A stretch of DNA of 64,000 bases from an uncultured Bacilli bacterium. Lineage in GTDB: Bacteria > Bacillota_I > Bacilli_A > RF39 > UBA660. The notes under the pieces are model-generated. The model saw only the letters and a list, made by a program, of their open reading frames with translations, was not told the DNA's origin and searched no databases. Positions 1-64,000 of this stretch are shown piece by piece; positions within the stretch are counted from its first letter, which is position 1, and each line of letters begins with the position of its first letter. Where the stretch lies: NCBI GenBank assembly GCA_934096075.1, contig CAKOLN010000007.1, positions 4,326-68,325 of the forward strand, given 5' to 3'. Both the position numbers and the translations under genes were made by a program.

Positions 1-1237
1 CACTTTTCTCTAATATTAAAACATCATTTTTATTAATATTTTTTAACAAAGACTTATAATTATCAAAAGTATCAATATTAACATTCATATTCTTAATATA
101 ACTATATAAATTAGTATTATTTACCATTTTAACATTATCATCAATAACACTTTTTATACTATCCACAGGTATATAATTATCTTTATGAGTAACAACAACA
201 TAATTAATATTTCCTAAGCTTACACTATTAGTATAATTATTATTACTTACATTATAATAATTAAGTACAAAATCTACTTTTTTAGCACTTAAAGCGTTAT
301 TTAATTTATCAATATTAGAATACTCTATATACTTATAACTAGCTCCAGTCATATCCGCAAATAATCTCAAATATTCATTAGTAATACCACTAAACTTATT
401 ATTTATTTTACCTTCAAAAGGTAAATTAGATATGTATCCTACTAATAAATCATCACCTATAATACTTTCTTTCTCTAAATCACTTATACTATAAGCATCA
501 TAATAAAGTTTCAATAGATTTTTATTTCTACTAGTATTTAAACTATCTTCCCAAGTATTAAAATATTTAGTAAATACATTAGCTAACATCGTATTAGCAT
601 CTTTCATGCTCAAAACATAATGAGAATGTAATCCTTCAATATGTTTAACTATATAATACTTATTATTAACTATTTCATTCATATATTTTTCCATAGGTAT
701 AATAGCATAAATAATAGAATTATCCATATCATTTTTAATATTATCAAAAGTTTCATATTCTTTATAATTTAAACCGTAGTCACTCAAATAATTACTAACA
801 TAATTTAAATCATTTTTAACAACACCAATATTTTGATTTTTAATTTCACTAAAATTCTTTACTAGATTAGAATTAGTACTAATTAAAACATAATGATCTG
901 TATAAAATACTAAATCACTAGGACTTAACTCGTTCTTATTTTTAAAATTATAATTACCTTCACTATTAACAGTCACATTAAAAGTTAACCCAGTACTAGA
1001 TTCTAAATTTTTAATATAATCATAGAATACACCTTCACCATTATTACTAAATATAGGTAAATTACCTTCCATGCTTATATCTATAACATTATTAGCATTT
1101 TGATTTATCCAACTTTTTTCACTAAATGAAAAATTATTTTTATTATTGTTAACATAAATTAATATACCAACAACAATAATAAATAAAAGAAGAATAAGTC
1201 CACTTATTATTAATATCTTTCTATTTTTCTTTTTCAT
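1..1237 (-). CDS. partial CDS (C-terminus outside window): membrane-anchored protein with two tandem extracytoplasmic solute-binding (PBPb/SBP type 3-like) modules; probably the sensor part of a signalling protein
   Basis: Absent from the ORF track because it runs off the window edge. Own minus-strand translation from ATG 1237..1235 gives MKKKNRKILIISGLILLLFIIVVGILIYVNNNKNNFSFSEKSWINQ... and stays open to position 1 (frame checked at several points). It has one N-terminal TM helix followed by two PBPb-like repeats (e.g. ...GYISNLPFEGKINNKFSGITNEYLRLFADMTGASYKYIEYSNIDKLNNALSAKKVDFVLNY). Confidence 0.55.
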   Translation of the reverse strand, partial: MKKKNRKILIISGLILLLFIIVVGILIYVNNNKNNFSFSEKSWINQNANNVIDISMEGNLPIFSNNGEGVFYDYIKNLESSTGLTFNVTVNSEGNYNFKNKNELSPSDLVFYTDHYVLISTNSNLVKNFSEIKNQNIGVVKNDLNYVSNYLSDYGLNYKEYETFDNIKNDMDNSIIYAIIPMEKYMNEIVNNKYYIVKHIEGLHSHYVLSMKDANTMLANVFTKYFNTWEDSLNTSRNKNLLKLYYDAYSISDLEKESIIGDDLLVGYISNLPFEGKINNKFSGITNEYLRLFADMTGASYKYIEYSNIDKLNNALSAKKVDFVLNYYNVSNNNYTNSVSLGNINYVVVTHKDNYIPVDSIKSVIDDNVKMVNNTNLYSYIKNMNVNIDTFDNYKSLLKNINKNDVLILEKS

Positions 1238-1245
1238 TATATCAC

Positions 1246-1701
1246 CTAATTATTTGTCCAAACTATCTGAGTATTACTAGAGTTTTTATATCCTTCCATT
1301 GGATAAATAGTAGTTTCTTCACTAGCATTTTTACATGTAATTAAGAATTGAATATCATAAAAAGATTTTTCATCATCGCTAAATACATCTAATGCCTTAA
1401 CAGCATAACTTTGTGCATCAACCTTACTAACTCCATCACTAACATCCATTATAACATAGACAATCTTACCTTTAGTATCTACACTAACATTTAAAACCCC
1501 ATCTTCATATAAAGCTTTAATGTCATTTGCTAAAGAACTTTTTAATTTATGTTTTTCTACTCCAGTTAATCTATCACCATACTTATCTCCGTTAGTACTA
1601 TAAAAATATTTAATCAATCCTACACCCATAAGTATCAATGATATTATTACTATCAATGCAAGTACAAATAAAACTTTATTTTCTTTGATAACTTTTTTCA
1701 T
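1246..1701 (-). CDS. hypothetical membrane-anchored protein (single N-terminal TM helix)
   Basis: 151-aa ORF with hydrophobic segment VLFVLALIVIISLILMGVGLI. It ends 9 nt upstream of the start of the next minus-strand gene. No family recognised. Confidence 0.5.
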   Translation of the reverse strand: MKKVIKENKVLFVLALIVIISLILMGVGLIKYFYSTNGDKYGDRLTGVEKHKLKSSLANDIKALYEDGVLNVSVDTKGKIVYVIMDVSDGVSKVDAQSYAVKALDVFSDDEKSFYDIQFLITCKNASEETTIYPMEGYKNSSNTQIVWTNN

Positions 1702-1930
1702 TCTTTCAACTCCTCGAATACATTATACTATAGTTTATTCCAAATTGCTAGTTTACATTCAGAAGACAAAAACATAACTATAATAATAAAAATTAAAATT
1801 TTTATTATTCTTCAATATTTACTCTAAATCAAACATATTTATTTTGACAAAATTAATGAAAAATAACAAAATATCATTAGATTTGTCAAAAAATTAAAAA
1901 CTAAATAAAAAGGCATCTCTCACGAAACAC

Positions 1931-4271
<2,341 letters not shown>

Positions 4272-4461
4272 TCACCACTTATATTATACAAAAAATGCAA
4301 TTATTAGTAAACAAAACTTTTTATATATCTACAGGTAACATTTCTTTTTATATATATACTTAAATTTTTAGTATTTAACAATTTAGTTTCAGAATTATAT
4401 CCAAAATCTTTTGTACTTAATCTAATCATATACTTAGGTTTATATAAGTTATAATAAGTTT

Positions 4462-4608
4462 TTATTTAGATTGAGTATTTTCAGAAGACTTTCCTTCTAT
4501 TGGAATTACACCATCATAATCAGTTTCAACAAGAAAGTCAACTTCAGCTTCTTCTTTACTTTTCCAATAGTATATAGGTAATCCACTAGATATATTTTTT
4601 CAAATAAT
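4462..4608 (-). pseudogene. C-terminal fragment of a DUF4143-type ATPase gene (PD-(D/E)xK-like tail only)
   Basis: Own translation: KNISSGLPIYYWKSKEEAEVDFLVETDYDGVIPIEGKSSENTQSK*. This matches the tail of the intact paralog at 13463..14761 (...NNEIDFVIQKRNKIIPIEVKSNKS...). The frame closes upstream, so there is no N-terminal ATPase part. Confidence 0.5.
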
Positions 4609-4667
4609 TTAATGAATTACATCTTTTCCGGACGACTTTTTAAATTATTAATATCATTTAATAAAGA

Positions 4668-4701
4668 AAATTGTTAATAAGTGTCAATTTATCAACAATT
4701 T
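4668..4701. promoter_or_regulatory. imperfect palindrome (candidate operator) overlapping the putative promoter of the coiled-coil gene
   Basis: AAATTGTTAATAA-gtgtcaat-TTATCAACAATTT has 12-13-bp arms with one mismatch. It is followed by TTGATA-N17-TAAACT and RBS AGGAGAGAG before ATG 4751. Confidence 0.35.
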
Positions 4702-4750
4702 CTTGATAAAATTAAAAATATTAGTTAAACTTAAAATAGGAGAGAGATAT

Positions 4751-5581
4751 ATGGAAAGCAATTTAGAAAAATTTGAAAAAATACTTGATGAAATCAGAGT
4801 AATAAGAGATTTAGATGAATTTAAATCCAATAGTCCCACAGACTATGAAGATTTAATAAAAGGTTTAACAAATATGTATGAAGAAATTATAATGGAGGCT
4901 AATACACTTGATGATGCAGATATAACTAAAGCTAATGAACTAGTAGATAAATTAATTAATGCTCAACCGGACTTAAAAGATTTAAAAGAAAAATTTAAAA
5001 CACGCGCTAAAGTTATAATGAGCTTAAAAGAATTAGAGCAAACTAAAAACAACCTATTAAAAATTGATAATATAACTGAATACAAAGAAAGACATCAAGA
5101 TTTATTTGAAAAAGACATAGAAAGTATTATAAGAACATTTAGTACAATAACAGCTAATGTTGATGAATATTCAGATGATTATAACAATGCAGTTTCATAT
5201 ATAAAAGATATTTGTAATAAACATCCTGAATTAAAAGAGTTTGAAAAACTATTCCTACAAGAAAAACTAGAAACAAAATCAATTGAAGAACAAACTAAAG
5301 AAATAACAATGAAATTTGAAAAAGAAAAACAAAAAGTAAAAGTAAACTCTTTAACAGAAGAAATTGAAAAATTAAAAGAAAAAAAAGTAACTAATCAAAA
5401 AGAACTAAATGATTATAGAGATTTAATCGAACAATATAAAAAAGATATACTAAATAATCCTAATATGACAAATGAAGAAAAACAAGAATTAATTAATAAA
5501 TTAGATAAAGATAATCAAATAATTAGTATGTTAGAAATAATAATTCAAAAGGATAATATGCAAGGTGGACCAAGTCTATAA
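4751..5581 (+). CDS. hypothetical acidic coiled-coil protein
   Basis: ORF track 4703..5581. ATG 4751 is preferred because it follows RBS AGGAGAGAG. The sequence is rich in E/K heptad-like stretches (EKLKEKKVTNQKELNDYRDLIEQYKKD). No family recognised. Confidence 0.6.
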   Translation: MESNLEKFEKILDEIRVIRDLDEFKSNSPTDYEDLIKGLTNMYEEIIMEANTLDDADITKANELVDKLINAQPDLKDLKEKFKTRAKVIMSLKELEQTKNNLLKIDNITEYKERHQDLFEKDIESIIRTFSTITANVDEYSDDYNNAVSYIKDICNKHPELKEFEKLFLQEKLETKSIEEQTKEITMKFEKEKQKVKVNSLTEEIEKLKEKKVTNQKELNDYRDLIEQYKKDILNNPNMTNEEKQELINKLDKDNQIISMLEIIIQKDNMQGGPSL

Positions 5582-5604
5582 ACACAGAATTTCTGTGTTT
5601 TTTT
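5582..5604 (+). terminator. rho-independent terminator
   Basis: ACACAGAA-t-TTCTGTGT hairpin immediately after the stop codon, followed by TTTTTT. Confidence 0.75.
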
Positions 5605-5688
5605 GTAAAAAGGTGTAATTTATGATGCAAAAAGTGAAGAATTTGGTGTAAATATAGCAATAAATTTTATAGAATTTGGTGTAAGTAA

Positions 5689-5883
5689 TTTTTCTACTAC
5701 AAAAATTCCAATAGTTCAATTGAAATGGATTTCTTTATAAGAGATACAGATTCACTAATTCCAATCGAAGTAAAAGCATATGAAAAAAGTAAAAAAAGTT
5801 TAAATAAACTAATAGAATGGAATACATTAAAAAATAAAACTATGACATTCCTATTAAAAAGATTTTTAAAAGACAAAAACTAG
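5689..5883 (+). pseudogene. C-terminal fragment of a DUF4143-type ATPase gene (second fragment, opposite orientation)
   Basis: Own translation: ...SIEMDFFIRDTDSLIPIEVKAYEKSKKSLNKLIEW...DKN*. This carries the same D..E.K tail signature as the ATPase at 13463..14761. An in-frame TAA at 5686..5688 closes the frame upstream. Confidence 0.5.
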
Positions 5884-5899
5884 CCTCTGCTAGTTTTTT
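5875..5899. terminator. bidirectional hairpin terminator
   Basis: AAAAACTAGC-ctct-GCTAGTTTTTT has an A-run and a T-run on either side. It lies between the plus-strand fragment and the convergent minus-strand gene ending at 5898. Confidence 0.6.
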
Positions 5900-6983
5900 A
5901 TAATGATCTTTCACTATCTAAATCTAAAGAAATTTGCTCAATAATTGCCTTTGCATTTATAACATTAAATCCATCAACATTAACAGTCGTTTCTTTAGCA
6001 ACTTTAGTAAACTCTTCAAATGTTAATTTTGGATTAACTTCCAAGGCTAATGCATAAATTCCACATAGTTTTGGTATTCCCCAACTAAATGTATTATTCC
6101 CGTGAAACATATAATCAGATTGACTTCCCCAAAGAGGTATCATTTCACTACATGGAACCATTATCTTTTCTTTTGCAAGTTCAACATTTGATTTTTGCCA
6201 ATCACTTAAATAATATTGACTATTGTTTAAATCCATATTAACTACAGTAAAGTTCTTAGCAAACTCGTTTGAATCTATAACTTCGCAACCAGTTTCTCTA
6301 AGTTTACTTTTTAGTTGTTCATATTTTTCTCCCAATGCTTTACCATAACCATTACTAATATTAACAATTCTAATACCCTCTCCATTTAAGTTTCTATTAT
6401 ATATTTCTAATAATTTTGAATATGTTAATTGTCCAAAAAATGTTCTAGCATCAGATGTAACTAATTCTGGATGTTCTTCATAATAATTCGGATTAATATC
6501 ATAAAAATCTATCTCAGCATTTGGAACAACACCAATATTTTTTCCAACTAAGTAAGACAAAACAACCTCACCATGAAAATGTTCTCCTCTTGAACCATAA
6601 CTTTCATAATAATTTTTAATCTTACCTTCTAATTCAACTGGAGTAACGTTAAAACCATTGTCAATGACAGCAATTTTTATTCCGTCACCTTTTAGTCCTT
6701 CTTTATGTAACAAATCAATATCTGTAGTTGTCTTAAAGTAATTACTATTAAACTTAAAAGGATGATTATCTGGAAATTTTGTTGCAGTTGAATAATTCAC
6801 TTGTCTAACAATTCCATCACTAAATTCTCCAACAAACTTTTTGCCACTTAAATCACTAAAAGCAAATCCCCATTGCTTAAATTTTTCATTTCTTAAAGCA
6901 TATTTTAACCACTCTTCAGTTATGATATCCGGTACAACTTCTTCTCCATATATAAGTTTTTCATATTTTTTTATATCATACAT
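5898..6983 (-). CDS. cytosolic subtilisin-like (S8 family-like) serine peptidase
   Basis: No signal peptide. Asp motif GIKIAVIDNGFN, His motif HFHGEVVLSY, Asn region VNISNGYG, Ser region NNTFSWGIPKLCGIYALALE (compare GTSMAAPhvaG). Confidence 0.55.
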   Translation of the reverse strand: MYDIKKYEKLIYGEEVVPDIITEEWLKYALRNEKFKQWGFAFSDLSGKKFVGEFSDGIVRQVNYSTATKFPDNHPFKFNSNYFKTTTDIDLLHKEGLKGDGIKIAVIDNGFNVTPVELEGKIKNYYESYGSRGEHFHGEVVLSYLVGKNIGVVPNAEIDFYDINPNYYEEHPELVTSDARTFFGQLTYSKLLEIYNRNLNGEGIRIVNISNGYGKALGEKYEQLKSKLRETGCEVIDSNEFAKNFTVVNMDLNNSQYYLSDWQKSNVELAKEKIMVPCSEMIPLWGSQSDYMFHGNNTFSWGIPKLCGIYALALEVNPKLTFEEFTKVAKETTVNVDGFNVINAKAIIEQISLDLDSERSL

Positions 6984-6992
6984 ACATCACAC

Positions 6993-9074
6993 CTACAATT
7001 CAATCTTTCTTAAACTCTTATGATTTTTAGCTAATTGCTTTATCCCATCTTTAAATCCAAATGCTATAGTCGCAAGACTACCATCAATTTTAACTACAAC
7101 TCCATCTCCATATCTTTCATGTCTTACTCTATCTCCAACATTTAAATCATCATTTCTACCACTTTCATACATTTCTCCAGTTTTAATAGTTTTATTTTCA
7201 ACAATATTACTTTCTATTAAATCACTACTAATCTCTCCAATAAATCTACTAGGAATATTACTACTTGATTTACCAAATAATGTTCTATGTCTAGTATTTA
7301 ATAAATATAAATGTTTTTTTGCTCTAGTAATACCAACATAACACAATCTTCTTTCCTCTTCTAATTCACTTTCACTTTCCATACTTCTCATGTGTGGGAA
7401 AATTCCTTCTTCTAAACCAACTAAGAAAACATCATTAAATTCAAGCCCCTTCGCAGAATGTAATGTCATCAAACTAACGCCATCTTCTACTTCTTTATAT
7501 TCTCTCATATCACTAACAAGACTAATATTTTCTAAGAATTCTTCTAGATTATAAATTCCCTTCTCTTCAAAAGACAAAGTAATACTTTTAAACTCCTCCA
7601 AGTTCTCTAATCTTATTTGACTTTCTAAAGTATCACTCTCTTCAAGCTCACTTCTCATTCCAGTTTTATCTAATATTAAATCAACTAATCCACTTAAATT
7701 AGTATTCTTACTCTCTTCTTTTAAATCTAATATTAAATTTTTAAACTCTAACTCTTTACCACTACTAATAGTTTCAAACATAGAAACATCACTAATATTA
7801 GATTCCGTCCTAAGTCTTTCCAAAGTTTTAAGTCCTATTCCTCTTTTAGGCACATTAATAACCCTTTCCAAACTAACATCATCATTAGTATTATATATTA
7901 AATGTAAATACGCAATTAAATCTTTAATTTCTTTTCTATTATAGAAGAAATAACTACCTACTATTCTAAAAGGAATATTTTCTTTCAAAAATGCTTCTTC
8001 AATAACACGACTCTGTCCATTAGTTCTATATAAAACAGCTATTTCTTTAGGCTTTTCCCCATTACTTATTAACTTTCTAACTTCATTAATAACTGTTCTA
8101 GCTTCCTCTAATTCACTTTCACATCTAATATATTTAATCTTATCTCCATCACCATTATTACTCCATAAATTCTTTTCTTTTCTCTCTTTATTATTTTTAA
8201 TAACATCATTCGCTGCTTTTAAAATATTATTAGTACTTCTATAATTCTCATCTAATAAAACTGTCTTAGCCATAGGATAATCTTTTTCAAAATTCATAAC
8301 ATTCATATAGTTAGCAAATCTAAAGGAATAAATTGATTGATCCATATCTCCTACAACAAATAAATTTAAATACTTACTAGCAAGTAACTTACAAAGTTCA
8401 TATTGAACCATATTTGTATCTTGATACTCATCTACTAAAATATATTGATAATGTACTTGATATTTATCTAATACTTCATCACTCTTCTTAAATATTTTAA
8501 CAGGTAATATTAATAAATCATCAAAATCAACACTATTATTTCTCTTTAACATAGAAACATACTTCTTATATATTTTAATAACTACTTGATCAAGTGGACT
8601 AGTCATAAACTTACTATATTCTTCAGGACTTAATCCTTCATTTTTAGCAAAACTTATTTTATTAAGTATATATTTAATAGGATAATTCTCACTACTTAAA
8701 TTCATTTCTTTTAAGAATTTTTTAATCAAACTATTAACATCATCTCTATCTAAAATAGTTATATTATTTGTATAACCTAACACATCAGCATTCTCTCTTA
8801 AAACTTTAAGTCCAAAAGAGTGAAAAGTACCAATAAATATTTTATCAGCATCACTACCTATACTTCTAGATACTCTTTCTCTCATTTCTCGAGCTGCCCT
8901 ATTAGTAAATGTAATAGCTAATATATTTTGTGGTCTAACACCACTATTAATAAGATTAACTATTCTTTCCGTTAAAACTCTTGTCTTACCACTTCCAGCA
9001 CCTGCTAGAACTAAACAAGGTCCTTCTTTATGCATTACTGCTTCTTTTTGTCTTTCACTTAATTTATCAAACAT
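6993..9074 (-). CDS. pcrA: ATP-dependent DNA helicase PcrA (UvrD family)
   Basis: Walker A AGAGSGKT, motif II VDEYQDTN, TLHSAKGLEF, VGITRAK, and C-terminal GDRVRHERYGDGVV tail. Confidence 0.95.
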   Translation of the reverse strand: MFDKLSERQKEAVMHKEGPCLVLAGAGSGKTRVLTERIVNLINSGVRPQNILAITFTNRAAREMRERVSRSIGSDADKIFIGTFHSFGLKVLRENADVLGYTNNITILDRDDVNSLIKKFLKEMNLSSENYPIKYILNKISFAKNEGLSPEEYSKFMTSPLDQVVIKIYKKYVSMLKRNNSVDFDDLLILPVKIFKKSDEVLDKYQVHYQYILVDEYQDTNMVQYELCKLLASKYLNLFVVGDMDQSIYSFRFANYMNVMNFEKDYPMAKTVLLDENYRSTNNILKAANDVIKNNKERKEKNLWSNNGDGDKIKYIRCESELEEARTVINEVRKLISNGEKPKEIAVLYRTNGQSRVIEEAFLKENIPFRIVGSYFFYNRKEIKDLIAYLHLIYNTNDDVSLERVINVPKRGIGLKTLERLRTESNISDVSMFETISSGKELEFKNLILDLKEESKNTNLSGLVDLILDKTGMRSELEESDTLESQIRLENLEEFKSITLSFEEKGIYNLEEFLENISLVSDMREYKEVEDGVSLMTLHSAKGLEFNDVFLVGLEEGIFPHMRSMESESELEEERRLCYVGITRAKKHLYLLNTRHRTLFGKSSSNIPSRFIGEISSDLIESNIVENKTIKTGEMYESGRNDDLNVGDRVRHERYGDGVVVKIDGSLATIAFGFKDGIKQLAKNHKSLRKIEL

Positions 9075-9136
9075 AATTTATTTCTCCATTCTTCTTGTAT
9101 ATATTCATTCTATATCAAATACATATGTTTGTCAAT

Positions 9137-9168
9137 ATAAAAGATTAACTATATCTTCATAGTTAATC
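9137..9168 (-). terminator. rho-independent terminator after the divIC-like gene, followed by the pcrA promoter
   Basis: Minus strand: GATTAACTAT-gaagat-ATAGTTAATC then TTTTAT. Next comes TTGACA-N17-TAGAAT upstream of pcrA. Confidence 0.65.
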
Positions 9169-9450
9169 TATCTTAATAATAATTTCTCCTTCTTTACTAT
9201 ATAAATACTTCTCTCTAGCATACCTAGCAACATACTCTTCATCCTGTAATTTTTGTATTTCACTTTTTAGTAATTCTTCTTTCTCTAACTTAAGAGCATA
9301 CTCTTCATCTAATTTTTTCTTTTCTTTAATATTTTTATAAATATTAGACCAATAACTAAACATATTACTTAAAAACAATGTAAGTAATGGAATAAAAATA
9401 ATCATTAAAACAATTAATCTTCTCTTATCTTTCTTAGTTACTCGTTTCAT
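9163..9450 (-). CDS. septum formation initiator family protein (DivIC/FtsB-like)
   Basis: 95 aa with a basic N-terminus, one TM, then a coiled coil and the conserved tail EEYVARYAREKYLYSKEGEII. Confidence 0.7.
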   Translation of the reverse strand: MKRVTKKDKRRLIVLMIIFIPLLTLFLSNMFSYWSNIYKNIKEKKKLDEEYALKLEKEELLKSEIQKLQDEEYVARYAREKYLYSKEGEIIIKID

Positions 9451-9549
9451 ATCTTTCTCCTACATAAATGATACCATAAAAAATACAAAATTTCAACTTT
9501 TACACTTATATGTTTAATTACTTTTAGTTTTTATTCTACACAGGTCATT

Positions 9550-11328
9550 TTATATTCTTTCAGGAACTTTAATAACCAAAATATTAAGTAACATATCATT
9601 AAGTCTTTTAGTAACACTAGTTAACTTAATCCAAGAATTTCTCTTATTAACATCACTTTCAGTTAATATTCTAAAACTATTATAAAAATTATTAAACAAA
9701 GAATTTATTTCATATAAATAATCCGCAATTATATTAAGATTCTTATTATTATAAGCACTTCTTAATACATCATTAACTTTACTTATACTTAATAATAATC
9801 TTCTTTCTTCTTCACTAAAAGGATTAACAATATCTCCATCTATAGAATATCCCATATCTTTAGCTTTATTAATTATAGAATTTTGTCTTACACTAGAATA
9901 TAATTGATAAGCCCCAGTTTTACCATTTACATTAGTAAACTTCTCTATATCAAATATATAATCTGTTTCTCTATTAGAACTAGCATCAGCATACTTAATA
10001 CATCCTTGAGATACTATATCAGAAATATTTTCTATTTCTTCACTACTCATATTTTCATTCTTACTTAATATATCTTTTTCATAATCTTTAACTAATTCAA
10101 GTAGACTAACTAATTTCATTACTCCACCATCTCTAGTTTTAAAAGGTTTACCATCTTTACCATTCATAGTACCAAATCCAAAATATCTTAACTTAGTACT
10201 TTCAGGAACTATAGATGATTTATAAGCAGCTCTAAAACACTGAGTAAAATGTAATGCTTGTCTTTTATCTACTACATACCATATTTCATCAGGATTATAT
10301 TTATTCATTCTATCATACATAGTAGCAATCTCAGTTGCGTGATATCCAATAGATCCAGCAGATGTTTTAAGAATTAAAGGTGGTACTTCAGTAGTATCTT
10401 TATCTTCACTAACATCCATTATAAGAGCACCTTCACTTATTCTAGTTAACTTCTTATCTTCTAATATTTCAAGTACTGAAGAAACATACTTATCAGCATC
10501 ACTTTCCCCATTCCATAAATCAAAATGAACATCTAATCTATCATATATCTTTTTTAAATCATCAACACTTACTTCAACTATTTTCTTCCATAGTTCATAA
10601 TATCCTTTATGACAAGGTTCACTTTCATCTTGTAATATCTTAGTTGCAATCCTAGCTTCTTCCATCCTATTCTCATCACTTTTAGCATCACTACTTGCCT
10701 TAGGATAAATAACTTCTAAATCACTTATTGAAACAGGACTAACACTTGGATATTCTCCATTATAATTAGGATCAAAATACACTAAATCAGGTTGCATTAT
10801 CTTTATTTCAGAAATAACCATACCCATTTGTCTGCCCCAATCACCTAAATGAACATCTCCAATTACATCATCACCTAATAATTTAGCTAATCTTTTTAAT
10901 CCTTCTCCTATAATAGCACTCCTTAAATGACCTACATGTAAAGGTTTAGCCACATTCGCACCACCATAATCAAGAACTATTTTTTTCTTATCTACTTTAC
11001 TAACACCAAAATTATCTAAATTAGATATCTTAGTAACAAATTGAACTAAAAACTCATCACTAACATTTATATTTAAAAATCCAGGGCCATCTATACTTAT
11101 CTTAGAAAATATTTTATTTTCCTTTAAACTCTCTACTACATCTAAAGCAATATTTCTAGGATTTTTCCCATATTCTTTAGCTATTTGCATAGCAAAGTTA
11201 GATTGAAACTGAGATAAATCAGGTCTACCAGATATAGTAACTAATTTATTAATATCTCCTGGTATTACATATCCACATTTAATAATTTCTTCATTTAATA
11301 TTTGTGATAAATAACTCGTTAAAGACAT
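9550..11328 (-). CDS. argS: arginine--tRNA ligase
   Basis: Class I HIGH motif (KPLHVGHLRS) with length and C-terminal anticodon-binding region typical of ArgRS. ATG 11328 is preferred over 11346 because it follows RBS AAGGGAGTGG. Confidence 0.95.
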   Translation of the reverse strand: MSLTSYLSQILNEEIIKCGYVIPGDINKLVTISGRPDLSQFQSNFAMQIAKEYGKNPRNIALDVVESLKENKIFSKISIDGPGFLNINVSDEFLVQFVTKISNLDNFGVSKVDKKKIVLDYGGANVAKPLHVGHLRSAIIGEGLKRLAKLLGDDVIGDVHLGDWGRQMGMVISEIKIMQPDLVYFDPNYNGEYPSVSPVSISDLEVIYPKASSDAKSDENRMEEARIATKILQDESEPCHKGYYELWKKIVEVSVDDLKKIYDRLDVHFDLWNGESDADKYVSSVLEILEDKKLTRISEGALIMDVSEDKDTTEVPPLILKTSAGSIGYHATEIATMYDRMNKYNPDEIWYVVDKRQALHFTQCFRAAYKSSIVPESTKLRYFGFGTMNGKDGKPFKTRDGGVMKLVSLLELVKDYEKDILSKNENMSSEEIENISDIVSQGCIKYADASSNRETDYIFDIEKFTNVNGKTGAYQLYSSVRQNSIINKAKDMGYSIDGDIVNPFSEEERRLLLSISKVNDVLRSAYNNKNLNIIADYLYEINSLFNNFYNSFRILTESDVNKRNSWIKLTSVTKRLNDMLLNILVIKVPERI

Positions 11329-11383
11329 TTTACCACTCCCTTTCACAAAGATAATACCATATTAAAGAAAAAAAAGAAAGCAC

Positions 11384-13195
11384 TTAGCTTTCAAAAAACA
11401 CATGATACCATCTTAAAAATACATACACATTCCATATTTTTCTATAATTATCTTTAGTTTTATTTTTATGTTCTTCCAATAATTTATTAAGATACTCAGT
11501 ATTAAAGTATTTATTAGCTATATCACTTTCAAAACTCTTCTTTATATCTAAATAAATATCTTCATCTCTCATCCATTCTCTAACAGGAACTGGAAAACCT
11601 AATTTTTTCTTTTTATATGCTTCAGTTGGTATTACCTTCTGAGCAGCACTCCTTAATGCTACTTTAGTATTTTCTTTAGTTACTTTATAATTAGTTGGTA
11701 ATCCACTAGCAATCTTAAATACTTCTTTATCTACAAAAGGTACTCTACCTTCAACAGAATTAGCCATAGTCATTCTATCAGCCTTTTGTAATATATCTTT
11801 AACTAACCAAAAATTAATATCTACTGCTTGCATTTTAATTAAATCACTTTTATCTTTATATTCATTAAATACATCTTTAGTTATATCTTTAATCTTATAC
11901 CCATCTTTATTATTAAGTAATTTCTTAATTTCCCTTTCACTCCATATTTTAGAAACACCTACATAACTATTTTCTAGTTTTTCACCTCTTCTAACAAGAA
12001 AATTAACTCCTCTTATTGGTGGTAAAACACTAAGTACTTTACTTACCATATGTCTCATAAAATAAGGAATCTTATTATACCAAGCAAAATCAACTTCTTC
12101 TCTATAATAATTATAACCTCCAAAGAATTCATCTGCTCCTTCACCACTCAATACTACTTTTAAATCTTTACTAGCTATATTAGCTACAAAATATAAAGCT
12201 GTAACCGCAGGATCACTTGTTGGTTCATCCATATGATATATAACTTTATCTAAAACATCAAAATAATCTTTCTTAGTTATTATTTTATTAGTATTTTTAA
12301 TACCTAACTTATTAGTTAAATCCTTAGCATAACTAGTTTCATCATATTTATTATTTTCATAACCAACCGTATAGGTATTACTAGGTTTAGCAAGACTTAC
12401 TATATATGATGAATCTACTCCACTACTTAAAAACGATCCAACAGGCACATCACTAACTAAATGATGTTTAACTGAATCTCTCATAACTTTATCTATAGAA
12501 TCAACTGCATCATCATAACTATTATTAATAGTATTAAATTCCATATTAAAGTATCTCTTAATATCTAAATTACCATTTTCATAACTAATAGTATGTCCTG
12601 GTTTTAAATTATAAACTCCCTTAAAGAACGTCTCACTAGTTGGAGTAAAACTAAAACTTAAATAACTAGAAAGTAACTTATCATTAAATTCTTTCTTAAA
12701 ATTAGGATTACCTAAAAAAGCCTTAATCTCAGATGCAAACATAAAATTATCATCTTCATTATAATAATAGAAAGGTTTAATACCAAAATAATCTCTAGCA
12801 CCAAATAAACTATTATTTTTAATATCATATATCATAAAAGCAAACATACCTCTTAAATGACTAGGTACTTCTTTACCCCATTTTAAATATCCATTTAATA
12901 TAACTTCAGTATCACTATTAGTATTAAATTTATATTCTTTTAATTCTTTCTTAAGTTCTTTATAATTATATATTTCTCCATTAAAAACTATAACTAATGA
13001 TTTATCACTACTAAACATTGGTTGAGATCCTTTATCAACATCTATAATAGATAATCTTTTATGACCTAAAGCTACACTTTCATTAACATAATATCCATCC
13101 CCATCAGGTCCACGATGTTGAATTCTATTAGCCATATCTTTAATTATTTTATCTTTATTTTTATCTTTACTTACTATTCCTACTATTCCACACAT
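11384..13195 (-). CDS. asnB: asparagine synthase (glutamine-hydrolysing)
   Basis: N-terminal MCGIVG (Cys2 nucleophile of the class II amidotransferase) and PP-loop SSGVDSS. Confidence 0.95.
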   Translation of the reverse strand: MCGIVGIVSKDKNKDKIIKDMANRIQHRGPDGDGYYVNESVALGHKRLSIIDVDKGSQPMFSSDKSLVIVFNGEIYNYKELKKELKEYKFNTNSDTEVILNGYLKWGKEVPSHLRGMFAFMIYDIKNNSLFGARDYFGIKPFYYYNEDDNFMFASEIKAFLGNPNFKKEFNDKLLSSYLSFSFTPTSETFFKGVYNLKPGHTISYENGNLDIKRYFNMEFNTINNSYDDAVDSIDKVMRDSVKHHLVSDVPVGSFLSSGVDSSYIVSLAKPSNTYTVGYENNKYDETSYAKDLTNKLGIKNTNKIITKKDYFDVLDKVIYHMDEPTSDPAVTALYFVANIASKDLKVVLSGEGADEFFGGYNYYREEVDFAWYNKIPYFMRHMVSKVLSVLPPIRGVNFLVRRGEKLENSYVGVSKIWSEREIKKLLNNKDGYKIKDITKDVFNEYKDKSDLIKMQAVDINFWLVKDILQKADRMTMANSVEGRVPFVDKEVFKIASGLPTNYKVTKENTKVALRSAAQKVIPTEAYKKKKLGFPVPVREWMRDEDIYLDIKKSFESDIANKYFNTEYLNKLLEEHKNKTKDNYRKIWNVYVFLRWYHVFFES

Positions 13196-13462
13196 ATTAT
13201 ATTTTCAAATCCTTTCATATCTATTATAACCAAAATTATATGAAATAGAAAGAAAAAAGATTTAGTTATTTTATATTTATTAATATTGTTACACCAAAAC
13301 CACTCAATTACGCATTTTTCAATTTTTTTTATTTTGCGTAATAGGAATTAAATTATTAATCCGAAATCTTAGTTATTTAACTCGTATTTTATCCTTCACA
13401 AAATATTAATTGCATCACACATATTAGAATTGCACCATTTTATTATAAAATGATGCAATTAA

Positions 13463-14761
13463 TTAAATTATATTATCAATATATTCTATAAAATAAAGTG
13501 GAATATTTATAATCTTACCATCCTTACTTAAATTATTTAAAGAAAATCTAATTGAAATATCATTATCATTTAAAGAATTATACTTAGTTAAACTATTATG
13601 ATTAGTACTTTTATTAGATTTTACCTCTATTGGAATAATTTTATTTCTTTTTTGAATAACAAAATCAATCTCATTATTATCAAATACATAATAATTAGGT
13701 GAACTCTCATATAAATAAGTAAGTACATTAGCAACATAATTTTCTGTAAAAGAACCTTTAAACTCTTCTAAAAGCTTATTACCTTCTAAGATAATATTAC
13801 TATCTAAATCTGACATTTTTCTAAGAAGCCCTATATCATCCATATATATTTTAAATGCAGATAAATCGTTATATGCTTTTAACGGAAAAGCACACTTATT
13901 AACTAAATAACACTTATTAATCAAATCAGCATCATTTAACCAATTCAAAGCACCCTCATATTCTCTTGCTCGCGCACCTTCTTTTACAACTTGATATACA
14001 AACTTTTTGTTTTCTCTTGCTAGTTGAGAAGGTATATTATTCCAAATTAAAGATATTTTATTAGCAGTATTAACATCAGTATGTTTAGAAAAATCATTTT
14101 CATAAGCAATCAAAATATTTTTTTGAATCTTATTAACTTTTTCTATATCTTTATCATTTATCCAACTATAAACAACTTCTGGCATTCCACCAATAATATA
14201 ATATATCTTTAACTTTTCAATTAACTTATCTTCAAATACTTTAGGTATCTCTTTTATTTCCACAGTCTTTTTCATGACATCAACCAAATTTTCAGAATTA
14301 TCTGCGATTAAAAACTCACTAAAAGTCATTGGATATAAATTTAAAAAATCTACTTTTCCAACCGGAAATGATACTTTAGATAATCTTATACCTAATAAAG
14401 ACCCAGCACATATAACATGATACTCATTTGCTTCTTCACAAAAATATTTAAGTGAATTTAATGCATTCGGACACTCTTGTATTTCATCAAAAAATATTAA
14501 GGTTGTCCCAGGGTTTATCTTTTTTCCATTAACTAAAGATAATTGTTCTATAATTCTATGTGGATCTTTAGTATTTAAAAAAAGTTGTGATAATCCTTCA
14601 TCATGGTCAAAATTAAAGTAAGCAATGTTATCATAATACCCTTCACCAAATTCTTTAACTATATAGGTTTTACCAGTTTGTCTAGCGCCTCTTAAAATCA
14701 ATGGTTTTCTATCTTTACTATTTTTCCATTCAATCAACTTATCAGTTATAAATCTTCTCAT
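13463..14761 (-). CDS. AAA-type ATPase with C-terminal DUF4143 / PD-(D/E)xK-like domain
   Basis: Walker A GARQTGKT, Walker B LIFFDEIQ, C-terminal EIDFVIQKRNKIIPIEVKS. ATG 14761 (MRRFITDK) is preferred because an extended -10 (TGATATAAT) and RBS GGGTGA lie inside the longer track ORF. Confidence 0.85.
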   Translation of the reverse strand: MRRFITDKLIEWKNSKDRKPLILRGARQTGKTYIVKEFGEGYYDNIAYFNFDHDEGLSQLFLNTKDPHRIIEQLSLVNGKKINPGTTLIFFDEIQECPNALNSLKYFCEEANEYHVICAGSLLGIRLSKVSFPVGKVDFLNLYPMTFSEFLIADNSENLVDVMKKTVEIKEIPKVFEDKLIEKLKIYYIIGGMPEVVYSWINDKDIEKVNKIQKNILIAYENDFSKHTDVNTANKISLIWNNIPSQLARENKKFVYQVVKEGARAREYEGALNWLNDADLINKCYLVNKCAFPLKAYNDLSAFKIYMDDIGLLRKMSDLDSNIILEGNKLLEEFKGSFTENYVANVLTYLYESSPNYYVFDNNEIDFVIQKRNKIIPIEVKSNKSTNHNSLTKYNSLNDNDISIRFSLNNLSKDGKIINIPLYFIEYIDNII

Positions 14762-14785
14762 AGTTTCATCACCCAAAAATATTAT

Positions 14786-14861
14786 ATCACACTTTTTAAC
14801 ACATTTCACCATATATTACCACACTTTTTTTATATATTTTGCTAACTACCATCACACTTTT
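14786..14861 (-). promoter_or_regulatory. three evenly spaced direct repeats AAAAGTGTG(A/G)T (minus strand) overlapping the ATPase promoter
   Basis: Plus-strand copies A(T/C)CACACTTTT start at 14786, 14818 and 14851 (spacing 32 and 33 bp). The proximal copy overlaps the extended -10 TGATATAAT (14781..14789). Confidence 0.5.
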
Positions 14862-14866
14862 CAGAA

Positions 14867-15157
14867 TTATTTCTTAACATTAAACATATTTCTCAAAAAC
14901 TTATACTTATTAACAAACAAAACAAAACCAACTATAAAAGAAAATACAAAATAAATGTGTACAACTCCATAGTTAATAACTTTAATCAATATAAAATATA
15001 TTAAACCCAAATTAACACAAAAAAGTATGTTAATAACAAGTTTATAAAGTATAGTAGTATCATGTATAAAATTATAATTAAGATTATATAAATAACTAGA
15101 AATTATTCCATAACCAAAAGAAAAAAGTATAGAAAGAATTTGTAATTTTAAATCCAT
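14867..15157 (-). CDS. yabQ: spore cortex biosynthesis protein YabQ-like membrane protein
   Basis: 96-aa polytopic membrane protein directly downstream of yabP with a TAATG stop/start overlap, the conserved yabP-yabQ arrangement. Confidence 0.6.
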   Translation of the reverse strand: MDLKLQILSILFSFGYGIISSYLYNLNYNFIHDTTILYKLVINILFCVNLGLIYFILIKVINYGVVHIYFVFSFIVGFVLFVNKYKFLRNMFNVKK

Positions 15158-15450
15158 TATTTAAACAATTTAGAAATCATACTTTCTTTATTAGATTTCT
15201 TTCCTCCAGCTTCTAAATAAGTAAAACTATTTATTAATCCTTTAATAGAAAGTGTTCCCTGAAAAGTATCCAACTTAATAAGTTCAAGTCCTTCTCCTTT
15301 AATTAAAATATATCCCATAACACTTTCTAAAAAAAACTCTTTACTATCAAAATTTTCTAACTTTTTAACTCCAGTTATAACTGCACTTTTTCTTTCATTT
15401 ATTTGAATTGAATGATTAAAATTACTTTCTAATTCTCTACGTGTATCCAT
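15157..15450 (-). CDS. yabP: sporulation protein YabP
   Basis: ITGVKKLENFDSKEFFLESVMGYILIKGEGLELIKLDTFQGTLSIKG...SKLFK matches the YabP pattern, including the C-terminal SKLFK. Confidence 0.8.
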   Translation of the reverse strand: MDTRRELESNFNHSIQINERKSAVITGVKKLENFDSKEFFLESVMGYILIKGEGLELIKLDTFQGTLSIKGLINSFTYLEAGGKKSNKESMISKLFK

Positions 15451-15501
15451 AATATCACCTAGAAAATTATATGTACAAAAAAAGATTCTATTACTAGAAC
15501 C

Positions 15502-15780
15502 TTATTCTTCTTTAGTTGGTGTATCTTCAGCTTTTTCATAAGCATCAAGAATTTCTCTTTCAAACATACTACGAACTTCTTGACTAATTGGATGTGCTAT
15601 ATCTTTAAATCCACCAGTACTAGTTTTTCTACTAGGCATTGCTATGAATAAACCTTTAGTCCCTTCTATAATTCTAATGTCATGTACTGCAAACTCATCA
15701 TCTAATAATACAGATGCAATACCTTTCATACGTGAGTCTTCTCTATCTACCTTACGTATACTAATGTTAGTTATCTTCAT
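15502..15780 (-). CDS. spoVG: septation protein SpoVG
   Basis: MKITNISIRKVD...KGIASVLLDDEFAVHDIRIIEGTKGLFIAMPSRK....FKDIAHPI is the canonical SpoVG sequence. Confidence 0.95.
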   Translation of the reverse strand: MKITNISIRKVDREDSRMKGIASVLLDDEFAVHDIRIIEGTKGLFIAMPSRKTSTGGFKDIAHPISQEVRSMFEREILDAYEKAEDTPTKEE

Positions 15781-15868
15781 AATATCCTCCTTGTAACTCT
15801 AACATAATTATAAAACGAGATTATTATGAAATCAAGTATTAAAGAAAATGTTTACAAATAAATGTAAA

Positions 15869-16609
15869 CTAAATAATATCACTATTCTTTTTAGAATAAA
15901 TATTTAATATAACAAAGTAAATTGTGAATAATATAGAAACATATAAAATAGATATACTTACTTCAAATAAAAATGATGAATATCTTATAGGATATAAATA
16001 ATACTTAGGAAGTAATTTAAACTGACTTAAATTGTTAATTAAATCACTATTAATTGGTAATAACACTAAACTAACTATATTACATAAATATAAACCTAAA
16101 GCAATCTTACTATTAAATAATAATCTTAAAGCAAAATAAATTAACATAAGAACATTTATAACAAACACATTTCTAATAACGTAAAAGATTAGATAAACCA
16201 AATAATTAATACCCTCATAATATTCTCCAAGTATAAAAACTAATTTACCATCTATAACTAATAAAACAAAAGGAATAACATAACAAATAAGCATAATCAA
16301 AGTATTAATGAATATTATTATCTTTAAAAAATATCTATAAGCACTAACTCTATCACTAAATCTAACCAAATAATTAACATTATTCTTAACTTCATTAAAT
16401 ATCTTATTAGATATAATAAGACACATCACTATCATTAAAAATGAAAATACAACATTAGATGAATTCATTAAATAGTTTCTAAGTAAATTAGTATTATCAG
16501 ATTTAGGAATATATAGAAAAAATATAGATAAAGTTAATGATAAAAATAAAGTTAATACAAATAATCTCGTTATGATAAAATATTTAATATCATTAATAAA
16601 CCTTTTCAT
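15869..16609 (-). CDS. polytopic membrane protein, probable permease of the adjacent ABC ATPase
   Basis: 246 aa with about 6 hydrophobic segments. Its start overlaps the stop of the ABC ATPase gene by 1 nt. Confidence 0.5.
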   Translation of the reverse strand: MKRFINDIKYFIITRLFVLTLFLSLTLSIFFLYIPKSDNTNLLRNYLMNSSNVVFSFLMIVMCLIISNKIFNEVKNNVNYLVRFSDRVSAYRYFLKIIIFINTLIMLICYVIPFVLLVIDGKLVFILGEYYEGINYLVYLIFYVIRNVFVINVLMLIYFALRLLFNSKIALGLYLCNIVSLVLLPINSDLINNLSQFKLLPKYYLYPIRYSSFLFEVSISILYVSILFTIYFVILNIYSKKNSDII

Positions 16610-17244
16610 TATATTTTACTTACCTTTCCATTTTCAAATTTATATAATTCATTTATTTCTAAATCTCTCAAATCCTCTTTATAATGTGAACACAAAATTA
16701 TAATTTTATCTTTCTTTATACTTAGTAAATAATCTTTAATTTTATCAACAGTTTTTTCTTCAATCGCATTAAAAGGTTCATCCAAAATTATTACATCAAC
16801 ATCTTCCATCAAAACACTCGCTATAGCTAATTTTTGTTTCATTCCTAAAGAAAATTGATAATATTTTTTATTATTATTTTCTAAATTAACAAGTTTTAAT
16901 ATATTTATTATTTCTTCATCAGATATTTTATTCTGAATATTCGCTAACAACTTTAGATTATCAAATGCACTTAAATCTGGAAAAAAGGAAGGTTTTTCTA
17001 TTAATGCTCTTAAACTTTTAGGAAACATATTGTTTTTATTATAATTAACTCCATCAAATAATATTTCACCACTAGTAGGATAATAAAGTCCAGTTAATAT
17101 CTTTAAAAACACACTTTTACCACTTCCATTAAGACCAACTATTCCATATATCTTACCTGATTCAAATTCTAAATTCACCTTCTCAAAAATAATATTACTT
17201 TTAAACTTTTTACTTAAATTATTAACTTTAATCTTCATACTCAT
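16609..17244 (-). CDS. ABC transporter ATP-binding protein
   Basis: Walker A GLNGSGKS, signature FSLGMKQKLAIA, Walker B VIILDEP. Confidence 0.9.
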   Translation of the reverse strand: MSMKIKVNNLSKKFKSNIIFEKVNLEFESGKIYGIVGLNGSGKSVFLKILTGLYYPTSGEILFDGVNYNKNNMFPKSLRALIEKPSFFPDLSAFDNLKLLANIQNKISDEEIINILKLVNLENNNKKYYQFSLGMKQKLAIASVLMEDVDVIILDEPFNAIEEKTVDKIKDYLLSIKKDKIIILCSHYKEDLRDLEINELYKFENGKVSKI

Positions 17245-18118
17245 TATCTCCTTTTTCTAACATACTAATTATTCTCTCTTTATTTTTAAACAAAACATAT
17301 ACAATCAAACTACTTATAATAAATAATAAAATTCCACCAATTAAATAAGTATTAATATTTTCTTTAACAATAAGATCAACTATATTAAAAGATTTAATTT
17401 TTTTAAATTTATCAAAAATAACTCTAGGTTGTTCACATATACAAACAACTAAAAAGTAACTTAAAATGGTTTTAGCTAGTCCGATAACAAAGTTTTTATT
17501 TCCAACAGAACAGATAAAAGTAAGATTCATATAAAAAGTGCTTAGCATTAACAAATATATCAAGTTAAATAAAGTAGTTTTATCAAGTAATAAGCTTAAA
17601 TCACCAGCATATAAACAAGAATATAACATGAAAACTAATACGAATGTAACAAGAAGTATACTATACTTAACCCCACCTACATAAACATTTTTAATATATT
17701 TATTATAACTCTCCCTACATAAATAATTTTTTATAGTTAAATTAGTTAAATATTTAGAATAATATAAACTTAAAAAGAAAAACAAAATAAGAGTCACACC
17801 AACTTGAAACATTCCCATTATTTCATCTGTCATAATATAATCAAAAGTATCATAACTATTTAACCCAAACTTTTCATACCTTTTAACTATTAACTTACAT
17901 TCTTTATTTATTTTTCCTAAACACTCTTTATAATTATTATATTCCTTTAATTCTTTATCACACCATTCTAATGTTGCATTTTCATCACAAACTTTTAACA
18001 TGTTATTTCTATTATCTTTAAAATTAGATATATAATTTTTTTGAAATCTATAAATACCAAAAAATACAGCAAAAATAAATATTAATACAAAAACACAATA
18101 AACATACCTATTCTTCAT
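17228..18118 (-). CDS. membrane protein with Cys-rich extracytoplasmic loop, first gene of the ABC module
   Basis: 296 aa. An N-terminal TM is followed by KVCDENATLEWCDKELKEYNNYKECLGKINKECK (5 Cys) and then about 5 TM segments. It overlaps the ATPase gene by 17 nt. Confidence 0.5.
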   Translation of the reverse strand: MKNRYVYCVFVLIFIFAVFFGIYRFQKNYISNFKDNRNNMLKVCDENATLEWCDKELKEYNNYKECLGKINKECKLIVKRYEKFGLNSYDTFDYIMTDEIMGMFQVGVTLILFFFLSLYYSKYLTNLTIKNYLCRESYNKYIKNVYVGGVKYSILLVTFVLVFMLYSCLYAGDLSLLLDKTTLFNLIYLLMLSTFYMNLTFICSVGNKNFVIGLAKTILSYFLVVCICEQPRVIFDKFKKIKSFNIVDLIVKENINTYLIGGILLFIISSLIVYVLFKNKERIISMLEKGDNEYED

Positions 18119-18146
18119 ATAACCTACTTTCTAAATAAATTATAAC

Positions 18147-18168
18147 AAAAAAATAGGCCAATGCCTAT
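18147..18168 (-). terminator. rho-independent terminator after veg
   Basis: Minus strand: ATAGGC-attg-GCCTAT followed by TTTTTTT. Confidence 0.75.
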
Positions 18169-18170
18169 CA

Positions 18171-18398
18171 TTAAACACTCTTTTTTATTAACACATTCTT
18201 AGTTAATAAATCAGCATAAGAAAAACTTTTAATTATACCATTAACACTCACAGTAAACACTGAATCATACATACCTTCAATAACCCCATTATAATATTCA
18301 AATTTATTTCTCCCAATATTAACCTTAAGTCTAACCTGTTTATTTAATAAATTCTTTATTCTTGCTTTTTCTTTATCTAAATTCAAGTTACACCTCAT
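18171..18398 (-). CDS. veg: Veg family protein
   Basis: LNKQVRLKVNIGRNKFEYYNGVIEGMYDSVFTVSVNGIIKSFSYADLLTKNV is the Veg/DUF1021 pattern. The internal ATG 18398 gives the expected size of about 75 aa. The start is uncertain. Confidence 0.75.
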   Translation of the reverse strand: MRCNLNLDKEKARIKNLLNKQVRLKVNIGRNKFEYYNGVIEGMYDSVFTVSVNGIIKSFSYADLLTKNVLIKKSV

Positions 18399-19173
18399 TT
18401 CTAGGGTAACCCATATACATAGTTCCTTTACTCTTAAGTCCACCTATTCCATCTTTACCATACTTAGTCTTTGAAAGTAAATCTATCAAATCTACCTCAG
18501 TATTCTTATCCAAAAGACTTAACTGTGTCGCTATAATCGCGGGATCTAAAGCATGTATATTAATTTTTTTAGGACTAGACGCAAATGTCGCACCACTTCT
18601 AATTAATTCTTCATAATTACTTTGACAAGCACCCGCTATTATAATTAGTTTTTCATTGCTCTTTTCAAATTTTCTTGCTTCTATAACTGCCTTACAAAAA
18701 TTTTCACTATTCTTATACATACTATTAGTATCTTTATCTCTTTTTTTAAAATATGCATCATGCCCAGTAATAATAAGTATATCAGGATTATACATCTTTA
18801 AATATTTAACTATTTCCCCAGGCATATCACTCTCTTTAAGACTTTTACCATAAGCCTTAACATTATTCTTTTTATAAAATTCCATACATCTATCTAGATA
18901 TGATTTATCTCCATCTATATGTAATATTTTACCAGGCAAATAAAAAAACTCACTCCTATCCATATTTCTTATAAAGTCTATCTCTGGACAAAAGTCATCT
19001 TTATTACTTACTTTATTTCTGTCACACAAAACCAAATCACTTATTGGAGCATCAGCACTCAATCTAACATCTACACCTTTAAGTAAACAAGTTTTACCTT
19101 CAACTAAAATAACTTCAAAAACTATATCATTATTATAACTTTTTCTAGTAACAAAATCTCCTTCTTTTATCAT
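18388..19173 (-). CDS. yabG: sporulation peptidase YabG
   Basis: It occupies the conserved ksgA-yabG-veg position. Motifs KILHIDGD and ILIITGHDAY are typical of YabG. Confidence 0.85.
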   Translation of the reverse strand: MIKEGDFVTRKSYNNDIVFEVILVEGKTCLLKGVDVRLSADAPISDLVLCDRNKVSNKDDFCPEIDFIRNMDRSEFFYLPGKILHIDGDKSYLDRCMEFYKKNNVKAYGKSLKESDMPGEIVKYLKMYNPDILIITGHDAYFKKRDKDTNSMYKNSENFCKAVIEARKFEKSNEKLIIIAGACQSNYEELIRSGATFASSPKKINIHALDPAIIATQLSLLDKNTEVDLIDLLSKTKYGKDGIGGLKSKGTMYMGYPRNEV

Positions 19174-19234
19174 ATTACCCCCTAGAAAATAATATTACAT
19201 CAAAAAAAGAATATGCATAAATTATACATATTCA

Positions 19235-20017
19235 TTATATTATTTCATTAAACACACTTACAAAGTCTTCTAAACTCATTTGTTCAGCACGATAAGTTAA
19301 ATCTTTATTTACTTTCTTTAAAGCGTTTTCTAATTTAACAAGATCATATTCTCTTAAATTATTCCTTAAATTCTTTCTTTTTTGTTTAAAAGAATCTCTA
19401 ACAAATTTAAAAAACATCTCTTCATCTTTAACATATAATAATTCTTTCTTTCTAGTAAACTTAACTACAATACTATCCACCTTAGGCCTAGGTATAAAAG
19501 AATTTTTACTAACTAAAGCCACTTTTTCTATATCAAAGTAATATTGTAAAAAAACACTCAAACTATTATAATCCTTAGTACCCGGCTTAGCCTTAAATCT
19601 ATCTCCCACCTCTTTTTGAACCATAATAATCATTTCATCTATGCATACTTCACTAATTACTTTATTAATTATAGGTGTAGTTATATAATAAGGAAGATTT
19701 GCTATTAAATGGATATTACTATATTTATAGTTTTTTAATACATCATCTAAATTAACATTAAGAAAGTCTCCATAAATAACTTTAAGGTTATCACTTTTTA
19801 TTTTATCAAGTTCACTTTTAAGCCTAGTATCTATTTCAAAAGCAATAACTGGTACATCTTTCTCAACTAATAACTTAGTAATCGCACCATTACCAGGTCC
19901 CACTTCAAGTATTAAAGATTCTGAATCAATTGATGCAGAATCTACTATTTTTCTCTTAATATTATTATCTATCAAAAAATTTTGTCCTAAACTTTTCTTA
20001 AACTCAAACTTTTCCAT
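19235..20017 (-). CDS. rsmA: 16S rRNA (adenine1518/1519-N6)-dimethyltransferase
   Basis: LGQNFLIDNNI...ILEVGPGNGAITKLL and NLPYYITTPI motifs. Confidence 0.95.
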   Translation of the reverse strand: MEKFEFKKSLGQNFLIDNNIKRKIVDSASIDSESLILEVGPGNGAITKLLVEKDVPVIAFEIDTRLKSELDKIKSDNLKVIYGDFLNVNLDDVLKNYKYSNIHLIANLPYYITTPIINKVISEVCIDEMIIMVQKEVGDRFKAKPGTKDYNSLSVFLQYYFDIEKVALVSKNSFIPRPKVDSIVVKFTRKKELLYVKDEEMFFKFVRDSFKQKRKNLRNNLREYDLVKLENALKKVNKDLTYRAEQMSLEDFVSVFNEII

Positions 20018-20634
20018 TAATTAAACCTATTTCCATATTCTACAATATAGTTTTCACCATAATAATAACTATTCCATGATCTAAAACTGTAATATTTATT
20101 ATTTCTAACACCATTTAAAGCATCATTAACTACTTCTTGAACTAAAGTTGTATTACTCTTTAAAGTATTATCAGCATTTAAATAATTTCTATAATATCCT
20201 TGTAAATATCCAGAAAATTGCCCAGGTGCAGTAATAACTTCAACTGGAGTCTTACCGCTTCTATCACATCTATTTAAAATAACACTCATAACTGCCATAA
20301 TATCATCTAATTTCTTATTACTTTCACTAGATACAACAGCCACAAGTAAATTAAAATCTTCAGTACTTAAACTATACTTAGTATTATTATTACTTACAAC
20401 AAATCCTTTCTCAGGTATACTTAAATACTTAGTCAAAACAGGATTTTCTTCATAATAAATATCTTCTTTATTTTCAGCAATAACTTTATGATCTAAGGCT
20501 TTATTCTCATTTTCATCTTTAGAATTTACCACATTATAAACAACATTAGTAGTCCTTCCTAAAGTAAAAATAATCATAAATACAATAAATAATCTTGTAT
20601 ATGTAAACCATTTTTTAGGCTTATATTTTTTCAT
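20017..20634 (-). CDS. cell wall hydrolase, SleB/CwlJ (Hydrolase_2) family, membrane-anchored
   Basis: LLVAVVSSES......MAVMSVILNRCDRSGKTPVEVITAPGQFSGY. An N-terminal TM is present. Confidence 0.8.
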   Translation of the reverse strand: MKKYKPKKWFTYTRLFIVFMIIFTLGRTTNVVYNVVNSKDENENKALDHKVIAENKEDIYYEENPVLTKYLSIPEKGFVVSNNNTKYSLSTEDFNLLVAVVSSESNKKLDDIMAVMSVILNRCDRSGKTPVEVITAPGQFSGYLQGYYRNYLNADNTLKSNTTLVQEVVNDALNGVRNNKYYSFRSWNSYYYGENYIVEYGNRFN

Positions 20635-20704
20635 CTATAATCATCCTTTGCAAAAGTATTATATCAAATATATATATAATTGTCAAAATTTAGAGTTAAT
20701 TTTA

Positions 20705-20731
20705 TTAGCACTCTCCATTGACGAGTGCTAA
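20705..20731. promoter_or_regulatory. CIRCE element (HrcA operator), perfect inverted repeat
   Basis: TTAGCACTC-tccattgac-GAGTGCTAA matches the consensus TTAGCACTC-N9-GAGTGCTAA exactly. It lies 43 nt upstream of the clpB ATG. Confidence 0.9.
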
Positions 20732-20746
20732 CTTTTATGATATAAT
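20718..20746 (+). promoter_or_regulatory. sigma-A type promoter of clpB embedded in CIRCE
   Basis: TTGACG (20718..20723) - 17 nt - TATAAT (20741..20746), then RBS AAAGGAGG before ATG 20774. Confidence 0.7.
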
Positions 20747-20773
20747 ACACTATGTAAAAAGGAGGTAATTAAA

Positions 20774-22876
20774 ATGTTTAATATGAATAATGAAGAAAAC
20801 GAAAATGTTTTAGAAAAATATGGTCGTAATATAAATGAAGATGTTAAGAATCGTAAAATTGATCCTATTATTGGTCGTGATGAAGAAATTCGTAACATCA
20901 CTAGAATACTTTCTAGAAAAACAAAAAACAACCCTGTTCTTATAGGAGAACCAGGTGTAGGTAAAACAGCTATTGTAGAAGGACTTGCCGAAAGAATAGT
21001 AAAAGGAGATGTTCCAGAAAGTTTAAGAAATAAAACAATTTGGGAACTTAACATGGCTAGTTTAATCGCAGGTGCTAAATACCGTGGAGAATTTGAAGAA
21101 AGACTAAAAAAAGTACTTGATGAAATAAAGAAAAGTGAAGGAAATCTAATAATGTTTATTGATGAAATCCATTTAATTGTAGGTACAGGCGCTGTGGATG
21201 GTGCTATGGACACAGGTAATATTCTAAAACCTATGCTAGCGCGTGGAGAAATACATGTAATAGGTGCTACTACTTTAAATGAATACAGAATGTATATTGA
21301 AAAAGATGGAGCTCTTGAAAGAAGATTTCAAAAAGTAATAGTTGCTGAACCAACTGTTGAAGACACAATAACAATACTACGTGGTTTAAAAGAAAGATTT
21401 GAAATATATCATGGAGTTACAATTCAAGATAAAGCATTAATAAGCGCAGCAACTCTATCTAATAGATATATTACTGATAGATTTTTACCAGATAAAGCTA
21501 TTGACTTAGTCGATGAAGCATGTGCTACCATAAGAGTTCAAATGGATAGTGTTCCTACTTCACTTGATGAAATAACAAGAAAAATACTTACATTACAAGT
21601 AGAAAAAGAAGCACTAAAAAAAGAAAAAGATGAACTTTCTATAAAAAGACTTGAATCATTAGATAAAGAATTATATGATTTAAAATCTAAGGAACAAGAA
21701 CTAAGTTCTAAATGGAAAGAAGAAAAAAATACAAATGAAGAAATAAAGAAAGTTAAATCTGACATATCCAAATATACTTATGAATTTGAAAATGCTAAAA
21801 ACACTTATAACCTAGAACAAGCAGCAAGAATAAAAAATGAAATACTACCAAAACTAAAAGATAAATTAGATGAATTATCTAAAAATAGTAAAAATGGAAT
21901 ATTATCAGATACTGTAACAAGTGATGATATTGCAAATGTTATAAGTAAATGGACAAACATACCAATTTCAAAAGTAATAAGTAGTGAAAAAGATAAAATA
22001 TTAAATTTATACGACAACTTAAAGAAAAGAGTTAAAGGTCAAGACAAAGCATTAAAACTTGTAAGTGACGCTATTATAAGGTCAAGAAGTGGTATAAAAG
22101 ATCCAAATAAGCCCATTGGTACATTCATGTTTCTAGGACCTACTGGTGTTGGTAAAACAGAAGTTGCAAGAAGTTTAGCATATGAACTATTTGATGATGA
22201 AAAACACATGATAAGAATTGATATGAGTGAATACATGGAAAAATATTCAGTTTCTAGATTAATTGGAGCCGCACCAGGATATGTTGGTTATGAAGAAGGT
22301 GGACAACTTACTGAAAAAGTAAGAAGAAATCCATATTCAATAGTACTTTTTGATGAAATTGAAAAAGCTCATCCAGATGTACTTAACCTATTATTACAAA
22401 TACTAGATGAAGGAAGACTTACCGATTCAAATGGTAGAACAGTTAACTTCAAAAACACTATAATAATTATGACATCTAATGTAGGTAGTGAATATGTACT
22501 AAGTAATGAAGAAGACAAAATAACAAGTGAACTAAACAAATACTTTAGACCAGAATTTTTAAATAGACTAGATGAAATAATAGTATTCAATAAACTAAAT
22601 AAAGAAGACTTAGGCGAAATTCTAGATAACATATTATATGAAATAGAACATAGACTAATAGATATTAATGTAAAAATAAATTTAACTAAAGAAGCAAAAG
22701 AATACTTTATAAATACTGGCTATGATGAATTTTATGGAGCAAGACCACTAAAAAGATTAGTAAGCAGTAAATTAGAAACTTTACTTGCTAAAAAATTAAT
22801 AAATAATGAAATAAAATCTAATTCAATAGTTACCATAGATTATAAAGACAATGAATTAAAATTAACCACTAACTAA
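20774..22876 (+). CDS. clpB: ATP-dependent chaperone ClpB, short form lacking the N-terminal domain
   Basis: Two AAA modules (GEPGVGKT; GPTGVGKT) and a long coiled-coil middle domain (about 120 aa, [24 protein letters not shown]...). The protein starts at ...[27 protein letters not shown], the NBD1 entry region. Confidence 0.92.
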
Positions 22877-22892
22877 CAATTAGTGGTTTTTC
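22864..22892 (+). terminator. rho-independent terminator of clpB
   Basis: AACCACTAA-ctaacaa-TTAGTGGTT followed by TTTC. The hairpin overlaps the stop codon. Confidence 0.7.
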
Positions 22893-22952
22893 TTTAGATA
22901 GAACATTGAAATTCATTTTTCCATCTTGTATAATCTATTTAGAAGGTGAAAT

Positions 22953-24113
22953 ATGATAACTATTAAATACAAAAATATTTATGAACAATTTATAGAAAAT
23001 TATAAAACAATACATATAAATCCATGGCACGAAATAAATGAAAAACAACTAAATTCTATTTATAATGAATTAATAAATTCTATGAATATCGATAATGAGT
23101 ATAATTTTACATATTTTATGAATTTCATTATTAAAAGATTAAATGGAAAAAGTGATGCACACACTAAATTAAATATAATGTCAGCATTACCAATTAATTT
23201 TAGAATTTTTAACAATGAAGTTTTAATAAATTATCCAGAAGAACTAAAAGGAAGCACATTATTGTCTATAAATAACATAAGTATAACAACTATTGTTAAT
23301 GAAATTGATGACATCATAAGCTATGGAACAGAAGGTAAGAGAAAATACGAAATTGAAAAAGCTCTTTTTAATAAATATATATTATATGGTTTGCCATCTC
23401 TTAGAAACTTCAAAGAACTAACTTACGAAATAAAAAATAAAAATGGAGAAATAATAAGAAAAACATTTACAGATGAAAGCAAAAATAAACCATTTGACTA
23501 TGATAAATTTAGATATGGAAACATTTCAGAATATAATATTATAGATAACTGTTTAATTTATAAATTAAATTCTTTACAAAATCAATTTAAGAGCAAAATA
23601 GAAAAAAACATAGAAGAACTAAATAAAACCGATTTATCCATGATAGACACAATAATAATAGATTTAAGAGGTAATACTGGAGGCAATTCAGGTTTAAATC
23701 AAATATTAATAAATTTCTTAAAACAAAATCTTGATAAAAATTTATTATGCTTAACGGATTACAGAATTTACTCAAGTGCAAGTTCTACATTAGAAGAATT
23801 AAGAAAACTTAATGCAACTTTTATAGGAGAAGAAATAAGCACACCAATGAATTCATACGGAAACAATAAAAATATAGATATAGATGGATTTAATTTTGCT
23901 ATATCATATTGCTATTTTCACAAAACAATGGATTTAGGATTTTTTAACAAAGAAGATTTTAATGAAAGAATAACTCCAGAAATATTAAAGCCAACTATAT
24001 TTACACCTGATATACTTGTAGAAGAAACTAAAAATGATTATATTAATAATATTGATACAATACTAGATTACGCAATAAGTTATTCTATAACAAAAACAAA
24101 AAAAGTTGTTTAA
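22953..24113 (+). CDS. S41 family peptidase-like protein (no signal peptide)
   Basis: IIIDLRGNTGGN (compare DLRxNxGG) and downstream ...YSSASSTLEEL (compare TASAsE) resemble the S41 catalytic region. Confidence 0.55.
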   Translation: MITIKYKNIYEQFIENYKTIHINPWHEINEKQLNSIYNELINSMNIDNEYNFTYFMNFIIKRLNGKSDAHTKLNIMSALPINFRIFNNEVLINYPEELKGSTLLSINNISITTIVNEIDDIISYGTEGKRKYEIEKALFNKYILYGLPSLRNFKELTYEIKNKNGEIIRKTFTDESKNKPFDYDKFRYGNISEYNIIDNCLIYKLNSLQNQFKSKIEKNIEELNKTDLSMIDTIIIDLRGNTGGNSGLNQILINFLKQNLDKNLLCLTDYRIYSSASSTLEELRKLNATFIGEEISTPMNSYGNNKNIDIDGFNFAISYCYFHKTMDLGFFNKEDFNERITPEILKPTIFTPDILVEETKNDYINNIDTILDYAISYSITKTKKVV

Positions 24114-24131
24114 AATAAACAACTTTTTTTT
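24100..24131 (+). terminator. rho-independent terminator
   Basis: AAAAAGTTGTTTA-aaa-TAAACAACTTTTT followed by more T. It overlaps the stop codon. Confidence 0.65.
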
Positions 24132-24246
24132 CTTAAAACATCCATAATAATTTCTAATAAAATTTATACTTATAAGATTATCATATGTATTTCCAAATCT
24201 ATTTTTAAATCCCCTCTGAATATTCACTCTCATCACCCTTACATTT

Positions 24247-25008
24247 TTATTTTATCATATTTATATTTTTTAATCTATATACCAAAACAGCATTATTAGT
24301 AGTAATATTCATAACATTATCTAAACTTACCCCTGTATTATCACTTATACATTGAGCAATTATAGGAATATACTTACTTTCATTCTTTTGACCTCTATAA
24401 GGTGTAGGTGCCAAATAAGGTGAATCAGTTTCAAGAACTATGTTATCTAATGATACATTCTTAATAGTATCTTTTAATTTACTATTCTTAAAAGTAATAA
24501 CACCACCTATACCTAATTTATAACCTAATTTAATATATTCTCTAGCTGTTTCTAAACTTCCACTAAAGCAATGAATAATTCCCTTAACATTATATTCTTT
24601 TAAAATGTTAATAGTATCTTCAATAGCATCCCTACTGTGAATAACTACAGGTTTATCAACCTCTGAAGCAAGTTTCAAAAAATCACGAAACACTTTAATT
24701 TGTAACTCTCTATCTTCTTTACCATAATAATAATCTAATCCTATTTCTCCTATAGCTACAACTTTATCATTTTTTAACAACTCTCTATATTTATCAATAT
24801 CACATTCTTTATAATTTCTCACATTAGATGGATGAACTCCAACACACGTAAAAACCTCAGGATACATATTAGAAATCCTAACATTCATCAAACTACTATC
24901 TAAATCTTCACTAGAAGTCACTATAATTTTAACATTTTCTTTAATCGCATTTTCTAAATACTCTTTAACCTCTTCTTCACTAACATGACAATGAGTATCT
25001 ATAAACAT
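24247..25008 (-). CDS. tatD: TatD family metal-dependent DNase/hydrolase
   Basis: MFIDTHCH..., EIGLDYYY, VIHSRDA, ETDSPYL motifs. Confidence 0.93.
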   Translation of the reverse strand: MFIDTHCHVSEEEVKEYLENAIKENVKIIVTSSEDLDSSLMNVRISNMYPEVFTCVGVHPSNVRNYKECDIDKYRELLKNDKVVAIGEIGLDYYYGKEDRELQIKVFRDFLKLASEVDKPVVIHSRDAIEDTINILKEYNVKGIIHCFSGSLETAREYIKLGYKLGIGGVITFKNSKLKDTIKNVSLDNIVLETDSPYLAPTPYRGQKNESKYIPIIAQCISDNTGVSLDNVMNITTNNAVLVYRLKNINMIK

Positions 25009-25018
25009 AATTCCTCCA

Positions 25019-25189
25019 TTAATCTTCTACACTAAAATACTTAACAGTTAACACTAAAAACACAACAGGAAAAATATAATCATAAAATTCATGGAATCCC
25101 ATTTGTAAGAAAAATGCTATTATTGCACTACAAACAAACAACATCTTCATTAAATTTTTAAATTTACTGCTACTTAAATATGTTTTCAT
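25019..25189 (-). CDS. possible small membrane protein (56 aa), below the track cutoff
   Basis: Own translation: MKTYLSSSKFKNLMKMLFVCSAIIAFFLQMGFHEFYDYIFPVVFLVLTVKYFSVED*. It has two hydrophobic stretches and ends 10 nt before the tatD start. No clear RBS is visible. Confidence 0.3.
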   Translation of the reverse strand: MKTYLSSSKFKNLMKMLFVCSAIIAFFLQMGFHEFYDYIFPVVFLVLTVKYFSVED

Positions 25190-25297
25190 ATTAATCACAA
25201 CTACATTGTACCAACTTTACTTAGTAAAATCTACTAAATCGACAAAACTTATCATAAATTGACACATAAAATACACTTCATTCTAATAAAATATAAT

Positions 25298-26458
25298 ATG
25301 TTAGATATATTATGGTTAATATTAATTATTTTAATAATAATTCTCGGTATAAGATTATCTTTTTATATAAAGTTTAAAAATTATAAGATATTTTCTTTAA
25401 TTAAATCTTTAAACTTTAATACTTTATTTATTTCACTAGGTACTAAAATGGGTGTAGGTGCTTTAATTGGAACAAGTATGTCTGTTATAATAGGTGGCCC
25501 AGGTTCTCTTATATGGATGTTTTTATTTACTTTATTAACTTCTTCAATTATTTATACTGAAAGCTACTTAGGTAACAAATACAAAGAAACTACTTTATTT
25601 GGTAACATAAGTGGTATATACTTTTACACAAAAAAAGCTTTAAATAAAAAATCTTTAGCTATAATAACTCTAATTCTATTTATAATTACTTACTCTATAT
25701 TTTTTTTAATGATACAAACAAACACTATATCAAATATACTTAATATAAATAAATATCTAATATCTTTTATTATATTAATATTTTTACTACTATTATTAAA
25801 CAACAATATTTCTGAACTTACTAAACTCATAACAAAAATAGTACCAATAGTATCTATATTCTTTATTTCAATAAGTGTATTCACTATTGGAAAACACTAT
25901 TACATGTTACCAAGTATTATTAAAGATATTCTTTATGATGCATTTAATTCAAAATCTATTCTAACAGGTATGATAATAGGTATAAAAAGAAGTATATTCT
26001 TAAATGAATTATTAATAGGAACAGCATCATTCACAAGTTCATCTAATAAAAAAGAAATACCCAATACCTTAGTACTAGGAACATACTTCATAACTTTTAT
26101 TATTTCTACTCTTATAGCATTACTATTGTTAACCTATACTGGTCATTGTAGTACCAGTTACATAAAAACACTCCTACAAGTATTTACTTATCACTTTGGT
26201 AATTATGGACATTACTTTTTAGCATTAATAATATGTTTACTTGGCACTAGTTCTATAATATCAGGCATATACATAGGTTTATCTAATCTTACACATTTAA
26301 CTAATAAAAAGGTTATATTAATATTTAAAATTATTCTTACTATTTCCCTACTACTAGGTATATTTATTAGTACTAATAATTTATGGTTAATCACAGACAT
26401 ATCAATGTTAATACTTATATCACTAAATATTTATATTATAAACAAAATTATAGATTAA
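25298..26458 (+). CDS. alanine/glycine:cation symporter (AGCS) family-like transporter, short and divergent
   Basis: ISLGTKMGVGALIGTSMSVIIGGPGSLIWMF parallels the AGCS signature (..tvGtGNIaGVa.AI..GGPGAvFWMW). About 10 TM segments. ATG 25298 is preferred. Confidence 0.6.
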   Translation: MLDILWLILIILIIILGIRLSFYIKFKNYKIFSLIKSLNFNTLFISLGTKMGVGALIGTSMSVIIGGPGSLIWMFLFTLLTSSIIYTESYLGNKYKETTLFGNISGIYFYTKKALNKKSLAIITLILFIITYSIFFLMIQTNTISNILNINKYLISFIILIFLLLLLNNNISELTKLITKIVPIVSIFFISISVFTIGKHYYMLPSIIKDILYDAFNSKSILTGMIIGIKRSIFLNELLIGTASFTSSSNKKEIPNTLVLGTYFITFIISTLIALLLLTYTGHCSTSYIKTLLQVFTYHFGNYGHYFLALIICLLGTSSIISGIYIGLSNLTHLTNKKVILIFKIILTISLLLGIFISTNNLWLITDISMLILISLNIYIINKIID

Positions 26459-26495
26459 CTTTAATTATTATGTTATATTTATATAGGTGATACAA

Positions 26496-27164
26496 ATGAT
26501 AGGAAACGATTGGGATGAAATATTAAAACCAATATGGGAAAGTCCAGGTTTTCATAATTTCATGAATATAGTAAAAGAAAAATATAAAGAAAATACATGT
26601 TTTCCTGAATATAATAACATTTTTAATGCATTAAAATTAACTCCATATAGTAAAGTAAAAGTAGTTATTCTAGGACAAGATCCTTATCATGGAGTTGGAG
26701 AAGCACATGGTTTATCATTTTCTGTACAAGATGGTATAAAAAAACCACCTTCATTAAAAAACATATTTAAAGAATTACATGATGACCTAGGTTTTGATGA
26801 ACCAGAAAGTGGTAATCTAGAAAAATGGGCAAAAGAAGGAGTACTTCTACTTAACAGTGTTTTAACTGTAGAAAAAGATAAAGCTGCATCTCATAAAGAT
26901 TTAGGATGGAACTTATTTACTGACCACATAATTAAATTACTCAACCAAAAAGAAACACCAATAGTATTTATCCTTTGGGGTAATTTTGCTAGAAGCAAAA
27001 AGGTATTTATAACAAACGAAAAACACTTAGTAATAGAAAGTGTTCATCCATCCCCATTCTCAGTATATAATGGTTTCTTTGGCAGTAAACCATTTAGTAA
27101 AACCAATAATTTTTTAATTAAAACTGGACAAACTCCAATTGATTGGAATCTAAAAAAGAACTAA
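26496..27164 (+). CDS. ung: uracil-DNA glycosylase
   Basis: VVILGQDPYHG, GVLLLN, HPSPFS motifs. ATG 26496 follows RBS AGGTGA. Confidence 0.95.
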   Translation: MIGNDWDEILKPIWESPGFHNFMNIVKEKYKENTCFPEYNNIFNALKLTPYSKVKVVILGQDPYHGVGEAHGLSFSVQDGIKKPPSLKNIFKELHDDLGFDEPESGNLEKWAKEGVLLLNSVLTVEKDKAASHKDLGWNLFTDHIIKLLNQKETPIVFILWGNFARSKKVFITNEKHLVIESVHPSPFSVYNGFFGSKPFSKTNNFLIKTGQTPIDWNLKKN

Positions 27165-27715
27165 ATCTCAATATTTAGTTCTTTTTCATCATTAGTTCTT
27201 AATTCTTTACCATCATATAAAGTTTTAATAGTTAACTTCTTAAACTTACAAATTAACTTATAAGGAAACTTAGGATATAAATTATTAAATTCACTAGCCC
27301 ATTTATTATAAAGAGTTCTAAGTCCCATAAGTTCCACTTCTATCTTTTCAATATCTCTAATCAAACCATCAAAACTTTTAACATCACTAAGTTCATGATT
27401 ATCACTATATATTTTATTAATCTCAACAAAACTAGAACTAAGTAAACTATCTTTATCATAATTATTCAATTTATCAACTTTTAAATTCTTTACTTCTTCA
27501 AATATCTTAATATCTAATTTAATTTGTCTATTTATTATATTAATAACTCTTAACTCTAAATCTTCTTTTTCTTTTAACTTATCATCTATATCATTTTCAC
27601 ACAACTGAGTCTTATAAGCCAAAGACAAAATATTTTCAGATTTAGTTATAAAGAATATTGCTATCAAACATCCTACTAAAACTATAACACCAATTATAAA
27701 TAAAACTACTGTCAT
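27161..27715 (-). CDS. LemA family-like membrane-anchored protein
   Basis: N-terminal TM, then a helical region ending LRTLYNKWASEFNNLYPKFPYKLI (compare LemA aRr.YN..v..yN..i..FP). Confidence 0.55.
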   Translation of the reverse strand: MTVVLFIIGVIVLVGCLIAIFFITKSENILSLAYKTQLCENDIDDKLKEKEDLELRVINIINRQIKLDIKIFEEVKNLKVDKLNNYDKDSLLSSSFVEINKIYSDNHELSDVKSFDGLIRDIEKIEVELMGLRTLYNKWASEFNNLYPKFPYKLICKFKKLTIKTLYDGKELRTNDEKELNIEI

Positions 27716-27768
27716 ACTATCAACTCCTATAATAATAATACCATAATTTAAGATAGAAAAAAAGAGTA

Positions 27769-28317
27769 TTATAACTCACTATAAGAATTAATATAAATTA
27801 AATTACTCTTATCTTCACTCTTTTTATATAAAGATATTGCCTTATATCCTTTATCAAAAAATAAATCCATAAATATATTTTTACTAGGTTCTTCATTTAA
27901 ATACATAGATTTAATACCATCATCATAATAAATAATCATATAATTATATTCACTTTTAATAAACTCTTCTTTTAACTTTAAATATTCATTTAAATAACTA
28001 TCTAAAACCCAGTCTTTATTTATATCTTCTTTAGATTCATACTTTTTCTTATCCTTATGTTTTAAAACTAATTTATTATTAACGATTTCATAACTATAAT
28101 CAGTTCCATAATAAGGTATATCACTTTCTATAAAAAATAATTCAATATCTACATAAGTCAATTCATCATTAATCGCGTCTTTTAATTTATTTAAATCTTC
28201 TTCATTAATGTTACTTAAATCCATTATAATTTCTCTATCATCTAATTTAATTACATTCAACTCAATAGTTATAACTTCTTTACTTTGAGAGTTTTCAATA
28301 TCTATCTCTGATTTCAT
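27769..28317 (-). CDS. hypothetical acidic cytosolic protein
   Basis: 182-aa ORF starting 8 nt after the histidine kinase stop. No family recognised. Confidence 0.4.
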   Translation of the reverse strand: MKSEIDIENSQSKEVITIELNVIKLDDREIIMDLSNINEEDLNKLKDAINDELTYVDIELFFIESDIPYYGTDYSYEIVNNKLVLKHKDKKKYESKEDINKDWVLDSYLNEYLKLKEEFIKSEYNYMIIYYDDGIKSMYLNEEPSKNIFMDLFFDKGYKAISLYKKSEDKSNLIYINSYSEL

Positions 28318-28325
28318 AAATCCTC

Positions 28326-30092
28326 CTATAAATATTTACTTAACTTATCATATAATTCATCAGAATTAATAGGTTTACCAATAAAATCATCAAAACCACT
28401 TTCTAATAAATTATCTTTATTTTTAAGATTTTCTGTATAAGCAATAATTGGTTTATCAAACCCATAGTCAAACTTTAATTTTTTCATAGTCTGTATTCCA
28501 TCTAATATATTCATTTCATCATAAAGTAAAATTAAATCATAATTATTATTTTTAACCATTTCAATCGCATCTACCCCAGACTTAACAAAATCAACATCTA
28601 TTCCATAAGACTTTAATACCATCTTATCAACACTAACAGTAAGCATTCTATCATCAGCCATTAATATCTTTTTCATATCTTCATTTTTATTACTTTTAAC
28701 ATACCTTAAATATTGTGAAAACATAACTAACACATAAGTACCTTCTCCTTTTTCACTTCTAAGTACAATATTTCCATGCATTAACTCCACTAAACTTTTA
28801 GTAATAGTAAGTCCTAGACCTAAACCTAAAATTGATGAATTCTTAACATCATTTTCTCTTACAAATTTATTAAATACTTTCGTTTTCATATTAGGTTCAA
28901 TACCTTTCCCAGTATCACTTATTTGAATAGTAAAGAAACATTCATCTCTATCTTCTCTAGCAAGTACATTCATACTTATCTTACCATTATTAGTATACTT
29001 AACAGCATTATTTAAAAGATTAATTAATATTGTTTTAAATTTATTCTTATCTCCATAAACCTTATCAGGTATATTTTTATAATTAGTTACAAACTCTATT
29101 TTACTACTTTTAATTCTTTTATTTATTAACTTAGTTACATCATCTAATACATCCATCGGATTATATTCTTTACATTCAACTTTCATATTTCCACTTTCTA
29201 ATTGAACCATATTCAAAATACCATCACTCATATCTAATAAACTATCAACAGATGTATTTAATTCATCTAATACTTCTTTACTACCTTTGCCAAGACTACT
29301 ATCATCATTAAGTATTTCTATACAACCCTTTATATTATTCATAGGTGTTCTTATTTCATGAGACATACTAGATAAAAACTCATTTTTAGCATCATTAGCT
29401 TTTAATGCAGTACTCTTAGCTAACTCCATTTCATTTAATATTTTAACATCAGGATTTTCAATAGTGAAATACATTAAAAAAGTAATAAAACCAATTAAAT
29501 AAGTAAGTAATAACAACTCAGGCCTAATATATTGTACATACATAACAATAGTTCCCAATATCAAAATTCCATATAAAGGATAATATTTCTTATTACACAT
29601 TTTCTTAGCATTTAATAATACTATAATAAGCCATATTAACACCATAAATGCCGCCACTACAAACACAACATTTGCTGCTGGTCCATAGCTATAAATAGTA
29701 TTATTTTCATTATGGTAATATAAAGGACATAAACTAATAACTATTACAAATATAATCATTGCAATTCTAAATATCATTGATTTGACAAAATTTAATCCAT
29801 AAAGTACCTTACTATTAGAAATACCCATTAAATAAATAGTAAATAGTAAAAGCCATGCAAGATAAGCCACTAATAGTGATTTACTTACTATATTATTTAA
29901 AATCTGAAAAGAGGCATTATATTTTATAGTAAAAAACGACATAATGGCAAGACAACTAACAATTAAATTTATAATAACTAAATATTTGTAAGTTATAGTT
30001 TCAAAACTATTAACTCTTTTTTTACTAAAATATACAATTGTCAGCAAAATATTAAATAAAATTATTGCCAAAGTAAAAAAATTATTCCCCAT
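28326..30092 (-). CDS. hybrid sensor histidine kinase (polytopic N-terminus, HisKA, HATPase_c, C-terminal receiver)
   Basis: About 6-7 TM segments. H-box SHEIRTPMN, N-box NLLNNAVKYT, G-boxes SDTGKGI and GLGLGLTI. The C-terminal REC-like region is KILMADD...YDLILLYDEMNILDG...KPI. Confidence 0.85.
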   Translation of the reverse strand: MGNNFFTLAIILFNILLTIVYFSKKRVNSFETITYKYLVIINLIVSCLAIMSFFTIKYNASFQILNNIVSKSLLVAYLAWLLLFTIYLMGISNSKVLYGLNFVKSMIFRIAMIIFVIVISLCPLYYHNENNTIYSYGPAANVVFVVAAFMVLIWLIIVLLNAKKMCNKKYYPLYGILILGTIVMYVQYIRPELLLLTYLIGFITFLMYFTIENPDVKILNEMELAKSTALKANDAKNEFLSSMSHEIRTPMNNIKGCIEILNDDSSLGKGSKEVLDELNTSVDSLLDMSDGILNMVQLESGNMKVECKEYNPMDVLDDVTKLINKRIKSSKIEFVTNYKNIPDKVYGDKNKFKTILINLLNNAVKYTNNGKISMNVLAREDRDECFFTIQISDTGKGIEPNMKTKVFNKFVRENDVKNSSILGLGLGLTITKSLVELMHGNIVLRSEKGEGTYVLVMFSQYLRYVKSNKNEDMKKILMADDRMLTVSVDKMVLKSYGIDVDFVKSGVDAIEMVKNNNYDLILLYDEMNILDGIQTMKKLKFDYGFDKPIIAYTENLKNKDNLLESGFDDFIGKPINSDELYDKLSKYL

Positions 30093-30168
30093 TTTTATTC
30101 ACCTACTCTTTAAATTAATTATATAATATTTACATAAAAAATCAAACCTATTTCTAGATTTGATCAGT

Positions 30169-31944
30169 TTATTTTACCAATTTTAGTAAAGCTTCTCTAT
30201 CAACTTTACCTTCTGTTTTATATTTCATAGATGTTAAAATATAATCCGCTTCTCTTGGTCTATCTCTTAATGATAAAGATTTATTTACACTTAACTTTAT
30301 TTCTTCTAAAGTGCTTTCTTCATCACAATTTTCATTTAGTTCAATAAATGCATAAGGATACTCTCCAGTAGATGTTGTTAAATCTCTAACTCCAATAACT
30401 ACACAATTCTTAACATTTTTATTTTTATTAATAATTACTTCAATTTCATTTGGAAAAACATTATGTCCATCAGGTCTAACAATCATATTTTTCTTTCTAT
30501 CAGTTAAAGTAAAAAAACCATTTTCATCCACAAAACCTAAATCACCAGTTCTTCCCCATAATTTACCATCATCATCAGTATAAAAGAATTTATTAGTTTC
30601 CTCTAAACTCCCTAGATATTCTTTCATATGTTGAGGTGAATTTATATATATTTCACCTATTTCATTATAAGTACACTCAGTTTTATCATCCTTCATTATT
30701 TTGGCAGTTACTAAAGGTAAAGGTATCCCATATATTTCAGGTTTTTTAGTACTTTCATAAGGTGTTAGAAATGTACATGAAGAAAATTCAGCCATACCAC
30801 CACCTTTAATTAAAGTAGAAGAACAATTATGATTTTCCAACCAATTATTCACATTTTCTTCTAATAATTTAGGTGTTTTATCTCCACCAAAAATAATTCT
30901 ATTAATAAAAGACAAATCAACTCCATCAAATATATTATTATCTATAACACTCTCCATAAAAGAAGGAACACATATAATATTATTTGGTTTGTATTTAATA
31001 ATTAAATCAGCAAATTCACTTAATTTAAAATTCGGAATCAATATCATTTCTAAACCACTTGCTAAAGAATTATGAATACCACATACTGCACCATAGCTTA
31101 TAAAAGGTGGCATAATACATAAAATACTTTCTCCGGGTTTAACACTAGTAACATTCATTAATTGTTCTGCAGTAACATTCATTCCAGATGATGTTAAGCC
31201 TAATCCCTTTGGTATACCAGTTGTACCACTAGTATATTCAATTACAGATGTTTTTCCACTTTTATATTCAGGTATAAATAACTTTCCTGTTTTAACATTA
31301 CTAAAATGATCGTATTTATATATTTTTCTATTATTGTTTATTTTTGACAATGCATTATTAAAATTATATTCAATTTCTTTCTTAATAACATTAAACTTAA
31401 TATTAGCTATATCTCTCTTAGAATAACTTTTCATTAATTTAATAATTTCATTTTTAGATAAACCAGCCACAGGAGAAACATCTATAACATTTTTTACATC
31501 ACTACCCAAAGATACGTTTATCATAGTTTTAGCATAACTACTTATAACAAAAGCTAATCTTGATCTAGCCAAATTTAAATAAAATCTCATTTTTTCTTCT
31601 GGAACTCTAGGATCAATTAAATTTGCATTTGCACCTATATTGTCTAATCCATACATTAAATAAATAGTTTCTGGTGTTAAGGGCATAGCTAAAGAAACAT
31701 AATCATTTTCTTTCACTCCATAACTTTGTAATCTCTTGCTAGTTTTTTCTATATTTTCAAATAATTCCTCATATGATATTTTTTTATTTAAATAATTTAA
31801 AGCAGTTAAAAACATTCTATCTTTATTTAATTTAATAATATAATCAGTTATCGACATATCAGGTACTTCAAGATTCAAACTCTTTTCATCATAATACTTT
31901 AACCATGGTTTATCAATTGATGGTATTCCAGTTAATTCTTTCAT
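30169..31944 (-). CDS. AMP-dependent synthetase/ligase (acyl-CoA synthetase-like)
   Basis: AMP-binding signature YTSGTTGIPKG, plus GGGMAE and TGDLG..DENG motifs. ATG 31944 is preferred (RBS GGGGAA). Confidence 0.85.
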   Translation of the reverse strand: MKELTGIPSIDKPWLKYYDEKSLNLEVPDMSITDYIIKLNKDRMFLTALNYLNKKISYEELFENIEKTSKRLQSYGVKENDYVSLAMPLTPETIYLMYGLDNIGANANLIDPRVPEEKMRFYLNLARSRLAFVISSYAKTMINVSLGSDVKNVIDVSPVAGLSKNEIIKLMKSYSKRDIANIKFNVIKKEIEYNFNNALSKINNNRKIYKYDHFSNVKTGKLFIPEYKSGKTSVIEYTSGTTGIPKGLGLTSSGMNVTAEQLMNVTSVKPGESILCIMPPFISYGAVCGIHNSLASGLEMILIPNFKLSEFADLIIKYKPNNIICVPSFMESVIDNNIFDGVDLSFINRIIFGGDKTPKLLEENVNNWLENHNCSSTLIKGGGMAEFSSCTFLTPYESTKKPEIYGIPLPLVTAKIMKDDKTECTYNEIGEIYINSPQHMKEYLGSLEETNKFFYTDDDGKLWGRTGDLGFVDENGFFTLTDRKKNMIVRPDGHNVFPNEIEVIINKNKNVKNCVVIGVRDLTTSTGEYPYAFIELNENCDEESTLEEIKLSVNKSLSLRDRPREADYILTSMKYKTEGKVDREALLKLVK

Positions 31945-32034
31945 ATATATTTCCCCCATAATTTGTACTATATTCTACCACAATAGAAAAAAAACTCAAG
32001 ACATTTATCTTAAGTCAATAAATAAACTTCATTA

Positions 32035-32433
32035 TTACTCACATATTTTTAATATTTTTGCTTGTTGAGCAATAAGTTCATTAATTTTTCTATTCAACCA
32101 TTCCTGTCTTTTTAAAGCTTTTTTTAATATTACTTCTTCTTTATGACAGTTTAAGACAATTTCAGTTTTATCTCGTTCCAACTTTGCAATTTTATTATTA
32201 TAATAAGTATCATATCTTTTTTGAGATGCTCTTAATTTTAAAATATTTTCATCAATATTTTGTATTTTATTATAATGAGTATCATATCTTTTTTTAGATG
32301 CTCTTAATTTTAAAATAATTTCATCAATATTTTGTATTTTTTTAAGATAATCAAATATAAGTAATATTTTTTCATTAATTATTTTTTCTACCGCATCTCT
32401 ATGTAATTTTAATAATTCCACTTCTTCTATCAT
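32035..32433 (-). CDS. hypothetical coiled-coil protein containing a 24-aa tandem duplication
   Basis: KIQNIDEIILKLRASKKRYDTHYN / KIQNIDENILKLRASQKRYDTYYN. Confidence 0.45.
   Translation of the reverse strand: MIEEVELLKLHRDAVEKIINEKILLIFDYLKKIQNIDEIILKLRASKKRYDTHYNKIQNIDENILKLRASQKRYDTYYNNKIAKLERDKTEIVLNCHKEEVILKKALKRQEWLNRKINELIAQQAKILKICE
32207..32350. repeat. 72-bp tandem direct repeat, 2 copies, in frame inside the 132-aa ORF
   Basis: Units start at 32207 and 32279 (GTATCATATCTTTTTT(G/T)AGATGCTCTTAATTTTAAAATA(T/A)TTTCATCAATATTTTGTATTTT...). Only a few substitutions separate them. Confidence 0.85.
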
Positions 32434-32506
32434 ATAATCACTCCCAAAAATAGTATATTATATCATTTATATTTTTACAACACTAATTAACTATTTATCT
32501 TAAGTT

Positions 32507-33691
32507 TTAAAAATTAAGCATAACCCACTCAGGTTTAAATATAAGTAAAATCCCCATTAAAATCATAAGAATACCACCAATTAAATTAACTAATTTATTA
32601 TACTTTGTACTTATACCCTTAGATTTAAGAGTAAATACTGCGATTAAAAATACTACAAAATCATCAATTAAATAAAAGAATATATAAACGAGTAAATAAA
32701 CTATTTTCTTAAACTTAACTATACCATTAATACTTAAAATTTCTAAAAATACAGTAGGAAAGCCTAAAGAACAAGCAAGTTCAATCAAATTAACACTAAT
32801 TGCTAAAAACACAGTACCAAGTAAACCTAAGAAAAAACTCTTATTAGCAAGTATTTTATTAATTTTATTAATTATATTTTTTCTTTTATTTTTTTCTACT
32901 ACATGACATCCAGTTTCTTTTCTAGTTTTTATATAAGTTTTCAAATTAAATATACCAAGTATAATAGCCACGCCTGCTATAACATCTCTAATTATACTTA
33001 CCATAGCTAAATCAATAATAACCCCAATACCAAGCATAGATATGAAATATATACTACCACTAGTTAATAAAAATATAACACCTACCCATATCATTTTTTT
33101 ACGATTATTAGTAGCCAAACTCATATTAATAAGTAAGAGTAATATCCACATTGCACATGGATTAAAACCATCTATAAGACCTAAAACAATCGCTACTAAA
33201 GTTATACTCGCATTTCTTACATTTATTTTACCTAACAAAGGTAACTTATAAGAATCCGTTTCACCATCTATTTCCAGGTATTCATTTAAAATATTTTCTA
33301 TTCTCTCACTAGTACCATCACCATATCCAACTATATATTTATCTCCAATAACAGTAAATGGTACCCCTAAGCTTTTATCTTCATACATCTCTTTAATTTC
33401 TATTAATTTTTCACTATTTTCTTCACTACTAGTAACCTCATATGTATAAATATTTATCTTATCTTTATAATCATTTTTATATTTAAGAGTATCTAAATAT
33501 TCAAGTTCATCATGACAATGAGGACAATACATACTATAAAATAAATATATATTTACTTTATCCTCTTCTGTATTTTCACCCATCACATCACTTACTTTAT
33601 CAATATAATTTTCACTCAAAGCATTCAAGCCATTAGTAAATAACACAAAAATCAATAAAAAATACCCTATTTTTTTAAACAAACTTCTCAT
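32507..33691 (-). CDS. fusion of an extracytoplasmic thioredoxin-fold domain (CPHC) with a DsbD/CcdA-like polytopic membrane domain
   Basis: Signal/anchor sequence, YSMYCPHCHDELEY, then GLIDGFNPCAMWILLLL and about 6 TM segments. Confidence 0.65.
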   Translation of the reverse strand: MRSLFKKIGYFLLIFVLFTNGLNALSENYIDKVSDVMGENTEEDKVNIYLFYSMYCPHCHDELEYLDTLKYKNDYKDKINIYTYEVTSSEENSEKLIEIKEMYEDKSLGVPFTVIGDKYIVGYGDGTSERIENILNEYLEIDGETDSYKLPLLGKINVRNASITLVAIVLGLIDGFNPCAMWILLLLINMSLATNNRKKMIWVGVIFLLTSGSIYFISMLGIGVIIDLAMVSIIRDVIAGVAIILGIFNLKTYIKTRKETGCHVVEKNKRKNIINKINKILANKSFFLGLLGTVFLAISVNLIELACSLGFPTVFLEILSINGIVKFKKIVYLLVYIFFYLIDDFVVFLIAVFTLKSKGISTKYNKLVNLIGGILMILMGILLIFKPEWVMLNF

Positions 33692-33948
33692 AAAATATCT
33701 CCTATTTCATCTAATATTTCTTTTTTACTTTTTTCTCCAATTATTCTTTTAATTTCTTTATCATCTTTAATTAATATAACAACAGGTAATATATCTCCAA
33801 CATTATATTTATTTACTTCTTCTTCATCCATATCATAATCTAAACTAATATATTCATTATTTGGAAACTCAGTTTCTATATCATTCCATATACTTTTAGA
33901 TATTAAACACCCTGGACACCACATAGCGTTTATTTTAATTATTTTCAT
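33688..33948 (-). CDS. small thioredoxin/glutaredoxin-like protein (WCPGC)
   Basis: 86 aa with KINAMWCPGCLISK. There is an ATGA overlap with the downstream gene and a 14-nt overlap with the upstream cysteine desulfurase gene. Confidence 0.7.
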   Translation of the reverse strand: MKIIKINAMWCPGCLISKSIWNDIETEFPNNEYISLDYDMDEEEVNKYNVGDILPVVILIKDDKEIKRIIGEKSKKEILDEIGDIL

Positions 33949-35062
33949 TCTTTAACTCCTCACATATACTAATAAATTCTTTAATAAATATTTTTAGTTC
34001 ACTCAGACTAGTTAAATGACTCAAACTAACTCTTATAGAATTTCTTGATAATTCTTCACTACCTGTAATTGCAAATACACTTTTAGAAGGACTATTTTTC
34101 ATACTACACGCACTAACAGTTGACAAATATATATCCTTCTTTTCTAACTTTTCAACAACTTCACTTGCTTTTATATGAGTTAAACTAAAATTAAGTGTAT
34201 TAGGTATACTATTTTTAGGACTATTTATATGTACATAATCTAATTTACTTAATTCATCAATCAAGTATTTTTTTAAATTGGAAACATATTCATATCTATT
34301 TGATAAATCTTCAACGGCTAGTTCTAAAGCAACACTAGTACTACTGGCATTCGCAGTAACTGGAGTTCCACTTCTAAATATAGTTGTACTCCTTCCACCA
34401 TGTATAAGTGGCATTATTTTTATATTATTCATATTCATTAATACACCACTACCATTAATTCCATAAAACTTATGAGGTGCAAATGTAATAAAATCACATC
34501 CAGTATAATCTATATCTATTTTTCCTATAGCCTGAGTAGCATCCGTATGGAATATAATATTGTGTTCTTTTACTATGTTAACTATTTCTTTTATGGGCTC
34601 TATTGTCCCAAGTTCACTATCAACTGAACAAATACTAACTAAGATAGTATCTTCTCTAATACTATGTTTAAGTTCTTCTAAATCAATAATTCCATCATTC
34701 GTAAGAGATAAAACTGTAACTTCAAAACCTTTATTACACAAATAATTAAGTGGCGCTACTACACTAGAATGTTCTATTGGCGAAATAATAATATGTTTAC
34801 CCTTATTTTTATATAATTCACAAACACCCTTAATAACTAAATTATTACTTTCACTAGAACCACTAGTATAAATAACACTTTCTTTACTCGTATTAAAATA
34901 CTTTGCTAGCTTAATTGAACTTTCATCTATAATATTTTTAGCCTCTAACCCTAGTTTATGACTACTATTAGGATTACCTATATACTTTTTAGTAACACTA
35001 ACATAATTATCTAATACTCTATCATCTACAGGACTATTAGCACTATAATCTAAATATATCAT
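33935..35062 (-). CDS. cysteine desulfurase (class V aminotransferase, NifS/IscS-like)
   Basis: MIYLDYSANSPVD..., PLP-Lys region FAPHKFYG, active-site loop STVSACS. Confidence 0.88.
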   Translation of the reverse strand: MIYLDYSANSPVDDRVLDNYVSVTKKYIGNPNSSHKLGLEAKNIIDESSIKLAKYFNTSKESVIYTSGSSESNNLVIKGVCELYKNKGKHIIISPIEHSSVVAPLNYLCNKGFEVTVLSLTNDGIIDLEELKHSIREDTILVSICSVDSELGTIEPIKEIVNIVKEHNIIFHTDATQAIGKIDIDYTGCDFITFAPHKFYGINGSGVLMNMNNIKIMPLIHGGRSTTIFRSGTPVTANASSTSVALELAVEDLSNRYEYVSNLKKYLIDELSKLDYVHINSPKNSIPNTLNFSLTHIKASEVVEKLEKKDIYLSTVSACSMKNSPSKSVFAITGSEELSRNSIRVSLSHLTSLSELKIFIKEFISICEELKNENN

Positions 35063-35162
35063 TTATTACCAACTCCATACCAAAATTATAAACTAATTAA
35101 TTTTATAGGTAAAGAAAAAATAAGTTGAATGAACTAAACCAAAAGTTGAACAACTTATTTTA

Positions 35163-35879
35163 TTATAATTCTCTAACATATCTAGGATTCTTATTCGACT
35201 TAACTAATCCCTTAGCATCTCTTAAATACACAATATCTTTTCCAATAAATTCACTAAGCTTATACCTAAATTTTTTCAAAAACTCCAAACAATCTACTTC
35301 TTTAGATAAATACATTTCCTTTAACAAAATATCTTTATTTACAAAATCATCAAAGTAACTATCTACTAAAAAATACATAATCTCTAAATCAAATCCTCTT
35401 CTATTCTCATCAAAAGAAATATCATAATTTCCATATTCAAGAGTATCAATAACCTTAAATTGTCCACTTGAATAAAGTATATTATACATAATATCATATA
35501 TCTTAATATTTCTTTCAGTAAGAAGATTTATATCTACAAATGTTTTGTTAATCGCATTACTTAACTTATTTAAATCTACTCCTAAAGGATTAATTTTATA
35601 TAAATTTTTCTTTTTAGAATAATTCATTACATACCCTATAATATGATTTTTATATTTAACAACATCTACAGGCCACATAAAAGTAGAATTAACTACATCA
35701 CTAAACTTCATAACATCATATTCACTAACACTATCATATTCATCATCAAAATATCCATGAAATATCTTAATCACCTTATTACTTTTAATATCTAAATAAC
35801 ATACACCTTGAGACCCACAACCTAAGTATTTTAAACTATTTAAATATTTCATAAAATATTTCTTATTACTTACTTCCAT
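35163..35879 (-). CDS. small protein kinase-like fold protein (atypical)
   Basis: Gly-rich loop plus Lys: YLGCGSQGVCYLDIKSNKVIKIF. Catalytic-loop-like IYDIMYNILY and DFG-like KVIDTLEYG. Confidence 0.45.
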   Translation of the reverse strand: MEVSNKKYFMKYLNSLKYLGCGSQGVCYLDIKSNKVIKIFHGYFDDEYDSVSEYDVMKFSDVVNSTFMWPVDVVKYKNHIIGYVMNYSKKKNLYKINPLGVDLNKLSNAINKTFVDINLLTERNIKIYDIMYNILYSSGQFKVIDTLEYGNYDISFDENRRGFDLEIMYFLVDSYFDDFVNKDILLKEMYLSKEVDCLEFLKKFRYKLSEFIGKDIVYLRDAKGLVKSNKNPRYVREL

Positions 35880-36003
35880 AATACCCCCATAAACAAATCA
35901 TATTATATTACAAATTTTTACGAAACACAATTACTTTAGTTTTTCTATAATATCTCTAATATGAAACATTTTTTACATCATTAAATAAAAACTACCTAAG
36001 TAG

Positions 36004-36369
36004 TTAATTTTTAATCTTGTAAATCATAAATTTATCATCAATATATAAAACTATACTATTTTCATCTTCATATTGATATTCATAATCTCCTTCAAAATTA
36101 GATTGATTATCACTACTCGGTAATTTATCACTTTCAACATGACTAGTTATTTTTCCATCCATAACTCCACATCTTGCCTTTTTACTTTCTTCTCCAGTAG
36201 AATAATATAATTTACCATCAACTTTAACAACATTTTCTATATTACTATTTGACTCTAGCGGATTATCTTTAATTAAATTATCTTTATAATATCTAGTACC
36301 TAAAGTACTTATTATAACAATGAAACAAAATATAAAAGTACCAATAACTACATACTTAGTAAACTTCAT
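36004..36369 (-). CDS. hypothetical membrane-anchored protein
   Basis: 121-aa ORF with N-terminal TM VVIGTFIFCFIVIISTLG. A terminator hairpin AACTAC-ttag-GTAGTTTTT follows. Confidence 0.4.
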   Translation of the reverse strand: MKFTKYVVIGTFIFCFIVIISTLGTRYYKDNLIKDNPLESNSNIENVVKVDGKLYYSTGEESKKARCGVMDGKITSHVESDKLPSSDNQSNFEGDYEYQYEDENSIVLYIDDKFMIYKIKN

Positions 36370-36377
36370 ATAAACAC

Positions 36378-36977
36378 CTACCCAACAAAATTATTACCTA
36401 ACCATATTCTAGCAAAAGCATCTACAAAAAACAACATAAAAATAACAACCGACAATCCATCTATCAAACCTTGTTCTTTATTAGACAAAAATTTAATAAG
36501 TAAAGGCTCTAAAAAATAAATACCCACTAATGCAACAATTCCAAACTTTAAATCTGGTATTAAAGCTATTCTTCCTTCAAAATTCATAAATTCATTACTA
36601 TAGTCCCAAAGTGATTTAAAATTACCACCAGTAAAATCCATTAAATAAGTTGCTACTAGTTCTACTAATGTTGCAAATATAACTGTTTCAAAAAATAATA
36701 CTAAAGGTCTTATATTGAGCTTACCCAACATTATTTTTTTATCTTTAAATCTATAAAATAATGAAATAATTATTAAACCACCAAACCCATATATAGGTAA
36801 CCAAGGTCCAAATAAAGCGCCACGATTAACTACTTGATTAAGTTCCAAAATAAAAACTAATTCTTCATAAATCCAACCACATATAGAATAAACAATAAAA
36901 AGAAATAATATATCTCTTAAAACAATATACCATTTCTTATCAGAAAAATTAATACCAAAATTTAAAATACTACTCAT
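36378..36977 (-). CDS. polytopic membrane protein, 'putative ABC-transporter type IV' (CmpB/PF06541-like)
   Basis: ICGWIYEELVF......NRGALFGPWLPIYGFGG is characteristic of that family. Confidence 0.5.
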   Translation of the reverse strand: MSSILNFGINFSDKKWYIVLRDILFLFIVYSICGWIYEELVFILELNQVVNRGALFGPWLPIYGFGGLIIISLFYRFKDKKIMLGKLNIRPLVLFFETVIFATLVELVATYLMDFTGGNFKSLWDYSNEFMNFEGRIALIPDLKFGIVALVGIYFLEPLLIKFLSNKEQGLIDGLSVVIFMLFFVDAFARIWLGNNFVG

Positions 36978-36987
36978 AAAAACACTC

Positions 36988-37347
36988 TCACTTAATTAAA
37001 TTAATTATCTTAGGTAAAAATATTAGAATTCCTATTATTAGAGACATTATTGCATTCATAAGTACTGCTCCTGCTGATATATCTTTAGCTTTCTTAGCCA
37101 TATTATCTTTATTAGGACATACCATATCTACAATAGTTTCAATAGTCGTATTAAATAATTCAGCACTAATAACTAAGCCAAAACATATTAAACAAGTTGT
37201 CCATTCCCAAACCTCAATCTTAAGCAAGATTCCACAAATAATTACAAGTGTCATAATAGAAACATGAACCTTCATATTTCTTTCACTCTTAAATGAACTT
37301 ATAACACCAGTAAAAGCATACTTAAAACTATTTATAAACTTTTTCAT
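36988..37347 (-). CDS. dgkA: diacylglycerol/undecaprenol kinase
   Basis: 119 aa with 3 TM segments. SFKSERNMKVH....SAELFNTTIETIVD matches the DgkA prokaryotic family. Confidence 0.85.
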   Translation of the reverse strand: MKKFINSFKYAFTGVISSFKSERNMKVHVSIMTLVIICGILLKIEVWEWTTCLICFGLVISAELFNTTIETIVDMVCPNKDNMAKKAKDISAGAVLMNAIMSLIIGILIFLPKIINLIK

Positions 37348-37348
37348 A

Positions 37349-39556
37349 TTAATTAAATGCCTTTCTAATCAATTCTACCATCTTTTTACTACCTTCATCA
37401 GTTAAATGTAATCTATCAGCCATTAAATAATCATTATTATTTTTAATCTCTTCATACATATTAACTATCTTAATATTTTCTTTTTCTAATTTCTTTATAT
37501 CTTTAATATTTTTACTACTAGAAACTATTAAAACATTATTATCTTTTAGTAAATCTAATATACTCTCATACTCACTTATAGATAAATTAGTACTACTATC
37601 AAAAGCAAGTATAATATTATATGTTAAAGTATTATTCTCTTTATCTTCATTAAGTTTCTTTTTCAAACTATTATAATTAAATCCATTATCTATCACAAAA
37701 CTAGCATTACTAAAATCACTTTCTAAATATTCATATGCATTTAATAATATATTATTTCCATAAAAAGTAATCTTATTTTTTTCTTCTAATTCATGTTCTT
37801 CTAACATCTTTTCTTTTTCTATTTTATATTTCTCCACATAAACATCATGTATTGCATTATAAATTGCCTCAGTATATACTTTCCTACCAACACCAGTCAA
37901 ATGAATTCCATCTGAATAAAAATATTCTTCATGTCCTCTAGACATTGTATACCAATCTATTAAATGAACATTATCATATTCTTTAGAAAGTGCTAATAAA
38001 TTTGAATTAACATTTGGTAAATTAGTAGTATTAATCCAAAAAATATCTCTTCCTTCACATTGTTTAATAATATTAACTTTACAAGATTTAGAACAATCTC
38101 CATTGGCACCCAAATTAATTATAACAGGTTCTCCAAGCATATTTTTATTAACCAAATTTTCTATAATTCCACCAACTACCCAAGCAGTTCTACTAATCTT
38201 AGCATCAAAATAACCATTAGGAAACATAGCATACAAATTATCAACCGCTCCTAGCATAACAGAATCTCCTATACCAACAACATTCAAAGTTTTAACAACT
38301 TCCCCCATATTATTTTCTGCATTCTCATAGTCTTTTAATATGTTATTCCAATCTTCATTTTCTTTTGCTAATTGTTCTTTATATTTATTTTGATTTTCTA
38401 CTGCTAACTTTTGATTCTCTACTAATTGTTCCTGCAATTGTTTCATTTCTTTAGTATGATCTTCTGTAATATAATATTGATATATTCCATATCCACATAT
38501 TGCTAAAAATAATGGTATTAGTAAATACTGAGGTACCCTATATTGTTTATTTTTATTATTAATACAAAAATGTATTAAAATTGATATAAATATTGTTAAC
38601 AAAACTATAACAATTATTTTCAATATAGTACTTAAGCTAACATACTGAAATAAAAATATAACTGGATATTGAACTAAATATACCTCATAAGTAATACTTG
38701 CAATTTTTTTAACTATATAATCAAACTTATTAAGTTCAGTTACATCCACTAATGAATATTGAATCAATCTAATAGAAATTATACTAGATAAAATCATACA
38801 TAAAACAAAATATTTAGAACTATTTTCAATCATAATAAACATACTTGATAATACTACCAAATAGGCATAAAAACAAATATTAGAAACTTTATTATTCATA
38901 AACACTAACTTATTACCAAAATAATTTACAAATAATCCCAAAGTAACACCAATAAGTAATGAGAATATTCTAGTAAATGTACTATAATAAAGTAATGTCA
39001 TATTACCTGTTTTACTTATATAACAAAAATATACAATTCCTAAAATTGACAATATGCTCATTAAAATACATGGTATGCACTTATTTATTTTTTCTCCAAT
39101 TTTTTTCAATAAAATATATATAATAGGAAAAATCAATTCAAATTGTATAATAATTGCCATATACCACAAATGCATAAATGGTGAATTAATACTTCTAGAA
39201 AAATAGTCTAAATTAGAACTAATTTGCCAAAAATTATTGTAACCTAATATTACAGAAGTAGTTTCAGGTTTTAAATTCAACCAAAATATATCTGGATACA
39301 ATGATATTACAGCTATAGTACCAAAAGTTACTATTAATAATGGCAAATATAATTTTAAAAATCTTGATTTATAATAGTTAACTATAGAAAAATTGTCTTT
39401 ATCAAAAGAAAATTTAGTAATTAAAAACCCACTCAAAACAAAAAATGCACATACAGCTAAATAACCACCCTTTAAAATATCAAGATGATATAAAAGAACT
39501 GCTATACATAAAAATACTCTTATAATATTTATTTTTTTATAATATCCATCTTTCAT
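37349..39556 (-). CDS. acyltransferase family 3 (OafA-like) membrane protein with an SGNH domain plus a second degenerate SGNH-like domain
   Basis: N-terminal region of about 10 TM starting RVFLCIAVLLYH. SGNH block I VGIGDSVMLGA and block V SDGIHLT. The C-terminal repeat has ITFYGNNILLNA ... ADRLHLTDEG. Confidence 0.85.
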   Translation of the reverse strand: MKDGYYKKINIIRVFLCIAVLLYHLDILKGGYLAVCAFFVLSGFLITKFSFDKDNFSIVNYYKSRFLKLYLPLLIVTFGTIAVISLYPDIFWLNLKPETTSVILGYNNFWQISSNLDYFSRSINSPFMHLWYMAIIIQFELIFPIIYILLKKIGEKINKCIPCILMSILSILGIVYFCYISKTGNMTLLYYSTFTRIFSLLIGVTLGLFVNYFGNKLVFMNNKVSNICFYAYLVVLSSMFIMIENSSKYFVLCMILSSIISIRLIQYSLVDVTELNKFDYIVKKIASITYEVYLVQYPVIFLFQYVSLSTILKIIVIVLLTIFISILIHFCINNKNKQYRVPQYLLIPLFLAICGYGIYQYYITEDHTKEMKQLQEQLVENQKLAVENQNKYKEQLAKENEDWNNILKDYENAENNMGEVVKTLNVVGIGDSVMLGAVDNLYAMFPNGYFDAKISRTAWVVGGIIENLVNKNMLGEPVIINLGANGDCSKSCKVNIIKQCEGRDIFWINTTNLPNVNSNLLALSKEYDNVHLIDWYTMSRGHEEYFYSDGIHLTGVGRKVYTEAIYNAIHDVYVEKYKIEKEKMLEEHELEEKNKITFYGNNILLNAYEYLESDFSNASFVIDNGFNYNSLKKKLNEDKENNTLTYNIILAFDSSTNLSISEYESILDLLKDNNVLIVSSSKNIKDIKKLEKENIKIVNMYEEIKNNNDYLMADRLHLTDEGSKKMVELIRKAFN

Positions 39557-39677
39557 ACTAACACTTTCCTATCAAAATAATTATATCATTAGTAAAAGAA
39601 AAAAGATATGAATTTAATCTTTTCATACCCAATATTACACATGTTTAACATTTAACTTATACTTCTACTAGTAATTT

Positions 39678-40466
39678 TTAATTAAACTTTTTAGTTAATA
39701 TATAATCCCTATTTGAATCATCTAATTCTACCACACCATAATCATGAACAGCTTCTATTAGTTGACCATTTACATTACGGTATGTTTCCCAAGCATTTGG
39801 CTCTACCGTAACCTTAACTGATATATCATTATTTATTCTTGCTCCTATAAAACTATTAATTGATTGTGTAGAAAAAATTGATGATTCATTCTTTTTATCG
39901 AATATTAATCCAAAATATGACTGCATATTCATACAACTTTTATATTGATTTACAAACATTCCTAAATCCAAAAATGGTATAGTAATATTTTCTATAGGAA
40001 TATTATCAATTAATCCATTAACATATTTAACAAAGCTTTCATAATAAAAGCTTCTAGATATTTTAAATTCATTCAATAATTTTTTTACTGTAGTTATTTC
40101 ATCATAATTTCTATTTTTATTTATATTTATTAAATGCATTAACCATGACAACTTATCATCTAAATTAGAATCATAAAATTCAATAGTTTTTTCTAAAATC
40201 CTACTAGCTACTAAAAATGATAAATATTCACGACTCATAGCCTGAATCATATAACTATCTTTATTTTTTAAATCAGCATCTATTTTTGGCAATCCAAACG
40301 AATCAAAATATAATGCCACTGGTTCTAATAATTCATATGTAAAAGGATAGTTCTTTTCAAGACACTTTAAAAATTCACTTCTTTCTTGTGTATTATATCC
40401 GTACACAAATAAATGTCTATTTTGATTCATTATTATTTTTTTTAAATATTCCTCATTTTTATACAT
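39678..40466 (-). CDS. hypothetical protein with a degenerate P-loop-like N-terminus
   Basis: The 262-aa ORF has a strong RBS (GGGGAGTGAGG). RHLFVYGYNTQERSEFL sits where a Walker A (GxxGxGK[ST]) would be, but Gly/Lys are replaced. The C-terminal motif is VEPNAWETYRNVNGQLIEAVHDYGVVELD. Confidence 0.4.
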   Translation of the reverse strand: MYKNEEYLKKIIMNQNRHLFVYGYNTQERSEFLKCLEKNYPFTYELLEPVALYFDSFGLPKIDADLKNKDSYMIQAMSREYLSFLVASRILEKTIEFYDSNLDDKLSWLMHLININKNRNYDEITTVKKLLNEFKISRSFYYESFVKYVNGLIDNIPIENITIPFLDLGMFVNQYKSCMNMQSYFGLIFDKKNESSIFSTQSINSFIGARINNDISVKVTVEPNAWETYRNVNGQLIEAVHDYGVVELDDSNRDYILTKKFN

Positions 40467-40701
40467 AAGCTTTACCTCACTCCCCGATTTCTATATCAAA
40501 ATTTCATTATATAATTATAGCACAACTACTCTATGATTTCTATAATATATTTCAAATCTTCTATTGCTTTATCTATATTCATCATACCATTGCCTATAGG
40601 TAAAATATTAAAACAACCAAATAATTTTTTCCCTTCAAAATGGTATTTCTTATTTTTAAAATATAATTTTTTGTTGAATAATTGTAAGTTTTTTTCGTAC
40701 A

Positions 40702-40723
40702 ACTTATCTAATAACTTATCTAA
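40702..40723 (+). repeat. tandem CTTATCTA site, copy 1
   Basis: ACTTATCTA-ATAA-CTTATCTAA, directly downstream of the 128-aa gene stop. Confidence 0.7.
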
Positions 40724-40725
40724 AA

Positions 40726-41112
40726 TTATTTATTTATATACTCATCATAATAATCATAACCTTTTTTAGTTATTTTAAATACTTCTCCTTTATACCCAAC
40801 ATCAGTTATATAATCATTATCTTCAAGTTTTTTTAAGGCATCCTCCCAATATGACATTTCCCTTTCAGTTTGTGATGCTGAACCAACTGAAAATCTAGCA
40901 GAACCACATTGTATTGTACGTCCACTAAGAGTTTTTATATAAATTATTGTAGGATTATGTTCATCTTCTATAGTTTTTTTCAAAAGTTTAGAAGCATATT
41001 CATTAGGAATATATTCTTTTGAGTTAATAAAATTATAAAGATTTACTTGTTTTTCTATTTGATTGACTATATTGTCATCACCTTTAATATTAATTTCATT
41101 TTTCTTATTCAT
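40726..41112 (-). CDS. hypothetical protein, third gene of the coupled operon
   Basis: The 128-aa ORF has RBS AGGAGGG and its ATG overlaps the stop of the 56-aa ORF (ATGAATAA). No family recognised. Confidence 0.5.
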   Translation of the reverse strand: MNKKNEINIKGDDNIVNQIEKQVNLYNFINSKEYIPNEYASKLLKKTIEDEHNPTIIYIKTLSGRTIQCGSARFSVGSASQTEREMSYWEDALKKLEDNDYITDVGYKGEVFKITKKGYDYYDEYINK

Positions 41113-41275
41113 TGTACTTACTTCCCTCCTGAACCACTTTATTATTATTCCCTTTTATTTTAGAAACATTTTTGCTTTTAATATTTGTAAAAGTAATACC
41201 GCCTAAAAATCCTACTATTAAACTAATAAAAATTTCTAGCAGATCTTTCCAATTATGTTGTATGAAATCAATCAT
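41105..41275 (-). CDS. unannotated small membrane protein (56 aa)
   Basis: Own translation: MIDFIQHNWKDLLEIFISLIVGFLGGITFTNIKSKNVSKIKGNNNKVVQEGSKYNE*. RBS AGAGGT lies 6 nt upstream. The ATG overlaps the upstream stop (AATGATTGA) and the stop overlaps the downstream ATG. One TM helix is followed by a basic tail. Confidence 0.6.
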   Translation of the reverse strand: MIDFIQHNWKDLLEIFISLIVGFLGGITFTNIKSKNVSKIKGNNNKVVQEGSKYNE

Positions 41276-41588
41276 TTTTTACCTCTGTATCTAGAAGTTT
41301 ATTTAAATCATTTAAATTATGATATATTTTATTCCATCCTTCATGTGATTCAATATATTGCTTACCTAAGCTTGTAACTAAATCCATTTCATTTTCTATT
41401 TCTATACCACCTAAAATATTAAACAATACTCTTTTAGGATTTATGTAATGCTCATTAACCATATCTCTAAATAAGGATACATAAATATCTTCATCAATAT
41501 TATAATTTTTTGAAGTTGGAATAATATCATTGTAAGATATTTCTTTTAATATGCTAAATTCTATAATTTCTTTTTCGATAGGTTTCAT
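41268..41588 (-). CDS. YjcQ-like winged-helix protein (phage-associated family)
   Basis: The 106-aa protein carries FSILKEIS...NIDEDIY........HYI ... LVTSLGKQYIESHEGWNKIYHNLNDLNKLL, resembling my recollection of the YjcQ (PF09639) pattern. Extended -10 TGGTATAAT and RBS AGGAAGTGA lie upstream. Confidence 0.5.
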   Translation of the reverse strand: MKPIEKEIIEFSILKEISYNDIIPTSKNYNIDEDIYVSLFRDMVNEHYINPKRVLFNILGGIEIENEMDLVTSLGKQYIESHEGWNKIYHNLNDLNKLLDTEVKND

Positions 41589-41651
41589 ATTATCACTTCC
41601 TATTTAATTATACCACATGGACTTCATTTTAAGGTTGATTTTGGACAAAAA

Positions 41652-41673
41652 ACTTATCTAAAACTTATCTTAA
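41652..41673 (+). repeat. tandem CTTATCTA site, copy 2 (upstream of the wHTH operon promoter)
   Basis: ACTTATCTA-AAA-CTTATCTTAA. An extra half-site TTATCTAAAAATTGTAAG lies at 41693..41710. Confidence 0.7.
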
Positions 41674-41714
41674 TGCCTTTTTTGAGGTGAAATTATCTAA
41701 AAATTGTAAGTAGT

Positions 41715-41754
41715 AAAAAGCTCGCAAGCCCTTTATTTATAAGGATTTGCGAAC
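41715..41754 (-). terminator. degenerate copy of the secA terminator
   Basis: Minus strand: GTTCGCAAATCC-ttataaataaa-GGGCTTGCGAGC-TTTTT. It is homologous to the real secA terminator but has 3 stem mismatches. Confidence 0.5.
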
Positions 41755-41900
41755 TTATTTACCACAACACTACTTATACTTGCGTCCACTGCCACATGGC
41801 CTTTTGTATTGGGGATTTTGGTAGCTTTTGGGAGCACTTGGCTAGTTATTTTGGCATTTGGCTGCACCCCAGAGCACTCCGTAGCACTCGGCAAACCTAG
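41755..41900 (-). pseudogene. decayed duplicate of the secA 3' end (C-terminal zinc-finger tail)
   Basis: TTATTTACCACAACA at 41755..41769 is identical to 43984..43998. Translation gives ...KRPCGSGRKYK*CCGK* versus the authentic ...DPCPCGSGRKYKQCCGK*. It has an in-frame TAG, a small deletion/frameshift, and GC content visibly above the surroundings. Confidence 0.75.
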
Positions 41901-41904
41901 TAGA

Positions 41905-41930
41905 ACTTATCTAAAAACTTATCTAAAAAA
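41905..41930 (+). repeat. tandem CTTATCTA site, copy 3
   Basis: ACTTATCTA-AAAA-CTTATCTAAAAAA, between the 572-aa gene stop and the secA remnant. Confidence 0.7.
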
Positions 41931-41985
41931 TAACGAATTTTAATAAATTACAATTTTTAGGCAAGAATAACATTTTGTAATTTAA

Positions 41986-43704
41986 CTACATCCAAAATCT
42001 TATTTCTTCTATTTTATAACCTCTTTTTTCTATTTCCTCAACTATTTGTTTAAAACTTGTGGAATTCATATTTTTAATTCTTCTATATCCACCAAAAGAT
42101 TTTGGTGCTACTTGTGGAATATTTTCCAATAACCAATAATAGACTTCTCTATCATGTGCTTCTTCAATATAAGGGTCAATTATTCGTTTTTGATAGTCTT
42201 CAGCACTTTCTGTTCCTGTTTCAGAAGCAAACTTTTGTAAATTATGCAATTCATCTACTCGTGTACCATGTAATTTATTCAAATTTTTATGTTCTACTTT
42301 TGCATCTTCAAATCTCCCTGCTAAAATCATCATATCAACTAATCTTTCATAGTCATCTCTTGTATATGCGTAAAAAGAATGAGGATACAACTCGTTTACT
42401 TTTTTCAAACACGCTATTGCTAAATCATAGCTTTTATTATTTTTATACTCTGTAGCTTTTCTACTAAGTATTTGTTCTGGCATATATACAACACTTTCGC
42501 CACCATCAGAATATTTTTGAGCTTCAGTTATAAGTATAGACATTATTCCATCTATAGTTGTTAAATCATATTTGCTATTAAACTCATTGATTTTTTTATT
42601 AGTATAACTATCATATCCTGTTTCATAGTTTTTATTATTCTGATTTTCTTTTTTTACTGTATCATCAATTAATTGTTCAGGTTGTACATTATTACTTTGT
42701 TTATTCTTCTTTTTATTCTTAATAATCAATATAATAACTATCGGTGATAAAAAGATACCTGCTGTTATTATGATCGCTAACATATCTATTATAGTAGAAA
42801 CAATAGCAGGATAATCAGTAATAATTATTTCATATATATTTTCATTATCATTTTCATCTAAAACTATTAATTTTATCTTGTCATTTTCTTTCAATGATTC
42901 TAGTTTTGTAATCTCTTTTTCGTTTAAATATATTTTTAGTTTTGCCTTTGCATCACTTAACTCGTATGAATAGTCTAGGGATGTTTCATTCTTTAATTTA
43001 GTTATGGTAGCTTTGTTGTTTTCAAATTCAACTTCACTAGATCCTAATACAAATTTTTTAATTGTAGCTGTTCCCTTGCCTTTAGTTTTATTAATTGTTA
43101 AAGTATAATTCTTTTTGTCTCCATTTTCGGCAGTAACAACTATATTAATTGTATTTTCACCCAGTGATAATTCTTTATTTTCAAATTCAACTTTCGCTTT
43201 TGAATCATTTGCTTCTATCTTAATGTCAACATGTTTTTTTTCTGTTTTAAAATTCATATTATCAGAAACAGTTATTTGTTCATCATCTATAGATACTTCT
43301 TTTATAGAATTATCTTTGCTTTTTTCTATAACAACTTCTTTTTGGCTGTTATTTTGTGTATTATTGTTTGAATAATTATTACCATAATTGCTACTTGTCC
43401 CACCGTTTCCGGAACTGTTCGATGAAGAGTTGCTGCTACCATCCGTTGCTCCAGCAGTCCCCTCATTTTTGTTATAGCCAGAACATGGATCACTATAAAT
43501 TGCTTCTCCATCAGCATAATAATTATTTCCGTTTGTCACCGCCACATGCCAATGAGTTCCGCCATGACCATCACTGTGCATTCCATATGTAACACCATTT
43601 GGACATGTTTTTATAGAACTTTTTCTTAAACCACCACCTGTTGCATTTACTGTAAGTGGTAAAAGTACTAACATACAAATTCCTAATGTTAAAATCCTTT
43701 TCAT
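41986..43704 (-). CDS. bitopic surface protein: signal peptide, His-rich (GGTHWH) module, Asn/Ser/Gly linker, cadherin-like beta-sandwich repeats, TM helix, helical cytoplasmic domain
   Basis: ATG 43704 (MKRILTLGICMLVLLPLTVNA) follows RBS AAGAGGTG. Motifs include MHSDGHGGTHWHV and the cadherin-like signature GENTINIVVTAENGDKKNYTLTINKT. The TM is IIDMLAIIITAGIFLSPIVIILII, followed by a C-terminal region of about 230 aa of unknown family. Confidence 0.7.
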   Translation of the reverse strand: MKRILTLGICMLVLLPLTVNATGGGLRKSSIKTCPNGVTYGMHSDGHGGTHWHVAVTNGNNYYADGEAIYSDPCSGYNKNEGTAGATDGSSNSSSNSSGNGGTSSNYGNNYSNNNTQNNSQKEVVIEKSKDNSIKEVSIDDEQITVSDNMNFKTEKKHVDIKIEANDSKAKVEFENKELSLGENTINIVVTAENGDKKNYTLTINKTKGKGTATIKKFVLGSSEVEFENNKATITKLKNETSLDYSYELSDAKAKLKIYLNEKEITKLESLKENDKIKLIVLDENDNENIYEIIITDYPAIVSTIIDMLAIIITAGIFLSPIVIILIIKNKKKNKQSNNVQPEQLIDDTVKKENQNNKNYETGYDSYTNKKINEFNSKYDLTTIDGIMSILITEAQKYSDGGESVVYMPEQILSRKATEYKNNKSYDLAIACLKKVNELYPHSFYAYTRDDYERLVDMMILAGRFEDAKVEHKNLNKLHGTRVDELHNLQKFASETGTESAEDYQKRIIDPYIEEAHDREVYYWLLENIPQVAPKSFGGYRRIKNMNSTSFKQIVEEIEKRGYKIEEIRFWM

Positions 43705-43783
43705 TCTTACACCTCTTATAATAATTATAACATAAATTATTGGTATAATTTTGATATTACAACTTTTAAATAACAAATTACAA

Positions 43784-43808
43784 TTTAGATAATTTTTAGA
43801 TAAGTTTT
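43784..43808 (-). repeat. tandem CTTATCTA site, copy 4 (inverted relative to the others; upstream of the 572-aa gene)
   Basis: The plus strand reads TTTAGATAATTTTTAGATAAGTTTT, which is the reverse complement of AAAACTTATCTA-AAAA-TTATCTAAA. Confidence 0.7.
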
Positions 43809-43881
43809 GTATTTAATTTGAGAACATTCTTATAATATGCGTTTTGCCCTTATTTTATAAGGGCTTGCAAGGATTTTACTG

Positions 43882-43902
43882 CTTATCTAAAACTTATCTA
43901 AG
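43882..43902 (+). repeat. tandem CTTATCTA site, copy 5 (just downstream of the secA terminator)
   Basis: CTTATCTA-AAA-CTTATCTAAG occupies the same relative position to the authentic secA end as copy 2 does to the remnant. Confidence 0.7.
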
Positions 43903-43944
43903 ACAAAAGACATGCCTAAAATTACCTAAATATTGTAATCATAG

Positions 43945-43983
43945 AAAAACCCGCAATCCCTTATTTTATACGGGTTCGCGGGC
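43945..43983 (-). terminator. rho-independent terminator of secA
   Basis: Minus strand: GCCCGCGAACCC-gtataaaataa-GGGATTGCGGG-TTTTTC, immediately after the TAA. Confidence 0.85.
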
Positions 43984-46476
43984 TTATTTACCACAACATT
44001 GTTTATATTTACGTCCTGAGCCACAAGGACAAGGATCATTTCTACCAACAGTTTGGTTCTTTTTAACAGGTTTTGATTTAACCTTTTCTTTACTATCATT
44101 AGTTCTAATATTTTTATTCTCAACTCTTTCTAAGTTTTGTCTAACTTCTGCTTTAAGTAAATAAGTAGTTATTTCTTTATTAGTCTCTTTTAACATATTG
44201 TCAAAAAGTTCAAAACCTTCTAGTGCATAAGCCTGTAATGGATTAGTTTGAGCATATCCTCTTAATCCAATTCCTTCTTTTAAATGTTCCATATTATCTA
44301 GCTGATTCATCCAATTCTTATCTAATACTTTTAACGTAATAGCTTTTTCAAAATCATCTTGTATATCTAAAGGAACTTCACTTAGCTTAGAATTATAATC
44401 ATTAACAACTATATCATAAATATAATCTTGCATTTCAGGAATACTCTTACTTTCTAATTCTTTCTCATCTAATTTTTTAGATTTAAGTAAATTAGCATTA
44501 AAGTACTCACATATATTAACTACATCATTATGTGTAATTGTATCCTCAGGTGGAAAATGATTATTAATTTGATCAATAACAAATTCTTTAAATATAGTTA
44601 AAATTCTATCTTTTATATTATCTTTATCTAATATTTCATTTCTTCTTTCATAAACAATTTCTCTCTGTTTACTAATTACATTATCATAATCAAGTAATGC
44701 TTTTCTTCTATCATAGTTAAATCCTTCAACTCTCTTTTGACTAGATTCAATATTTTTACTCATCATTCTATGATTTATAGGTGTATTTTCATCAAAACCA
44801 AGACTACCCATTAAAGATTTTATTTTTTCACTACCAAACTTAATCATTAAGTCATCTTCCATAGAAACATAGAATCTTGTTCTACCTGGGTCTCCTTGTC
44901 TACCACTTCTACCTCTTAATTGATTATCAATACGTCTACTTTCATGTCTCTCAGTACCTATTACTAAAAGACCACCTAATTCCTTAACACCTTCACCCAA
45001 TTTAATATCTGTACCACGTCCAGCCATATTAGTTGCAATAGTAACAGCATCTTTTTGACCAGCTTTTTCTATTATATGAGCTTCTCTTTCATGATTCTTT
45101 GCATTTAATAGTTCATGTGGTATTCTTTTTTTATTTAATAAACCACTTAAATATTCACTACTTTCAATTGATGCAGTACCAACTAATATAGGTTGATGAG
45201 TCTTATGTATTTCTTCTATATAATTAGCAATAGCATTATATTTACCTCTTTTATTCATAAATACATAATCTTCTTCATCTATTCTAATAACAGGTTTATT
45301 TGTAGGAATTACAATAACATACATATTATAAATATTTCTAAATTCTTCCTCTTCAGTTTTAGCAGTACCTGTCATACCTGATAACTTATTATACATTCTA
45401 AATAAATTTTGAAAAGTAATCGTAGCCAAAACTTTAGTTTCTTCATTAATATGTACCCCTTCTTTTGCTTCTAAAGCTTGATGAAGTCCATCACTATATT
45501 GTCTTCCATGCATAAGTCTACCAGTAAATGCATCTACAATTATAATTTTATCACTATCAACTACATAATCCACATCTTTTTTAAATCCATAATTAGCAAC
45601 TAAAGCCTTATCTAAATTATGCACTATGGCAGCATTCTTAATATCATATAAATTATCAACATTCAATAATCTTTCTGCTTTTACAATACCTTCTTCAGTT
45701 AAAGTAACGCTTCTAGTTTTTTCATCTAACACATAATCATCAGTAGTTAAACTCTTAGCCGTTCTATCCGCTAATTTATATAAATCAGCACTTTTACTTA
45801 CACCACCACTTATAATTAACGGAGTTCTTGCTTCATCTATTAATATTGAGTCAACTTCATCTATAATTGCAAAATTTAAAGGTCTTTGTACTCTATTTTT
45901 CCTTCTAACAACCATGTTATCTCTTAAATAGTCAAACCCTAATTCATTATTAGTTGTATATGTAATATCTTTACTATATGCTTCTCTCTTTTGTTCTGGA
46001 GTAGCATCTTTCAAATTAACTCCTACACTAACATCAAGATAATTATAAATCTTACCCATCCATTCAGCATCACGTACACTTAAATATTCATTTACTGTAA
46101 CAACATGAACACCTTTTCCAGATAACGCATTTAAATATGCAGGCATAGTACTTGTTAAAGTTTTACCTTCACCTGTTTTCATCTCAGCTATATTACCATA
46201 ATGTATACATATACCACCAATAACTTGAACTTTATAAGGTTTTTCTCCTATCATTCTATATGCAGCCTCTCTAACAACCGCAAAAGCAGGCACTAATATA
46301 TCATCCAATGTTTCTCCATCTTTTAATCTAGTCTTAAATTCTTGAGTTTTAGCTTTCAATTCTAAATCTGTTAGTTTACTCATTTCTTCATCTAAAGCCA
46401 TAACTTCATCAGCTAACTTATCAAATCTTTGTAATTCTTTATATTCTCTGTCAAATAATTTTGTAAATATATTCAT
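43984..46476 (-). CDS. secA: preprotein translocase ATPase SecA
   Basis: Walker A MKTGEGKT, DEAD-like IIDEVDSILIDEARTPLIISG, TNMAGRGTDI, and C-terminal zinc finger CPCGSGRKYKQCCGK. Confidence 0.97.
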   Translation of the reverse strand: MNIFTKLFDREYKELQRFDKLADEVMALDEEMSKLTDLELKAKTQEFKTRLKDGETLDDILVPAFAVVREAAYRMIGEKPYKVQVIGGICIHYGNIAEMKTGEGKTLTSTMPAYLNALSGKGVHVVTVNEYLSVRDAEWMGKIYNYLDVSVGVNLKDATPEQKREAYSKDITYTTNNELGFDYLRDNMVVRRKNRVQRPLNFAIIDEVDSILIDEARTPLIISGGVSKSADLYKLADRTAKSLTTDDYVLDEKTRSVTLTEEGIVKAERLLNVDNLYDIKNAAIVHNLDKALVANYGFKKDVDYVVDSDKIIIVDAFTGRLMHGRQYSDGLHQALEAKEGVHINEETKVLATITFQNLFRMYNKLSGMTGTAKTEEEEFRNIYNMYVIVIPTNKPVIRIDEEDYVFMNKRGKYNAIANYIEEIHKTHQPILVGTASIESSEYLSGLLNKKRIPHELLNAKNHEREAHIIEKAGQKDAVTIATNMAGRGTDIKLGEGVKELGGLLVIGTERHESRRIDNQLRGRSGRQGDPGRTRFYVSMEDDLMIKFGSEKIKSLMGSLGFDENTPINHRMMSKNIESSQKRVEGFNYDRRKALLDYDNVISKQREIVYERRNEILDKDNIKDRILTIFKEFVIDQINNHFPPEDTITHNDVVNICEYFNANLLKSKKLDEKELESKSIPEMQDYIYDIVVNDYNSKLSEVPLDIQDDFEKAITLKVLDKNWMNQLDNMEHLKEGIGLRGYAQTNPLQAYALEGFELFDNMLKETNKEITTYLLKAEVRQNLERVENKNIRTNDSKEKVKSKPVKKNQTVGRNDPCPCGSGRKYKQCCGK

Positions 46477-46526
46477 CTATAACATCTCCTACTAAATATT
46501 TTACCATGTATTAAATTAAAATAAAA

Positions 46527-46547
46527 GAAAAAAGCGATTTCTCGCTT
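46527..46547 (-). terminator. hairpin terminator/attenuator between hpf and secA
   Basis: Minus strand: AAGCGA-gaaa-TCGCTT followed by TTTTC. Confidence 0.55.
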
Positions 46548-47068
46548 TAGTTAGTCTCTATAATTCCATAAGTTCCATCATATCTTTTATATAAAACATT
46601 AACATTTTCTGTTTTAATATCTTTATATATATAGAAATTATGTCCAGAAAGTTCCATTTCTAATATTGCATCTTCTTCATGCATTGGTTTTAAATAAACT
46701 TTCTTTCTTTTTACTATTTCTTCTATTTCGTCATCATCTATAATTTCCTCTTCATTATAAACAATTTGAACTCTATCTTTACTCATTAATTTAGATTTAT
46801 ATTTTCTCATTTGTGTTTCTAACTTATCAACAACTAAATCAATCGCAGCATATAAATCACTATGTGATACCTCAGCTCTTAAGTCATATTTACCACCATT
46901 AATAGTAACTTCAACTTTTTGTTCTCTACCTCTAATACTAAAAATCACTTTACAAACTATATTATTTGGATTATCAAAATACTTTTCCATTCTAGAAAGT
47001 TTATCAGTAGCATATTCCTTCATAGACGGAGTTACTTCCATTCTTTCACCACGTATTTGAAAATTCAT
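46547..47068 (-). CDS. hpf: ribosome hibernation-promoting factor (long HPF)
   Basis: N-terminal S30AE/sigma-54 modulation domain (MNFQIRGERMEVTPSMKEYATDKL) plus a C-terminal dimerisation domain (KPMHEEDAILEMELSGHNFYIYKD). Confidence 0.93.
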   Translation of the reverse strand: MNFQIRGERMEVTPSMKEYATDKLSRMEKYFDNPNNIVCKVIFSIRGREQKVEVTINGGKYDLRAEVSHSDLYAAIDLVVDKLETQMRKYKSKLMSKDRVQIVYNEEEIIDDDEIEEIVKRKKVYLKPMHEEDAILEMELSGHNFYIYKDIKTENVNVLYKRYDGTYGIIETN

Positions 47069-47112
47069 CTTATCACCTCTATATAAAATATACCATAAAA
47101 AATAGAAAAAAA

Positions 47113-47346
47113 CTACACTAAAGTAGTTAATTTCAATTCTTTGACATTAATTGCTTGGTTACCCTTAGCAGTTTTTATTAAATTAAATTCAACAATATCG
47201 CCTTCTTTTAATGTTTTGTAACCACTTTTTTCAATCGCAGAATAATGTACGAACACGTCTTCATCACTACTCGTACTTGCTCCAAGTTCAATAAATCCAT
47301 AACCCTTGTCATTATTAAACCATTTAACTCTACCGCGTCTAATCAC
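47113..47346 (-). CDS. cold-shock domain protein
   Basis: RNP-1 [12 protein letters not shown] and RNP-2 VFVHYSAI. The likely GTG start at 47346 follows RBS GGAAGGAGA. The track ORF extends further upstream without support. Confidence 0.85.
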
Positions 47347-47474
47347 AACACTCTTTCTCCTTCCTATACAAAATCTCAAACCCAAACCTTTCCCTAAACC
47401 TTGCAAGATTTAAAAATATCACTAGTACTAGTCGATTTACTCTCGAGTACATATACATCATATCATAAATAAAA

Positions 47475-47507
47475 ATTAAATGTTGTAACTATGCATAATT
47501 AAATGCT
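47475..47507 (+). promoter_or_regulatory. candidate LytTR (AgrA-type) direct-repeat box upstream of agrB
   Basis: ATTAAATGTT (47475..47484) - 13 nt - ATTAAATGCT (47498..47507), followed by TTGTCA-N17-TAATTT. The signal is weak because the region is AT-rich. Confidence 0.3.
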
Positions 47508-47640
47508 TTTTTGTCATGAAATGCAAATTACCATAATTTTATTAATTTTTTTTATTATTTTTTTACATAATAATACAATATAAAACAAATATAAACAAAT
47601 TAAATATTATATATAATATAATTGTTTCGGAAGTGATGAA

Positions 47641-48252
47641 ATGAAAGATCTTTTAATTAATTCCACAATGAATAATATTAAACGATATTATAATTATGAC
47701 GAAGTAAGGTTAAAAGAAATAAGATATGGTTTAGCAAGTTTATATCTACATTTAACTAAAACAATTGTAATATTTAGTTTATCATATTTATTTGGATATT
47801 TAAGAACACTTCTTATATTAATGGCAACATATAGTGTACTAAGACTAACTGCCTTTGGTGTACATGCAAAAAAAAGTTCACATTGCTGGATAGCATCTTC
47901 TATTACATTTCTGCTTTTACCAATATTATGTGAAAGTTTAAATATAAATCTTAAATTTAAGATATTAATATCTGTGTTTTGTATAATATTTTTAAGTATC
48001 TATGCACCTGCCGACACTGAAAAAAGGCCATTAATAAATAAAAAGAAAAGAATTATATTTAAAATCGTAACAATTATTTCAAGCATAACATATTTAATTC
48101 TTATTGTAATAATTAAAGACTATATTTTAAATAATTGTATTTTATTTGGATTAATACTAGGTACAGTTGCTGTATTACCAATAACTTACAAATTATTTGG
48201 AGTAAAGTATAATAATTATAAAAATTATAAGAAAGGAGGATTAAATAAATGA
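47641..48252 (+). CDS. agrB: accessory gene regulator B (AgrD-processing membrane peptidase)
   Basis: 203-aa polytopic protein with the conserved catalytic region RLTAFGVHAKKSSHCWIASS (His...Cys). Confidence 0.9.
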   Translation: MKDLLINSTMNNIKRYYNYDEVRLKEIRYGLASLYLHLTKTIVIFSLSYLFGYLRTLLILMATYSVLRLTAFGVHAKKSSHCWIASSITFLLLPILCESLNINLKFKILISVFCIIFLSIYAPADTEKRPLINKKKRIIFKIVTIISSITYLILIVIIKDYILNNCILFGLILGTVAVLPITYKLFGVKYNNYKNYKKGGLNK

Positions 48253-48365
48253 AATTATTTGCTAGTTTATTCAGCTACTTAGGAGAATTCATCGCAAAAA
48301 CAACTTCTGGAGCTTGCTGGTTCAGTATGTTAGATGAAGAAGAAACACCAGAAAGTCTTTTATAA
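48249..48365 (+). CDS. agrD: autoinducing peptide precursor AgrD (38 aa), not in the ORF track
   Basis: Its ATG overlaps the agrB stop (ATGA). Own translation: MKLFASLFSYLGEFIAKTTSGACWFSMLDEEETPESLL*. It has an amphipathic leader, a Cys-containing core (CWFSM) and an acidic recognition tail (LDEEETPESLL), as in known AgrD peptides. Confidence 0.8.
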   Translation: MKLFASLFSYLGEFIAKTTSGACWFSMLDEEETPESLL

Positions 48366-48379
48366 AAAAATTAAAAATG

Positions 48380-48395
48380 ACACTTATTAAAGTGT
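48380..48395. terminator. short bidirectional hairpin between the convergent agrD and agrC
   Basis: ACACTT-atta-AAGTGT is flanked by an A-run and a T-run. It overlaps the agrC stop. Confidence 0.45.
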
Positions 48396-49685
48396 TATTT
48401 TTAATTCTGTTACAAAATCTTTATCAAACATATATTGACTCAAAGATAATTGTTCTGAACTAGTAATCAACTTATTTACAATATATAATCCATAACCGTG
48501 ATTTTTTCCTTTAGTACTAAATCCTTTTTTATTTATATTTTCTATATCAACCTTATCTTCACAACTATTTTGAATTAAAACAAATAATTCATTTCCAAGC
48601 TTAAACATTTCTATAAAAATCAATTTTTCGTTAGTATGTATTGTTGCTTCAATAGCATTATCTAATAAAATGCCAATAATTTTGCAAACTTTATAATAAA
48701 GCTTTGCATCCAATTTATCAAAATAAGTGTATACCTCTTTACTTATTTCAGTATTAAAATTAATGTTTTTATCAATTATATTAGCTACTTTATAATAAAC
48801 TATACCCTTTACACCAGTAGGTAAAGTATAAAGCCTAGTGTAAGCACCATTCTTCTTATTCTGATAATCATTTAAAATTTCACTTAATAAATCTTCATAC
48901 TCAATGCTTGCTTTATTTTTAAAACTTTTGAGTACAACCAAGTTATTCAACATTTCATGTCGATTTTCTCTATTAACTTCTAGCATAGACTCATACTCAT
49001 TCATTATATCTAACAATGCTTTTTGTTCAGCCAAAGCCGTTTTATTTTTAATAAATTCTTTGACCAATACAAATGATAACAAGGAAAACGCTAATAACAA
49101 AAAGAAAGTCATCCAAAAACTTTCAAAAAGAAAGTTAAAAGCATGTACATATGTAGCTAACACGAATGTCGAAAAAACAATTACTATCACTATTATAATT
49201 ACTGAACTAATTTTATTTTCAATTAGTTTAAAAAGATTTTTAGTAAAGCTAAGAAATTTTCTCATTTTAAATAAAAGATATAAGAAAATTGTTACGAAAA
49301 AGGTTGAAAATGCCTTTAATATATCAAGTGCATACATATTTACCTTATTTCCTGATGATAATATAAGTAAAAATAAAGATATTAAAAAATCAAAAATAAA
49401 TATAGCAATATATAAATATAAAGTTTTAAATAAAACAACATAATATTTTTCCTTAAATATTAAAAGTAACATTAAATACACTAATAATAACATAAATACT
49501 ATCTTAAATTTTGATACTACAAACATATTAATTATAAAATCAAATACTGCACTTATTAATATTGTTAATATACTTTTTAAATTTAATTCACATGTATCAT
49601 TCAAAGTTTTTTCATAACATTTTACCAGAACAAACAAATTTAAAAATGCTCCAATAAAACACAATGCATAACTAACGATTTTCAC
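48387..49685 (-). CDS. agrC: AgrC-like sensor histidine kinase (HPK10, GHKL ATPase)
   Basis: About 6 TM segments in the N-terminus. H-box-like NRENRHEMLNNL, N-box IGILLDNAIEA and G-box GFSTKGKNHGYGLYIV. Confidence 0.8.
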   Translation of the reverse strand: MKIVSYALCFIGAFLNLFVLVKCYEKTLNDTCELNLKSILTILISAVFDFIINMFVVSKFKIVFMLLLVYLMLLLIFKEKYYVVLFKTLYLYIAIFIFDFLISLFLLILSSGNKVNMYALDILKAFSTFFVTIFLYLLFKMRKFLSFTKNLFKLIENKISSVIIIVIVIVFSTFVLATYVHAFNFLFESFWMTFFLLLAFSLLSFVLVKEFIKNKTALAEQKALLDIMNEYESMLEVNRENRHEMLNNLVVLKSFKNKASIEYEDLLSEILNDYQNKKNGAYTRLYTLPTGVKGIVYYKVANIIDKNINFNTEISKEVYTYFDKLDAKLYYKVCKIIGILLDNAIEATIHTNEKLIFIEMFKLGNELFVLIQNSCEDKVDIENINKKGFSTKGKNHGYGLYIVNKLITSSEQLSLSQYMFDKDFVTELKITL

Positions 49686-50394
49686 GTTCCATCAACTCTT
49701 TCCTTCGTAATCTAGAAAGCATATATACTTCTTCTCCACTATCTAAAACAAACTTGCTATTCTTCCAATCAAACAATTTAACTCTGGCCATATTAACAAT
49801 ACAAGATTTATGAGTATAAACATAATTATTTGTTAAATGCTTATAAAATTTTTTAAGTGTTGTTGTAAGTGGATAACTTCCATTGTCAGTAACAACCATA
49901 ATTCTTCTTTCATTATTTAGTTTGTAAATATATTGAATTTTATCATAATCAAAATTATAACTCATAAAACTATTTTTATAACTAAACTTCTCAGAATAAT
50001 TCAATTGTGCTAAACATAAATCAAACAATTCTAATAAATTTGACTGATAATCTTCATCCTTAACAATAAAATCTAATATTTGTAACCTTTCTTTATATGC
50101 TTTAAGAATTACATTATCATCACCCTCAGCCGTAAAAATAACAATAGGACTATCCCAATCATCTTCTCTTATCTTTCTTGCAATATCAACAGCTGTACCA
50201 TTTGGAAGATAATAATCTAATAAGAAAACATGTTTTTCATAACAATTTTCACACTTTTCAAATATACCATCACAAATTTTATCATATTTAACTATATCAA
50301 ACTTGTAATTGGTAGTTAACATATAATTCATTATTAATCTTTCAACATCATCTCTATTGAATTTATTATCCTCTACAATTATAAACTTTATCAT
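49672..50394 (-). CDS. agrA: LytTR-family response regulator (AgrA-like)
   Basis: Receiver domain MIKFIIVEDNK...FLLDYYLP. The C-terminal LytTR pattern is ...YIYKLNNERRIMVVTDNGSYPLTTTLKKF...THKSCIVNM. ATG 50394 follows RBS AGAGGG. The gene overlaps the agrC start by 14 nt. Confidence 0.85.
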   Translation of the reverse strand: MIKFIIVEDNKFNRDDVERLIMNYMLTTNYKFDIVKYDKICDGIFEKCENCYEKHVFLLDYYLPNGTAVDIARKIREDDWDSPIVIFTAEGDDNVILKAYKERLQILDFIVKDEDYQSNLLELFDLCLAQLNYSEKFSYKNSFMSYNFDYDKIQYIYKLNNERRIMVVTDNGSYPLTTTLKKFYKHLTNNYVYTHKSCIVNMARVKLFDWKNSKFVLDSGEEVYMLSRLRRKELMERENR

Positions 50395-50490
50395 AGAAAC
50401 CCTCTTTCTCGTATTGCCAAAGCAATAATATAATAACACCTTTTTAACAAAAATAACAGGCCCTACTAGGTCATTTTTTTATTTTTTTCT

Positions 50491-50518
50491 AAAAAAAAAT
50501 AACTTTTTCAAGTTATTT
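50491..50518 (-). terminator. rho-independent terminator after the M23 peptidase gene
   Basis: Minus strand: ATAACTT-gaaa-AAGTTAT followed by TTTTTTTT. Confidence 0.65.
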
Positions 50519-50534
50519 AAGTAAATATATTTAA

Positions 50535-51182
50535 TTACAATTCATTTAATTTTAAAGTATAAAAGTTTTCAGGATCAATCAATTCACCTTTATAGTATAC
50601 TTCAAAATGTAAAGATGTTTTAAAATTGGAATTAATTTGTGATGTTCCGCTATAAGCTATTACTTGACCTTGTGTAACATTATCACCTTGTTTAACATTT
50701 ACTTTATCTACACCCTGATAAATAGTATATATTTCTTTATCATGTTCTATTTTAACTATATTTCCTAATAATTCATCTTTTTCAACACTTTTAACAGTAC
50801 CACTCAAAACACTTAATACTTCAAATTCACTATCACTTATATAATCAACACCAGAATTTTGCATATATGTGTTTTCATAAAATATAATAGAATTTACTTG
50901 ATTTTTTTCTTCACCCTCAAAGTCATAAAAGTACCTTCCAACACTTACAGTTTCTGATTTATATGGTCTAATTATTGTGGTTGATTCTTCTACATTTTCT
51001 TCTCCCTGAACTTGTTGTATAGTTTTATTAATTATTCCATTAACAGAATATTTAAAATCCTTTTTTTCATCTAAATATTTATTAATTCCACTTATCGTTA
51101 AAGTAATACATCCTATTACAGCCAATACTGATACAAAATATATACCAGGTATAATTAATTTCTTTATTTTATTCTTTTTCAT
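50535..51182 (-). CDS. membrane-anchored M23/LytM peptidase, SpoIIQ-like by position
   Basis: N-terminal TM and C-terminal LytM domain (NIVKIEHDKEIYTIYQGV...GQVIAYSG...LHFEVYYKGELIDP). It lies directly downstream of spoIID, as does spoIIQ in clostridial-type genomes. Confidence 0.65.
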   Translation of the reverse strand: MKKNKIKKLIIPGIYFVSVLAVIGCITLTISGINKYLDEKKDFKYSVNGIINKTIQQVQGEENVEESTTIIRPYKSETVSVGRYFYDFEGEEKNQVNSIIFYENTYMQNSGVDYISDSEFEVLSVLSGTVKSVEKDELLGNIVKIEHDKEIYTIYQGVDKVNVKQGDNVTQGQVIAYSGTSQINSNFKTSLHFEVYYKGELIDPENFYTLKLNEL

Positions 51183-51223
51183 TATTCACTCTCCTACTAA
51201 TAATGTGAACAATGTTTTTTATT

Positions 51224-52147
51224 TTATACATTAAATTTCTTTATTTCTACACCCGTATAATAATGCTTTAAAATTTCTTCATAACTATAACCTAATTTTG
51301 CCATTTCATTAGCACCATATTGACTCATACCTACACCATGTCCATATCCTTTTGTAGTTATAAAAATTGTATCATCAGTCATAAAAAATGTAAAATCAGT
51401 ACTACGAAGTCCTAAAAGTTTTCTAAATTCAACACCAGTAAAAATATTGTTATTAACTTTTAATTTATCCACTCTTCCACTTATTGTTTTGGATAAAATT
51501 TCTATGCATAAATTTTCATTGTTATTAAGTCCTAACTTATTAACAAATTCAGATATTGAATAACTATTTGTAACCTCATACTTATTAACGGTTTTATCCC
51601 ATGAAGAATCTACTGAAACCAAATAAGGAACTGATTGTCCAAAAACATAACTAACATCCTCAGTCATACCATTACTAGTACTAAAATAATAAGCATTAAT
51701 TAAATTGTTATCAAAATAAATAACTTTACCATTTGTACTATCCACTATTTTACTTAAAATAATATAATATTTTTCAAAGTTATCTAACCATTTTATTTTC
51801 ATATCTTCAATTGAAAAATAACATTGATCATTATTTGTAGCTATATAACTATGATTGGTATTAATTTTATTATAATAAAAAGTCCTAGCAGTGACAGAAC
51901 CAGCCTTTAATGCTTCTTCTTCAAAAAGAACAGGCATCTCACAAGCCAAAACACCTATTAAATAATCTCTTAAACTCATTTCATTTTCAATAGAATTATA
52001 AAATACCATAGTATCTTTATCATCTACGTATTTGTACAAAGACTCAGTATTACTATTTTCAAGTACTTTTTTATCCTCTTTTTTTAGAAAAAAAATAATT
52101 ATAATTAAAACTAAAATACATATTACATATTTAAAATATTTTTTCAT
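51224..52147 (-). CDS. spoIID: stage II sporulation protein D (lytic transglycosylase)
   Basis: SpoIID domain motifs ...EALKAGSVTARTF..., YFSTSNGMTE and GYGHGVGMSQYGANEMA. Confidence 0.9.
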   Translation of the reverse strand: MKKYFKYVICILVLIIIIFFLKKEDKKVLENSNTESLYKYVDDKDTMVFYNSIENEMSLRDYLIGVLACEMPVLFEEEALKAGSVTARTFYYNKINTNHSYIATNNDQCYFSIEDMKIKWLDNFEKYYIILSKIVDSTNGKVIYFDNNLINAYYFSTSNGMTEDVSYVFGQSVPYLVSVDSSWDKTVNKYEVTNSYSISEFVNKLGLNNNENLCIEILSKTISGRVDKLKVNNNIFTGVEFRKLLGLRSTDFTFFMTDDTIFITTKGYGHGVGMSQYGANEMAKLGYSYEEILKHYYTGVEIKKFNV

Positions 52148-52181
52148 ATAAATATATATTCTAGTTAAACTAAAATTATTC

Positions 52182-52640
52182 CTAATTTTTATTGTTTTGT
52201 TCTTCTTTTTTTATTTTTCTTATCCTTCTATTATACTTTTCCTCATTAATAAAAGTTGAATTCAAATAAGAATCTAAGATATTTTTAATTTCCAAATAAG
52301 ACAAATCTTCACTCATACTAATACAGTTTGCATTATTATGTTCTTTAGCCAATCTTGCTTCTTTTGCACTATCAACCTTTGCACACATTATACCATTAAC
52401 TTTATTTGCCATAATAGACATTCCAATTCCCGTTCCACAAATTAAAACTCCACATGTTACATCACCATTATTAATGGCGTAACAAACTTTTAAAGCATAA
52501 TCATTATAATCAACACTTTCATTACTATCAGTTCCATAATCTACATAGTCAATATTTTTCTTTTTTAAATATTTAATAACCTTTGTTTTATTTTTATAAC
52601 CTCTATGGTCCGAAGCTATTCCAATTATCATTCTCATCAC
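52182..52640 (-). CDS. rpiB: ribose-5-phosphate isomerase B
   Basis: IGIASDHRGY, GVLICGTGIGMSIMANK, AKEHNNAN. The exact start (GTG/ATG cluster 52631..52640) is uncertain. Confidence 0.9.
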   Translation of the reverse strand: MMRMIIGIASDHRGYKNKTKVIKYLKKKNIDYVDYGTDSNESVDYNDYALKVCYAINNGDVTCGVLICGTGIGMSIMANKVNGIMCAKVDSAKEARLAKEHNNANCISMSEDLSYLEIKNILDSYLNSTFINEEKYNRRIRKIKKEEQNNKN

Positions 52641-52707
52641 CTATCTATATTATAGATATTTTTTTTTAAAAATAAAAGTAAAAAATAAAAAATAGTCATA
52701 AGTAAGA

Positions 52708-52905
52708 CTATTTAATACCATATTTTTCTTTGAATTTTTGAACATTACCTGTTCTTGCTGCAACTCTTTTACCAGTATAAAATGAGTGACATTTGTTACA
52801 AGTTTCAAGTTGTATTTCACTTTTAGTACTTTTAGTAATAAATTCATTACCACAAGCACACTTAACTTTACATTCTTTTAGTTCTGGATGAATTCCTTTT
52901 TTCAT
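52708..52905 (-). CDS. rpmE: 50S ribosomal protein L31 (Zn-binding type A)
   Basis: MKKGIHPE...CACGNEF...CNKCHSFYTGK. Confidence 0.95.
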   Translation of the reverse strand: MKKGIHPELKECKVKCACGNEFITKSTKSEIQLETCNKCHSFYTGKRVAARTGNVQKFKEKYGIK

Positions 52906-53025
52906 ATCTATTCTCCTTTCGCCATAGCTTTATAGCTATAGAAACTCCTCGGAAGATAATATATCATTTTTTTTTTAATAATTCAACCCTTTTTTGATAT
53001 TTTATATGCAAAACTATATAAAATA

Positions 53026-53532
53026 TCAGTAAACATTAAGTATTATTAAATTTCTCAATATACTAATCAATAATATGTCTTTTTCTGATATTTTTACATT
53101 ATTAACAACAATGACGCTGCCAACAGCATCAGCATCAATAATTATAGGCAAACCATAATAATAAACATATTCATTGTTTTCATTATTAAAAATATTACCA
53201 TAATCAGTAAATTCCCTTCTCTCACTAATAAAAGAAATAATGTTATTATTTAATTGATTGTTAACACATAAATTATTACTACTTACTATAATATTATTTT
53301 TGTCACTTATGTAAATTAAAGAGTTTGTAAATTTTGAAATTTCGTTAATTAACTGATAGGATTTTTCCTTTAAAGATAACATTTTAATATATTTTTTTAA
53401 AACAATACTATCATTTTCCACATATATTTGTAAATCATCTCCTGTACCAATATTTAGTGTTTTTCTAATTTCCTTTGGTATGACTATTCTACCTAATTCA
53501 TCAATTTTTCTTATCACTCCTGTATTTTTCAT
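53026..53532 (-). CDS. spoVT: stage V sporulation protein T (AbrB-family regulator with C-terminal GAF-like domain)
   Basis: MKNTGVIRKIDELGRIVIPKEIRKTLNIGTGDDLQIY is the SpoVT-AbrB swapped-hairpin domain. ATG 53532 follows a strong RBS (AGAGGTGAA). The gene sits next to mfd, as in Bacillus. Confidence 0.85.
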   Translation of the reverse strand: MKNTGVIRKIDELGRIVIPKEIRKTLNIGTGDDLQIYVENDSIVLKKYIKMLSLKEKSYQLINEISKFTNSLIYISDKNNIIVSSNNLCVNNQLNNNIISFISERREFTDYGNIFNNENNEYVYYYGLPIIIDADAVGSVIVVNNVKISEKDILLISILRNLIILNVY

Positions 53533-53624
53533 ATTCACCTCTAAATTTATTTTTACACACAATTTAATAAATATACTATTTGACAATCATTAATTATTAA
53601 ATTATACTTATCTTAGGTGATATA

Positions 53625-54113
53625 ATGAACAATATAGTAGAATCAATAATAGAAATACCAATGGGTACAAAAAATAAATTTGAAATAAAAAAAGAAACTG
53701 GAAGAATTAAATTAGACAGAGTTTTATATAGTGCACTAACATATCCAGGTGAATATGGATTTATAGAAAACACAATTGCACCTGATGGAGATCCTCTAGA
53801 CATATTAGTTATAAGTACTTATCCAACATTTCCCGGATGTGTTGTCGATGCAAGAGTAATCGGATACCTTACAGTAATAGATAATGGCGCACACGATGAA
53901 AAAATTATAGCAGTAGTAGATAAAGATCCAAGATTTGAAACCATTAACAAATTAGATGACTTAACTGAACATCAAAAATCTGAAATTAAAGACTTTTTTC
54001 AAAACTATAAAACACTGCAAAATATTAAAGTTACTGTAAAAGATTTTCACAACAAAAAGGAAGCTCTTGATTTAATAGAGAAATGTAAAAAAGCATATGA
54101 AAATAGAAAGTAA
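53625..54113 (+). CDS. ppa: inorganic pyrophosphatase (family I)
   Basis: IEIPMGTKNKFE...YPGEYGFIENTIAPDGDPLDILV...DEKIIAV. Confidence 0.95.
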   Translation: MNNIVESIIEIPMGTKNKFEIKKETGRIKLDRVLYSALTYPGEYGFIENTIAPDGDPLDILVISTYPTFPGCVVDARVIGYLTVIDNGAHDEKIIAVVDKDPRFETINKLDDLTEHQKSEIKDFFQNYKTLQNIKVTVKDFHNKKEALDLIEKCKKAYENRK

Positions 54114-54120
54114 AATTTAA

Positions 54121-57100
54121 TTACTTTCTATTTTTTTCAATATAATTAAGTAAATCATAAACATAATATAAATAATGTTTTTCTAAATTATGTTTTGGTA
54201 TTGATATAAAAATGATATTTCCTCTATAAACAAAATTAAATCTTGTACAAATCTTTGTTGCTTCTATAAATAATTTCTCAATATTTAACATTTTATATAC
54301 GTCAGAAGATAATTTTAAAGTAAATTTACCATTATCATTAACAATAGCATTAATCTTTAATTTATTTATTAAACTTTGTACTAATATTTCATACATATAT
54401 AAATTTAAATTTCCATCTACTAATCCAAATCTATCCTCAATTTCATTATACAATGTTTTATAATCTTCAAAATTAGTAATTGAAGATATTTTTTTATGTA
54501 ATTCTATTATTATATTATCTTCATTTGTGTAAGTATTACCAATATGATTTTGAACATCATCAATTTTAACATCATTGTTATTTTCCTCATCAAATTCTGG
54601 CTTACCACTTAATTCTTCATTAATAAGTTCTATATATAAATCTACTCCAACACTATCAATAAATCCAGCTTGTTCGCTACCTAATAAGTCACCAGCACCT
54701 CTTATGCTTAAATCTCTCATAGCAATTTTGTAACCACTACCTAATTCAGTAAATTCTTTTATCGCATCAAGACGCTTTATAGCAGTTTCTGTTAAAACTC
54801 TTTGTTTATTATACATTAAATAAGCATATGCTTGTTTATCACTTCTTCCAACTCTACCTCTTATTTGATACAATTGACTCAATCCAAAATAATCAGCATC
54901 TATTACAATAATCGTATTAGCATTAGGAACATCTATACCATTTTCTATAATAGTTGTGCTAACTAAAACATCAAAATTACCCTGATTAAAATCATAAATT
55001 ACATCCTGCATATCATCTTTTTTCATTTTACCATGTGCATAACAAATAGTAACCTCTGGTATTAATTTTCTCAAACTAGATACAACATTTTCCATATTTT
55101 CAACCTTATTATATAAAATAAAGGATTGTCCATACCTAGCTTTCTCTTTTAAAATAACTTCTCTTATAATATAAGGATCATATCCTATCACATAAGTTTG
55201 AACGGGCAATTTACTAGATGGAGGTGTTTCAATTAATGATAAATCTCTAATTCCAATTAAACTCATTTGTAAACTTCTAGGAATAGGAGTAGCCGATACA
55301 CTTAAAACATGAACATTTGACTTAATTTCTTTTATTTTTTCTTTATGCATTACACCAAATCTCTGCTCTTCATCAATAACCAATAATCCTAAATCTTTAT
55401 ATTTAATATCAGAATTTAATAATTTATGAGTTCCAAATATAACATCAATTTTGCCATTGCTTAAATCTTCTAAAATAGTATTTTCCTCTTTTTTAGAAGT
55501 ATATCTATTTAATAATTGAATATTAACTGCAAAATTTTTAAATCTGCTTAAAGCAGAAGTATATTGCTGATAACTCAATAAAGTTGTTGGACACAAATAC
55601 ATAACCTGTTTTCCATTCATAACTGCTTTAAAAATAGCTCTAAAAATAACTTCTGTTTTTCCGTATCCTACATCTCCACATAACAATCTATCCATAGGTT
55701 TAGAACTTTCTAAATCTTTTTTTATTTCAGCTGTACATTTAAGTTGATCAGGTGTTTCATCAAAAATAAATTCATTTTCAAAGATTTCTTGCTCAGGAGT
55801 GTCCTTATCAAAAGGCTCAACCTTAGAAATATTCCTTTTTTTATAAATCTGAATTAATTCATTACTTATATCTTTTATTTTATTTTTAATTTTTAATTTT
55901 GTTTTTTGCCATTCAATACTATTTAATTTATGAATAACGGGCTTCGCACCATCTTTAGAAGAATATTTGTACAATTTATTTAAATCATCAACAGGTAAAT
56001 ATAATTTATCATCACCCTTATATTTTATAAGAATATAATCTTTTGATTGACCATTTTTTGTAATTGTAGAAATTCCCATATATACACCGATACCATTGCT
56101 TTTATGAACAACATAATCTCCAACTTCTAATTTATCAAGAGATTCAATTTTTTTACCTAACTTATAACCTGTATCATATTTAATTCTACTATTTATAAAG
56201 CTCAAATCATTTTTTGAAAAATAATATTGTTCATTATAAACAAAACCACTATTAATATCAATATTTAGTACTTTATTATTTATTTTTAAAGATTTAATAA
56301 AATTTTTATCAGTTGTACATAAAATGCCTTTTGTAATGTTTAAATCATCAATATATTTTTTTATATCATTATTATAATTTACTATTTCTTTAGCTGATAT
56401 AATTAAATCATGATCATCATTATTGTCCAAAGTATCTATATTTAAAATAAAATCATTACTTATATCTTCAAGTTTAAGTATAGAACTTAAATCATTATAA
56501 TATTTCATCTGAGTATTTATATTTGTTTCAACATTTTTTATCTGTTCGTAATCTTGATAAATTAATATACTATTTTCTGCATAATCCAGAATTGAATAAT
56601 TAGAATTATCATACTCATCAACTAAAGGCTTAACAATATAAGATTTAATTTTTTCATTACTTAATTGTGTGTTTTCATCAAAAAACTTTATATTCTCAAT
56701 AATATTATCAAAAAACTCAATTCTTATAGGATGATTTTCAAATATAGGAAAAATGTCAATTACAAATCCCCTTACACTATATTCACCTGTATTAGTAACA
56801 AGACTCTCTCTTTTATATCCTATACTATCCAATTTTTCAATTAACTTATTTCTATCTACTTCATCTTCTTCAGTTAACACAATATTCTTACTATTTAATT
56901 CCTCTTTACTAGGCAATTTTTTTAAAATACTATTTGTGTGACAAATTAAAATAAAACTATCTTTTTTATTGATATTATTCAAAAATTTCATTCGCATAAA
57001 TGTTAATTCAGGAGATGTAGCAATTGCCTTTTTAGTTAAATAATCATCATCAGGAAATATATACACATTTTTGTAATTTTTTGTTAAATTAGAATATAAT

Positions 57101-57252
57101 TTATTTGCTTCTGTTAAATTAGGAGTTACAATAATTAAGTTTTTTTTGCAATGAAAAAAGATATACAATAATAATTGATTGTATATTTCATTGGGACTAA
57201 CAGAAATCTTCATTTTATTATATATATCAAAATCAAATAAATTATCAATCAT
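54121..57252 (-). CDS. mfd: transcription-repair coupling factor
   Basis: CarD-like GDYVVHKSNGIGVY, helicase Walker A GDVGYGKTE, VIDEEQRFG, and GRVGRSDKQAYAY. At 1043 aa it is short. Confidence 0.95.
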   Translation of the reverse strand: MIDNLFDFDIYNKMKISVSPNEIYNQLLLYIFFHCKKNLIIVTPNLTEANKLYSNLTKNYKNVYIFPDDDYLTKKAIATSPELTFMRMKFLNNINKKDSFILICHTNSILKKLPSKEELNSKNIVLTEEDEVDRNKLIEKLDSIGYKRESLVTNTGEYSVRGFVIDIFPIFENHPIRIEFFDNIIENIKFFDENTQLSNEKIKSYIVKPLVDEYDNSNYSILDYAENSILIYQDYEQIKNVETNINTQMKYYNDLSSILKLEDISNDFILNIDTLDNNDDHDLIISAKEIVNYNNDIKKYIDDLNITKGILCTTDKNFIKSLKINNKVLNIDINSGFVYNEQYYFSKNDLSFINSRIKYDTGYKLGKKIESLDKLEVGDYVVHKSNGIGVYMGISTITKNGQSKDYILIKYKGDDKLYLPVDDLNKLYKYSSKDGAKPVIHKLNSIEWQKTKLKIKNKIKDISNELIQIYKKRNISKVEPFDKDTPEQEIFENEFIFDETPDQLKCTAEIKKDLESSKPMDRLLCGDVGYGKTEVIFRAIFKAVMNGKQVMYLCPTTLLSYQQYTSALSRFKNFAVNIQLLNRYTSKKEENTILEDLSNGKIDVIFGTHKLLNSDIKYKDLGLLVIDEEQRFGVMHKEKIKEIKSNVHVLSVSATPIPRSLQMSLIGIRDLSLIETPPSSKLPVQTYVIGYDPYIIREVILKEKARYGQSFILYNKVENMENVVSSLRKLIPEVTICYAHGKMKKDDMQDVIYDFNQGNFDVLVSTTIIENGIDVPNANTIIVIDADYFGLSQLYQIRGRVGRSDKQAYAYLMYNKQRVLTETAIKRLDAIKEFTELGSGYKIAMRDLSIRGAGDLLGSEQAGFIDSVGVDLYIELINEELSGKPEFDEENNNDVKIDDVQNHIGNTYTNEDNIIIELHKKISSITNFEDYKTLYNEIEDRFGLVDGNLNLYMYEILVQSLINKLKINAIVNDNGKFTLKLSSDVYKMLNIEKLFIEATKICTRFNFVYRGNIIFISIPKHNLEKHYLYYVYDLLNYIEKNRK

Positions 57253-57263
57253 AAGTAATACTC

Positions 57264-57806
57264 CTAGTTATATTTATTCATTAATTTATCAAAATCATAA
57301 ATATTAAAATCTTCAATTATATTATCTACAATATTAAAAACGTTATTCAAAGTAAATAAATCGTCTTTACTAAATCTTCCCAAGACATAATCAATAGTAT
57401 TAACGTTATTTTTAGAAATACCTATCCTAATACGTTTAAAATTTTCTGTACCCAAATGTTTTATAATACTTTTAATACCATTATGCCCTGCACTTGAACC
57501 AGAAGACTTTATTTTGTATTTTCCAACATCAAAATCCATATCGTCATAAATAATTAAAATATCATTAATATCAATATTAAAATAGTCAGAAAAATATCTA
57601 ACAGCTAATCCACTATCATTCATATAAGTCAAAGGTTTAAGAAATATTATTTTTTCATTATTAATTATTTTTTCACAATACATTCCATTATTCTTAGATT
57701 TAAACAATTCATTTCCCAAATAATGATCAATTGCCATAAACCCTACATTGTGTCTAGTTTTTTCATACTCTTTTCCAGGATTTCCCAAACCAACAATTAA
57801 CTTCAT
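57264..57806 (-). CDS. pth: peptidyl-tRNA hydrolase
   Basis: MKLIVGLGNPGKEYEKTRHNVGF and GHNGIKSI. Confidence 0.95.
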   Translation of the reverse strand: MKLIVGLGNPGKEYEKTRHNVGFMAIDHYLGNELFKSKNNGMYCEKIINNEKIIFLKPLTYMNDSGLAVRYFSDYFNIDINDILIIYDDMDFDVGKYKIKSSGSSAGHNGIKSIIKHLGTENFKRIRIGISKNNVNTIDYVLGRFSKDDLFTLNNVFNIVDNIIEDFNIYDFDKLMNKYN

Positions 57807-58648
57807 TTTTTCCTCCCTTGATATAAATTATATAATTCATTTCTACTGAAATTAAACTTATTCGCAACTTCTTTTATTGCATCATTAGATTTTAAGCCTA
57901 ATTTTACATATCTATCTACTTCACTTAGTAAACATTCATAATTTATATTATACTCATTTTCTTCGTTATCAATAACTATAACAAATTCTCCTTTAGGTTC
58001 TTTATATATTTCAATCGCCTCTGAAACAGTTCCTCGAAATACTTCTTCATGCAACTTAGTTATTTCCCGGGAAATACTTATATTTTTATTTCCAAAGATT
58101 TTTAATATATTTTGTAAAGTTTTATAAACTCTATGAGGTGCTTCGTATAAAACAATAGTAAAGTTTATACTTTTTAACATTTCTAATTCTTTTAAAGCTT
58201 GGCTATCCTTTGCATTTAAAAATCCATAAAATAAAAATTTATCTGCAGAAATATTTGACATATTTAAAGCAGGTATAAAAGCACAAGCACCAGGTAAAGC
58301 AACAACCGTAAAATTATGATTTATAATTTCTTTCACGACAACACTGCCTGGATCACTTATCAAAGGAGTACCACGATCAGTAACCATTGCAATGTTTTTA
58401 TCATCTTCTAAATACTTTAATGCTACTGGTACCATTTGTTTTTCATTAAATTTATGACATGCAATTACCTTGTTATTTATATTTAATAATTTTAATAACT
58501 GTAAGGTAACGCGAGTATCCTCTGCAAAAATAACATCTACATTCTGCAAAATTTCAACTGCTCTATATGTTATATCTTTTAAGTTTCCAATAGGTGTAGG
58601 CACTATATAAAAAATTGATTTTTCTTTTTCGTAACTTTTTTGAAGCAT
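57803..58648 (-). CDS. rsmI: 16S rRNA (cytidine1402-2'-O)-methyltransferase
   Basis: YIVPTPIGNLKDITYRAVEILQNVDVIFAEDTR is the tetrapyrrole-methylase-like fold signature. There is an ATGA overlap with pth. Confidence 0.92.
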   Translation of the reverse strand: MLQKSYEKEKSIFYIVPTPIGNLKDITYRAVEILQNVDVIFAEDTRVTLQLLKLLNINNKVIACHKFNEKQMVPVALKYLEDDKNIAMVTDRGTPLISDPGSVVVKEIINHNFTVVALPGACAFIPALNMSNISADKFLFYGFLNAKDSQALKELEMLKSINFTIVLYEAPHRVYKTLQNILKIFGNKNISISREITKLHEEVFRGTVSEAIEIYKEPKGEFVIVIDNEENEYNINYECLLSEVDRYVKLGLKSNDAIKEVANKFNFSRNELYNLYQGRKK

Positions 58649-58652
58649 ATTA

Positions 58653-59387
58653 TCACCTCTTAAACATTTCTAATATTTCACTAGTATATGTTCCATCAGA
58701 ATTATGACATATTAAAGGTGGTAAAACATTTAAACCAACCTTACCATTTTTTTTGGCATCAACTAAAAATAAATTTGATTTTTCACCATACTTTGGATAA
58801 ATAAATCTTAATCTTTTTGGTTCTAAATTATTATTTTTTAACGCCAAAATAACATCTGTTAATCTATCAGTTCTGTGTACCATTACTAAACTTGAATTAT
58901 TTTTTAATAATTTTTTTGCAACAATGCAAATGTCATTAATATTAATACACAATTCATGTCTAGCAATAGATTTTATCATATTTTCATTTATTTTTCCATC
59001 TTTTTCAATTTTAAAATATGGCGGATTACAAGTTATTAAATCAAAAGAATCCGTTAAATAATATTTTGTTAATTCTTTTACATCTAAATTTAAGATTTTT
59101 ATCCTATCTTTAAGATTGTTTATTTTAATACTCTCAGTAGCTAATTCATAAATTTCTTTTTGCAATTCAACACCAATAATATTTGAATTAGTTAAAGTTG
59201 ATAAAATTAAAGGTATAGGTGCATTCCCAGTACAAAAATCTATTATTTTCATATTATCAGAATTTATTTTGCAAAAATGAGGTAAAATTACGGATTCTAA
59301 ACTAAAATTAAAATACTTATTGTTTTGTACTATTTTTAAATTTTCATAACCAACCAAATCATTAACTATATATCTCATTACAATCAT
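58653..59387 (-). CDS. SAM-dependent methyltransferase, tRNA1(Val) m6A37 (YabB/TrmN6-like)
   Basis: SAM motif IIDFCTGNAPIPL and catalytic CNPPYF. It sits between yaaT and rsmI, as does B. subtilis yabB. Confidence 0.8.
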   Translation of the reverse strand: MIVMRYIVNDLVGYENLKIVQNNKYFNFSLESVILPHFCKINSDNMKIIDFCTGNAPIPLILSTLTNSNIIGVELQKEIYELATESIKINNLKDRIKILNLDVKELTKYYLTDSFDLITCNPPYFKIEKDGKINENMIKSIARHELCININDICIVAKKLLKNNSSLVMVHRTDRLTDVILALKNNNLEPKRLRFIYPKYGEKSNLFLVDAKKNGKVGLNVLPPLICHNSDGTYTSEILEMFKR

Positions 59388-60171
59388 CCTTTAAAGTAAG
59401 CTCTATTTTACCATGTTCAGGAACATTTGCCACATAACTTCTTTTAAGAACATCAACAGATATAACTTTACCAATACCAAATTCCGTTTCAACTTCATCA
59501 CCTATATTAGGCATTCCTTTTTTACAACATTTATAAACACTATCCTCATAATTAAGACAACATAATAGCCTACCACACTGTCCATTTATTTTACTAGGAT
59601 TTAAAGCAATATTCTGATTTTTTGCCATACTAATTGATACGGAATCTAAATCTCTTAAAAAACTACTACAACATAATTCCCTTCCACAAACACCTACACC
59701 TGATATTTCCTTAGCTTTATCTCTTGCTCCAATTTGTCTTAATTCTATTCTCGTTTTAAACAAGGAAGCTAATTCTTTAGCCATATCTCTAAAATCAACT
59801 CTGTTATCAGCTAAAAAATTAAATAGTAATTGGCTTTTATCTAAATTATAATTTGCATCCAAAATTTTCATGTTTAAATTATATTTATTAGCTATCTCTT
59901 TTGCCTTTTTTAATGCATAAAGTGAATCATTTTTATTATTATTAAAACATACAATATCATTTTTAGAAGCTTTTCTAATAATTTTAGGCATATCATCCGT
60001 TAACCTTTTATTCATAATATTTTGCATTATTAGCTTTCCAACTTCTAAACCACGATCAGTTTCAACAACAACAAAATCAGTTTCATTTAAATCCAATGAA
60101 TTACTATTACAAAACAAAATTTTATGCTTTTCATTTAACAAAACTCCTGCTACATTAGTCATTTTTATCAC
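59362..60171 (-). CDS. yaaT: PSP1-domain protein YaaT/RicT (stage 0 sporulation)
   Basis: PSP1 C-terminal Cys cluster GVCGRELCCSSFL...GQCGRLLCCLNYE. Confidence 0.9.
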   Translation of the reverse strand: MIKMTNVAGVLLNEKHKILFCNSNSLDLNETDFVVVETDRGLEVGKLIMQNIMNKRLTDDMPKIIRKASKNDIVCFNNNKNDSLYALKKAKEIANKYNLNMKILDANYNLDKSQLLFNFLADNRVDFRDMAKELASLFKTRIELRQIGARDKAKEISGVGVCGRELCCSSFLRDLDSVSISMAKNQNIALNPSKINGQCGRLLCCLNYEDSVYKCCKKGMPNIGDEVETEFGIGKVISVDVLKRSYVANVPEHGKIELTLKDDCNEIYS

Positions 60172-60982
60172 ACTCCATTAGTATAAGCAAATTGTCTAAA
60201 AACAAATTTGTATTTAAATTATAGATAAGATTATTTTCTTCTTTTAAAATTAAAAATAATTTTTTTGTAAGACTTTCTTTAGTATTTTTTTTAGATACAA
60301 TTTTAATACTTTCCTCATAATCTGTAAAAATTTCTATTTTTCTCAATAATAAATAATTTAAACAATCTCTATAAAAATATTTTACTATTTTTATTAAAGA
60401 TTTTAAATCCTCTTTTTCTATTTTTTTATCAATAATATTATTTATTTCTGAAATTGAATCATACCCATCAGTTTCAAAGCAAGTTAATATTTTTAAAACA
60501 TTAGCAATAAATGATTCAGAATATTTTGATAAACTAAATGATGTTTTATTATCTACCATTAATACTTGACATCTAGACCTAATTGTGGGAAGTACTTCAT
60601 TAATATTAGAAGTTATTAATATTGCAAAAATATTTGGTGATGGTTCTTCTAAAAACTTTAATAAACTATTAGCAGCAAATAAATTCATTTTTTCAACTTC
60701 TTGAATTATATATACTTTATTTTTATTAACCATTGAATACATCATAAATGATTCTCTTAATTTTAGAATATCATCTTTAAGAATAGTTCCATTAATTGGT
60801 TTCACATAATATATGTCAGGATTATCATTTAAATTTATATTCTTATCAAAAAAATAATTTGAAAGAACATATTTCAAATCATTTTCAATTAATTCATAAA
60901 AAGTATTGCACACCAAAAAAGCATGAGTTAACCTATTAGATTTATAATCATGTTCAAACTGGCTAATTAATAAATTATTCAT
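60155..60982 (-). CDS. holB: DNA polymerase III subunit delta'
   Basis: LTHAFLV..., FLEEP, LPTIRSRCQV. It occupies the position upstream of yaaT. Confidence 0.85.
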   Translation of the reverse strand: MNNLLISQFEHDYKSNRLTHAFLVCNTFYELIENDLKYVLSNYFFDKNINLNDNPDIYYVKPINGTILKDDILKLRESFMMYSMVNKNKVYIIQEVEKMNLFAANSLLKFLEEPSPNIFAILITSNINEVLPTIRSRCQVLMVDNKTSFSLSKYSESFIANVLKILTCFETDGYDSISEINNIIDKKIEKEDLKSLIKIVKYFYRDCLNYLLLRKIEIFTDYEESIKIVSKKNTKESLTKKLFLILKEENNLIYNLNTNLFLDNLLILMECDKND

Positions 60983-60993
60983 AAAACCACCTA

Positions 60994-61188
60994 CTAAATT
61001 ATATATTTTAAAACAATTAATGCAAATATAGCTGGTAATCCCAAAATCGAAACCAAAGTTATACTTATAACATTTATTGGAACAATAATTCCCGCACTCA
61101 TAATAATTAAATCAAAAGTATAAAGCATACAAATTGACATCACCAATCTTTTTATTATTAATAATATTAATCCCATAGTTTCCTCCAA
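60994..61188 (-). CDS. bofA: BofA-like pro-sigma-K processing inhibitor (small membrane protein)
   Basis: 64 aa with two TM segments. ...PINVISITLVSILGLPAIFALIVL resembles the BofA C-terminal motif. It lies downstream of recR, as in Bacillus. Confidence 0.55.
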   Translation of the reverse strand: MEETMGLILLIIKRLVMSICMLYTFDLIIMSAGIIVPINVISITLVSILGLPAIFALIVLKYII

Positions 61189-61213
61189 TTAATAATATTA
61201 ACTATCTATTTTT

Positions 61214-61810
61214 TTATGATAAAGTTTTTCTGTCATCTATTGCTCTTATAATTGTTAAAGGATCCAAATACTCTATATCTGCATTTACAGGTAAACCATA
61301 AGAAAGCCTAGATACCTTTATATCAGTATTTTCTAGTAGTTTTTTTATGTATAACGATGTCATTTCTCCTTCTACTGATGGACTTAAAGATAAAATCACT
61401 TCTTTAACATTTCCATCTATTCTAGATAATAAAGTAGAAATATTAATATCCTCAGGGTCTACACCATCTATAGGTGAAATAAGACCTCCCAAAACATGAT
61501 AAATCCCATTAAATTTACCAGTTTTTTCAAACATAAAAACACTTTTTGAATCTTCAACTACACAAATTACTGATTTATCTCTTGATTCATTTGAACAAAT
61601 ATTACAAATAGTTGTATTAGTTAAATGTCCACATACAGAACATTTTTTAATATTTTTCTTAAAATTAATTAAAGATAAACACATTTTTTCAATTGTATCT
61701 AAATCGAGTTCGTTAACAGCATATACATATCTTTCGGCTGATTTTTCACCTATTCCCGGAAGATTTTTAAAACTTTCAATTAGATCTTGAAATTCCTCTG
61801 GGTAAATCAT
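61214..61810 (-). CDS. recR: recombination protein RecR
   Basis: HhH LPGIGEKSAER, C4 zinc finger CSVCGHLT..CNICS, and Toprim VVEDSKSVF. Confidence 0.95.
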   Translation of the reverse strand: MIYPEEFQDLIESFKNLPGIGEKSAERYVYAVNELDLDTIEKMCLSLINFKKNIKKCSVCGHLTNTTICNICSNESRDKSVICVVEDSKSVFMFEKTGKFNGIYHVLGGLISPIDGVDPEDINISTLLSRIDGNVKEVILSLSPSVEGEMTSLYIKKLLENTDIKVSRLSYGLPVNADIEYLDPLTIIRAIDDRKTLS

Positions 61811-61813
61811 TAA

Positions 61814-62101
61814 CTATATTAATCCTCCTAATCCATTAGTATATCTTCCAAGTTTACTATCTTTCATTTTTTTTATTTGATTAATAGCATCATTAGTAGC
61901 CACCATTATCATATCACTTAATAACTCATTATCATTCACAGCATCATTTATTGTAATACTAATAACCTTATAATTTCCCATTATTACAACTTTTACAGCA
62001 CCACTTTCTCCCTCAAATTTAGTTTCCTCAATTTCTTTTGAAACCTTTTCTAATTCTTTTTGCATTCTTTGTGCCTGTGCCATTATATTTTGTATATTCA
62101 T
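61814..62101 (-). CDS. ybaB: nucleoid-associated protein YbaB/EbfC
   Basis: MAQAQRMQKELEKV...GAVKVV..G......I.I......D.E.L.D.I..A.N.A. Confidence 0.92.
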   Translation of the reverse strand: MNIQNIMAQAQRMQKELEKVSKEIEETKFEGESGAVKVVIMGNYKVISITINDAVNDNELLSDMIMVATNDAINQIKKMKDSKLGRYTNGLGGLI

Positions 62102-62109
62102 TTTTCCTC

Positions 62110-63792
62110 CTATTTAATGCTTACAGCATCTTCACCAAAAATATCTAATGCCAAATCTTCAACATCATCATTTTTGTCCTTCATATTTAATTTTACATCA
62201 TTTTCTTCAATAAATATATACTTTTCACCATTTTTTTTCTTATTTATATATTCCTGTTTTATATTTTTCCATTCATCATTTGAAACAGCAACCAACTTAT
62301 AAGGATATTTAAAAACTTCCATAATTAATAATTCTAGTAATTTTAAATTTTGATAAAAAATATCTAAAGTAGATTTATCAGCAAAAGTAAAAAGCAAGTA
62401 TTTATTAGATGCACACACAATTTTAGAATCCAATAATAAAACAGCAACTGAATTATATTTCTTATTTGATATATAGTTATTTATTTCACTAAAATTAAGA
62501 ATTAAATTATTTAAAACATTTTTATCAGCTTCAGCTAAAACATTATTTATTCTAACATCTTTTATTTGAAAAACATCATCTTTATTCGAACTTACACCAT
62601 TAGAATTGCTTTTAGCGATGTTTTTTTCCTCAACTAAATTATATTGTTTAGTTGAAGAGGTAGTATTATTAACTGATGCTATTTCAGAGGAATTAATATT
62701 AGAATTAACATTATTATCTATTACTTCTATAGTGTTCAAAAAACTTAATATATATATTTCAAATAATAATTTTTGATCATTAGAATGTTTTAATTGAAAA
62801 GATAACTCATTTAAAACGTTCGTAAGAGTAAGTAAATTTTTTTTTGTTATTTCAAATTGTCCTAATATTTTGGAATATGAACTATCAAAATAATCTTTTA
62901 CATCCATATTAATAGCAATATCTCTTATTAAAATTAACATTTTGTCAACTAAATCATTGAAATTTTTACCTTTTTTTGATATTTTATCAAGAATCGACAA
63001 GGTATTTTTAAAATCAACATTTAAAATATTTTCAAATAATTTATAAACAGTATCAGAAGAAATATTACCACTTAAATCATTAATTTCATCAACTGTAACT
63101 TGATCATTATCTAAAGATAAAACTTGATCAAGTAGATTAATTGCATCCCTTAAACCTCCATCCGATATTTCAGATATATAACTTATAACTGAATCAGATA
63201 ATTTTCTATTTTCAGTATTTAAAATAAATTTTAATCTTTCCTCAATATCTTCTTCTGATAATCTAGTAAAATCAAACCTTTGACAACGAGATAAAATAGT
63301 TAAAGGTATTTTATTTATTTCTGTTGTAGCTAAAATAAATATTACATGTGTAGGCGGTTCTTCTAATGTTTTTAGTAATGCATTAAACGCGCCAGTTGAC
63401 AACATGTGAACTTCATCAATTATATATACTTTATATTTACAAAAAGAAGGTAACAATTTCACATTTTCTCTTATAGTTCTAATTTCCTCGACGCCATTAT
63501 TGCTAGCAGCATCTATTTCAATAATATCTATATCGTTTTTTTCTAAATTAATACAATTTTCACATTTGCCACATATGTCATCGTGAAAATCCAAACAATT
63601 CACCGCTTTTGCAAAAATTTTTGCAATACTAGTTTTACCAGTTCCTCTTGGCCCAGCAAACAAATACGCATGTGAAATATGTCCTGTCATCAAAGAGTTT
63701 TTTAAAATGTTAACAACTATTTTTTGACCAACAACATTAGAAAAATTTGATGGTCTATATTTTCTATATAAAGCCGTATAAGACATATTCAA
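62110..63792 (-). CDS. dnaX: DNA polymerase III subunit tau/gamma
   Basis: HAYLFAGPRGTGKTS, zinc module CGKCENC, IIDEVHMLS, SRCQRFDF. Confidence 0.95.
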   Translation of the reverse strand: MNMSYTALYRKYRPSNFSNVVGQKIVVNILKNSLMTGHISHAYLFAGPRGTGKTSIAKIFAKAVNCLDFHDDICGKCENCINLEKNDIDIIEIDAASNNGVEEIRTIRENVKLLPSFCKYKVYIIDEVHMLSTGAFNALLKTLEEPPTHVIFILATTEINKIPLTILSRCQRFDFTRLSEEDIEERLKFILNTENRKLSDSVISYISEISDGGLRDAINLLDQVLSLDNDQVTVDEINDLSGNISSDTVYKLFENILNVDFKNTLSILDKISKKGKNFNDLVDKMLILIRDIAINMDVKDYFDSSYSKILGQFEITKKNLLTLTNVLNELSFQLKHSNDQKLLFEIYILSFLNTIEVIDNNVNSNINSSEIASVNNTTSSTKQYNLVEEKNIAKSNSNGVSSNKDDVFQIKDVRINNVLAEADKNVLNNLILNFSEINNYISNKKYNSVAVLLLDSKIVCASNKYLLFTFADKSTLDIFYQNLKLLELLIMEVFKYPYKLVAVSNDEWKNIKQEYINKKKNGEKYIFIEENDVKLNMKDKNDDVEDLALDIFGEDAVSIK

Positions 63793-63834
63793 TCACCCCA
63801 TAAAATTATATCATAATGAATAAATAAAATGTAT

Positions 63835-64000
63835 TTACTTTCTTTTATTTTCAAAAAAATTTGTTAATAAGTCAGAATAATTATTTTTATATTTAATTTC
63901 TTTAATAAACTTAGTTTTATAATTAATCAATTTATTAGTACCAGATAAATAATATACTTTTTTTATTCTAGATTCTTTAATAATTTCTTTACACATATGA
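63835..64000 (-). CDS. tadA: partial CDS (N-terminus outside window): tRNA adenosine/cytidine deaminase family, TadA-like
   Basis: Own translation: ...HMCKEIIKESRIKKVYYLSGTNKLINYK...FFENKRK*. The C..MC..AI...RI..V.Y pattern of the CDA zinc site and the position upstream of dnaX match Bacillus. Confidence 0.55.
   Translation of the reverse strand, partial: HMCKEIIKESRIKKVYYLSGTNKLINYKTKFIKEIKYKNNYSDLLTNFFENKRK

Follow-up and report, generated by a model that had tools for sequence, protein, structure and literature searches.

Two att-bounded, probably mobile cassettes in the last codons of secA of an uncultured Bacilli bacterium

In the 64-kb stretch of DNA analyzed here (the window), five genes lie between secA (43984-46476, with hpf at 46547-47068) on one flank and the Acyl_transf_3 and dgkA genes on the other. 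This islet is composed of two att-bounded mobile cassettes in the last secA codons, and then of one unrelated inserted gene. Very likely, it represents the local state of a hot spot for site-specific integration in the 3′ end of secA, and sequence comparison identifies the units at this hot spot as integrase-less, CIME-like cassettes. The original prediction had taken the region for a single foreign islet with indirect signs of mobility only. Its five ORFs, all on the minus strand, were confirmed as described, as was the lack of an integrase, no homologue of which was found within the 64-kb window. However, 39600-43983 holds three independent units, the mobility signature is direct, with full attL and attR sites present, and foreign DNA begins not at 43983 but at 44019, that is, 36 nt within the secA ORF. 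The features are the following.

44020-44028, minus strand: first copy of the att core, CCTTGTGGC, placed as the left cassette 1 junction by comparison of the window with L156 and L233
44019-41791, minus strand: cassette 1, cargo p572; source of the terminator and of the final 12 codons of secA
43984-44019, minus strand: cassette-borne secA tail, last 11 codons (SGRKYKQCCGK) and stop
43942-43985, minus strand: cassette 1 terminator hairpin and U-run (-19.8 kcal/mol, z -4.0)
43882-43938, minus strand: cassette 1 left (P′-type) arm with TTACAAT, TTAGGTAAT and a pair of TTAGATAAG (43901-43882)
43785-43868, minus strand: additional terminator-like hairpin (43868-43846) and arm-like pair in inverted orientation (43804-43785), both upstream of the promoter of p572
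41986-43707, minus strand: p572, with signal peptide, Cadherin-like beta-sandwich, TM helix and ~190-aa cytoplasmic domain
41800-41926, minus strand: cassette 1 right (P-type) arm with two TTAGATAAG (41926-41906) and a GC-richer module of AGTGCT repeats, up to the core
41791-41799, minus strand: second copy of the att core, CCATGTGGC, junction shared by the right side of cassette 1 and the left side of cassette 2
41790-40601, minus strand: cassette 2, cargo p106-p56-p128; ends at a pseudo-core in a truncated UDG-family gene
41755-41790, minus strand: displaced former secA tail, now CAG to TAG, one base off the functional L156 tail
41653-41756, minus strand: cassette 2 terminator hairpin (-17.3 kcal/mol) and left arm with TTACAAT, TTAGATAAT and a TAAGATAAG/TTAGATAAG pair
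41268-41588, minus strand: p106, small winged-helix protein with weak YjcQ likeness, encoded first in the cassette 2 operon
41105-41275, minus strand: p56, single-TM micro-protein, translationally coupled on both sides
40726-41112, minus strand: p128, narrow family, weakly winged-helix-like AF2 model (pLDDT 80)
40601-40723, minus strand: cassette 2 complete right arm, TTAGATAAG-TTA-TTAGATAAG and a ~100-nt conserved arm
40542-40600, minus strand: 3′ remnant of a UDG-superfamily gene, starting with the pseudo-core CCTATAGG; join point of cassette 2
39653-40541, minus strand: separate 889-bp insertion with its own promoter and p262 (39678-40466)
39635-39652, minus strand: last five codons (NVKHV) and stop of the interrupted UDG-family gene

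Horizontal acquisition had been proposed, along with a test for it, namely presence/absence polymorphism with breakpoints at the repeats, and comparing related contigs bore it out. In the conspecific contigs L001 and L002, entirely different genes lie between secA and the acyltransferase gene: homology to the window breaks off with the secA stop codon and returns only from 40600 on, and the interval in between holds wholly different genes in each strain. In L156, likewise conspecific and with a secA 98.3% identical at the DNA level, secA is directly followed by cassette 2 and p262, cassette 1 being absent. Conversely, cassette 1 was found in L233/L234 with 97.4% identity over 2305 nt and the same bounding cores. 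Apart from cassette 1, these two contigs have no DNA in common with the window, and the cassettes on either side of it are different ones, while L120 has yet another neighbor beside it. Cassette 1 is precisely present or absent, with its junction at the core, when the window is compared with L156 and L233. Neither an excised circle nor an empty site was seen directly in the contigs compared.

The crossover was mapped to CCWTGTGGC, which encodes Pro-Cys-Gly in the zinc finger of SecA, since the junctions of the window, L156 and L233 change partners exactly there. This core is directly duplicated at both ends of the insert (CCTTGTGGC at 44028-44020, CCATGTGGC at 41799-41791), within a 110-nt direct repeat (41690-41799 versus 43919-44028, 76% identical), and at 41799-41690 the secA 3′ end and its terminator are present once more in degenerate form. 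The cassette-borne tail differs from the L156 tail and the displaced tail by seven synonymous and no non-synonymous changes, and it is identical to the tail preceding p572 in L233. The terminator scan found neither hairpin because their loops exceed 8 nt; direct folding revealed both.

The islet had also been described as rich in repeats, and indeed TTAGATAAG occurs 10 times in the window versus 2.35 expected, 8 of the 10 copies lying in intergenic regions of the islet. Direct-repeat pairs of TTAGATAAG flank each secA-tail copy on both sides at fixed distances. Across the collected loci we counted 178 such pairs: 54 (L-type) lie 89-107 nt after a secA-tail copy, mostly 96-97, and 44 (R-type) lie 92-178 nt before one, mostly 148-157 or 174-178. 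The remaining 80 have no recognizable secA-tail copy nearby, for which contig ends, degenerate copies and chance matches may be among the causes. The left arm of cassette 1, 97 nt from the secA-tail motif, has the spacing of the 54 L-type sites, and the GC-richer AGTGCT module of its right arm is also present in L233 and L016. As for cassette 2, its right arm matches six other R ends base for base up to the core position and, intact to that point, is joined to the CCTATAGG of the UDG-family gene. Scanning the window with Rfam and for tRNAs gave nothing; the repeats therefore correspond to no known RNA and to no tRNA target. A reading of TTAGATAAG as a DnaA box or dif-like site was dropped because, by eye, it has two mismatches to TTATNCACA and forms a direct repeat, not an inverted 11-6-11 one. 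Incidentally, assemblers tend to break contigs exactly at these att repeats.

None of the five proteins matched a curated housekeeping family (Pfam, NCBIfam, PADLOC, PHROGs), in keeping with the original prediction; the PHROGs and NCBIfam searches returned sub-threshold noise only, and the sole match above threshold was Cadherin-like (26 bits), in p572. The ~190-aa cytoplasmic domain of p572 is common to DUF4236 proteins, L233 encodes a protein 99% identical to p572, and an element at recG that bears an integrase carries a p572 relative. As to function, p572 appears to be a surface protein anchored in the membrane, from a family that integrative elements carry repeatedly. A PADLOC PDC-M35B match at its C-terminus (18.6 bits, no domain stretch) was rejected, as it was reproduced neither on the isolated domain nor on five homologues.

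In cassette 2, the proposed YjcQ-like winged-helix protein retains a weak likeness only, p106 scoring 17.4 bits versus a 23.3-bit Pfam cut-off for YjcQ (PF09639). The suspected hidden 56-aa TM ORF turned out to be a real gene, as p56, which overlaps p106 by 8 nt, is conserved beside p128 homologues in L156, L242 and L245. For p128, the Foldseek search with the AF2 model gave no significant match, with a weak winged-helix resemblance only, and a profile search of PDB sequences gave no usable match. A comparison of p106, as a possible counterpart, with the C-terminal extension of 221-aa relatives of p128 gave a pairwise E of 0.027. Because homologues of p56-p128 are also located in a defense island, among R-M, OLD/AAA_15 and AbiJ genes in L245-L247, this conserved two-gene module of a small TM protein and a winged-helix-like protein is a candidate exclusion or abortive-infection module.

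The last gene, p262, is unrelated to the cassettes and came with an 889-bp insertion near the 3′ end of the UDG-family gene. It was excluded from the cassettes because it has no flanking att features and its homologues occur in ordinary contexts. It is a degenerate P-loop protein, as called earlier, with GYNTQERS, which has no Lys, at the Walker A position. Whereas p262 itself had no match in Pfam, its homologues (56-71% identity) scored 28-34 bits against ORC-CDC6-like (PF24389; 27-bit cut-off), over part of the profile only. The AF2 model has a generic P-loop NTPase fold (TM at most 0.34), for which Foldseek gave no significant match beyond generic P-loop resemblance, and a profile search of PDB sequences gave no usable match.

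Similar arrays were found at 52 loci with 2 to 5 secA-tail copies, delimiting 80 intervals with a median of 1555 bp. Among the 67 non-redundant cassettes, the main ORF was co-oriented with secA in 65, and 36 had a single ORF of at least 100 aa. Cargo included GNATs, NUDIX proteins and phosphoesterases, MetRS/ArgRS paralogues, Fic/RhuM and surface proteins. The hosts are many uncultured gut and rumen Bacilli, and cassettes are common to loci whose SecA is only 47-70% identical to that of the window. The earlier point that prfB normally follows secA held for distant Clostridia loci, where prfB lies directly 3′ of secA, and the window indeed has no prfB; in L233, prfB lies just past the cassette array.

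Neither cassette encodes an integrase, and integrase-like ORFs were present in only 4 of the 80 intervals. A few intervals hold split or truncated integrase ORFs. In a prophage contig (L106/L108), a secA-tail copy, a terminator and a TTAGATAAG pair are immediately followed by a gene for a 387-aa Phage_integrase, a tyrosine integrase, and next by a CI-like repressor; this link between TTAGATAAG and an integrase is that of one prophage seen in two contigs. A 53% identical relative of the integrase has an Arm-DNA-bind_4 match just under threshold, and a related integrase in L136 adjoins different repeats. A search of viral contigs for close relatives of the L106 integrase returned the same two contigs and one relative at 31% identity, and 30 of the 32 matches in a viral-contig scan for the repeat pair were unrelated coding repeats.

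We propose that phage-type tyrosine integrases with an arm-binding domain would recombine an element attP with the zinc-finger codons of secA, at the core CCWTGTGGC. The putative attP would span ~330 bp, in the order P arm with a TTAGATAAG pair, pseudo-secA lead, core, spare secA tail, terminator, and P′ arm with TTAGrTAAT and a TTAGATAAG pair. Integration would swap the last 12 secA codons and the terminator for the element-borne copy, and since this copy is synonymous, SecA would be kept intact. The old tail would be pushed downstream and become the next attachment site, so that elements would stack in tandem. Regarding the window, where the junctions are observed and the order of events is our proposal, an L156-like ancestor would already have carried cassette 2 (p106-p56-p128), whose right end would have recombined with the UDG-family pseudo-core, deleting the genes between; cassette 1 would then have been inserted at the secA core. 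As neither cassette encodes an integrase, both are presumably cis/trans-mobilizable in a CIME-like manner and would rely on a prophage or IME to provide the integrase.

Other explanations were considered. That the five genes make up one horizontally acquired system, for instance a new anti-phage defense operon, would fit their common orientation, their lack of housekeeping annotation and the company of p56-p128 homologues in L245-L247, but we hold it to be extremely improbable: cassette 1 occurs without the rest in L233, cassette 2 and p262 occur without cassette 1 in L156, homologues of p262 sit at ordinary chromosomal places without att sites, terminators and att sites separate the units, and no defense-system model in PADLOC-DB 2.0 matches the islet proteins. 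Equally hard to sustain is a locus made hypervariable by homologous recombination between the conserved flanks, secA and the acyltransferase gene, and between repeated terminators, with no site-specific part. L001 and L002 do differ here without TTAGATAAG sites, and the att direct repeats offer ~100-300 bp of homology between copies, by which cassettes could be shuffled without integrase. Yet crossovers fall at the same 9-bp core in independent contexts although homology runs ~90 nt further, one junction lies at a non-homologous pseudo-core, and integrases are found directly beside secA-tail copies.

The TTAGATAAG pairs might instead be operators for p106, regulatory rather than recombination sites, given their position upstream of the p572 and p106 promoters and the weak YjcQ/winged-helix likeness of p106. 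This is very unlikely, as the same pairs flank cassettes without p106 (L075, L020, L016, L233), are constant in their spacing from the secA-tail copy and, in L106, directly adjoin a phage integrase. A somewhat more serious, still improbable, alternative holds that the cassettes are inert scars of decayed prophages or IMEs at secA, with morons left between att copies. It draws on the broken integrase ORFs of a few intervals, on the p572 relative in the recG element and on the definition of CIMEs, which keep attL and attR but have lost integration and transfer genes, as decayed elements (PMC5704250). Against it, the very small cargos are flanked by two fully conserved arms, an identical cassette with identical boundaries sits among different neighbors in a contig sharing no other DNA with the window, and conspecific strains differ by the precise presence or absence of cassette 1. 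Site-specific integration of mobilizable cassettes at secA remains our preferred reading.

The closest known systems are CIMEs and the ICESt1/ICESt3-type accretion at fda in Streptococcus thermophilus (PMC5704250): there too, att-flanked units without integrase or transfer genes stand in tandem, each integration regenerates the target at the displaced gene end, and mobilization would need an integrase from another element. Both cassettes keep attL and attR and miss integrase and transfer genes, and the recurrence of cassette 1 in L233 points indirectly to transfer. They differ from the fda CIMEs in their target, the zinc-finger-coding end of secA, in arrays of up to five copies with very diverse cargo, in their far smaller size (median 1.55 kb, mostly one gene), and in that the window shows no link to a conjugative element. 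With lambda-type attP/attL/attR, the sites share a short, directly duplicated core within longer target mimicry, direct-repeat arms at fixed spacing on both sides and precise presence/absence, and the integrase gene of the prophage member adjoins one att site, as in lambda. Unlike in lambda, arm binding is putative, no Xis or IHF sites were identified, and most members, including both cassettes, lack an integrase. The ssrA-specific tandem genomic islands of Dehalococcoides (PMC3146451) likewise repeat the 3′-end duplication of a conserved single-copy gene and stack adaptive cargo. Here, in contrast, the target is protein-coding, the cassettes are miniature and mostly without integrase, and the hosts are reduced-genome gut Bacilli. 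Prochlorococcus tycheposons are a comparable case of stacked islands marked by 3′-end duplication, with the same contrasts to the secA cassettes. Finally, integron arrays resemble these in that most cassettes hold a single gene, genes are co-oriented, every one has a recombination site of its own, cargo is highly diverse and the recombinase lies outside the cassettes; however, the secA arrays have no IntI/attI/Pc platform (no IntI-like gene was found beside secA) and no attC hairpin, but ~330-bp lambda-like att sites, and their cassettes carry their own promoter-like sequences and a terminator at the start. The mechanism is already known, whereas the target and the integron-like miniaturization appear undescribed, our literature searches having found no description of the secA 3′ end as an attachment site.

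These results put a defined mobility mechanism, open to testing, in place of orphan genes whose origin was unknown, identify the 3′ end of an essential gene, at the SecA zinc-finger codons, as an attachment site, and provide a conserved att consensus as a search key for the accessory genomes of MAG-only organisms. More tentatively, and with the balance of our judgment still somewhat against it, the secA tail of these uncultured low-GC gut Bacilli could be an integron-like cassette platform of lambda-type att sites. If so, each cassette would carry a complete ~330-bp attP with a spare SecA zinc-finger tail, and phage or IME integrases acting in trans would capture, stack and exchange single-gene cassettes between species. 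The cargo would then include unrecognized modules, for example p56-p128 as a candidate pair acting at the membrane in exclusion or defense, and the platform would be among the main drivers of the flexible genome in these organisms, whose genomes are small.

Every gene between 34 and 48 kb of the window lies on the minus strand. The five-ORF islet, whose proteins are named after their lengths in amino acids, has the following layout:

46547-47068, minus strand, hpf
43984-46476, minus strand, secA
41986-43707, minus strand, p572
41268-41588, minus strand, p106
41105-41275, minus strand, p56
40726-41112, minus strand, p128
39678-40466, minus strand, p262
after p262 in gene order, minus strand, a gene for an Acyl_transf_3/SGNH protein, then dgkA

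None of the five islet proteins reached a curated housekeeping family in Pfam, NCBIfam, PADLOC or PHROGs: p572 gave a marginal match to the Cadherin-like beta-sandwich, p106 scored under the YjcQ threshold, and p56, p128 and p262 had no match in these collections. The islet did not match any known defence system, and the window held no tRNA gene, no Rfam match and no homologue of the L106-type integrase discussed below. Gene calls and searches thus bore out the original prediction of five ORFs without housekeeping role or integrase. Elsewhere, downstream of dgkA and cmpB, we noticed two conserved ORFs without family assignment, of 238 aa (35163-35879) and 121 aa (36004-36369). Both also occur in the related contigs L001 and L002; for the 238-aa protein, the CAG:628-like loci L006 and L055 encode relatives at 43-46% identity.

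SecA relatives group the window with uncultured low-GC gut Bacilli, the related contigs bearing names such as "uncultured Bacilli", Clostridium sp. CAG:628, CAG:1000 and "Tenericutes". L001 and L002 are conspecific with the window (secA DNA ~98% identical). Homology to them ends at the secA stop, returns at 40600-40539, and then resumes from 39652 on. Between secA and the acyltransferase gene, L001 has GNAT and VanZ, a remnant left by an ASCH/APH deletion, and a UDG-superfamily gene of 219 aa; in L002 the same UDG gene is accompanied by LysR, a flavoprotein, a kinase, ASCH and APH. The L001 remnant (13879-14022, a 47-aa ORF) joins the ASCH N-terminus to the APH C-terminus as compared with L002 15652-16981, a clean internal deletion inside the variable interval. 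The five islet proteins were absent from all 80 secA loci searched. A third conspecific contig, L156 (secA DNA identity 98.3%), has secA followed directly by p106-p56-p128, 99-100% identical to those of the window, and p262; p572 is absent, and the junction lies at the core, the crossover sequence mapped below. The presence/absence polymorphism with breakpoints at the repeats that had been proposed as a check was therefore observed.

Next to hpf, an agr-like quorum-sensing locus (47641-50439) encodes AgrB, of 203 aa, together with a 432-aa GHKL sensor kinase and a 255-aa LytTR response regulator. The DNA around it (47.1-50.0 kb) has only ~70-72% identity to L001, L002 and L156; the figure is 74-82% for the 3.6 kb upstream of that stretch and 97-98% for neighbouring hpf and secA. 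The locus looks like an exchange of specificity-group alleles.

Two stretches of 110 nt, 41690-41799 and 43919-44028, form a direct repeat with 76% identity; the former duplicates the secA 3' end and terminator. It translates as C-G-S-G-R-K-Y-K-stop-C-C-G-K, and the hairpins of both tail copies are stable (-19.8 and -17.3 kcal/mol). The window contains 10 copies of TTAGATAAG versus 2.35 expected; eight of them lie in intergenic DNA of the islet, always paired, with a spacing of 11-12 nt. The same pair is found 3' of secA in other species (L016, L020, L075). Many related loci have 2-5 secA-tail copies, and behind every copy come a hairpin and two short direct repeats, whose sequence varies by lineage (TTAGATAAG, TTAGATACG, TTAGATACC, TACATACG, TTGTCCAC and others). 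In the collected loci as a whole, 54 pairs follow a tail copy at a distance of 89-107 nt (mostly 96-97) and 44 precede one by 92-178 nt (mostly 148-157 or 174-178), and both classes have extended consensus arms. A repeat-pair scan of metagenomes returned at least 120 loci; among the matches listed, most were contigs from human gut and rumen, with a GC content of 24-30% and with secA-tail copies. We read the islet repeats as attachment sites.

The functional secA tail of L156 is the displaced tail of the window, except for CAG versus TAG. In a junction alignment of the window, L156 and L233, a contig sharing cassette 1, the partner changes precisely at CCWTGTGGC, which encodes Pro-Cys-Gly in the CPCGSG motif of SecA. 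This core, together with the breakpoints of the p262 region, delimits three units:

44019-41791, cassette 1 (p572), 2229 bp, from the junction alignment
41790-40601, cassette 2 (p106-p56-p128), from the junction alignment
40541-39653, insertion of p262, 889 bp, separate from the cassettes, splitting the last codons of the UDG gene

That the five genes form one system is very unlikely. In the window, the 3'-terminal 12 codons of secA and the terminator belong to the cassette; between them and the displaced tail there are seven synonymous and no non-synonymous changes, the encoded amino acids being the same. The alignment of cassette 2's right arm with six others holds up to the base preceding the core; from there on the sequence is CCTATAGGCAATGG of the UDG-family gene in place of CCATGTGGnagtGG, with CCTATAGG as pseudo-core. 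A 58-aa ORF (40526-40702) is the C-terminal remnant of that gene, whose end, NVKHV-stop, survives at 39652-39635. We read this right junction as a secondary-site event at the core position; it explains why the genes from secA to the 3' end of the UDG gene are missing.

Cassette 1 recurs in L233/L234, a 413-kb contig that has no other DNA in common with the window, at 97.4% identity over 2305 nt and with the same cores at its boundaries. The array there runs from an IME-like block (two integrases, ParAB, relaxase) through a 216-aa/Q_salvage cassette to p572, with prfB, yitT and ftsEX beyond. In L120, cassette 1 sits beside yet another cassette. L075 has the arms of cassette 2 around other cargo, namely a 341-aa protein without Pfam match (RhuM-like by eye), a Fic/Doc protein and a 165-aa protein, and L242 has p105-p56-p128 and an APH gene between TTAGATACG arms. 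The 52 loci with at least two tail copies gave 80 intervals (median 1555 bp, range 703-6790) with 204 ORFs of at least 70 aa in 142 clusters; integrase-like ORFs were present in only 4 of the 80 intervals examined. Among 67 non-redundant cassettes, the main ORF was co-oriented with secA in 65, and 36 had just one ORF that reached 100 aa.

Some single-gene att-flanked cassettes at secA carry paralogues that look by eye like full-length arginyl- and methionyl-tRNA synthetases (L020 15125-16792; 544-aa ORFs in L136, L121, L155 and L202), which could be antibiotic-resistance or back-up synthetases. Within cassette 1, the stretch between left arm and p572 promoter (43785-43868) contains a further terminator-like hairpin (43868-43846) and, in inverted orientation, an arm-like pair, CTTATCTAAAAATTATCTAA (43804-43785). 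L233 has the same layout with TTAGATACG variants; these features may serve regulation or be what is left of an inverted att. The right arm (41800-41905) contains a GC-richer module of ~105 nt with three AGTGCT repeats, kept ahead of the core in L233 and L016, which could be the place of accessory-protein (Xis/IHF-like) or core-type sites.

As regards cargo, p572 relatives are mostly of 320-370 aa and span a signal peptide, the beta-sandwich and a TM part; the window's protein has an added cytoplasmic domain of ~190 aa, with ~50% identity to DUF4236 proteins at their C-terminus. One relative (45% identity) is carried by an integrase/AAA_25 element at recG. Our favoured guess is a role in surface modification or exclusion. 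p56 and p128 form a conserved, translationally coupled pair, and a 59-aa/221-aa version lies in L245-L247 among MutH-type R-M, OLD/AAA_15, AbiJ and a serine recombinase. The p128 model (pLDDT 80) has a weak winged-helix resemblance. A KG-(N/D)3-x-V-x-Q motif is common to the p56 C-terminal tail (SKIKGNNNKVVQEG) and the disordered p128 N-terminus (NIKGDDNIVNQIEKQ), and is retained in the L245 homologues. For this pair we favour, again as a guess, a small membrane-effector module. The p262 model is confident (pLDDT 88), with a generic P-loop fold and a degenerate Walker A, and homologues (36-96% identity) weakly exceed the Pfam ORC-CDC6-like threshold. In L236, from a related species, a p262 homologue also lies between secA and the acyltransferase gene, without att sites. 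There (5151-6789) a 246-aa AAA_23/AAA_15/AAA_21 ATPase, missing in the window, stands directly before it, and the two may make up a two-gene module.

A candidate recombinase was found in the viral contigs L106 and L108, where a pseudo-secA tail, a terminator and a TTAGATAAG pair are followed by a convergent gene for a 387-aa Phage_integrase, with a CI/LexA-like repressor and phage genes behind it. L136 (reverse strand, 1-1455) encodes an integrase 53% identical to that of L106, its Arm-DNA-bind_4 match being just under threshold (21.8 versus a 22.3-bit cut-off). It adjoins a degenerate secA-tail copy with different repeats, two copies of TAGAACCAT; this pairing suggests that arm specificity co-varies and diversifies with the integrase. 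The loci contain 32 tyrosine-recombinase-like ORFs, several of which abut secA-tail copies and many of which are fragments. Integrases of the L106 type would bind the repeats and move the integrase-less cassettes in trans.

No relevant paper turned up in a literature search for integration at secA, which is absence of evidence only. The islet does not qualify as an integron. It resembles in its mechanism the tandem ssrA islands of Dehalococcoides (PMC3146451). The formation and tandem accretion of CIMEs, att-flanked elements without integrase or transfer genes, have been described (PMC5704250), and the mechanism proposed for the islet would be the same.

Follow-up and report, generated by a model that had tools for sequence, protein, structure and literature searches.

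Three short genes overlap one another on the minus strand of a contig from an uncultured Bacilli bacterium, and the middle gene has only 56 codons. The locus raises the question of whether this small open reading frame (ORF) is real, and what the three genes do together. The window analyzed here is the whole 64,000-nt stretch of contig CAKOLN010000007.1. A sequence-only reading had proposed that the trio resembles a toxin, abortive-infection, or exclusion-type module, a proposal that agrees with the genes found nearby and with the domain that the 128-aa protein, encoded by the third gene, has in common with other proteins. The operon of the 56-codon membrane ORF and the 128-aa protein is probably a small, undescribed mobile defense (or toxin-type) candidate module, because the small ORF always adjoins the 128-aa protein, whose domain is found at the C-termini of many anti-phage enzymes.

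Results

Operon Organization

The trio consists of ORFs of 106, 56, and 128 aa, read from the window, with an 8-nt overlap at each junction (Table 1). At the 106-aa/56-aa junction, ATGATTGA contains the small-ORF ATG within the upstream TGA stop, and at the 56-aa/128-aa junction, ATGAATAA contains the 128-aa ATG within the small-ORF TAA. This confirms the three overlapping genes with interlocked start and stop codons on both sides described in the sequence-only reading. Such interlocking may allow the stoichiometric co-expression which that reading proposed. The 155-bp gap it placed between the two larger ORFs is correct (41113-41267, 155 nt), and the 56-aa ORF has the coordinates and exactly the translation it gave. 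It had also proposed that the small ORF has its own ribosome-binding site (RBS), and Shine-Dalgarno-like GAGGT does lie 5 nt ahead of the 56-aa ATG. The 128-aa start is preceded by AGGAGG/GGAAG, and the 106-aa start by AGGAAGTG. Across all relatives, the overlap between the small ORF and the downstream gene is 8, 11, or 17 nt. The -10/RBS block of the probable operon promoter is kept base for base in homologous loci L021, L023, and L008 (alignment A5). A consensus scan did not pick up this promoter because it has no -35 hexamer.

TABLE 1. Features of the three-gene operon and its flanks in the window.
Feature	Position	Strand	Description	Basis
Gene 1	41268..41588	(-)	106-aa YjcQ-like winged-helix protein (predicted); accessory, variable first position	ORF, Pfam, PDB profile, AF2/Foldseek, dN/dS
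Gene 2	41105..41275	(-)	56-aa micro-protein: acidic N-terminus, one hydrophobic helix, basic Asn-rich tail	ORF, conservation, dN/dS, Kyte-Doolittle
Gene 3	40726..41112	(-)	128-aa protein: disordered N-terminus and winged-helix-like domain (predicted)	ORF, AF2, Foldseek, profile search
Probable operon promoter and RBS	41594..41615	(-)	Extended -10 TGGTATAAT at 41607-41615; AGGAAGTG at 41594-41601	Read directly from sequence
Tandem TTAGATAAG-type repeat	41645..41675	(-)	11-bp period; about 30-60 nt upstream of -10 element	
Second tandem TTAGATAAG repeat	40697..40725	(-)	12-bp period; directly after operon stop codon	
Displaced secA 3'-end copy and hairpin terminator	41715..41812	(-)	RPCGSGRKYK*CCGK*	Alignment A5, translation
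Decayed second secA-type C-terminal tail	40560..40634	(-)	Downstream of operon	Window LFGCFNILPIGNGMMNIDK against LLGCFNFLPCGSGKKYKQCCGK* of L024 and L008, colinear

Conservation of the Small Gene

The small ORF is open, 56 to 59 aa long, and alignable in every homologous locus examined (L001-L024 and L026-L033), and even relatives with identity as low as about 45% all retain it. Its dN/dS by the Nei-Gojobori method is 0.10-0.30 for most pairs, at near-saturated dS (about 0.8-3), and is equal to or below that of the two flanking genes; the 106-aa gene has a dN/dS of 0.15-0.30. These ratios indicate that all three genes are under purifying selection. Every locus reached via the big protein also carries the small ORF, and in all eight loci recovered with the small ORF as sole query, the big gene follows downstream and overlaps it. 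The small and big genes are the invariant core of the module.

The alternative that the 56-codon frame arose by chance in AT-rich spacer DNA and is untranslated draws only on its small size. Its conservation and low dN/dS at saturated dS, its invariant residues, and its conserved Shine-Dalgarno sequence and start/stop coupling all oppose this alternative. We regard it as extremely improbable and, from these sequence comparisons, effectively refuted. The earlier conclusion that the small ORF is a real gene stands, supported by purifying selection and by the downstream coupling in all relatives. Homologous loci without the frame, which would have counted against it, were not seen. The same reading had called the ORF unannotated. 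This holds only for the ORF track it used, because the 56-59 aa gene is already present in public metagenome gene calls and in one NCBI metagenome-assembled genome (MAG) record; these public records give it no name or Pfam domain.

Features of the Micro-Protein and the Shared Motif

The micro-protein had been described as a tiny single-pass membrane protein with a basic tail, and its sequence does show a single hydrophobic helix (residues ~12-29) ahead of the basic tail. W9, E14, G22, G25, and G26 are invariant or near-invariant. The Kyte-Doolittle maximum over 19 residues is 2.05 in the window protein and 1.3-2.1 in relatives. The hydrophobic run spans only 17-18 residues, among them the conserved Glu (E14), and may therefore represent an amphipathic or docking helix instead of a membrane span.

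The basic Asn-rich tail bears the motif KSKNVSKIKGNNNKVVQ, and a second copy, NKKNEINIKGDDNIVNQ, starts the disordered N-terminus of the 128-aa protein. The 18-residue motif KNxSKIKGNxNxVxQ is common to the predicted cytoplasmic tail of the small protein (residues 32-49) and the N-terminus of the big protein (residues 1-18), and it is also present in distant relatives. A holin function had been suggested for the micro-protein. This option is unsupported, since neither the window nor any locus examined has a lysis cassette (endolysin or other lysis gene) next to the micro-protein, whose partner is always the 128-aa protein.

The 128-aa Protein and Its Domain Family

The AF2 model of the 128-aa protein has a pLDDT of ~42 over residues 1-31, which are predicted to be disordered, and ~90 over residues 37-126. 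Residues ~37-126 (~90 aa) are confidently modeled as a winged-helix-like domain. Foldseek comparison of the model against PDB and BFVD gave nothing better than E about 0.1, with generic winged-helix folds only, and a PDB sequence-profile search returned chance matches to CD81. A winged-helix-like domain of this kind could simply bind DNA.

Scans of the three proteins against Pfam, PHROGs, PADLOC, and NCBIfam gave only a sub-threshold YjcQ match. In PADLOC-DB v2, the 128-aa protein had a chance-level match to Specificity_II (E=0.015) and the other two had none. Neither DUF4062 nor TIR was found in the three proteins by Pfam or PADLOC, and no toxin-antitoxin (TA) family in Pfam or NCBIfam was matched. 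The module corresponds to no named system in PADLOC, Pfam, NCBIfam, or PHROGs, which agrees with the earlier statement that it matches no nameable system. The 128-aa protein matched no unrelated housekeeping family; such a match would have spoken against the earlier interpretation.

A profile of the 128-aa domain retrieved 474 proteins from a search of 1.8 billion proteins, with E-values reaching 1e-10 to 1e-20 and clean residue-level alignments. In these relatives the domain is typically C-terminal, behind TIR, DUF4062 (TIR-like NADase), protein-kinase, SEFIR, CHAT, or Schlafen-type modules. Among 116 relatives scanned, TIR_2 was found in 26, DUF4062 in 18, and Pkinase in four, and others had SEFIR, CHAT, or SLFN. 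The PADLOC classes represented are PDC-S60, spbK-type TIR, ThsB, Stk2, PD-T4-6, and TIR-TM. An SpbK-type TIR domain is present in 19 members of the family, but in these proteins the spbK model covers the TIR part alone, and a relationship of the 128-aa domain itself to SpbK was rejected on that ground. The single-chain relatives P0045, P0048, and P0051 were considered as fusions of the small ORF and the domain; the match of their N-terminal helices to the small-ORF profile is non-significant (E=0.27 or worse), a hint at most.

The YjcQ-Like Protein and the Variable First Position

The 106-aa protein is predicted to be a YjcQ-type winged helix, in agreement with the winged-helix first gene of the sequence-only reading. 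It matches Pfam YjcQ (PF09639) with E=0.005 and 17.4 bits, below the gathering cut-off of 23.3 bits. The top PDB match of its family profile (A3) is YjcQ of Bacillus subtilis (2HGC), aligned over the full length (residues 5-98 against 2-92, E=0.048). Its AF2 model has a pLDDT of 90.8, and the top Foldseek match is again 2HGC (probability 0.99, TMt 0.68). The protein therefore resembles YjcQ in full-length alignment and best structural match, and differs in that its score lies under the Pfam threshold. To our knowledge, no function has been assigned to YjcQ, and it has not been linked to any partner of micro-protein size.

The first gene varies among loci: it can be YjcQ-like, Fic, an added APH-like kinase, or absent. 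The Fic gene fused into the L004 operon matches PADLOC candidate PDC-S72 at 2e-54. The C-terminal extension of 220-aa fusion variants was considered as a substitute for the 106-aa gene and rejected (hhalign probability 0.8%; L018 has both).

Genomic Setting

In the window, the trio forms one cassette of an insertion hotspot located at the 3' end of secA. The displaced secA 3'-end copy is colinear with the stretch from the end of secA to the trio in L021 and L023 (alignment A5), which indicates that it marks the former secA-to-trio junction. The decayed secA-type tail on the other side of the operon is, by the same kind of comparison, the other cassette edge. The window contains 10 exact TTAGATAAG copies, nine of them within 40703-44325, against an expectation of 2.35 over its whole length. 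In L021 and L023, homology to the window stops inside the second tandem repeat, and an integrase-bearing prophage starts there (alignment A7); this repeat is a probable attachment site. A reading of the trio as a prophage moron in L023 was rejected, since the stretch homologous to the window extends no further than the repeat behind the operon.

Neighbors across the loci include MutH and Dcm, an OLD-family nuclease, AbiEii, type III restriction-modification, serine-recombinase elements, and an integrase prophage. No copies were found in IMG/VR, INPHARED cultured phages, or PLSDB plasmids. A search of GTDB species representatives gave one locus, in an uncultured Erysipelotrichaceae MAG.

Discussion

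Comparison with Known Defense Systems

DUF4062 systems offer the closest comparison by domain position. Swarozyc uses a C-terminal HTH/winged auxiliary domain as its sensor, and 13 of these pack side by side around the phage portal (bioRxiv 10.64898/2026.05.01.722283). Evangelion (DUF4062) also bears such an auxiliary region (10.64898/2026.06.25.731849). DUF4062 proteins of ~270-285 aa (P0129, P0135, P0148, P0150, and P0159) carry the 128-aa domain at their C-termini, the place taken in the Swarozyc protein KpSwz by its portal-sensing HTH/winged auxiliary domain, and relatives of P0150 bear the annotation 'DUF4062 domain-containing protein'. KpSwz itself was absent from the top 150 hits, and the Salmonella plasmid homologue is cut by an IS3 element. 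Swarozyc and Evangelion are single-protein DUF4062 NADase systems, whereas the window operon has no NADase or other enzyme domain, and its winged-helix-like domain stands alone behind a short motif, paired with a putative membrane micro-protein.

SpbK, a TIR NADase of ICEBs1, is activated by clustering on the SPbeta portal YonE (PMC12847820). The activation logic is the same as that proposed here, with a small docking domain clustering on a multimeric phage structure. However, the docking domain of SpbK is N-terminal and has no sequence relation to the 128-aa domain (no PDB match), and its effector is a TIR domain, whereas here it would be a membrane helix. The lambda RexA/RexB system, which is carried on a mobile element, combines a cytoplasmic sensor with a membrane protein (RexB, a four-helix channel) that depolarizes the cell upon activation. 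The proposed module would likewise be a cytoplasmic sensor and a membrane protein on a mobile element, but RexA is unrelated in sequence, and PADLOC models match none of the three window proteins.

Proposed Function

We tentatively favor, at somewhat below an even chance, a module in which the 56-aa and 128-aa proteins form an obligate two-protein core, with a putative sensor and a membrane micro-protein acting in abortive infection. The 106-aa YjcQ-like protein is the product of an accessory, probably regulatory, first gene. The three genes form one unit, with overlapping stops and starts behind the conserved probable extended -10 promoter. The 128-aa protein combines its disordered N-terminal motif with its winged-helix-like domain, whose C-terminal place in relatives corresponds to the DUF4062 auxiliary region that published work reads as trigger-sensing. 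The micro-protein may be inserted N-out/C-in, which would leave its basic tail in the cytoplasm, where the tail motif could pair with the N-terminal motif of the 128-aa protein and so hold the sensor at the membrane helix. Domains bound to a multimeric phage structure or nucleic acid would then pack side by side, and this packing may bring the helices, with their Gly and Glu residues, together as a pore or lesion, with depolarization before the phage cycle is completed. In some relatives, a first-position enzyme gene (Fic or APH-like kinase) may add to or replace the effector.

This abortive-infection reading is favored because the pair is invariant and all three genes are under purifying selection, and because the tail of the small protein and the N-terminus of the big protein share the 18-residue motif. 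It is also favored because the 128-aa domain is shared with TIR_2, DUF4062, Pkinase, SEFIR, CHAT, and SLFN proteins, because published DUF4062 systems have a C-terminal auxiliary domain as sensor and SpbK is activated by clustering on a portal, and because the neighbors are defense or mobile genes and the L004 Fic matches PDC-S72. It is weakened because PADLOC models match none of the three proteins and because searches of IMG/VR, cultured phages, and plasmids found no copy. Other weaknesses are that the hydrophobic stretch is short and possibly an amphipathic or docking helix, that the winged-helix-like domain could simply bind DNA, and that the N-terminal helices of P0045, P0048, and P0051 have no significant match to the small-ORF profile. 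A bolder version would make this a new anti-phage class, in which a stand-alone winged-helix sensor is non-covalently coupled to a 56-aa pore-former via a duplicated 18-residue motif spanning the gene boundary, and sensor clustering on a phage assembly causes depolarization without an enzyme. We consider this version doubtful.

Alternative Functions

Antitoxins of type II systems typically have DNA-binding folds, and the trio could instead be a membrane toxin-antitoxin pair. The 56-aa protein would be the toxin, the 128-aa protein would neutralize it via the shared motif and repress the operon via its winged-helix-like domain, the YjcQ-like protein would be a co-regulator, and the module would stabilize its host mobile elements. 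The small hydrophobic protein with Gly-rich packing motifs, its tightly coupled partner genes, the antitoxin-like folds, and the location on recombinase elements beside AbiEii and Fic genes are consistent with such a pair. However, the known small membrane toxins Hok, Fst, and TisB are controlled by antisense RNA and not by a translationally coupled protein, the 128-aa domain family is otherwise joined to immune effectors (TIR, DUF4062, kinase) rather than antitoxins, and TA families in Pfam and NCBIfam gave no match, so we hold this alternative to be unlikely. The two winged-helix-type folds would also fit a membrane-tethered regulator of transcription or recombination. One or both of these proteins would bind DNA, for example the TTAGATAAG repeats that bracket the cassettes, and the micro-protein would anchor or sequester the 128-aa protein like an anti-sigma factor or tethered regulator. 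Tandem repeats do lie 30-60 nt upstream of the -10 element and beside neighboring islet genes, but many loci with the pair (L001-L009 and L011-L020) have zero TTAGATAAG copies, the repeats act like a prophage attachment site in L021 and L023, and the usual partners of the 128-aa domain are immunity enzymes and not regulators. Such a role seems quite unlikely.

Small membrane exclusion proteins, such as Sie2009, SieB, and Imm, exist in temperate phages. In superinfection exclusion, the micro-protein and its cytoplasmic partner would block entry of incoming phage DNA without killing the cell. Such a role could explain the membrane component and the position at an integration hotspot, which in L021-L023 has an integrase prophage as its immediate neighbor. 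This is very unlikely in our judgment, since the homology break places the operon outside the L023 prophage (alignment A7), searches of 50,697 phage genomes and IMG/VR found no copy, and most of the system is cytoplasmic and resembles a sensor.

Significance

Should the module prove to act against phages, its 184-residue core pair would place it among the smallest known sensor-effector systems, and it would show that an immune sensor can have, as its obligate partner, a micro-protein below the usual annotation cut-offs. The ~90-residue domain that recurs at the C-termini of hundreds of TIR, DUF4062, and kinase defense proteins would also gain a name and a testable role. The motif present on both sides of the gene boundary hints at a simple and portable means of attaching a soluble sensor to a membrane effector. 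Whatever the function, the locus illustrates how cassettes accumulate at the 3' end of secA in AT-rich gut bacteria that resemble Erysipelotrichaceae.

The small gene and its operon

The 155 nt between the two longer ORFs of the trio (41113-41267) are occupied by a 56-codon frame, and its translation is identical to the sequence quoted in the sequence-only reading. The ATG of this small ORF lies within the upstream stop (ATGATTGA) and its TAA within the downstream start (ATGAATAA), each with an 8-nt overlap, and GAGGT is located 5 nt upstream of the ATG, as had been described. The window has a G+C content of ~24%. TGA is a genuine stop codon in the window, since the first protein of relatives ends at that residue too, there with TAA.

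Thirty-eight relatives of the 128-aa (big) protein were found among public metagenome proteins (99-54% identity), none of which has a name or Pfam domain. GTDB species genomes gave a single match, in an uncultured Erysipelotrichaceae MAG. DNA was compared for loci of diverged relatives of the big protein, loci reached through the 106-aa protein, and the one GTDB locus. In every locus, an ORF of 56-59 codons with a Shine-Dalgarno sequence lies upstream of the big gene and overlaps it. The small proteins are readily alignable (invariant residues W9, I15, L19, G22, G25, G26, K35, G42, N45, Q49, and G51), and most pairwise Nei-Gojobori dN/dS values fall at 0.10-0.30, with dS from about 0.8 to saturation; these ratios are the same as or below those of both flanking genes. 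A reciprocal search from the small-ORF alignment alone recovered nine metagenome loci, and the big gene overlaps downstream in all eight that have enough DNA. Conservation, dN/dS, and the reciprocal search together indicate that the small ORF is a gene on which purifying selection acts and that it is obligately paired with the 128-aa gene; a chance ORF is scarcely credible. The ORF had been called unannotated; public gene callers already predict it. The small/big overlap is 8, 11, or 17 nt by lineage (window 41105-41112 and all loci), always 2 modulo 3, which has a chance of ~1 in 8 and may be accidental.

Features of the trio, its surroundings, and related loci
Feature	Sequence	Position	Strand	Remark
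Three ORFs of the trio	Window	40726-41588	minus	
106-aa ORF	Window	41268-41588	minus	ORF table
56-aa ORF	Window	41105-41275	minus	ORF table
128-aa ORF	Window	40726-41112	minus	ORF table
True secA tail	Window	43984-44030		
596-aa gene	Window	41986-43776		
secA-tail remnant 1	Window	about 41755-41812		
Second tandem TTAGATAAG repeat	Window	40697-40725		Downstream of trio
secA-tail remnant 2	Window	about 40560-40634		Decayed; beyond second repeat
262-aa orphan gene	Window	39678-40466		After trio
265-aa counterpart	L010	1204-2001		Same position
Kinase-like gene	L008	4590-5519		
Kinase-like gene	L024	3027-3989		
Fic protein, 178 aa	L004	2883-3950		Motif HPFMEGNTR
End of homology to window	L021	6866-6885		Inside second repeat
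End of homology to window	L023	3653-3672		Inside second repeat

The three proteins

The 56-aa protein has an acidic N-terminus, a hydrophobic run of ~18 residues (LLEIFISLIVGFLGGITF) that includes a near-invariant Glu and a GxxGG motif, and a basic, Asn-rich tail that would be cytoplasmic by the positive-inside rule. Its Kyte-Doolittle 19-residue maximum is 2.05 (1.3-2.1 in relatives). Tail residues 32-49 (IKSKNVSKIKGNNNKVVQ) share a common motif with residues 1-18 of the 128-aa protein (MNKKNEINIKGDDNIVNQ). The small-ORF profile picks up big-family proteins at their N-termini, with E of about 1e-3 to 1e-4, and among those matched are the distant members P0040-P0042. The small/big gene boundary is, in effect, straddled by a tandem repeat of ~24 residues that all relatives retain.

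Three weak, concordant lines identify the 106-aa protein as a predicted YjcQ-like winged helix, in agreement with the winged-helix assignment of the sequence-only reading. It matches Pfam YjcQ at E=0.005, under the cut-off; the top PDB match of its family profile is the YjcQ NMR structure 2HGC, over the full length; and Foldseek of its confident AF2 model (pLDDT 90.8) gives 2HGC first (probability 0.99) and regulators of the GntR, MarR, and DtxR types after it.

AF2 predicts residues 1-31 of the 128-aa protein to be disordered and residues 37-126 to form a confident helix/three-strand/helix/wing/helix domain. Its Foldseek matches were confined to generic winged-helix proteins (RTP, RbkR, MarR, eS10, MukE), all at E>0.1, and a profile search of PDB found no related sequence. 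Among 1.84 billion representative proteins, the family profile matched 474 at E<=1e-3, of which 35 reached E<=1e-10. In most of the 474 only the ~90-residue domain aligns, as the C-terminal part of a longer protein, and the alignments are clean at residue level (consensus LSxEAxxLLxxA...IQ...RExAxWExALxEL...GxKGExFxVTxxGY). Among 116 relatives scanned, Pfam partners are TIR_2 (26), DUF4062 (18), Pkinase (4), TIR (3), and CAP12/Pycsar-type TIR (3); SEFIR, CHAT, and Schlafen AlbA_2 occur once each. PADLOC families are PDC-S60 (26), spbK (19), and ThsB (13), as well as PDC-S66, mad6, Stk2 and PD-T4-6 kinases, and TIR-TM; the spbK and PDC-S60 models cover just the N-terminal enzyme part. Relatives of one DUF4062 member include a "DUF4062 domain-containing protein" on Synechococcus elongatus plasmid pANL. 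Some relatives (P0046, P0062, P0081) have two tandem copies of the domain, which in P0062 and P0081 come after an N-terminal domain; this is compatible with a domain working by side-by-side packing.

Proposed role

According to preprints of 2026, DUF4062 is a TIR-like NADase (10.64898/2026.05.01.722283; 10.64898/2026.06.25.731849). In the DUF4062 defense system Swarozyc, a C-terminal auxiliary domain of HTH/winged fold binds the phage portal, and thirteen copies side by side activate the enzyme (10.64898/2026.05.01.722283). Evangelion also requires a C-terminal auxiliary region, which carries no annotation and is taken to be the sensor (10.64898/2026.06.25.731849). In SpbK, activation comes about by clustering on the SPbeta portal (PMC12847820). 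The Swarozyc protein KpSwz was not among the best 150 matches listed. No described system matches the module, yet the domain family from which it is made occurs embedded in known defense proteins.

The trio, with its observed unit structure, selection, shared motif, domain sharing, and genomic context, is best, though tentatively, read as a defense module of the sensor-plus-membrane-effector kind, at somewhat under an even chance. For membrane insertion, tethering, trigger, and outcome, we infer that a stand-alone sensor-type domain would be tethered to the micro-protein via the duplicated motif, and that binding of a multimeric phage component would cluster the helices and damage the membrane; the YjcQ-like protein may serve as regulator. 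A membrane toxin-antitoxin pair, which the sequence-only reading had also named, is unlikely. A membrane-tethered DNA-binding regulator is a little more doubtful again, and the TTAGATAAG repeat is missing from most loci with the pair, which argues against it. Superinfection exclusion is improbable. The observation behind the sequence-only reading is confirmed, and its interpretation is supported in its testable parts.

First-gene variants and neighborhood

Across the loci compared, the small and big genes form an invariant pair and the first position is variable.

Arrangement of the first gene in the window and in loci of relatives (L001-L033)
Arrangement	Loci	Remark
YjcQ-like first gene	Window, L005-7, L010, L013-14, L018-23, L026-27, L029-32	
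APH-like kinase gene added before YjcQ-like gene	L008-9, L024	PF01636, 1e-22
Fic gene in place of first gene, overlapping small-ORF start	L004	PADLOC candidate PDC-S72, 2e-54
No first gene; big protein with extra ~90-residue C-terminal extension	L001-3, L015-17, L028, L033	
No first gene; big protein 136 aa, no extension	L011-12	

The C-terminal extension was compared with the 106-aa protein as a possible counterpart, and the two are unrelated. In L008 and L024, the APH-like or protein-kinase-like gene (309-320 aa) separates the trio from the conserved secA-downstream promoter, giving a four-gene operon, and has weak PADLOC matches to mad6 and PD-T4-6 kinases. The Fic protein of L004, with a variant motif, replaces the YjcQ-like gene and is flanked by AbiEii and a type III restriction-modification system. 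Neighbors of the pair include MutH and Dcm methylase, an OLD-family AAA_15/TOPRIM nuclease, AbiEii, type III restriction-modification, NUDIX, Fic, and ADP-ribosylglycohydrolase. In L015-L020, the pair or trio is inside what looks like a compact integrative element of ~9 kb, which interrupts an NMT1-family gene. This element also encodes an XRE repressor, a zinc-ribbon or PH_gly_zipper protein, and as many as three serine recombinases. Searches of IMG/VR, cultured phage genomes, and plasmids found no copy.

Cassettes at the secA 3' end

The trio directly follows secA in L021-L023. By nucleotide alignment, window 41580-41960 is colinear with the secA-end-to-trio region of these loci and contains, in order, a displaced secA tail (translation RPCGSGRKYK*CCGK*), a hairpin terminator, a tandem TTAGATAAG repeat, an extended -10 element (TGGTATAAT), and a ribosome-binding site; the 596-aa gene was therefore inserted later between secA and the trio. 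The second secA-tail remnant still reads ...LPCGSGKKYKQCCGK* in L024 and L008. Within the second TTAGATAAG repeat, L021 and L023 cease to be homologous to the window, and a prophage (tyrosine integrase, S24 repressor, XRE, SSB, NinB) starts exactly at this break. The repeat probably serves that phage as its attachment site, instead of or in addition to being a regulator site, and the trio lies outside the prophage. Serial site-specific insertion at the secA 3' end fits this pattern: the cassettes look to be each bounded by a secA 3'-end copy, a hairpin terminator, and tandem TTAGATAAG repeats, and the trio would therefore be one cassette in the array. The array-like region downstream of secA covers window 39600-44030 and is also seen in L008 and L021-L024. 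The orphan gene after the trio, without Pfam or PADLOC match, has a counterpart of similar length in L010.

Follow-up and report, generated by a model that had tools for sequence, protein, structure and literature searches.

Probable tandem array of small integrase-less cassettes at the 3' end of secA in an uncultured Bacilli bacterium

The secA 3' end and its diverged copy

We analyzed a 64-kb stretch of DNA from an uncultured Bacilli bacterium (the window), in which all of the features described below lie on the minus strand. The secA gene (43984..46476), which we regard as the target gene, encodes 830 amino acids with all SecA Pfam domains and is intact, with a SEC-C motif at residues 812-830. 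A protein identical to this SecA is encoded on metagenome contigs L001 and L002, the latter of which stops 114 nt past the secA stop codon. The genes on the upstream side of secA (hpf, a cold-shock gene, and those of an agr locus) include no recombinase. The translated secA tail, PCGSGRKYKQCCGK plus stop, occupies 43984..44028 (core copy 1; profile match, 56 bits), and an intrinsic terminator, consisting of a hairpin and U-run, lies at 43941..43985 (-20.2 kcal/mol, z -4.3).

An initial annotation of this stretch described a diverged duplicate of the secA end, and formal local alignment confirmed that the duplicate is real. Positions 41653..41799 and 43882..44028 form a 147-bp repeat with a score of 97, versus 21.8 ± 2.6 for 500 dinucleotide shuffles (z ~29). 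The copies are 74.2% identical globally (112/151 columns), in agreement with the 70 to 78% estimated by hand; identity is 80% in the gap-free core (43984..44028 versus 41755..41799), 71% in the terminator, and 70% in the downstream arm. Both copies have the minus-strand order originally read, namely, tail, TAA, hairpin, TTACAAT(A/T)TTTAG, and tandem TTAGATAAG. We also reproduced the two tail readings, CPCGSGRKYKQCCGK* in secA and (R)PCGSGRKYK*CCGK* in the remnant, and the 15-mer that they have in common. The remnant tail does contain an in-frame TAG, but the indel that had been placed inside it is not there; indels fall in the terminator and arm.

The repeat had been put at ~250 bp, which is too long: 41800..41900 is not part of it and did not resemble the sequence lying upstream of the secA tail (a forced alignment gave 48.7% identity). 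The remnant region is GC-richer than its surroundings, as had been observed (46% at 41746..41905, versus 24.6% for the window overall). The annotation allowed that the region might be a conserved noncoding RNA unrelated to secA. We found no support for a structured noncoding RNA at 41800..41905: an Rfam search returned nothing at an E value of ≤1 and the RNA fold was not significant (z +0.8).

We interpret the DNA between the secA tail and the remnant tail as a cassette, E1, with a left arm, cargo, and right arm. The putative left arm (43780..43940) contains TTACAATATTTAGGTAATTT, a direct tandem (S5, 43882..43903), a hairpin (43846..43864), and an inverted tandem (S4, 43785..43806), and it is conserved in 17 loci behind differing secA ends or right arms. 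The hairpin is real (~-11 kcal/mol, without a U-run, and not a terminator), but it is not the scar of a separate event for which it had been taken, because this left-arm type carries it as a conserved component in those 17 loci. The 572-aa gene that forms the cargo (41986..43704) is the only open reading frame (ORF) between the copies, as originally noted. Its product has a signal-peptide-like N terminus, a Cadherin-like beta-sandwich (PF12733, E value of 1.7e-5), and a hydrophobic segment and is predicted to be a membrane or surface protein; it had no NCBIfam match and only weak PADLOC and PHROG matches. Homologues with 91 to 99% amino acid identity occur in loci L149, L183, and L088. The right arm (type A, 41800..41928) comprises a tandem (S3, 41906..41928), a small CCGAG/CTCGG-type hairpin motif, and an A/C-rich stretch, with a GC content of 48% over 41800..41905. 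It showed no similarity to secA coding sequence, and homologous right arms precede remnant cores in >20 loci. This GC-rich segment is thus not derived from secA but represents the right arm, conserved among loci, of a mobile cassette.

The remnant (core copy 2, 41755..41799) reads PCGSGRKYK*CCGK plus stop (profile match, 47.3 bits). Rather than a displaced native secA end, it is the junction core between the right arm of E1 and the left arm of a second cassette, E2. The repeat does bracket one gene, but the array runs on through E2 to 40601, and it is on account of E2, not of the extra hairpin, that the earlier suggestion of more than one event was right. A hairpin and U-run follow the remnant (41717..41752, -11.9 kcal/mol; 5/200 shuffles fold equally well), and, compared with the secA terminator, both sides of the stem have changed in ways that maintain it. 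The E2 left arm (41653..41716), with TTACAATTTTTAGATAATTTCACCTCAAAAAAGG and a tandem (S2, 41653..41670), is 85% identical to the arm behind secA in L077 and 87% identical to that of L088 junction 2. The E2 cargo (40726..41588) consists of three overlapping ORFs of 106, 56, and 128 aa, called as genes on L001, that matched no family in Pfam, NCBIfam, PADLOC, or PHROGs; it is missing from L077 and L088, whose arms match but carry other cargo. The right arm (type B, 40601..40725), which aligns with L077, L022, and L018, has a tandem (S1, 40703..40725) followed by ...AAAAAATTATTTGGTTGTTTTAATATTTTA and is 82 to 87% identical to those of L088 and L077. The tandem motif, originally treated as a two-copy feature, has five sites in the window, all inside 40703..43903.

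The array ends at a 60-bp host-gene relic (40539..40600) that is 94 to 97% identical to L003 (14601..14662) and L004 (17560..17621). Both of these loci have an intact 219-aa host gene, and the relic corresponds to its 3' end. A core-like octamer (CCTATAGG versus CCTTGTGG) marks the point where the relic meets the E2 right arm, and the fusion looks like a secondary-site junction.

Strain polymorphism and the wider cassette population

A strain comparison, which the initial annotation had proposed, turned up two same-species loci, L003 and L004, that lack the 572-aa gene and both cassettes. Their secA genes are 98.4% identical to that of the window at the nucleotide level upstream of the core, and they part from the window exactly at the secA tail; from the tail to the 219-aa gene, their DNA is unrelated to that of the window. 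Direct repeats of the 3' end of the target gene (43984..44028 and 41755..41799) bracket the inserted DNA. Core copy 1 is 80% and 87% identical to L003 and L004, respectively, versus 96 to 97% in the adjoining 300 nt upstream. The window tail reads GRKYKQ, versus GKKYKN/Q in conspecifics, and core copy 1 is nearly identical to a remnant (L022_r1) in a species whose SecA is only 70% identical at the protein level. Core copy 1 probably acts as an attL-side core and appears to have been supplied at least partly by the element. The idea that an incoming element brings its own replacement end therefore gains support, since the window tail differs from those of conspecifics and nearly matches the L022 remnant and since remnants vary like coding DNA (see below).

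E1 also occurs at the secA genes of other hosts. In L183 it lies beside a secA gene that is only 73% identical at the nucleotide level, with the arm 95% and the cargo 91% identical to those of the window, and in L149 the corresponding values are 95% and 97%. In L088, E1 adjoins a different neighbor cassette, which has the same arms as E2 but other cargo. Identity between the window and L183 and L149 begins in the terminator loop and 3' half, from which we infer that the 3' half of the secA terminator hairpin belongs to E1. Across the three E1 hosts, identity begins in the hairpin and not at the left core edge, so the crossover is not uniquely placed.

We surveyed 203 related loci with 266 unique junctions, comprising 93 authentic secA ends and 173 same-strand remnants, and a hairpin was present at every junction. 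All 173 remnants begin at one nucleotide, CC[A/T]TGTGG, and contigs of ≤15 kb carry up to five cores. The 117 distinct core-to-core cassettes have a median length of 1.47 kb, and their 215 ORFs fall into 144 clusters, with 95% co-oriented with secA. Many carry GNAT, toxin, or defense-type cargo. Only one of the 117 encodes a near-full-length integrase and 18 contain integrase fragments, although loci of ≤15 kb cannot show large integrase-bearing elements as core-to-core cassettes, and the integrase-less fraction is therefore overestimated. Truncated integrase N-terminal ORFs recur, and most cassettes, E1 and E2 included, have no relic of mobility genes. The E1-type left arm was found behind the secA ends of several species and behind remnant cores that together follow at least five different right arms, and in L189 it takes part in an attP-like internal junction. 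A scan of human and animal gut metagenomes with a single 20-mer matched at least 120 stretches. Of ~38 relatives' contigs, 15 stop at the secA tail.

Both arms and a fixed spacing are kept in >100 cassettes of unrelated cargo. The left tandem 9-mers lie at a median of +126 (interquartile range, 125 to 127) and the right tandem at a median of -127. Both arms of a given cassette belong to the same motif class in 39/59 cases, versus 23.9 ± 2.1 when shuffled, and the arms across a core do so in 5/56; the metagenome loci were picked by the TTAGATAAG pattern, so motif statistics are biased. The tandem 9-mers are probably integrase arm sites. Right-arm linkage disappears at core position ~+5, whereas left-arm linkage persists across the terminator and reaches part of the core; linkage between core and arms is weak (0.76 and 0.81, versus a background of 0.72). 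These patterns suggest that the main exchange point is the left edge of the core, and the fusion of E2 to the host relic falls exactly at that nucleotide. Remnant cores have entropies of 0.50, 0.46, and 1.22 at codon positions 1, 2, and 3, and 144/173 (83%) are still open with the stop in place, a coding-like pattern that is partly favored by detection with a profile built from coding tails.

No integrase homologue was detected in the window by tblastn with four integrase queries. E1 and E2 keep both arms and their cores and lack an integrase, and the window contains no functional mobilizing element in tandem with them. Relatives do have candidate partners at the same site. Tyrosine integrases directly follow secA in L023, L076, L014, L010, and L012, and their domains cover Arm-DNA-bind_4, Phage_int_SAM_3, and Phage_integrase. 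In L083 and L084, a prophage int-cI-cro module lies directly against a core and TTAGATAAG arm, and in L123 and L161 a core comes after an excisionase-like helix-turn-helix gene, an integrase, and a right arm. Cassettes adjoin the prophage in L083 and int-bearing elements in L110 and L113.

Proposed mechanism and rival explanations

We postulate, with a probability of roughly 0.78, that the remnant at 41755..41799 is an attachment core within an array in which two small integrative cassettes, neither with an integrase, are docked in tandem on the secA 3' end. Each cassette would consist of a left arm, cargo, and a right arm, with tandem 9-bp sites (TTAGATAAG here) ~126 bp on either side of a 45-nt core that copies the last 14 codons of secA and the stop, after which comes a terminator hairpin. 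A prophage or integrative mobilizable element (IME) that uses the same core would provide, in trans, a tyrosine integrase having an arm-binding domain, and this enzyme would recombine the attP-like cassette site with the secA tail. Exchange at or near the left core edge would give secA a working zinc-finger tail and terminator from the newcomer and leave the former tail farther downstream, as a remnant that is no longer translated. Cassettes could then stack through repeated integration at the site next to secA, E2 first and E1 second. A later site-specific-like event may have joined the E2 right arm to the octamer in the downstream host gene, deleting the intervening DNA.

Integration into the secA 3' end, as originally proposed, is backed by the strain, species, and remnant comparisons: the cassettes are absent from conspecifics, E1 occurs at distant secA genes, integrases and a prophage occupy the site in relatives, and remnants have a fixed start. 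That the exchange is catalyzed by an integrase, and that this enzyme acts in trans, seems probable. E1 and E2 could still be mobile, but given that the remnant carries a stop codon and the distal junction of E2 is not a true core, the window copies may be fixed relics.

Homologous recombination could exchange cassettes with no site-specific recombinase, using the core-plus-arm modules (150 to 250 bp) as anchors for DNA arriving by transformation or transduction. The modules are long and 70 to 95% identical between cassettes, the same arms enclose different cargo (L077, L088), identity has several breakpoints with the core loosely linked to either arm, and the window has no integrase. We consider this explanation unlikely, however, given one nucleotide-precise left boundary at 173 junctions, tandem sites at a fixed ±126 bp, and the arm-binding integrases, excisionase-like gene, and prophage lysogeny module found at the same junctions; the octamer at the E2-host fusion, with ~11/14 matches to the core, also offers too little homology. 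An integron-like platform, in which an unlinked dedicated recombinase captures cassettes, the post-core hairpin folds into an attC-like site, and the cassettes are expressed by read-through from secA or from promoters in the arms, appears quite improbable. It would suit the small, co-oriented cassettes with 144 clusters among 215 ORFs, their frequent GNAT, toxin, and defense-type cargo, the single near-full-length integrase, the hairpin at each junction, and the start of E1 identity within the hairpin. The main exchange maps to the left core edge and not to the hairpin, though, and no integrase lies among the genes upstream of secA; the integrases found are of phage or integrative and conjugative element (ICE) type with arm-binding domains, the sites differ from attC in having two long arms that bear tandem repeats, and each cassette has its own terminator.

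The cassettes might also be inert scars, that is, prophages or IMEs with deleted interiors whose arms are kept by recent descent, giving a repeat without present activity, with the TTAGATAAG tandems perhaps just operators or promoter elements for the cargo. Such decay could account for the integrase fragments and recurrent truncated N termini, and for the stop codon and degenerate distal junction in the window, where tandems precede each transcription unit. Yet right arms put tandems downstream of the cargo too, the same cassette is 91 to 97% identical in hosts with secA only 73% identical, cassettes assort independently of their neighbors, arms and spacing are retained around unrelated cargo, and 83% of remnant cores are still open. 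We consider this explanation very unlikely. We favor docked cassettes with an attachment core at the secA tail.

Significance and comparison with known systems

Cassette arrays at the secA end are widespread in uncultured gut bacteria, being abundant in human and animal gut metagenomes, and have apparently not been described previously; the ICE and IME surveys that we searched make no mention of secA as an integration target. With an essential protein gene contributing its coding end as the core, each mobile copy would be pressed to encode a functional zinc-binding tail, which would explain the third-position variation seen even in untranslated remnants. Also unusual, the elements are integron-sized single-gene cassettes, mostly without integrases, that retain a precise two-armed site. 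The site is compact and well defined, and arrays reach up to five within 15 kb with diverse cargo that includes candidate anti-phage systems. The host lineages are known from metagenome-assembled genomes only, in which the arrays break assemblies at secA. If cassettes move in trans, they would provide these reduced-genome gut bacteria with a major channel for gene flux, and the DNA downstream of secA would be a practical marker for accessory and defense genes. We tentatively extend this to a broader possibility: the secA tail of uncultured, small-genome gut Bacilli may be the docking site of an integron-like gene-capture system, in which hundreds of one- or two-gene cassettes, with a two-armed attP-like site and a core encoding a working SecA zinc-finger tail, are shuffled into and out of arrays by phage or IME integrases in trans and spread between species with temperate phages after composite excision. 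Such a system would provide a modular store of defense, toxin, acetyltransferase, and spare aminoacyl-tRNA-synthetase genes.

Integrases commonly target the 3' end of a conserved gene and restore that gene upon insertion, and tandem accretion ensues. Chromosomal integrons hold many small, co-oriented, mostly single-gene cassettes of diverse and largely unknown functions, including acetyltransferases, toxins, and defense genes; the cassettes share one chromosomal platform, where copies of a structured site lie between them. The secA array resembles them in scale and logic. In contrast to integrons, there is no adjacent IntI, attI, or Pc module at secA, the sites appear to be two-armed with a gene-derived core instead of attC hairpins, exchange seems to map mainly outside the hairpin (one cassette, E1, has a breakpoint within it), and every cassette has a terminator.

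ICESt1 and ICESt3 at fda in Streptococcus thermophilus exemplify tandem accretion of ICEs, IMEs, and cis-mobilizable elements (CIMEs) at the 3' end of a housekeeping gene (PMC5704250, citing Pavlovic 2004, Bellanger 2011). As with the secA cassettes, these elements sit between attL and attR sites containing the end of the protein-coding gene that is targeted, newcomers enter an att site bearing the gene end to build the array, CIMEs keep att sites after loss of integration genes, and a neighbor's integrase is the proposed route of mobilization (PMC5704250). E1 and E2 likewise retain both arms and cores, as putative attL and attR sites, and have no integrase; a mobilizing element in tandem, also expected of a CIME, is seen in relatives and absent from the window. 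As regards a possible origin by ICE or IME decay, 18/117 cassettes contain integrase fragments, and most cassettes, E1 and E2 included, are free of mobility relics. Compared with CIMEs, the present cassettes are much smaller (median, 1.5 kb, and often a single gene), more numerous, and hugely diverse in cargo, and their partners are prophage-type and xis-int modules, not conjugative elements; no conjugation or relaxase genes were seen.

Tycheposons of Prochlorococcus are tyrosine-recombinase elements that stack at one site, pushing older ones deeper, and they share with the secA arrays partial target copies and degenerated elements scattered through the island, both cargo-carrying and phage-satellite-like forms, and hosts with streamlined genomes (bioRxiv 10.1101/2020.12.28.424599). 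They target tRNA genes. At secA, by contrast, integration is into coding sequence at the gene end, and the repeat therefore also has to encode a functional zinc-finger tail; of the two systems, only the secA cassettes are described with tandem 9-mer arms at ±126 bp. The ssrA-targeted islands of Dehalococcoides, several in tandem at a single-copy gene and bounded by direct repeats of its 3' end, differ in having an RNA-gene target, a larger size, integrases, and hosts of another phylum and ecology (PMC3146451). The window remnant is thus best described as a putative att junction in a tandem accretion array that is CIME- or tycheposon-like in kind and integron-like in scale.

The secA end and its recurrence in relatives

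The secA gene (43984..46476, minus strand) is an 830-aa open reading frame (ORF) with all SecA domains and the C-terminal SEC-C zinc-finger motif. In a formal local alignment, 41653..41799 pairs with 43882..44028, with a score of 97 versus 21.8 ± 2.6 in 500 dinucleotide-preserving shuffles and a global identity of 74.2%. The initial annotation had described a degenerate direct repeat of about 250 bp here; the repeat is real but was drawn too large. Its part at 41800..41900 (48% GC versus 24.6% window-wide) showed no similarity in alignment to secA sequence upstream of the tail, and the tandem motif, presented as a feature of the two copies, occurs at five places, each inside 40703..43903. The true repeat comprises the 45-nt secA tail (80% identity, no gaps), the terminator (71%), and a downstream stretch ending in tandem TTAGATAAG (70%). 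We refer to the 45-nt tail copy as the core and to an untranslated copy downstream of secA as a remnant; the remnant here translates as ..YKR/PCGSGRKYK-stop-CCGK-stop. The hairpins of both copies fold, at −20.2 kcal/mol (z = −4.3) and −11.9 kcal/mol, and each is followed by a U-run. These hairpins were folded directly, as a consensus scan for terminators gave 0 owing to its loop and mismatch limits; sigma-70 promoter-like sites in a consensus scan were at chance level and uninformative. A conserved noncoding RNA unrelated to secA would be another explanation for the GC-rich remnant region, but we rejected it on the grounds that there was no Rfam match in 40400..44200 at E ≤ 1 and that the fold of the GC-rich arm has a z score of +0.8.

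The window comes from a lineage of uncultured gut Bacilli, and its SecA is identical to that on human-gut metagenome contigs; the strain is present in samples ERZ28615100 and ERZ27287075. Among genomes, the nearest are MAGs whose labels read uncultured Bacilli, Clostridium sp. CAG:628 or CAG:1000, or Tenericutes. Two strains of the same species (L003 and L004; 98.4% nucleotide identity in secA) have wholly different DNA from the secA tail to a shared gene for a 735-aa acyltransferase, identity to the window falling from 96 to 97% in the final 300 nt before the tail to 80 to 87% inside the tail and about 52% beyond it. More distant species carry one to four additional same-strand secA tails downstream of secA (four in L018; others in L022, L031, L008, L011, L014, and L036), with a common start just before PCGSG. 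A 45-nt tail profile was searched over the window and the 203 related loci listed, which include at least 120 metagenome stretches found by a scan for the exact 20-mer TTAGATAAGTTTTAGATAAG. Among the loci listed, the unique junctions number 266, of which 93 are authentic secA ends and 173 are remnants, with up to five cores per contig; in viral contigs, the arm 20-mer was found in two only, both with the same prophage.

Contigs of 15 of about 38 relatives end inside the tail or ≤75 nt beyond it (L006, L007, L009, L015 to L017, L019 to L021, L026, L027, L029, L033, L035, and L046), and L002, a contig with identical SecA, ends 114 nt past the secA stop. Such ends would fit assembly breaks at a repeat or polymorphic point. 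If short-read assemblies are systematically broken at secA, arrays of this kind would be hidden in most MAGs.

Cassette anatomy and the point of exchange

Each remnant core is preceded, on the secA strand, by a conserved right arm that opens with two tandem 9-mers, and every core leads into a terminator hairpin, then a left arm closing with another tandem pair. After the tandem, type A right arms read CTGCTAGGnTT(C/G)CCGAGTGCT(A/C).CGGA and then an A/C-rich stretch of about 80 nt, and type B right arms read TTGTACGAAAAAAACTTACAATT...GGTTGTTTTAATATTTTA. Measured from the core start, the left tandem has its median start at +126 (interquartile range, 125 to 127) and the right tandem at −127. The 9-mer differs by subfamily (TTAGATAAG, TTAGATACC, (C)TACATACG, TTGTCCAC, or TGTTTGCA). 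Both arms of one cassette have the same motif class in 39 of 59 cases, versus 23.9 ± 2.1 after shuffling, whereas a match between the arms flanking one core, which belong to neighboring cassettes, is seen in only 5 of 56. This makes the core-bounded cassette the unit, with sites for the same binding protein on both arms. The junction (right arm, core, and left arm) has the layout of a two-armed attP with arm-type sites. The 9-mers are putative integrase arm sites, and integrases of the arrays carry an Arm DNA-binding domain (PF14657). The 11-bp phasing of the 9-mers and a nearby agr/LytTR locus might instead suggest response-regulator operators. We disfavor this as their primary role because the sites lie symmetrically at ±126 bp around cores, occur downstream of cargo as well, and covary within cassettes. 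The agr-type quorum-sensing locus itself (47641..50439) adjoins hpf and secA and encodes AgrB (47641..48252, plus strand), a GHKL histidine kinase (48387..49685, minus strand), and a LytTR response regulator (49672..50439, minus strand); L001, a contig identical here, also has a called 38-aa ORF of AgrD size (8112..8228) between the AgrB and kinase genes.

Two cassettes, E1 and E2, lie in the window. E1 extends from the secA terminator to 41800: its left arm spans about 200 bp, its cargo is the gene for a 572-aa protein (41986..43704), and its right arm is of type A (41800..41928). Its left arm contains a direct tandem (S5), a conserved hairpin (43846..43864), and an inverted tandem (S4). The extra hairpin had been read as a sign of a separate event, a view that does not survive the arm survey, in which it is a fixed component of E1-type left arms. 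S4 (43785..43806) and the hairpin, which has no U-run, lie in the region that separates S5 from the 572-aa gene's probable promoter, and possibly they are extra arm sites or have a part in regulation. The core between E1 and E2 (41755..41799) is the remnant of the initial annotation. E2 carries its cargo, three small ORFs (106, 56, and 128 aa), between a left arm (41653..41716) and a type B right arm (40601..40725). The E1/E2 junction (41653..41928) is one of the rare same-class neighbor pairs; such pairs may be rare because same-type tandems are unstable or because the search pattern biased the sampling.

Sequence beyond the E2 right arm is the last 60 bp of a host gene for a 219-aa protein that is intact in L003 and L004; comparison with these two strains also disposed of 40560..40605 as a second, heavily decayed secA tail, for which it had first been taken. 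The host-gene relic joins the E2 arm exactly where cores normally begin, at a core-like octamer (...TTTTA followed by CCTATAGGCAATGG, versus core CCTTGTGGCAGTGG). This looks like recombination with a secondary site, an event that appears to have deleted the native DNA between secA and the 219-aa gene. Adjoining the relic is an 886-bp insertion (39653..40538) with a 262-aa ORF, which is unrelated to the cassettes, is missing from L003 and L004, and takes the place of 9 bp at the extreme end of the 219-aa gene. Its edges have no secA-type core or arm, so it arose by another route; beyond it, homology to the two strains resumes at 98.9%.

Comparison of strains and relatives supports and extends the initial proposal of integration or cassette exchange at the 3′ end of secA, and it points to cassettes being transferred as whole units. 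In L183, the 572-aa cassette adjoins a secA only 73% identical to that of the window, with 71% identity in the tail, 95% in the 3′ half of the terminator and the left arm, and 91% in the cargo; the same cassette is present in L149, with 97% identity in the cargo and 95% in the arm. Downstream of the cassette with its right arm, L088 has a window-like junction and arms, other cargo, and an intact distal core. E2-type arms in L077 enclose other cargo, a two-gene PADLOC candidate defense system (PDC-M59A, E = 1.5e-91; PDC-M59B, E = 2.7e-34, the latter also a Doc-family toxin). E1-type left arms stand behind authentic secA ends of several species and behind remnant cores with at least five different right arms, and L189 has a type A right arm, core, and E1-type left arm as an attP-like junction.

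To locate the exchange, we compared junction pairs with one arm in common and the other not. Identity from a common right arm is gone by about core position +5; identity from a common left arm reaches back through the terminator and stays about 0.1 above the other class across much of the core. Together with the host-gene fusion, this pattern places the main exchange at the left core edge, the position expected if the incoming element supplies tail and terminator. The window tail reads GRKYKQ versus GKKYKN/Q in conspecifics, and it nearly matches a remnant from a species whose SecA shows 70% identity (L022), which is consistent with an element-supplied tail. Variation in remnant cores is coding-like (entropy of 0.50, 0.46, and 1.22 at codon positions 1, 2, and 3, against 0.30, 0.26, and 1.26 at authentic secA ends). 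Of the 173 remnants among the loci listed, 144 retain 14 open codons plus the stop, in a set where profile-based detection favors such copies. In three hosts, identity of E1 begins only in the hairpin loop or 3′ half, which would indicate either that exchange also occurs at a second point or that the translated tail was later converted.

Cargo and recombinases

The loci listed contain 117 nonidentical core-to-core cassettes with a median length of 1.47 kb (range, 0.67 to 9.2 kb), 76 of them shorter than 2 kb. Their 215 ORFs, 205 co-oriented with secA, fall into 144 protein clusters, whose representatives have Pfam matches to GNAT acetyltransferases (9), NUDIX (5), RhuM (4), methyltransferases (4), AbiEii-like ATPases (3), class I tRNA synthetases (2), and only 4 integrases. 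PADLOC matches of cassette proteins include PDC-S05, PDC-S23, mad2, mad3, and AriA-like proteins. A signal-peptide-like N terminus, a hydrophobic segment, and a Cadherin-like beta-sandwich (E = 1.7e-5) are recognizable in the 572-aa protein; for the 572-, 106-, 56-, 128-, and 262-aa window proteins, no informative family emerged from Pfam, NCBIfam, PADLOC, or PHROGs. Extra aminoacyl-tRNA synthetases are found on some cassettes (TyrS type in L014, 15664..16902; two cargo clusters match tRNA-synt_1b), and an ORF in L022 (15125..16792) has a putative ArgS-like N terminus. Such additional synthetases on mobile cassettes could be a sign of resistance to synthetase inhibitors.

No integrase homolog was found in the 64-kb window. 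Any integrase similarity occurs in 18 of the 117 cassettes, near full length in one, a fraction biased by the use of loci ≤15 kb, in which long integrase-bearing elements cannot be captured core to core. Tyrosine integrases start 160 to 220 bp beyond the secA core in L023 and L076 and occur also in L014, L010, and L012; the domains of these integrases are Arm-DNA-bind_4, Phage_int_SAM_3, and Phage_integrase. L123 and L161 have the order toxin-like ORF, excisionase-like HTH gene, full integrase, right arm, core. In the IMG/VR contigs L083 and L084, a temperate-phage lysogeny module (a 387-aa integrase, a CI-like S24 repressor, and a Cro-like HTH gene) lies directly against a core, terminator, and TTAGATAAG left arm. 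Among candidates for a helper able to recognize the window's arm type, a module of this kind stands first. We infer catalysis in trans and present mobility for the window's two cassettes.

Two partial integrases were also seen. In L012 (6061..6543), an integrase N terminus (Arm DNA-binding domain) runs directly into an RVT_1 reverse-transcriptase domain, probably a group II intron inside an integrase gene downstream of secA. The other, an ORF of roughly 150 aa that recurs in L103, L113 (6838..7272), L114, L119, L177, L179, and L203, has only the arm-binding and SAM-like N-terminal part, is 72 to 79% identical to L010 and L014, and always lies about 30 nt before a TTAGATAAG tandem and about 600 nt before a core; it may be a relic, or it may act on its own as an arm-site-binding factor.

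Relation to known element arrays

For ICEs and IMEs, site-specific accretion and cis-mobilizable elements (CIMEs) have been described where the target is the 3′ end of fda or another gene (PMC5704250); stacked islands are known at ssrA in Dehalococcoides (PMC3146451), and tycheposon arrays at tRNA genes in Prochlorococcus (bioRxiv 10.1101/2020.12.28.424599). A literature phrase search returned no report of secA as an att site, and the streptococcal ICE/IME surveys searched do not mention secA. The secA array lacks the defining features of integrons, since it has no adjacent intI or attI and its main exchange point maps outside the hairpin, and it lacks those of tycheposons, which target tRNA genes. 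Its logic is like that of ICE/IME accretion with CIMEs, the Dehalococcoides ssrA islands, and the Prochlorococcus tycheposons. The secA array differs from these three in that its target is the coding end of secA, its cassettes are integron-like in size, number, and diversity, their arm architecture is tightly fixed, and the partners seen are phage-type.
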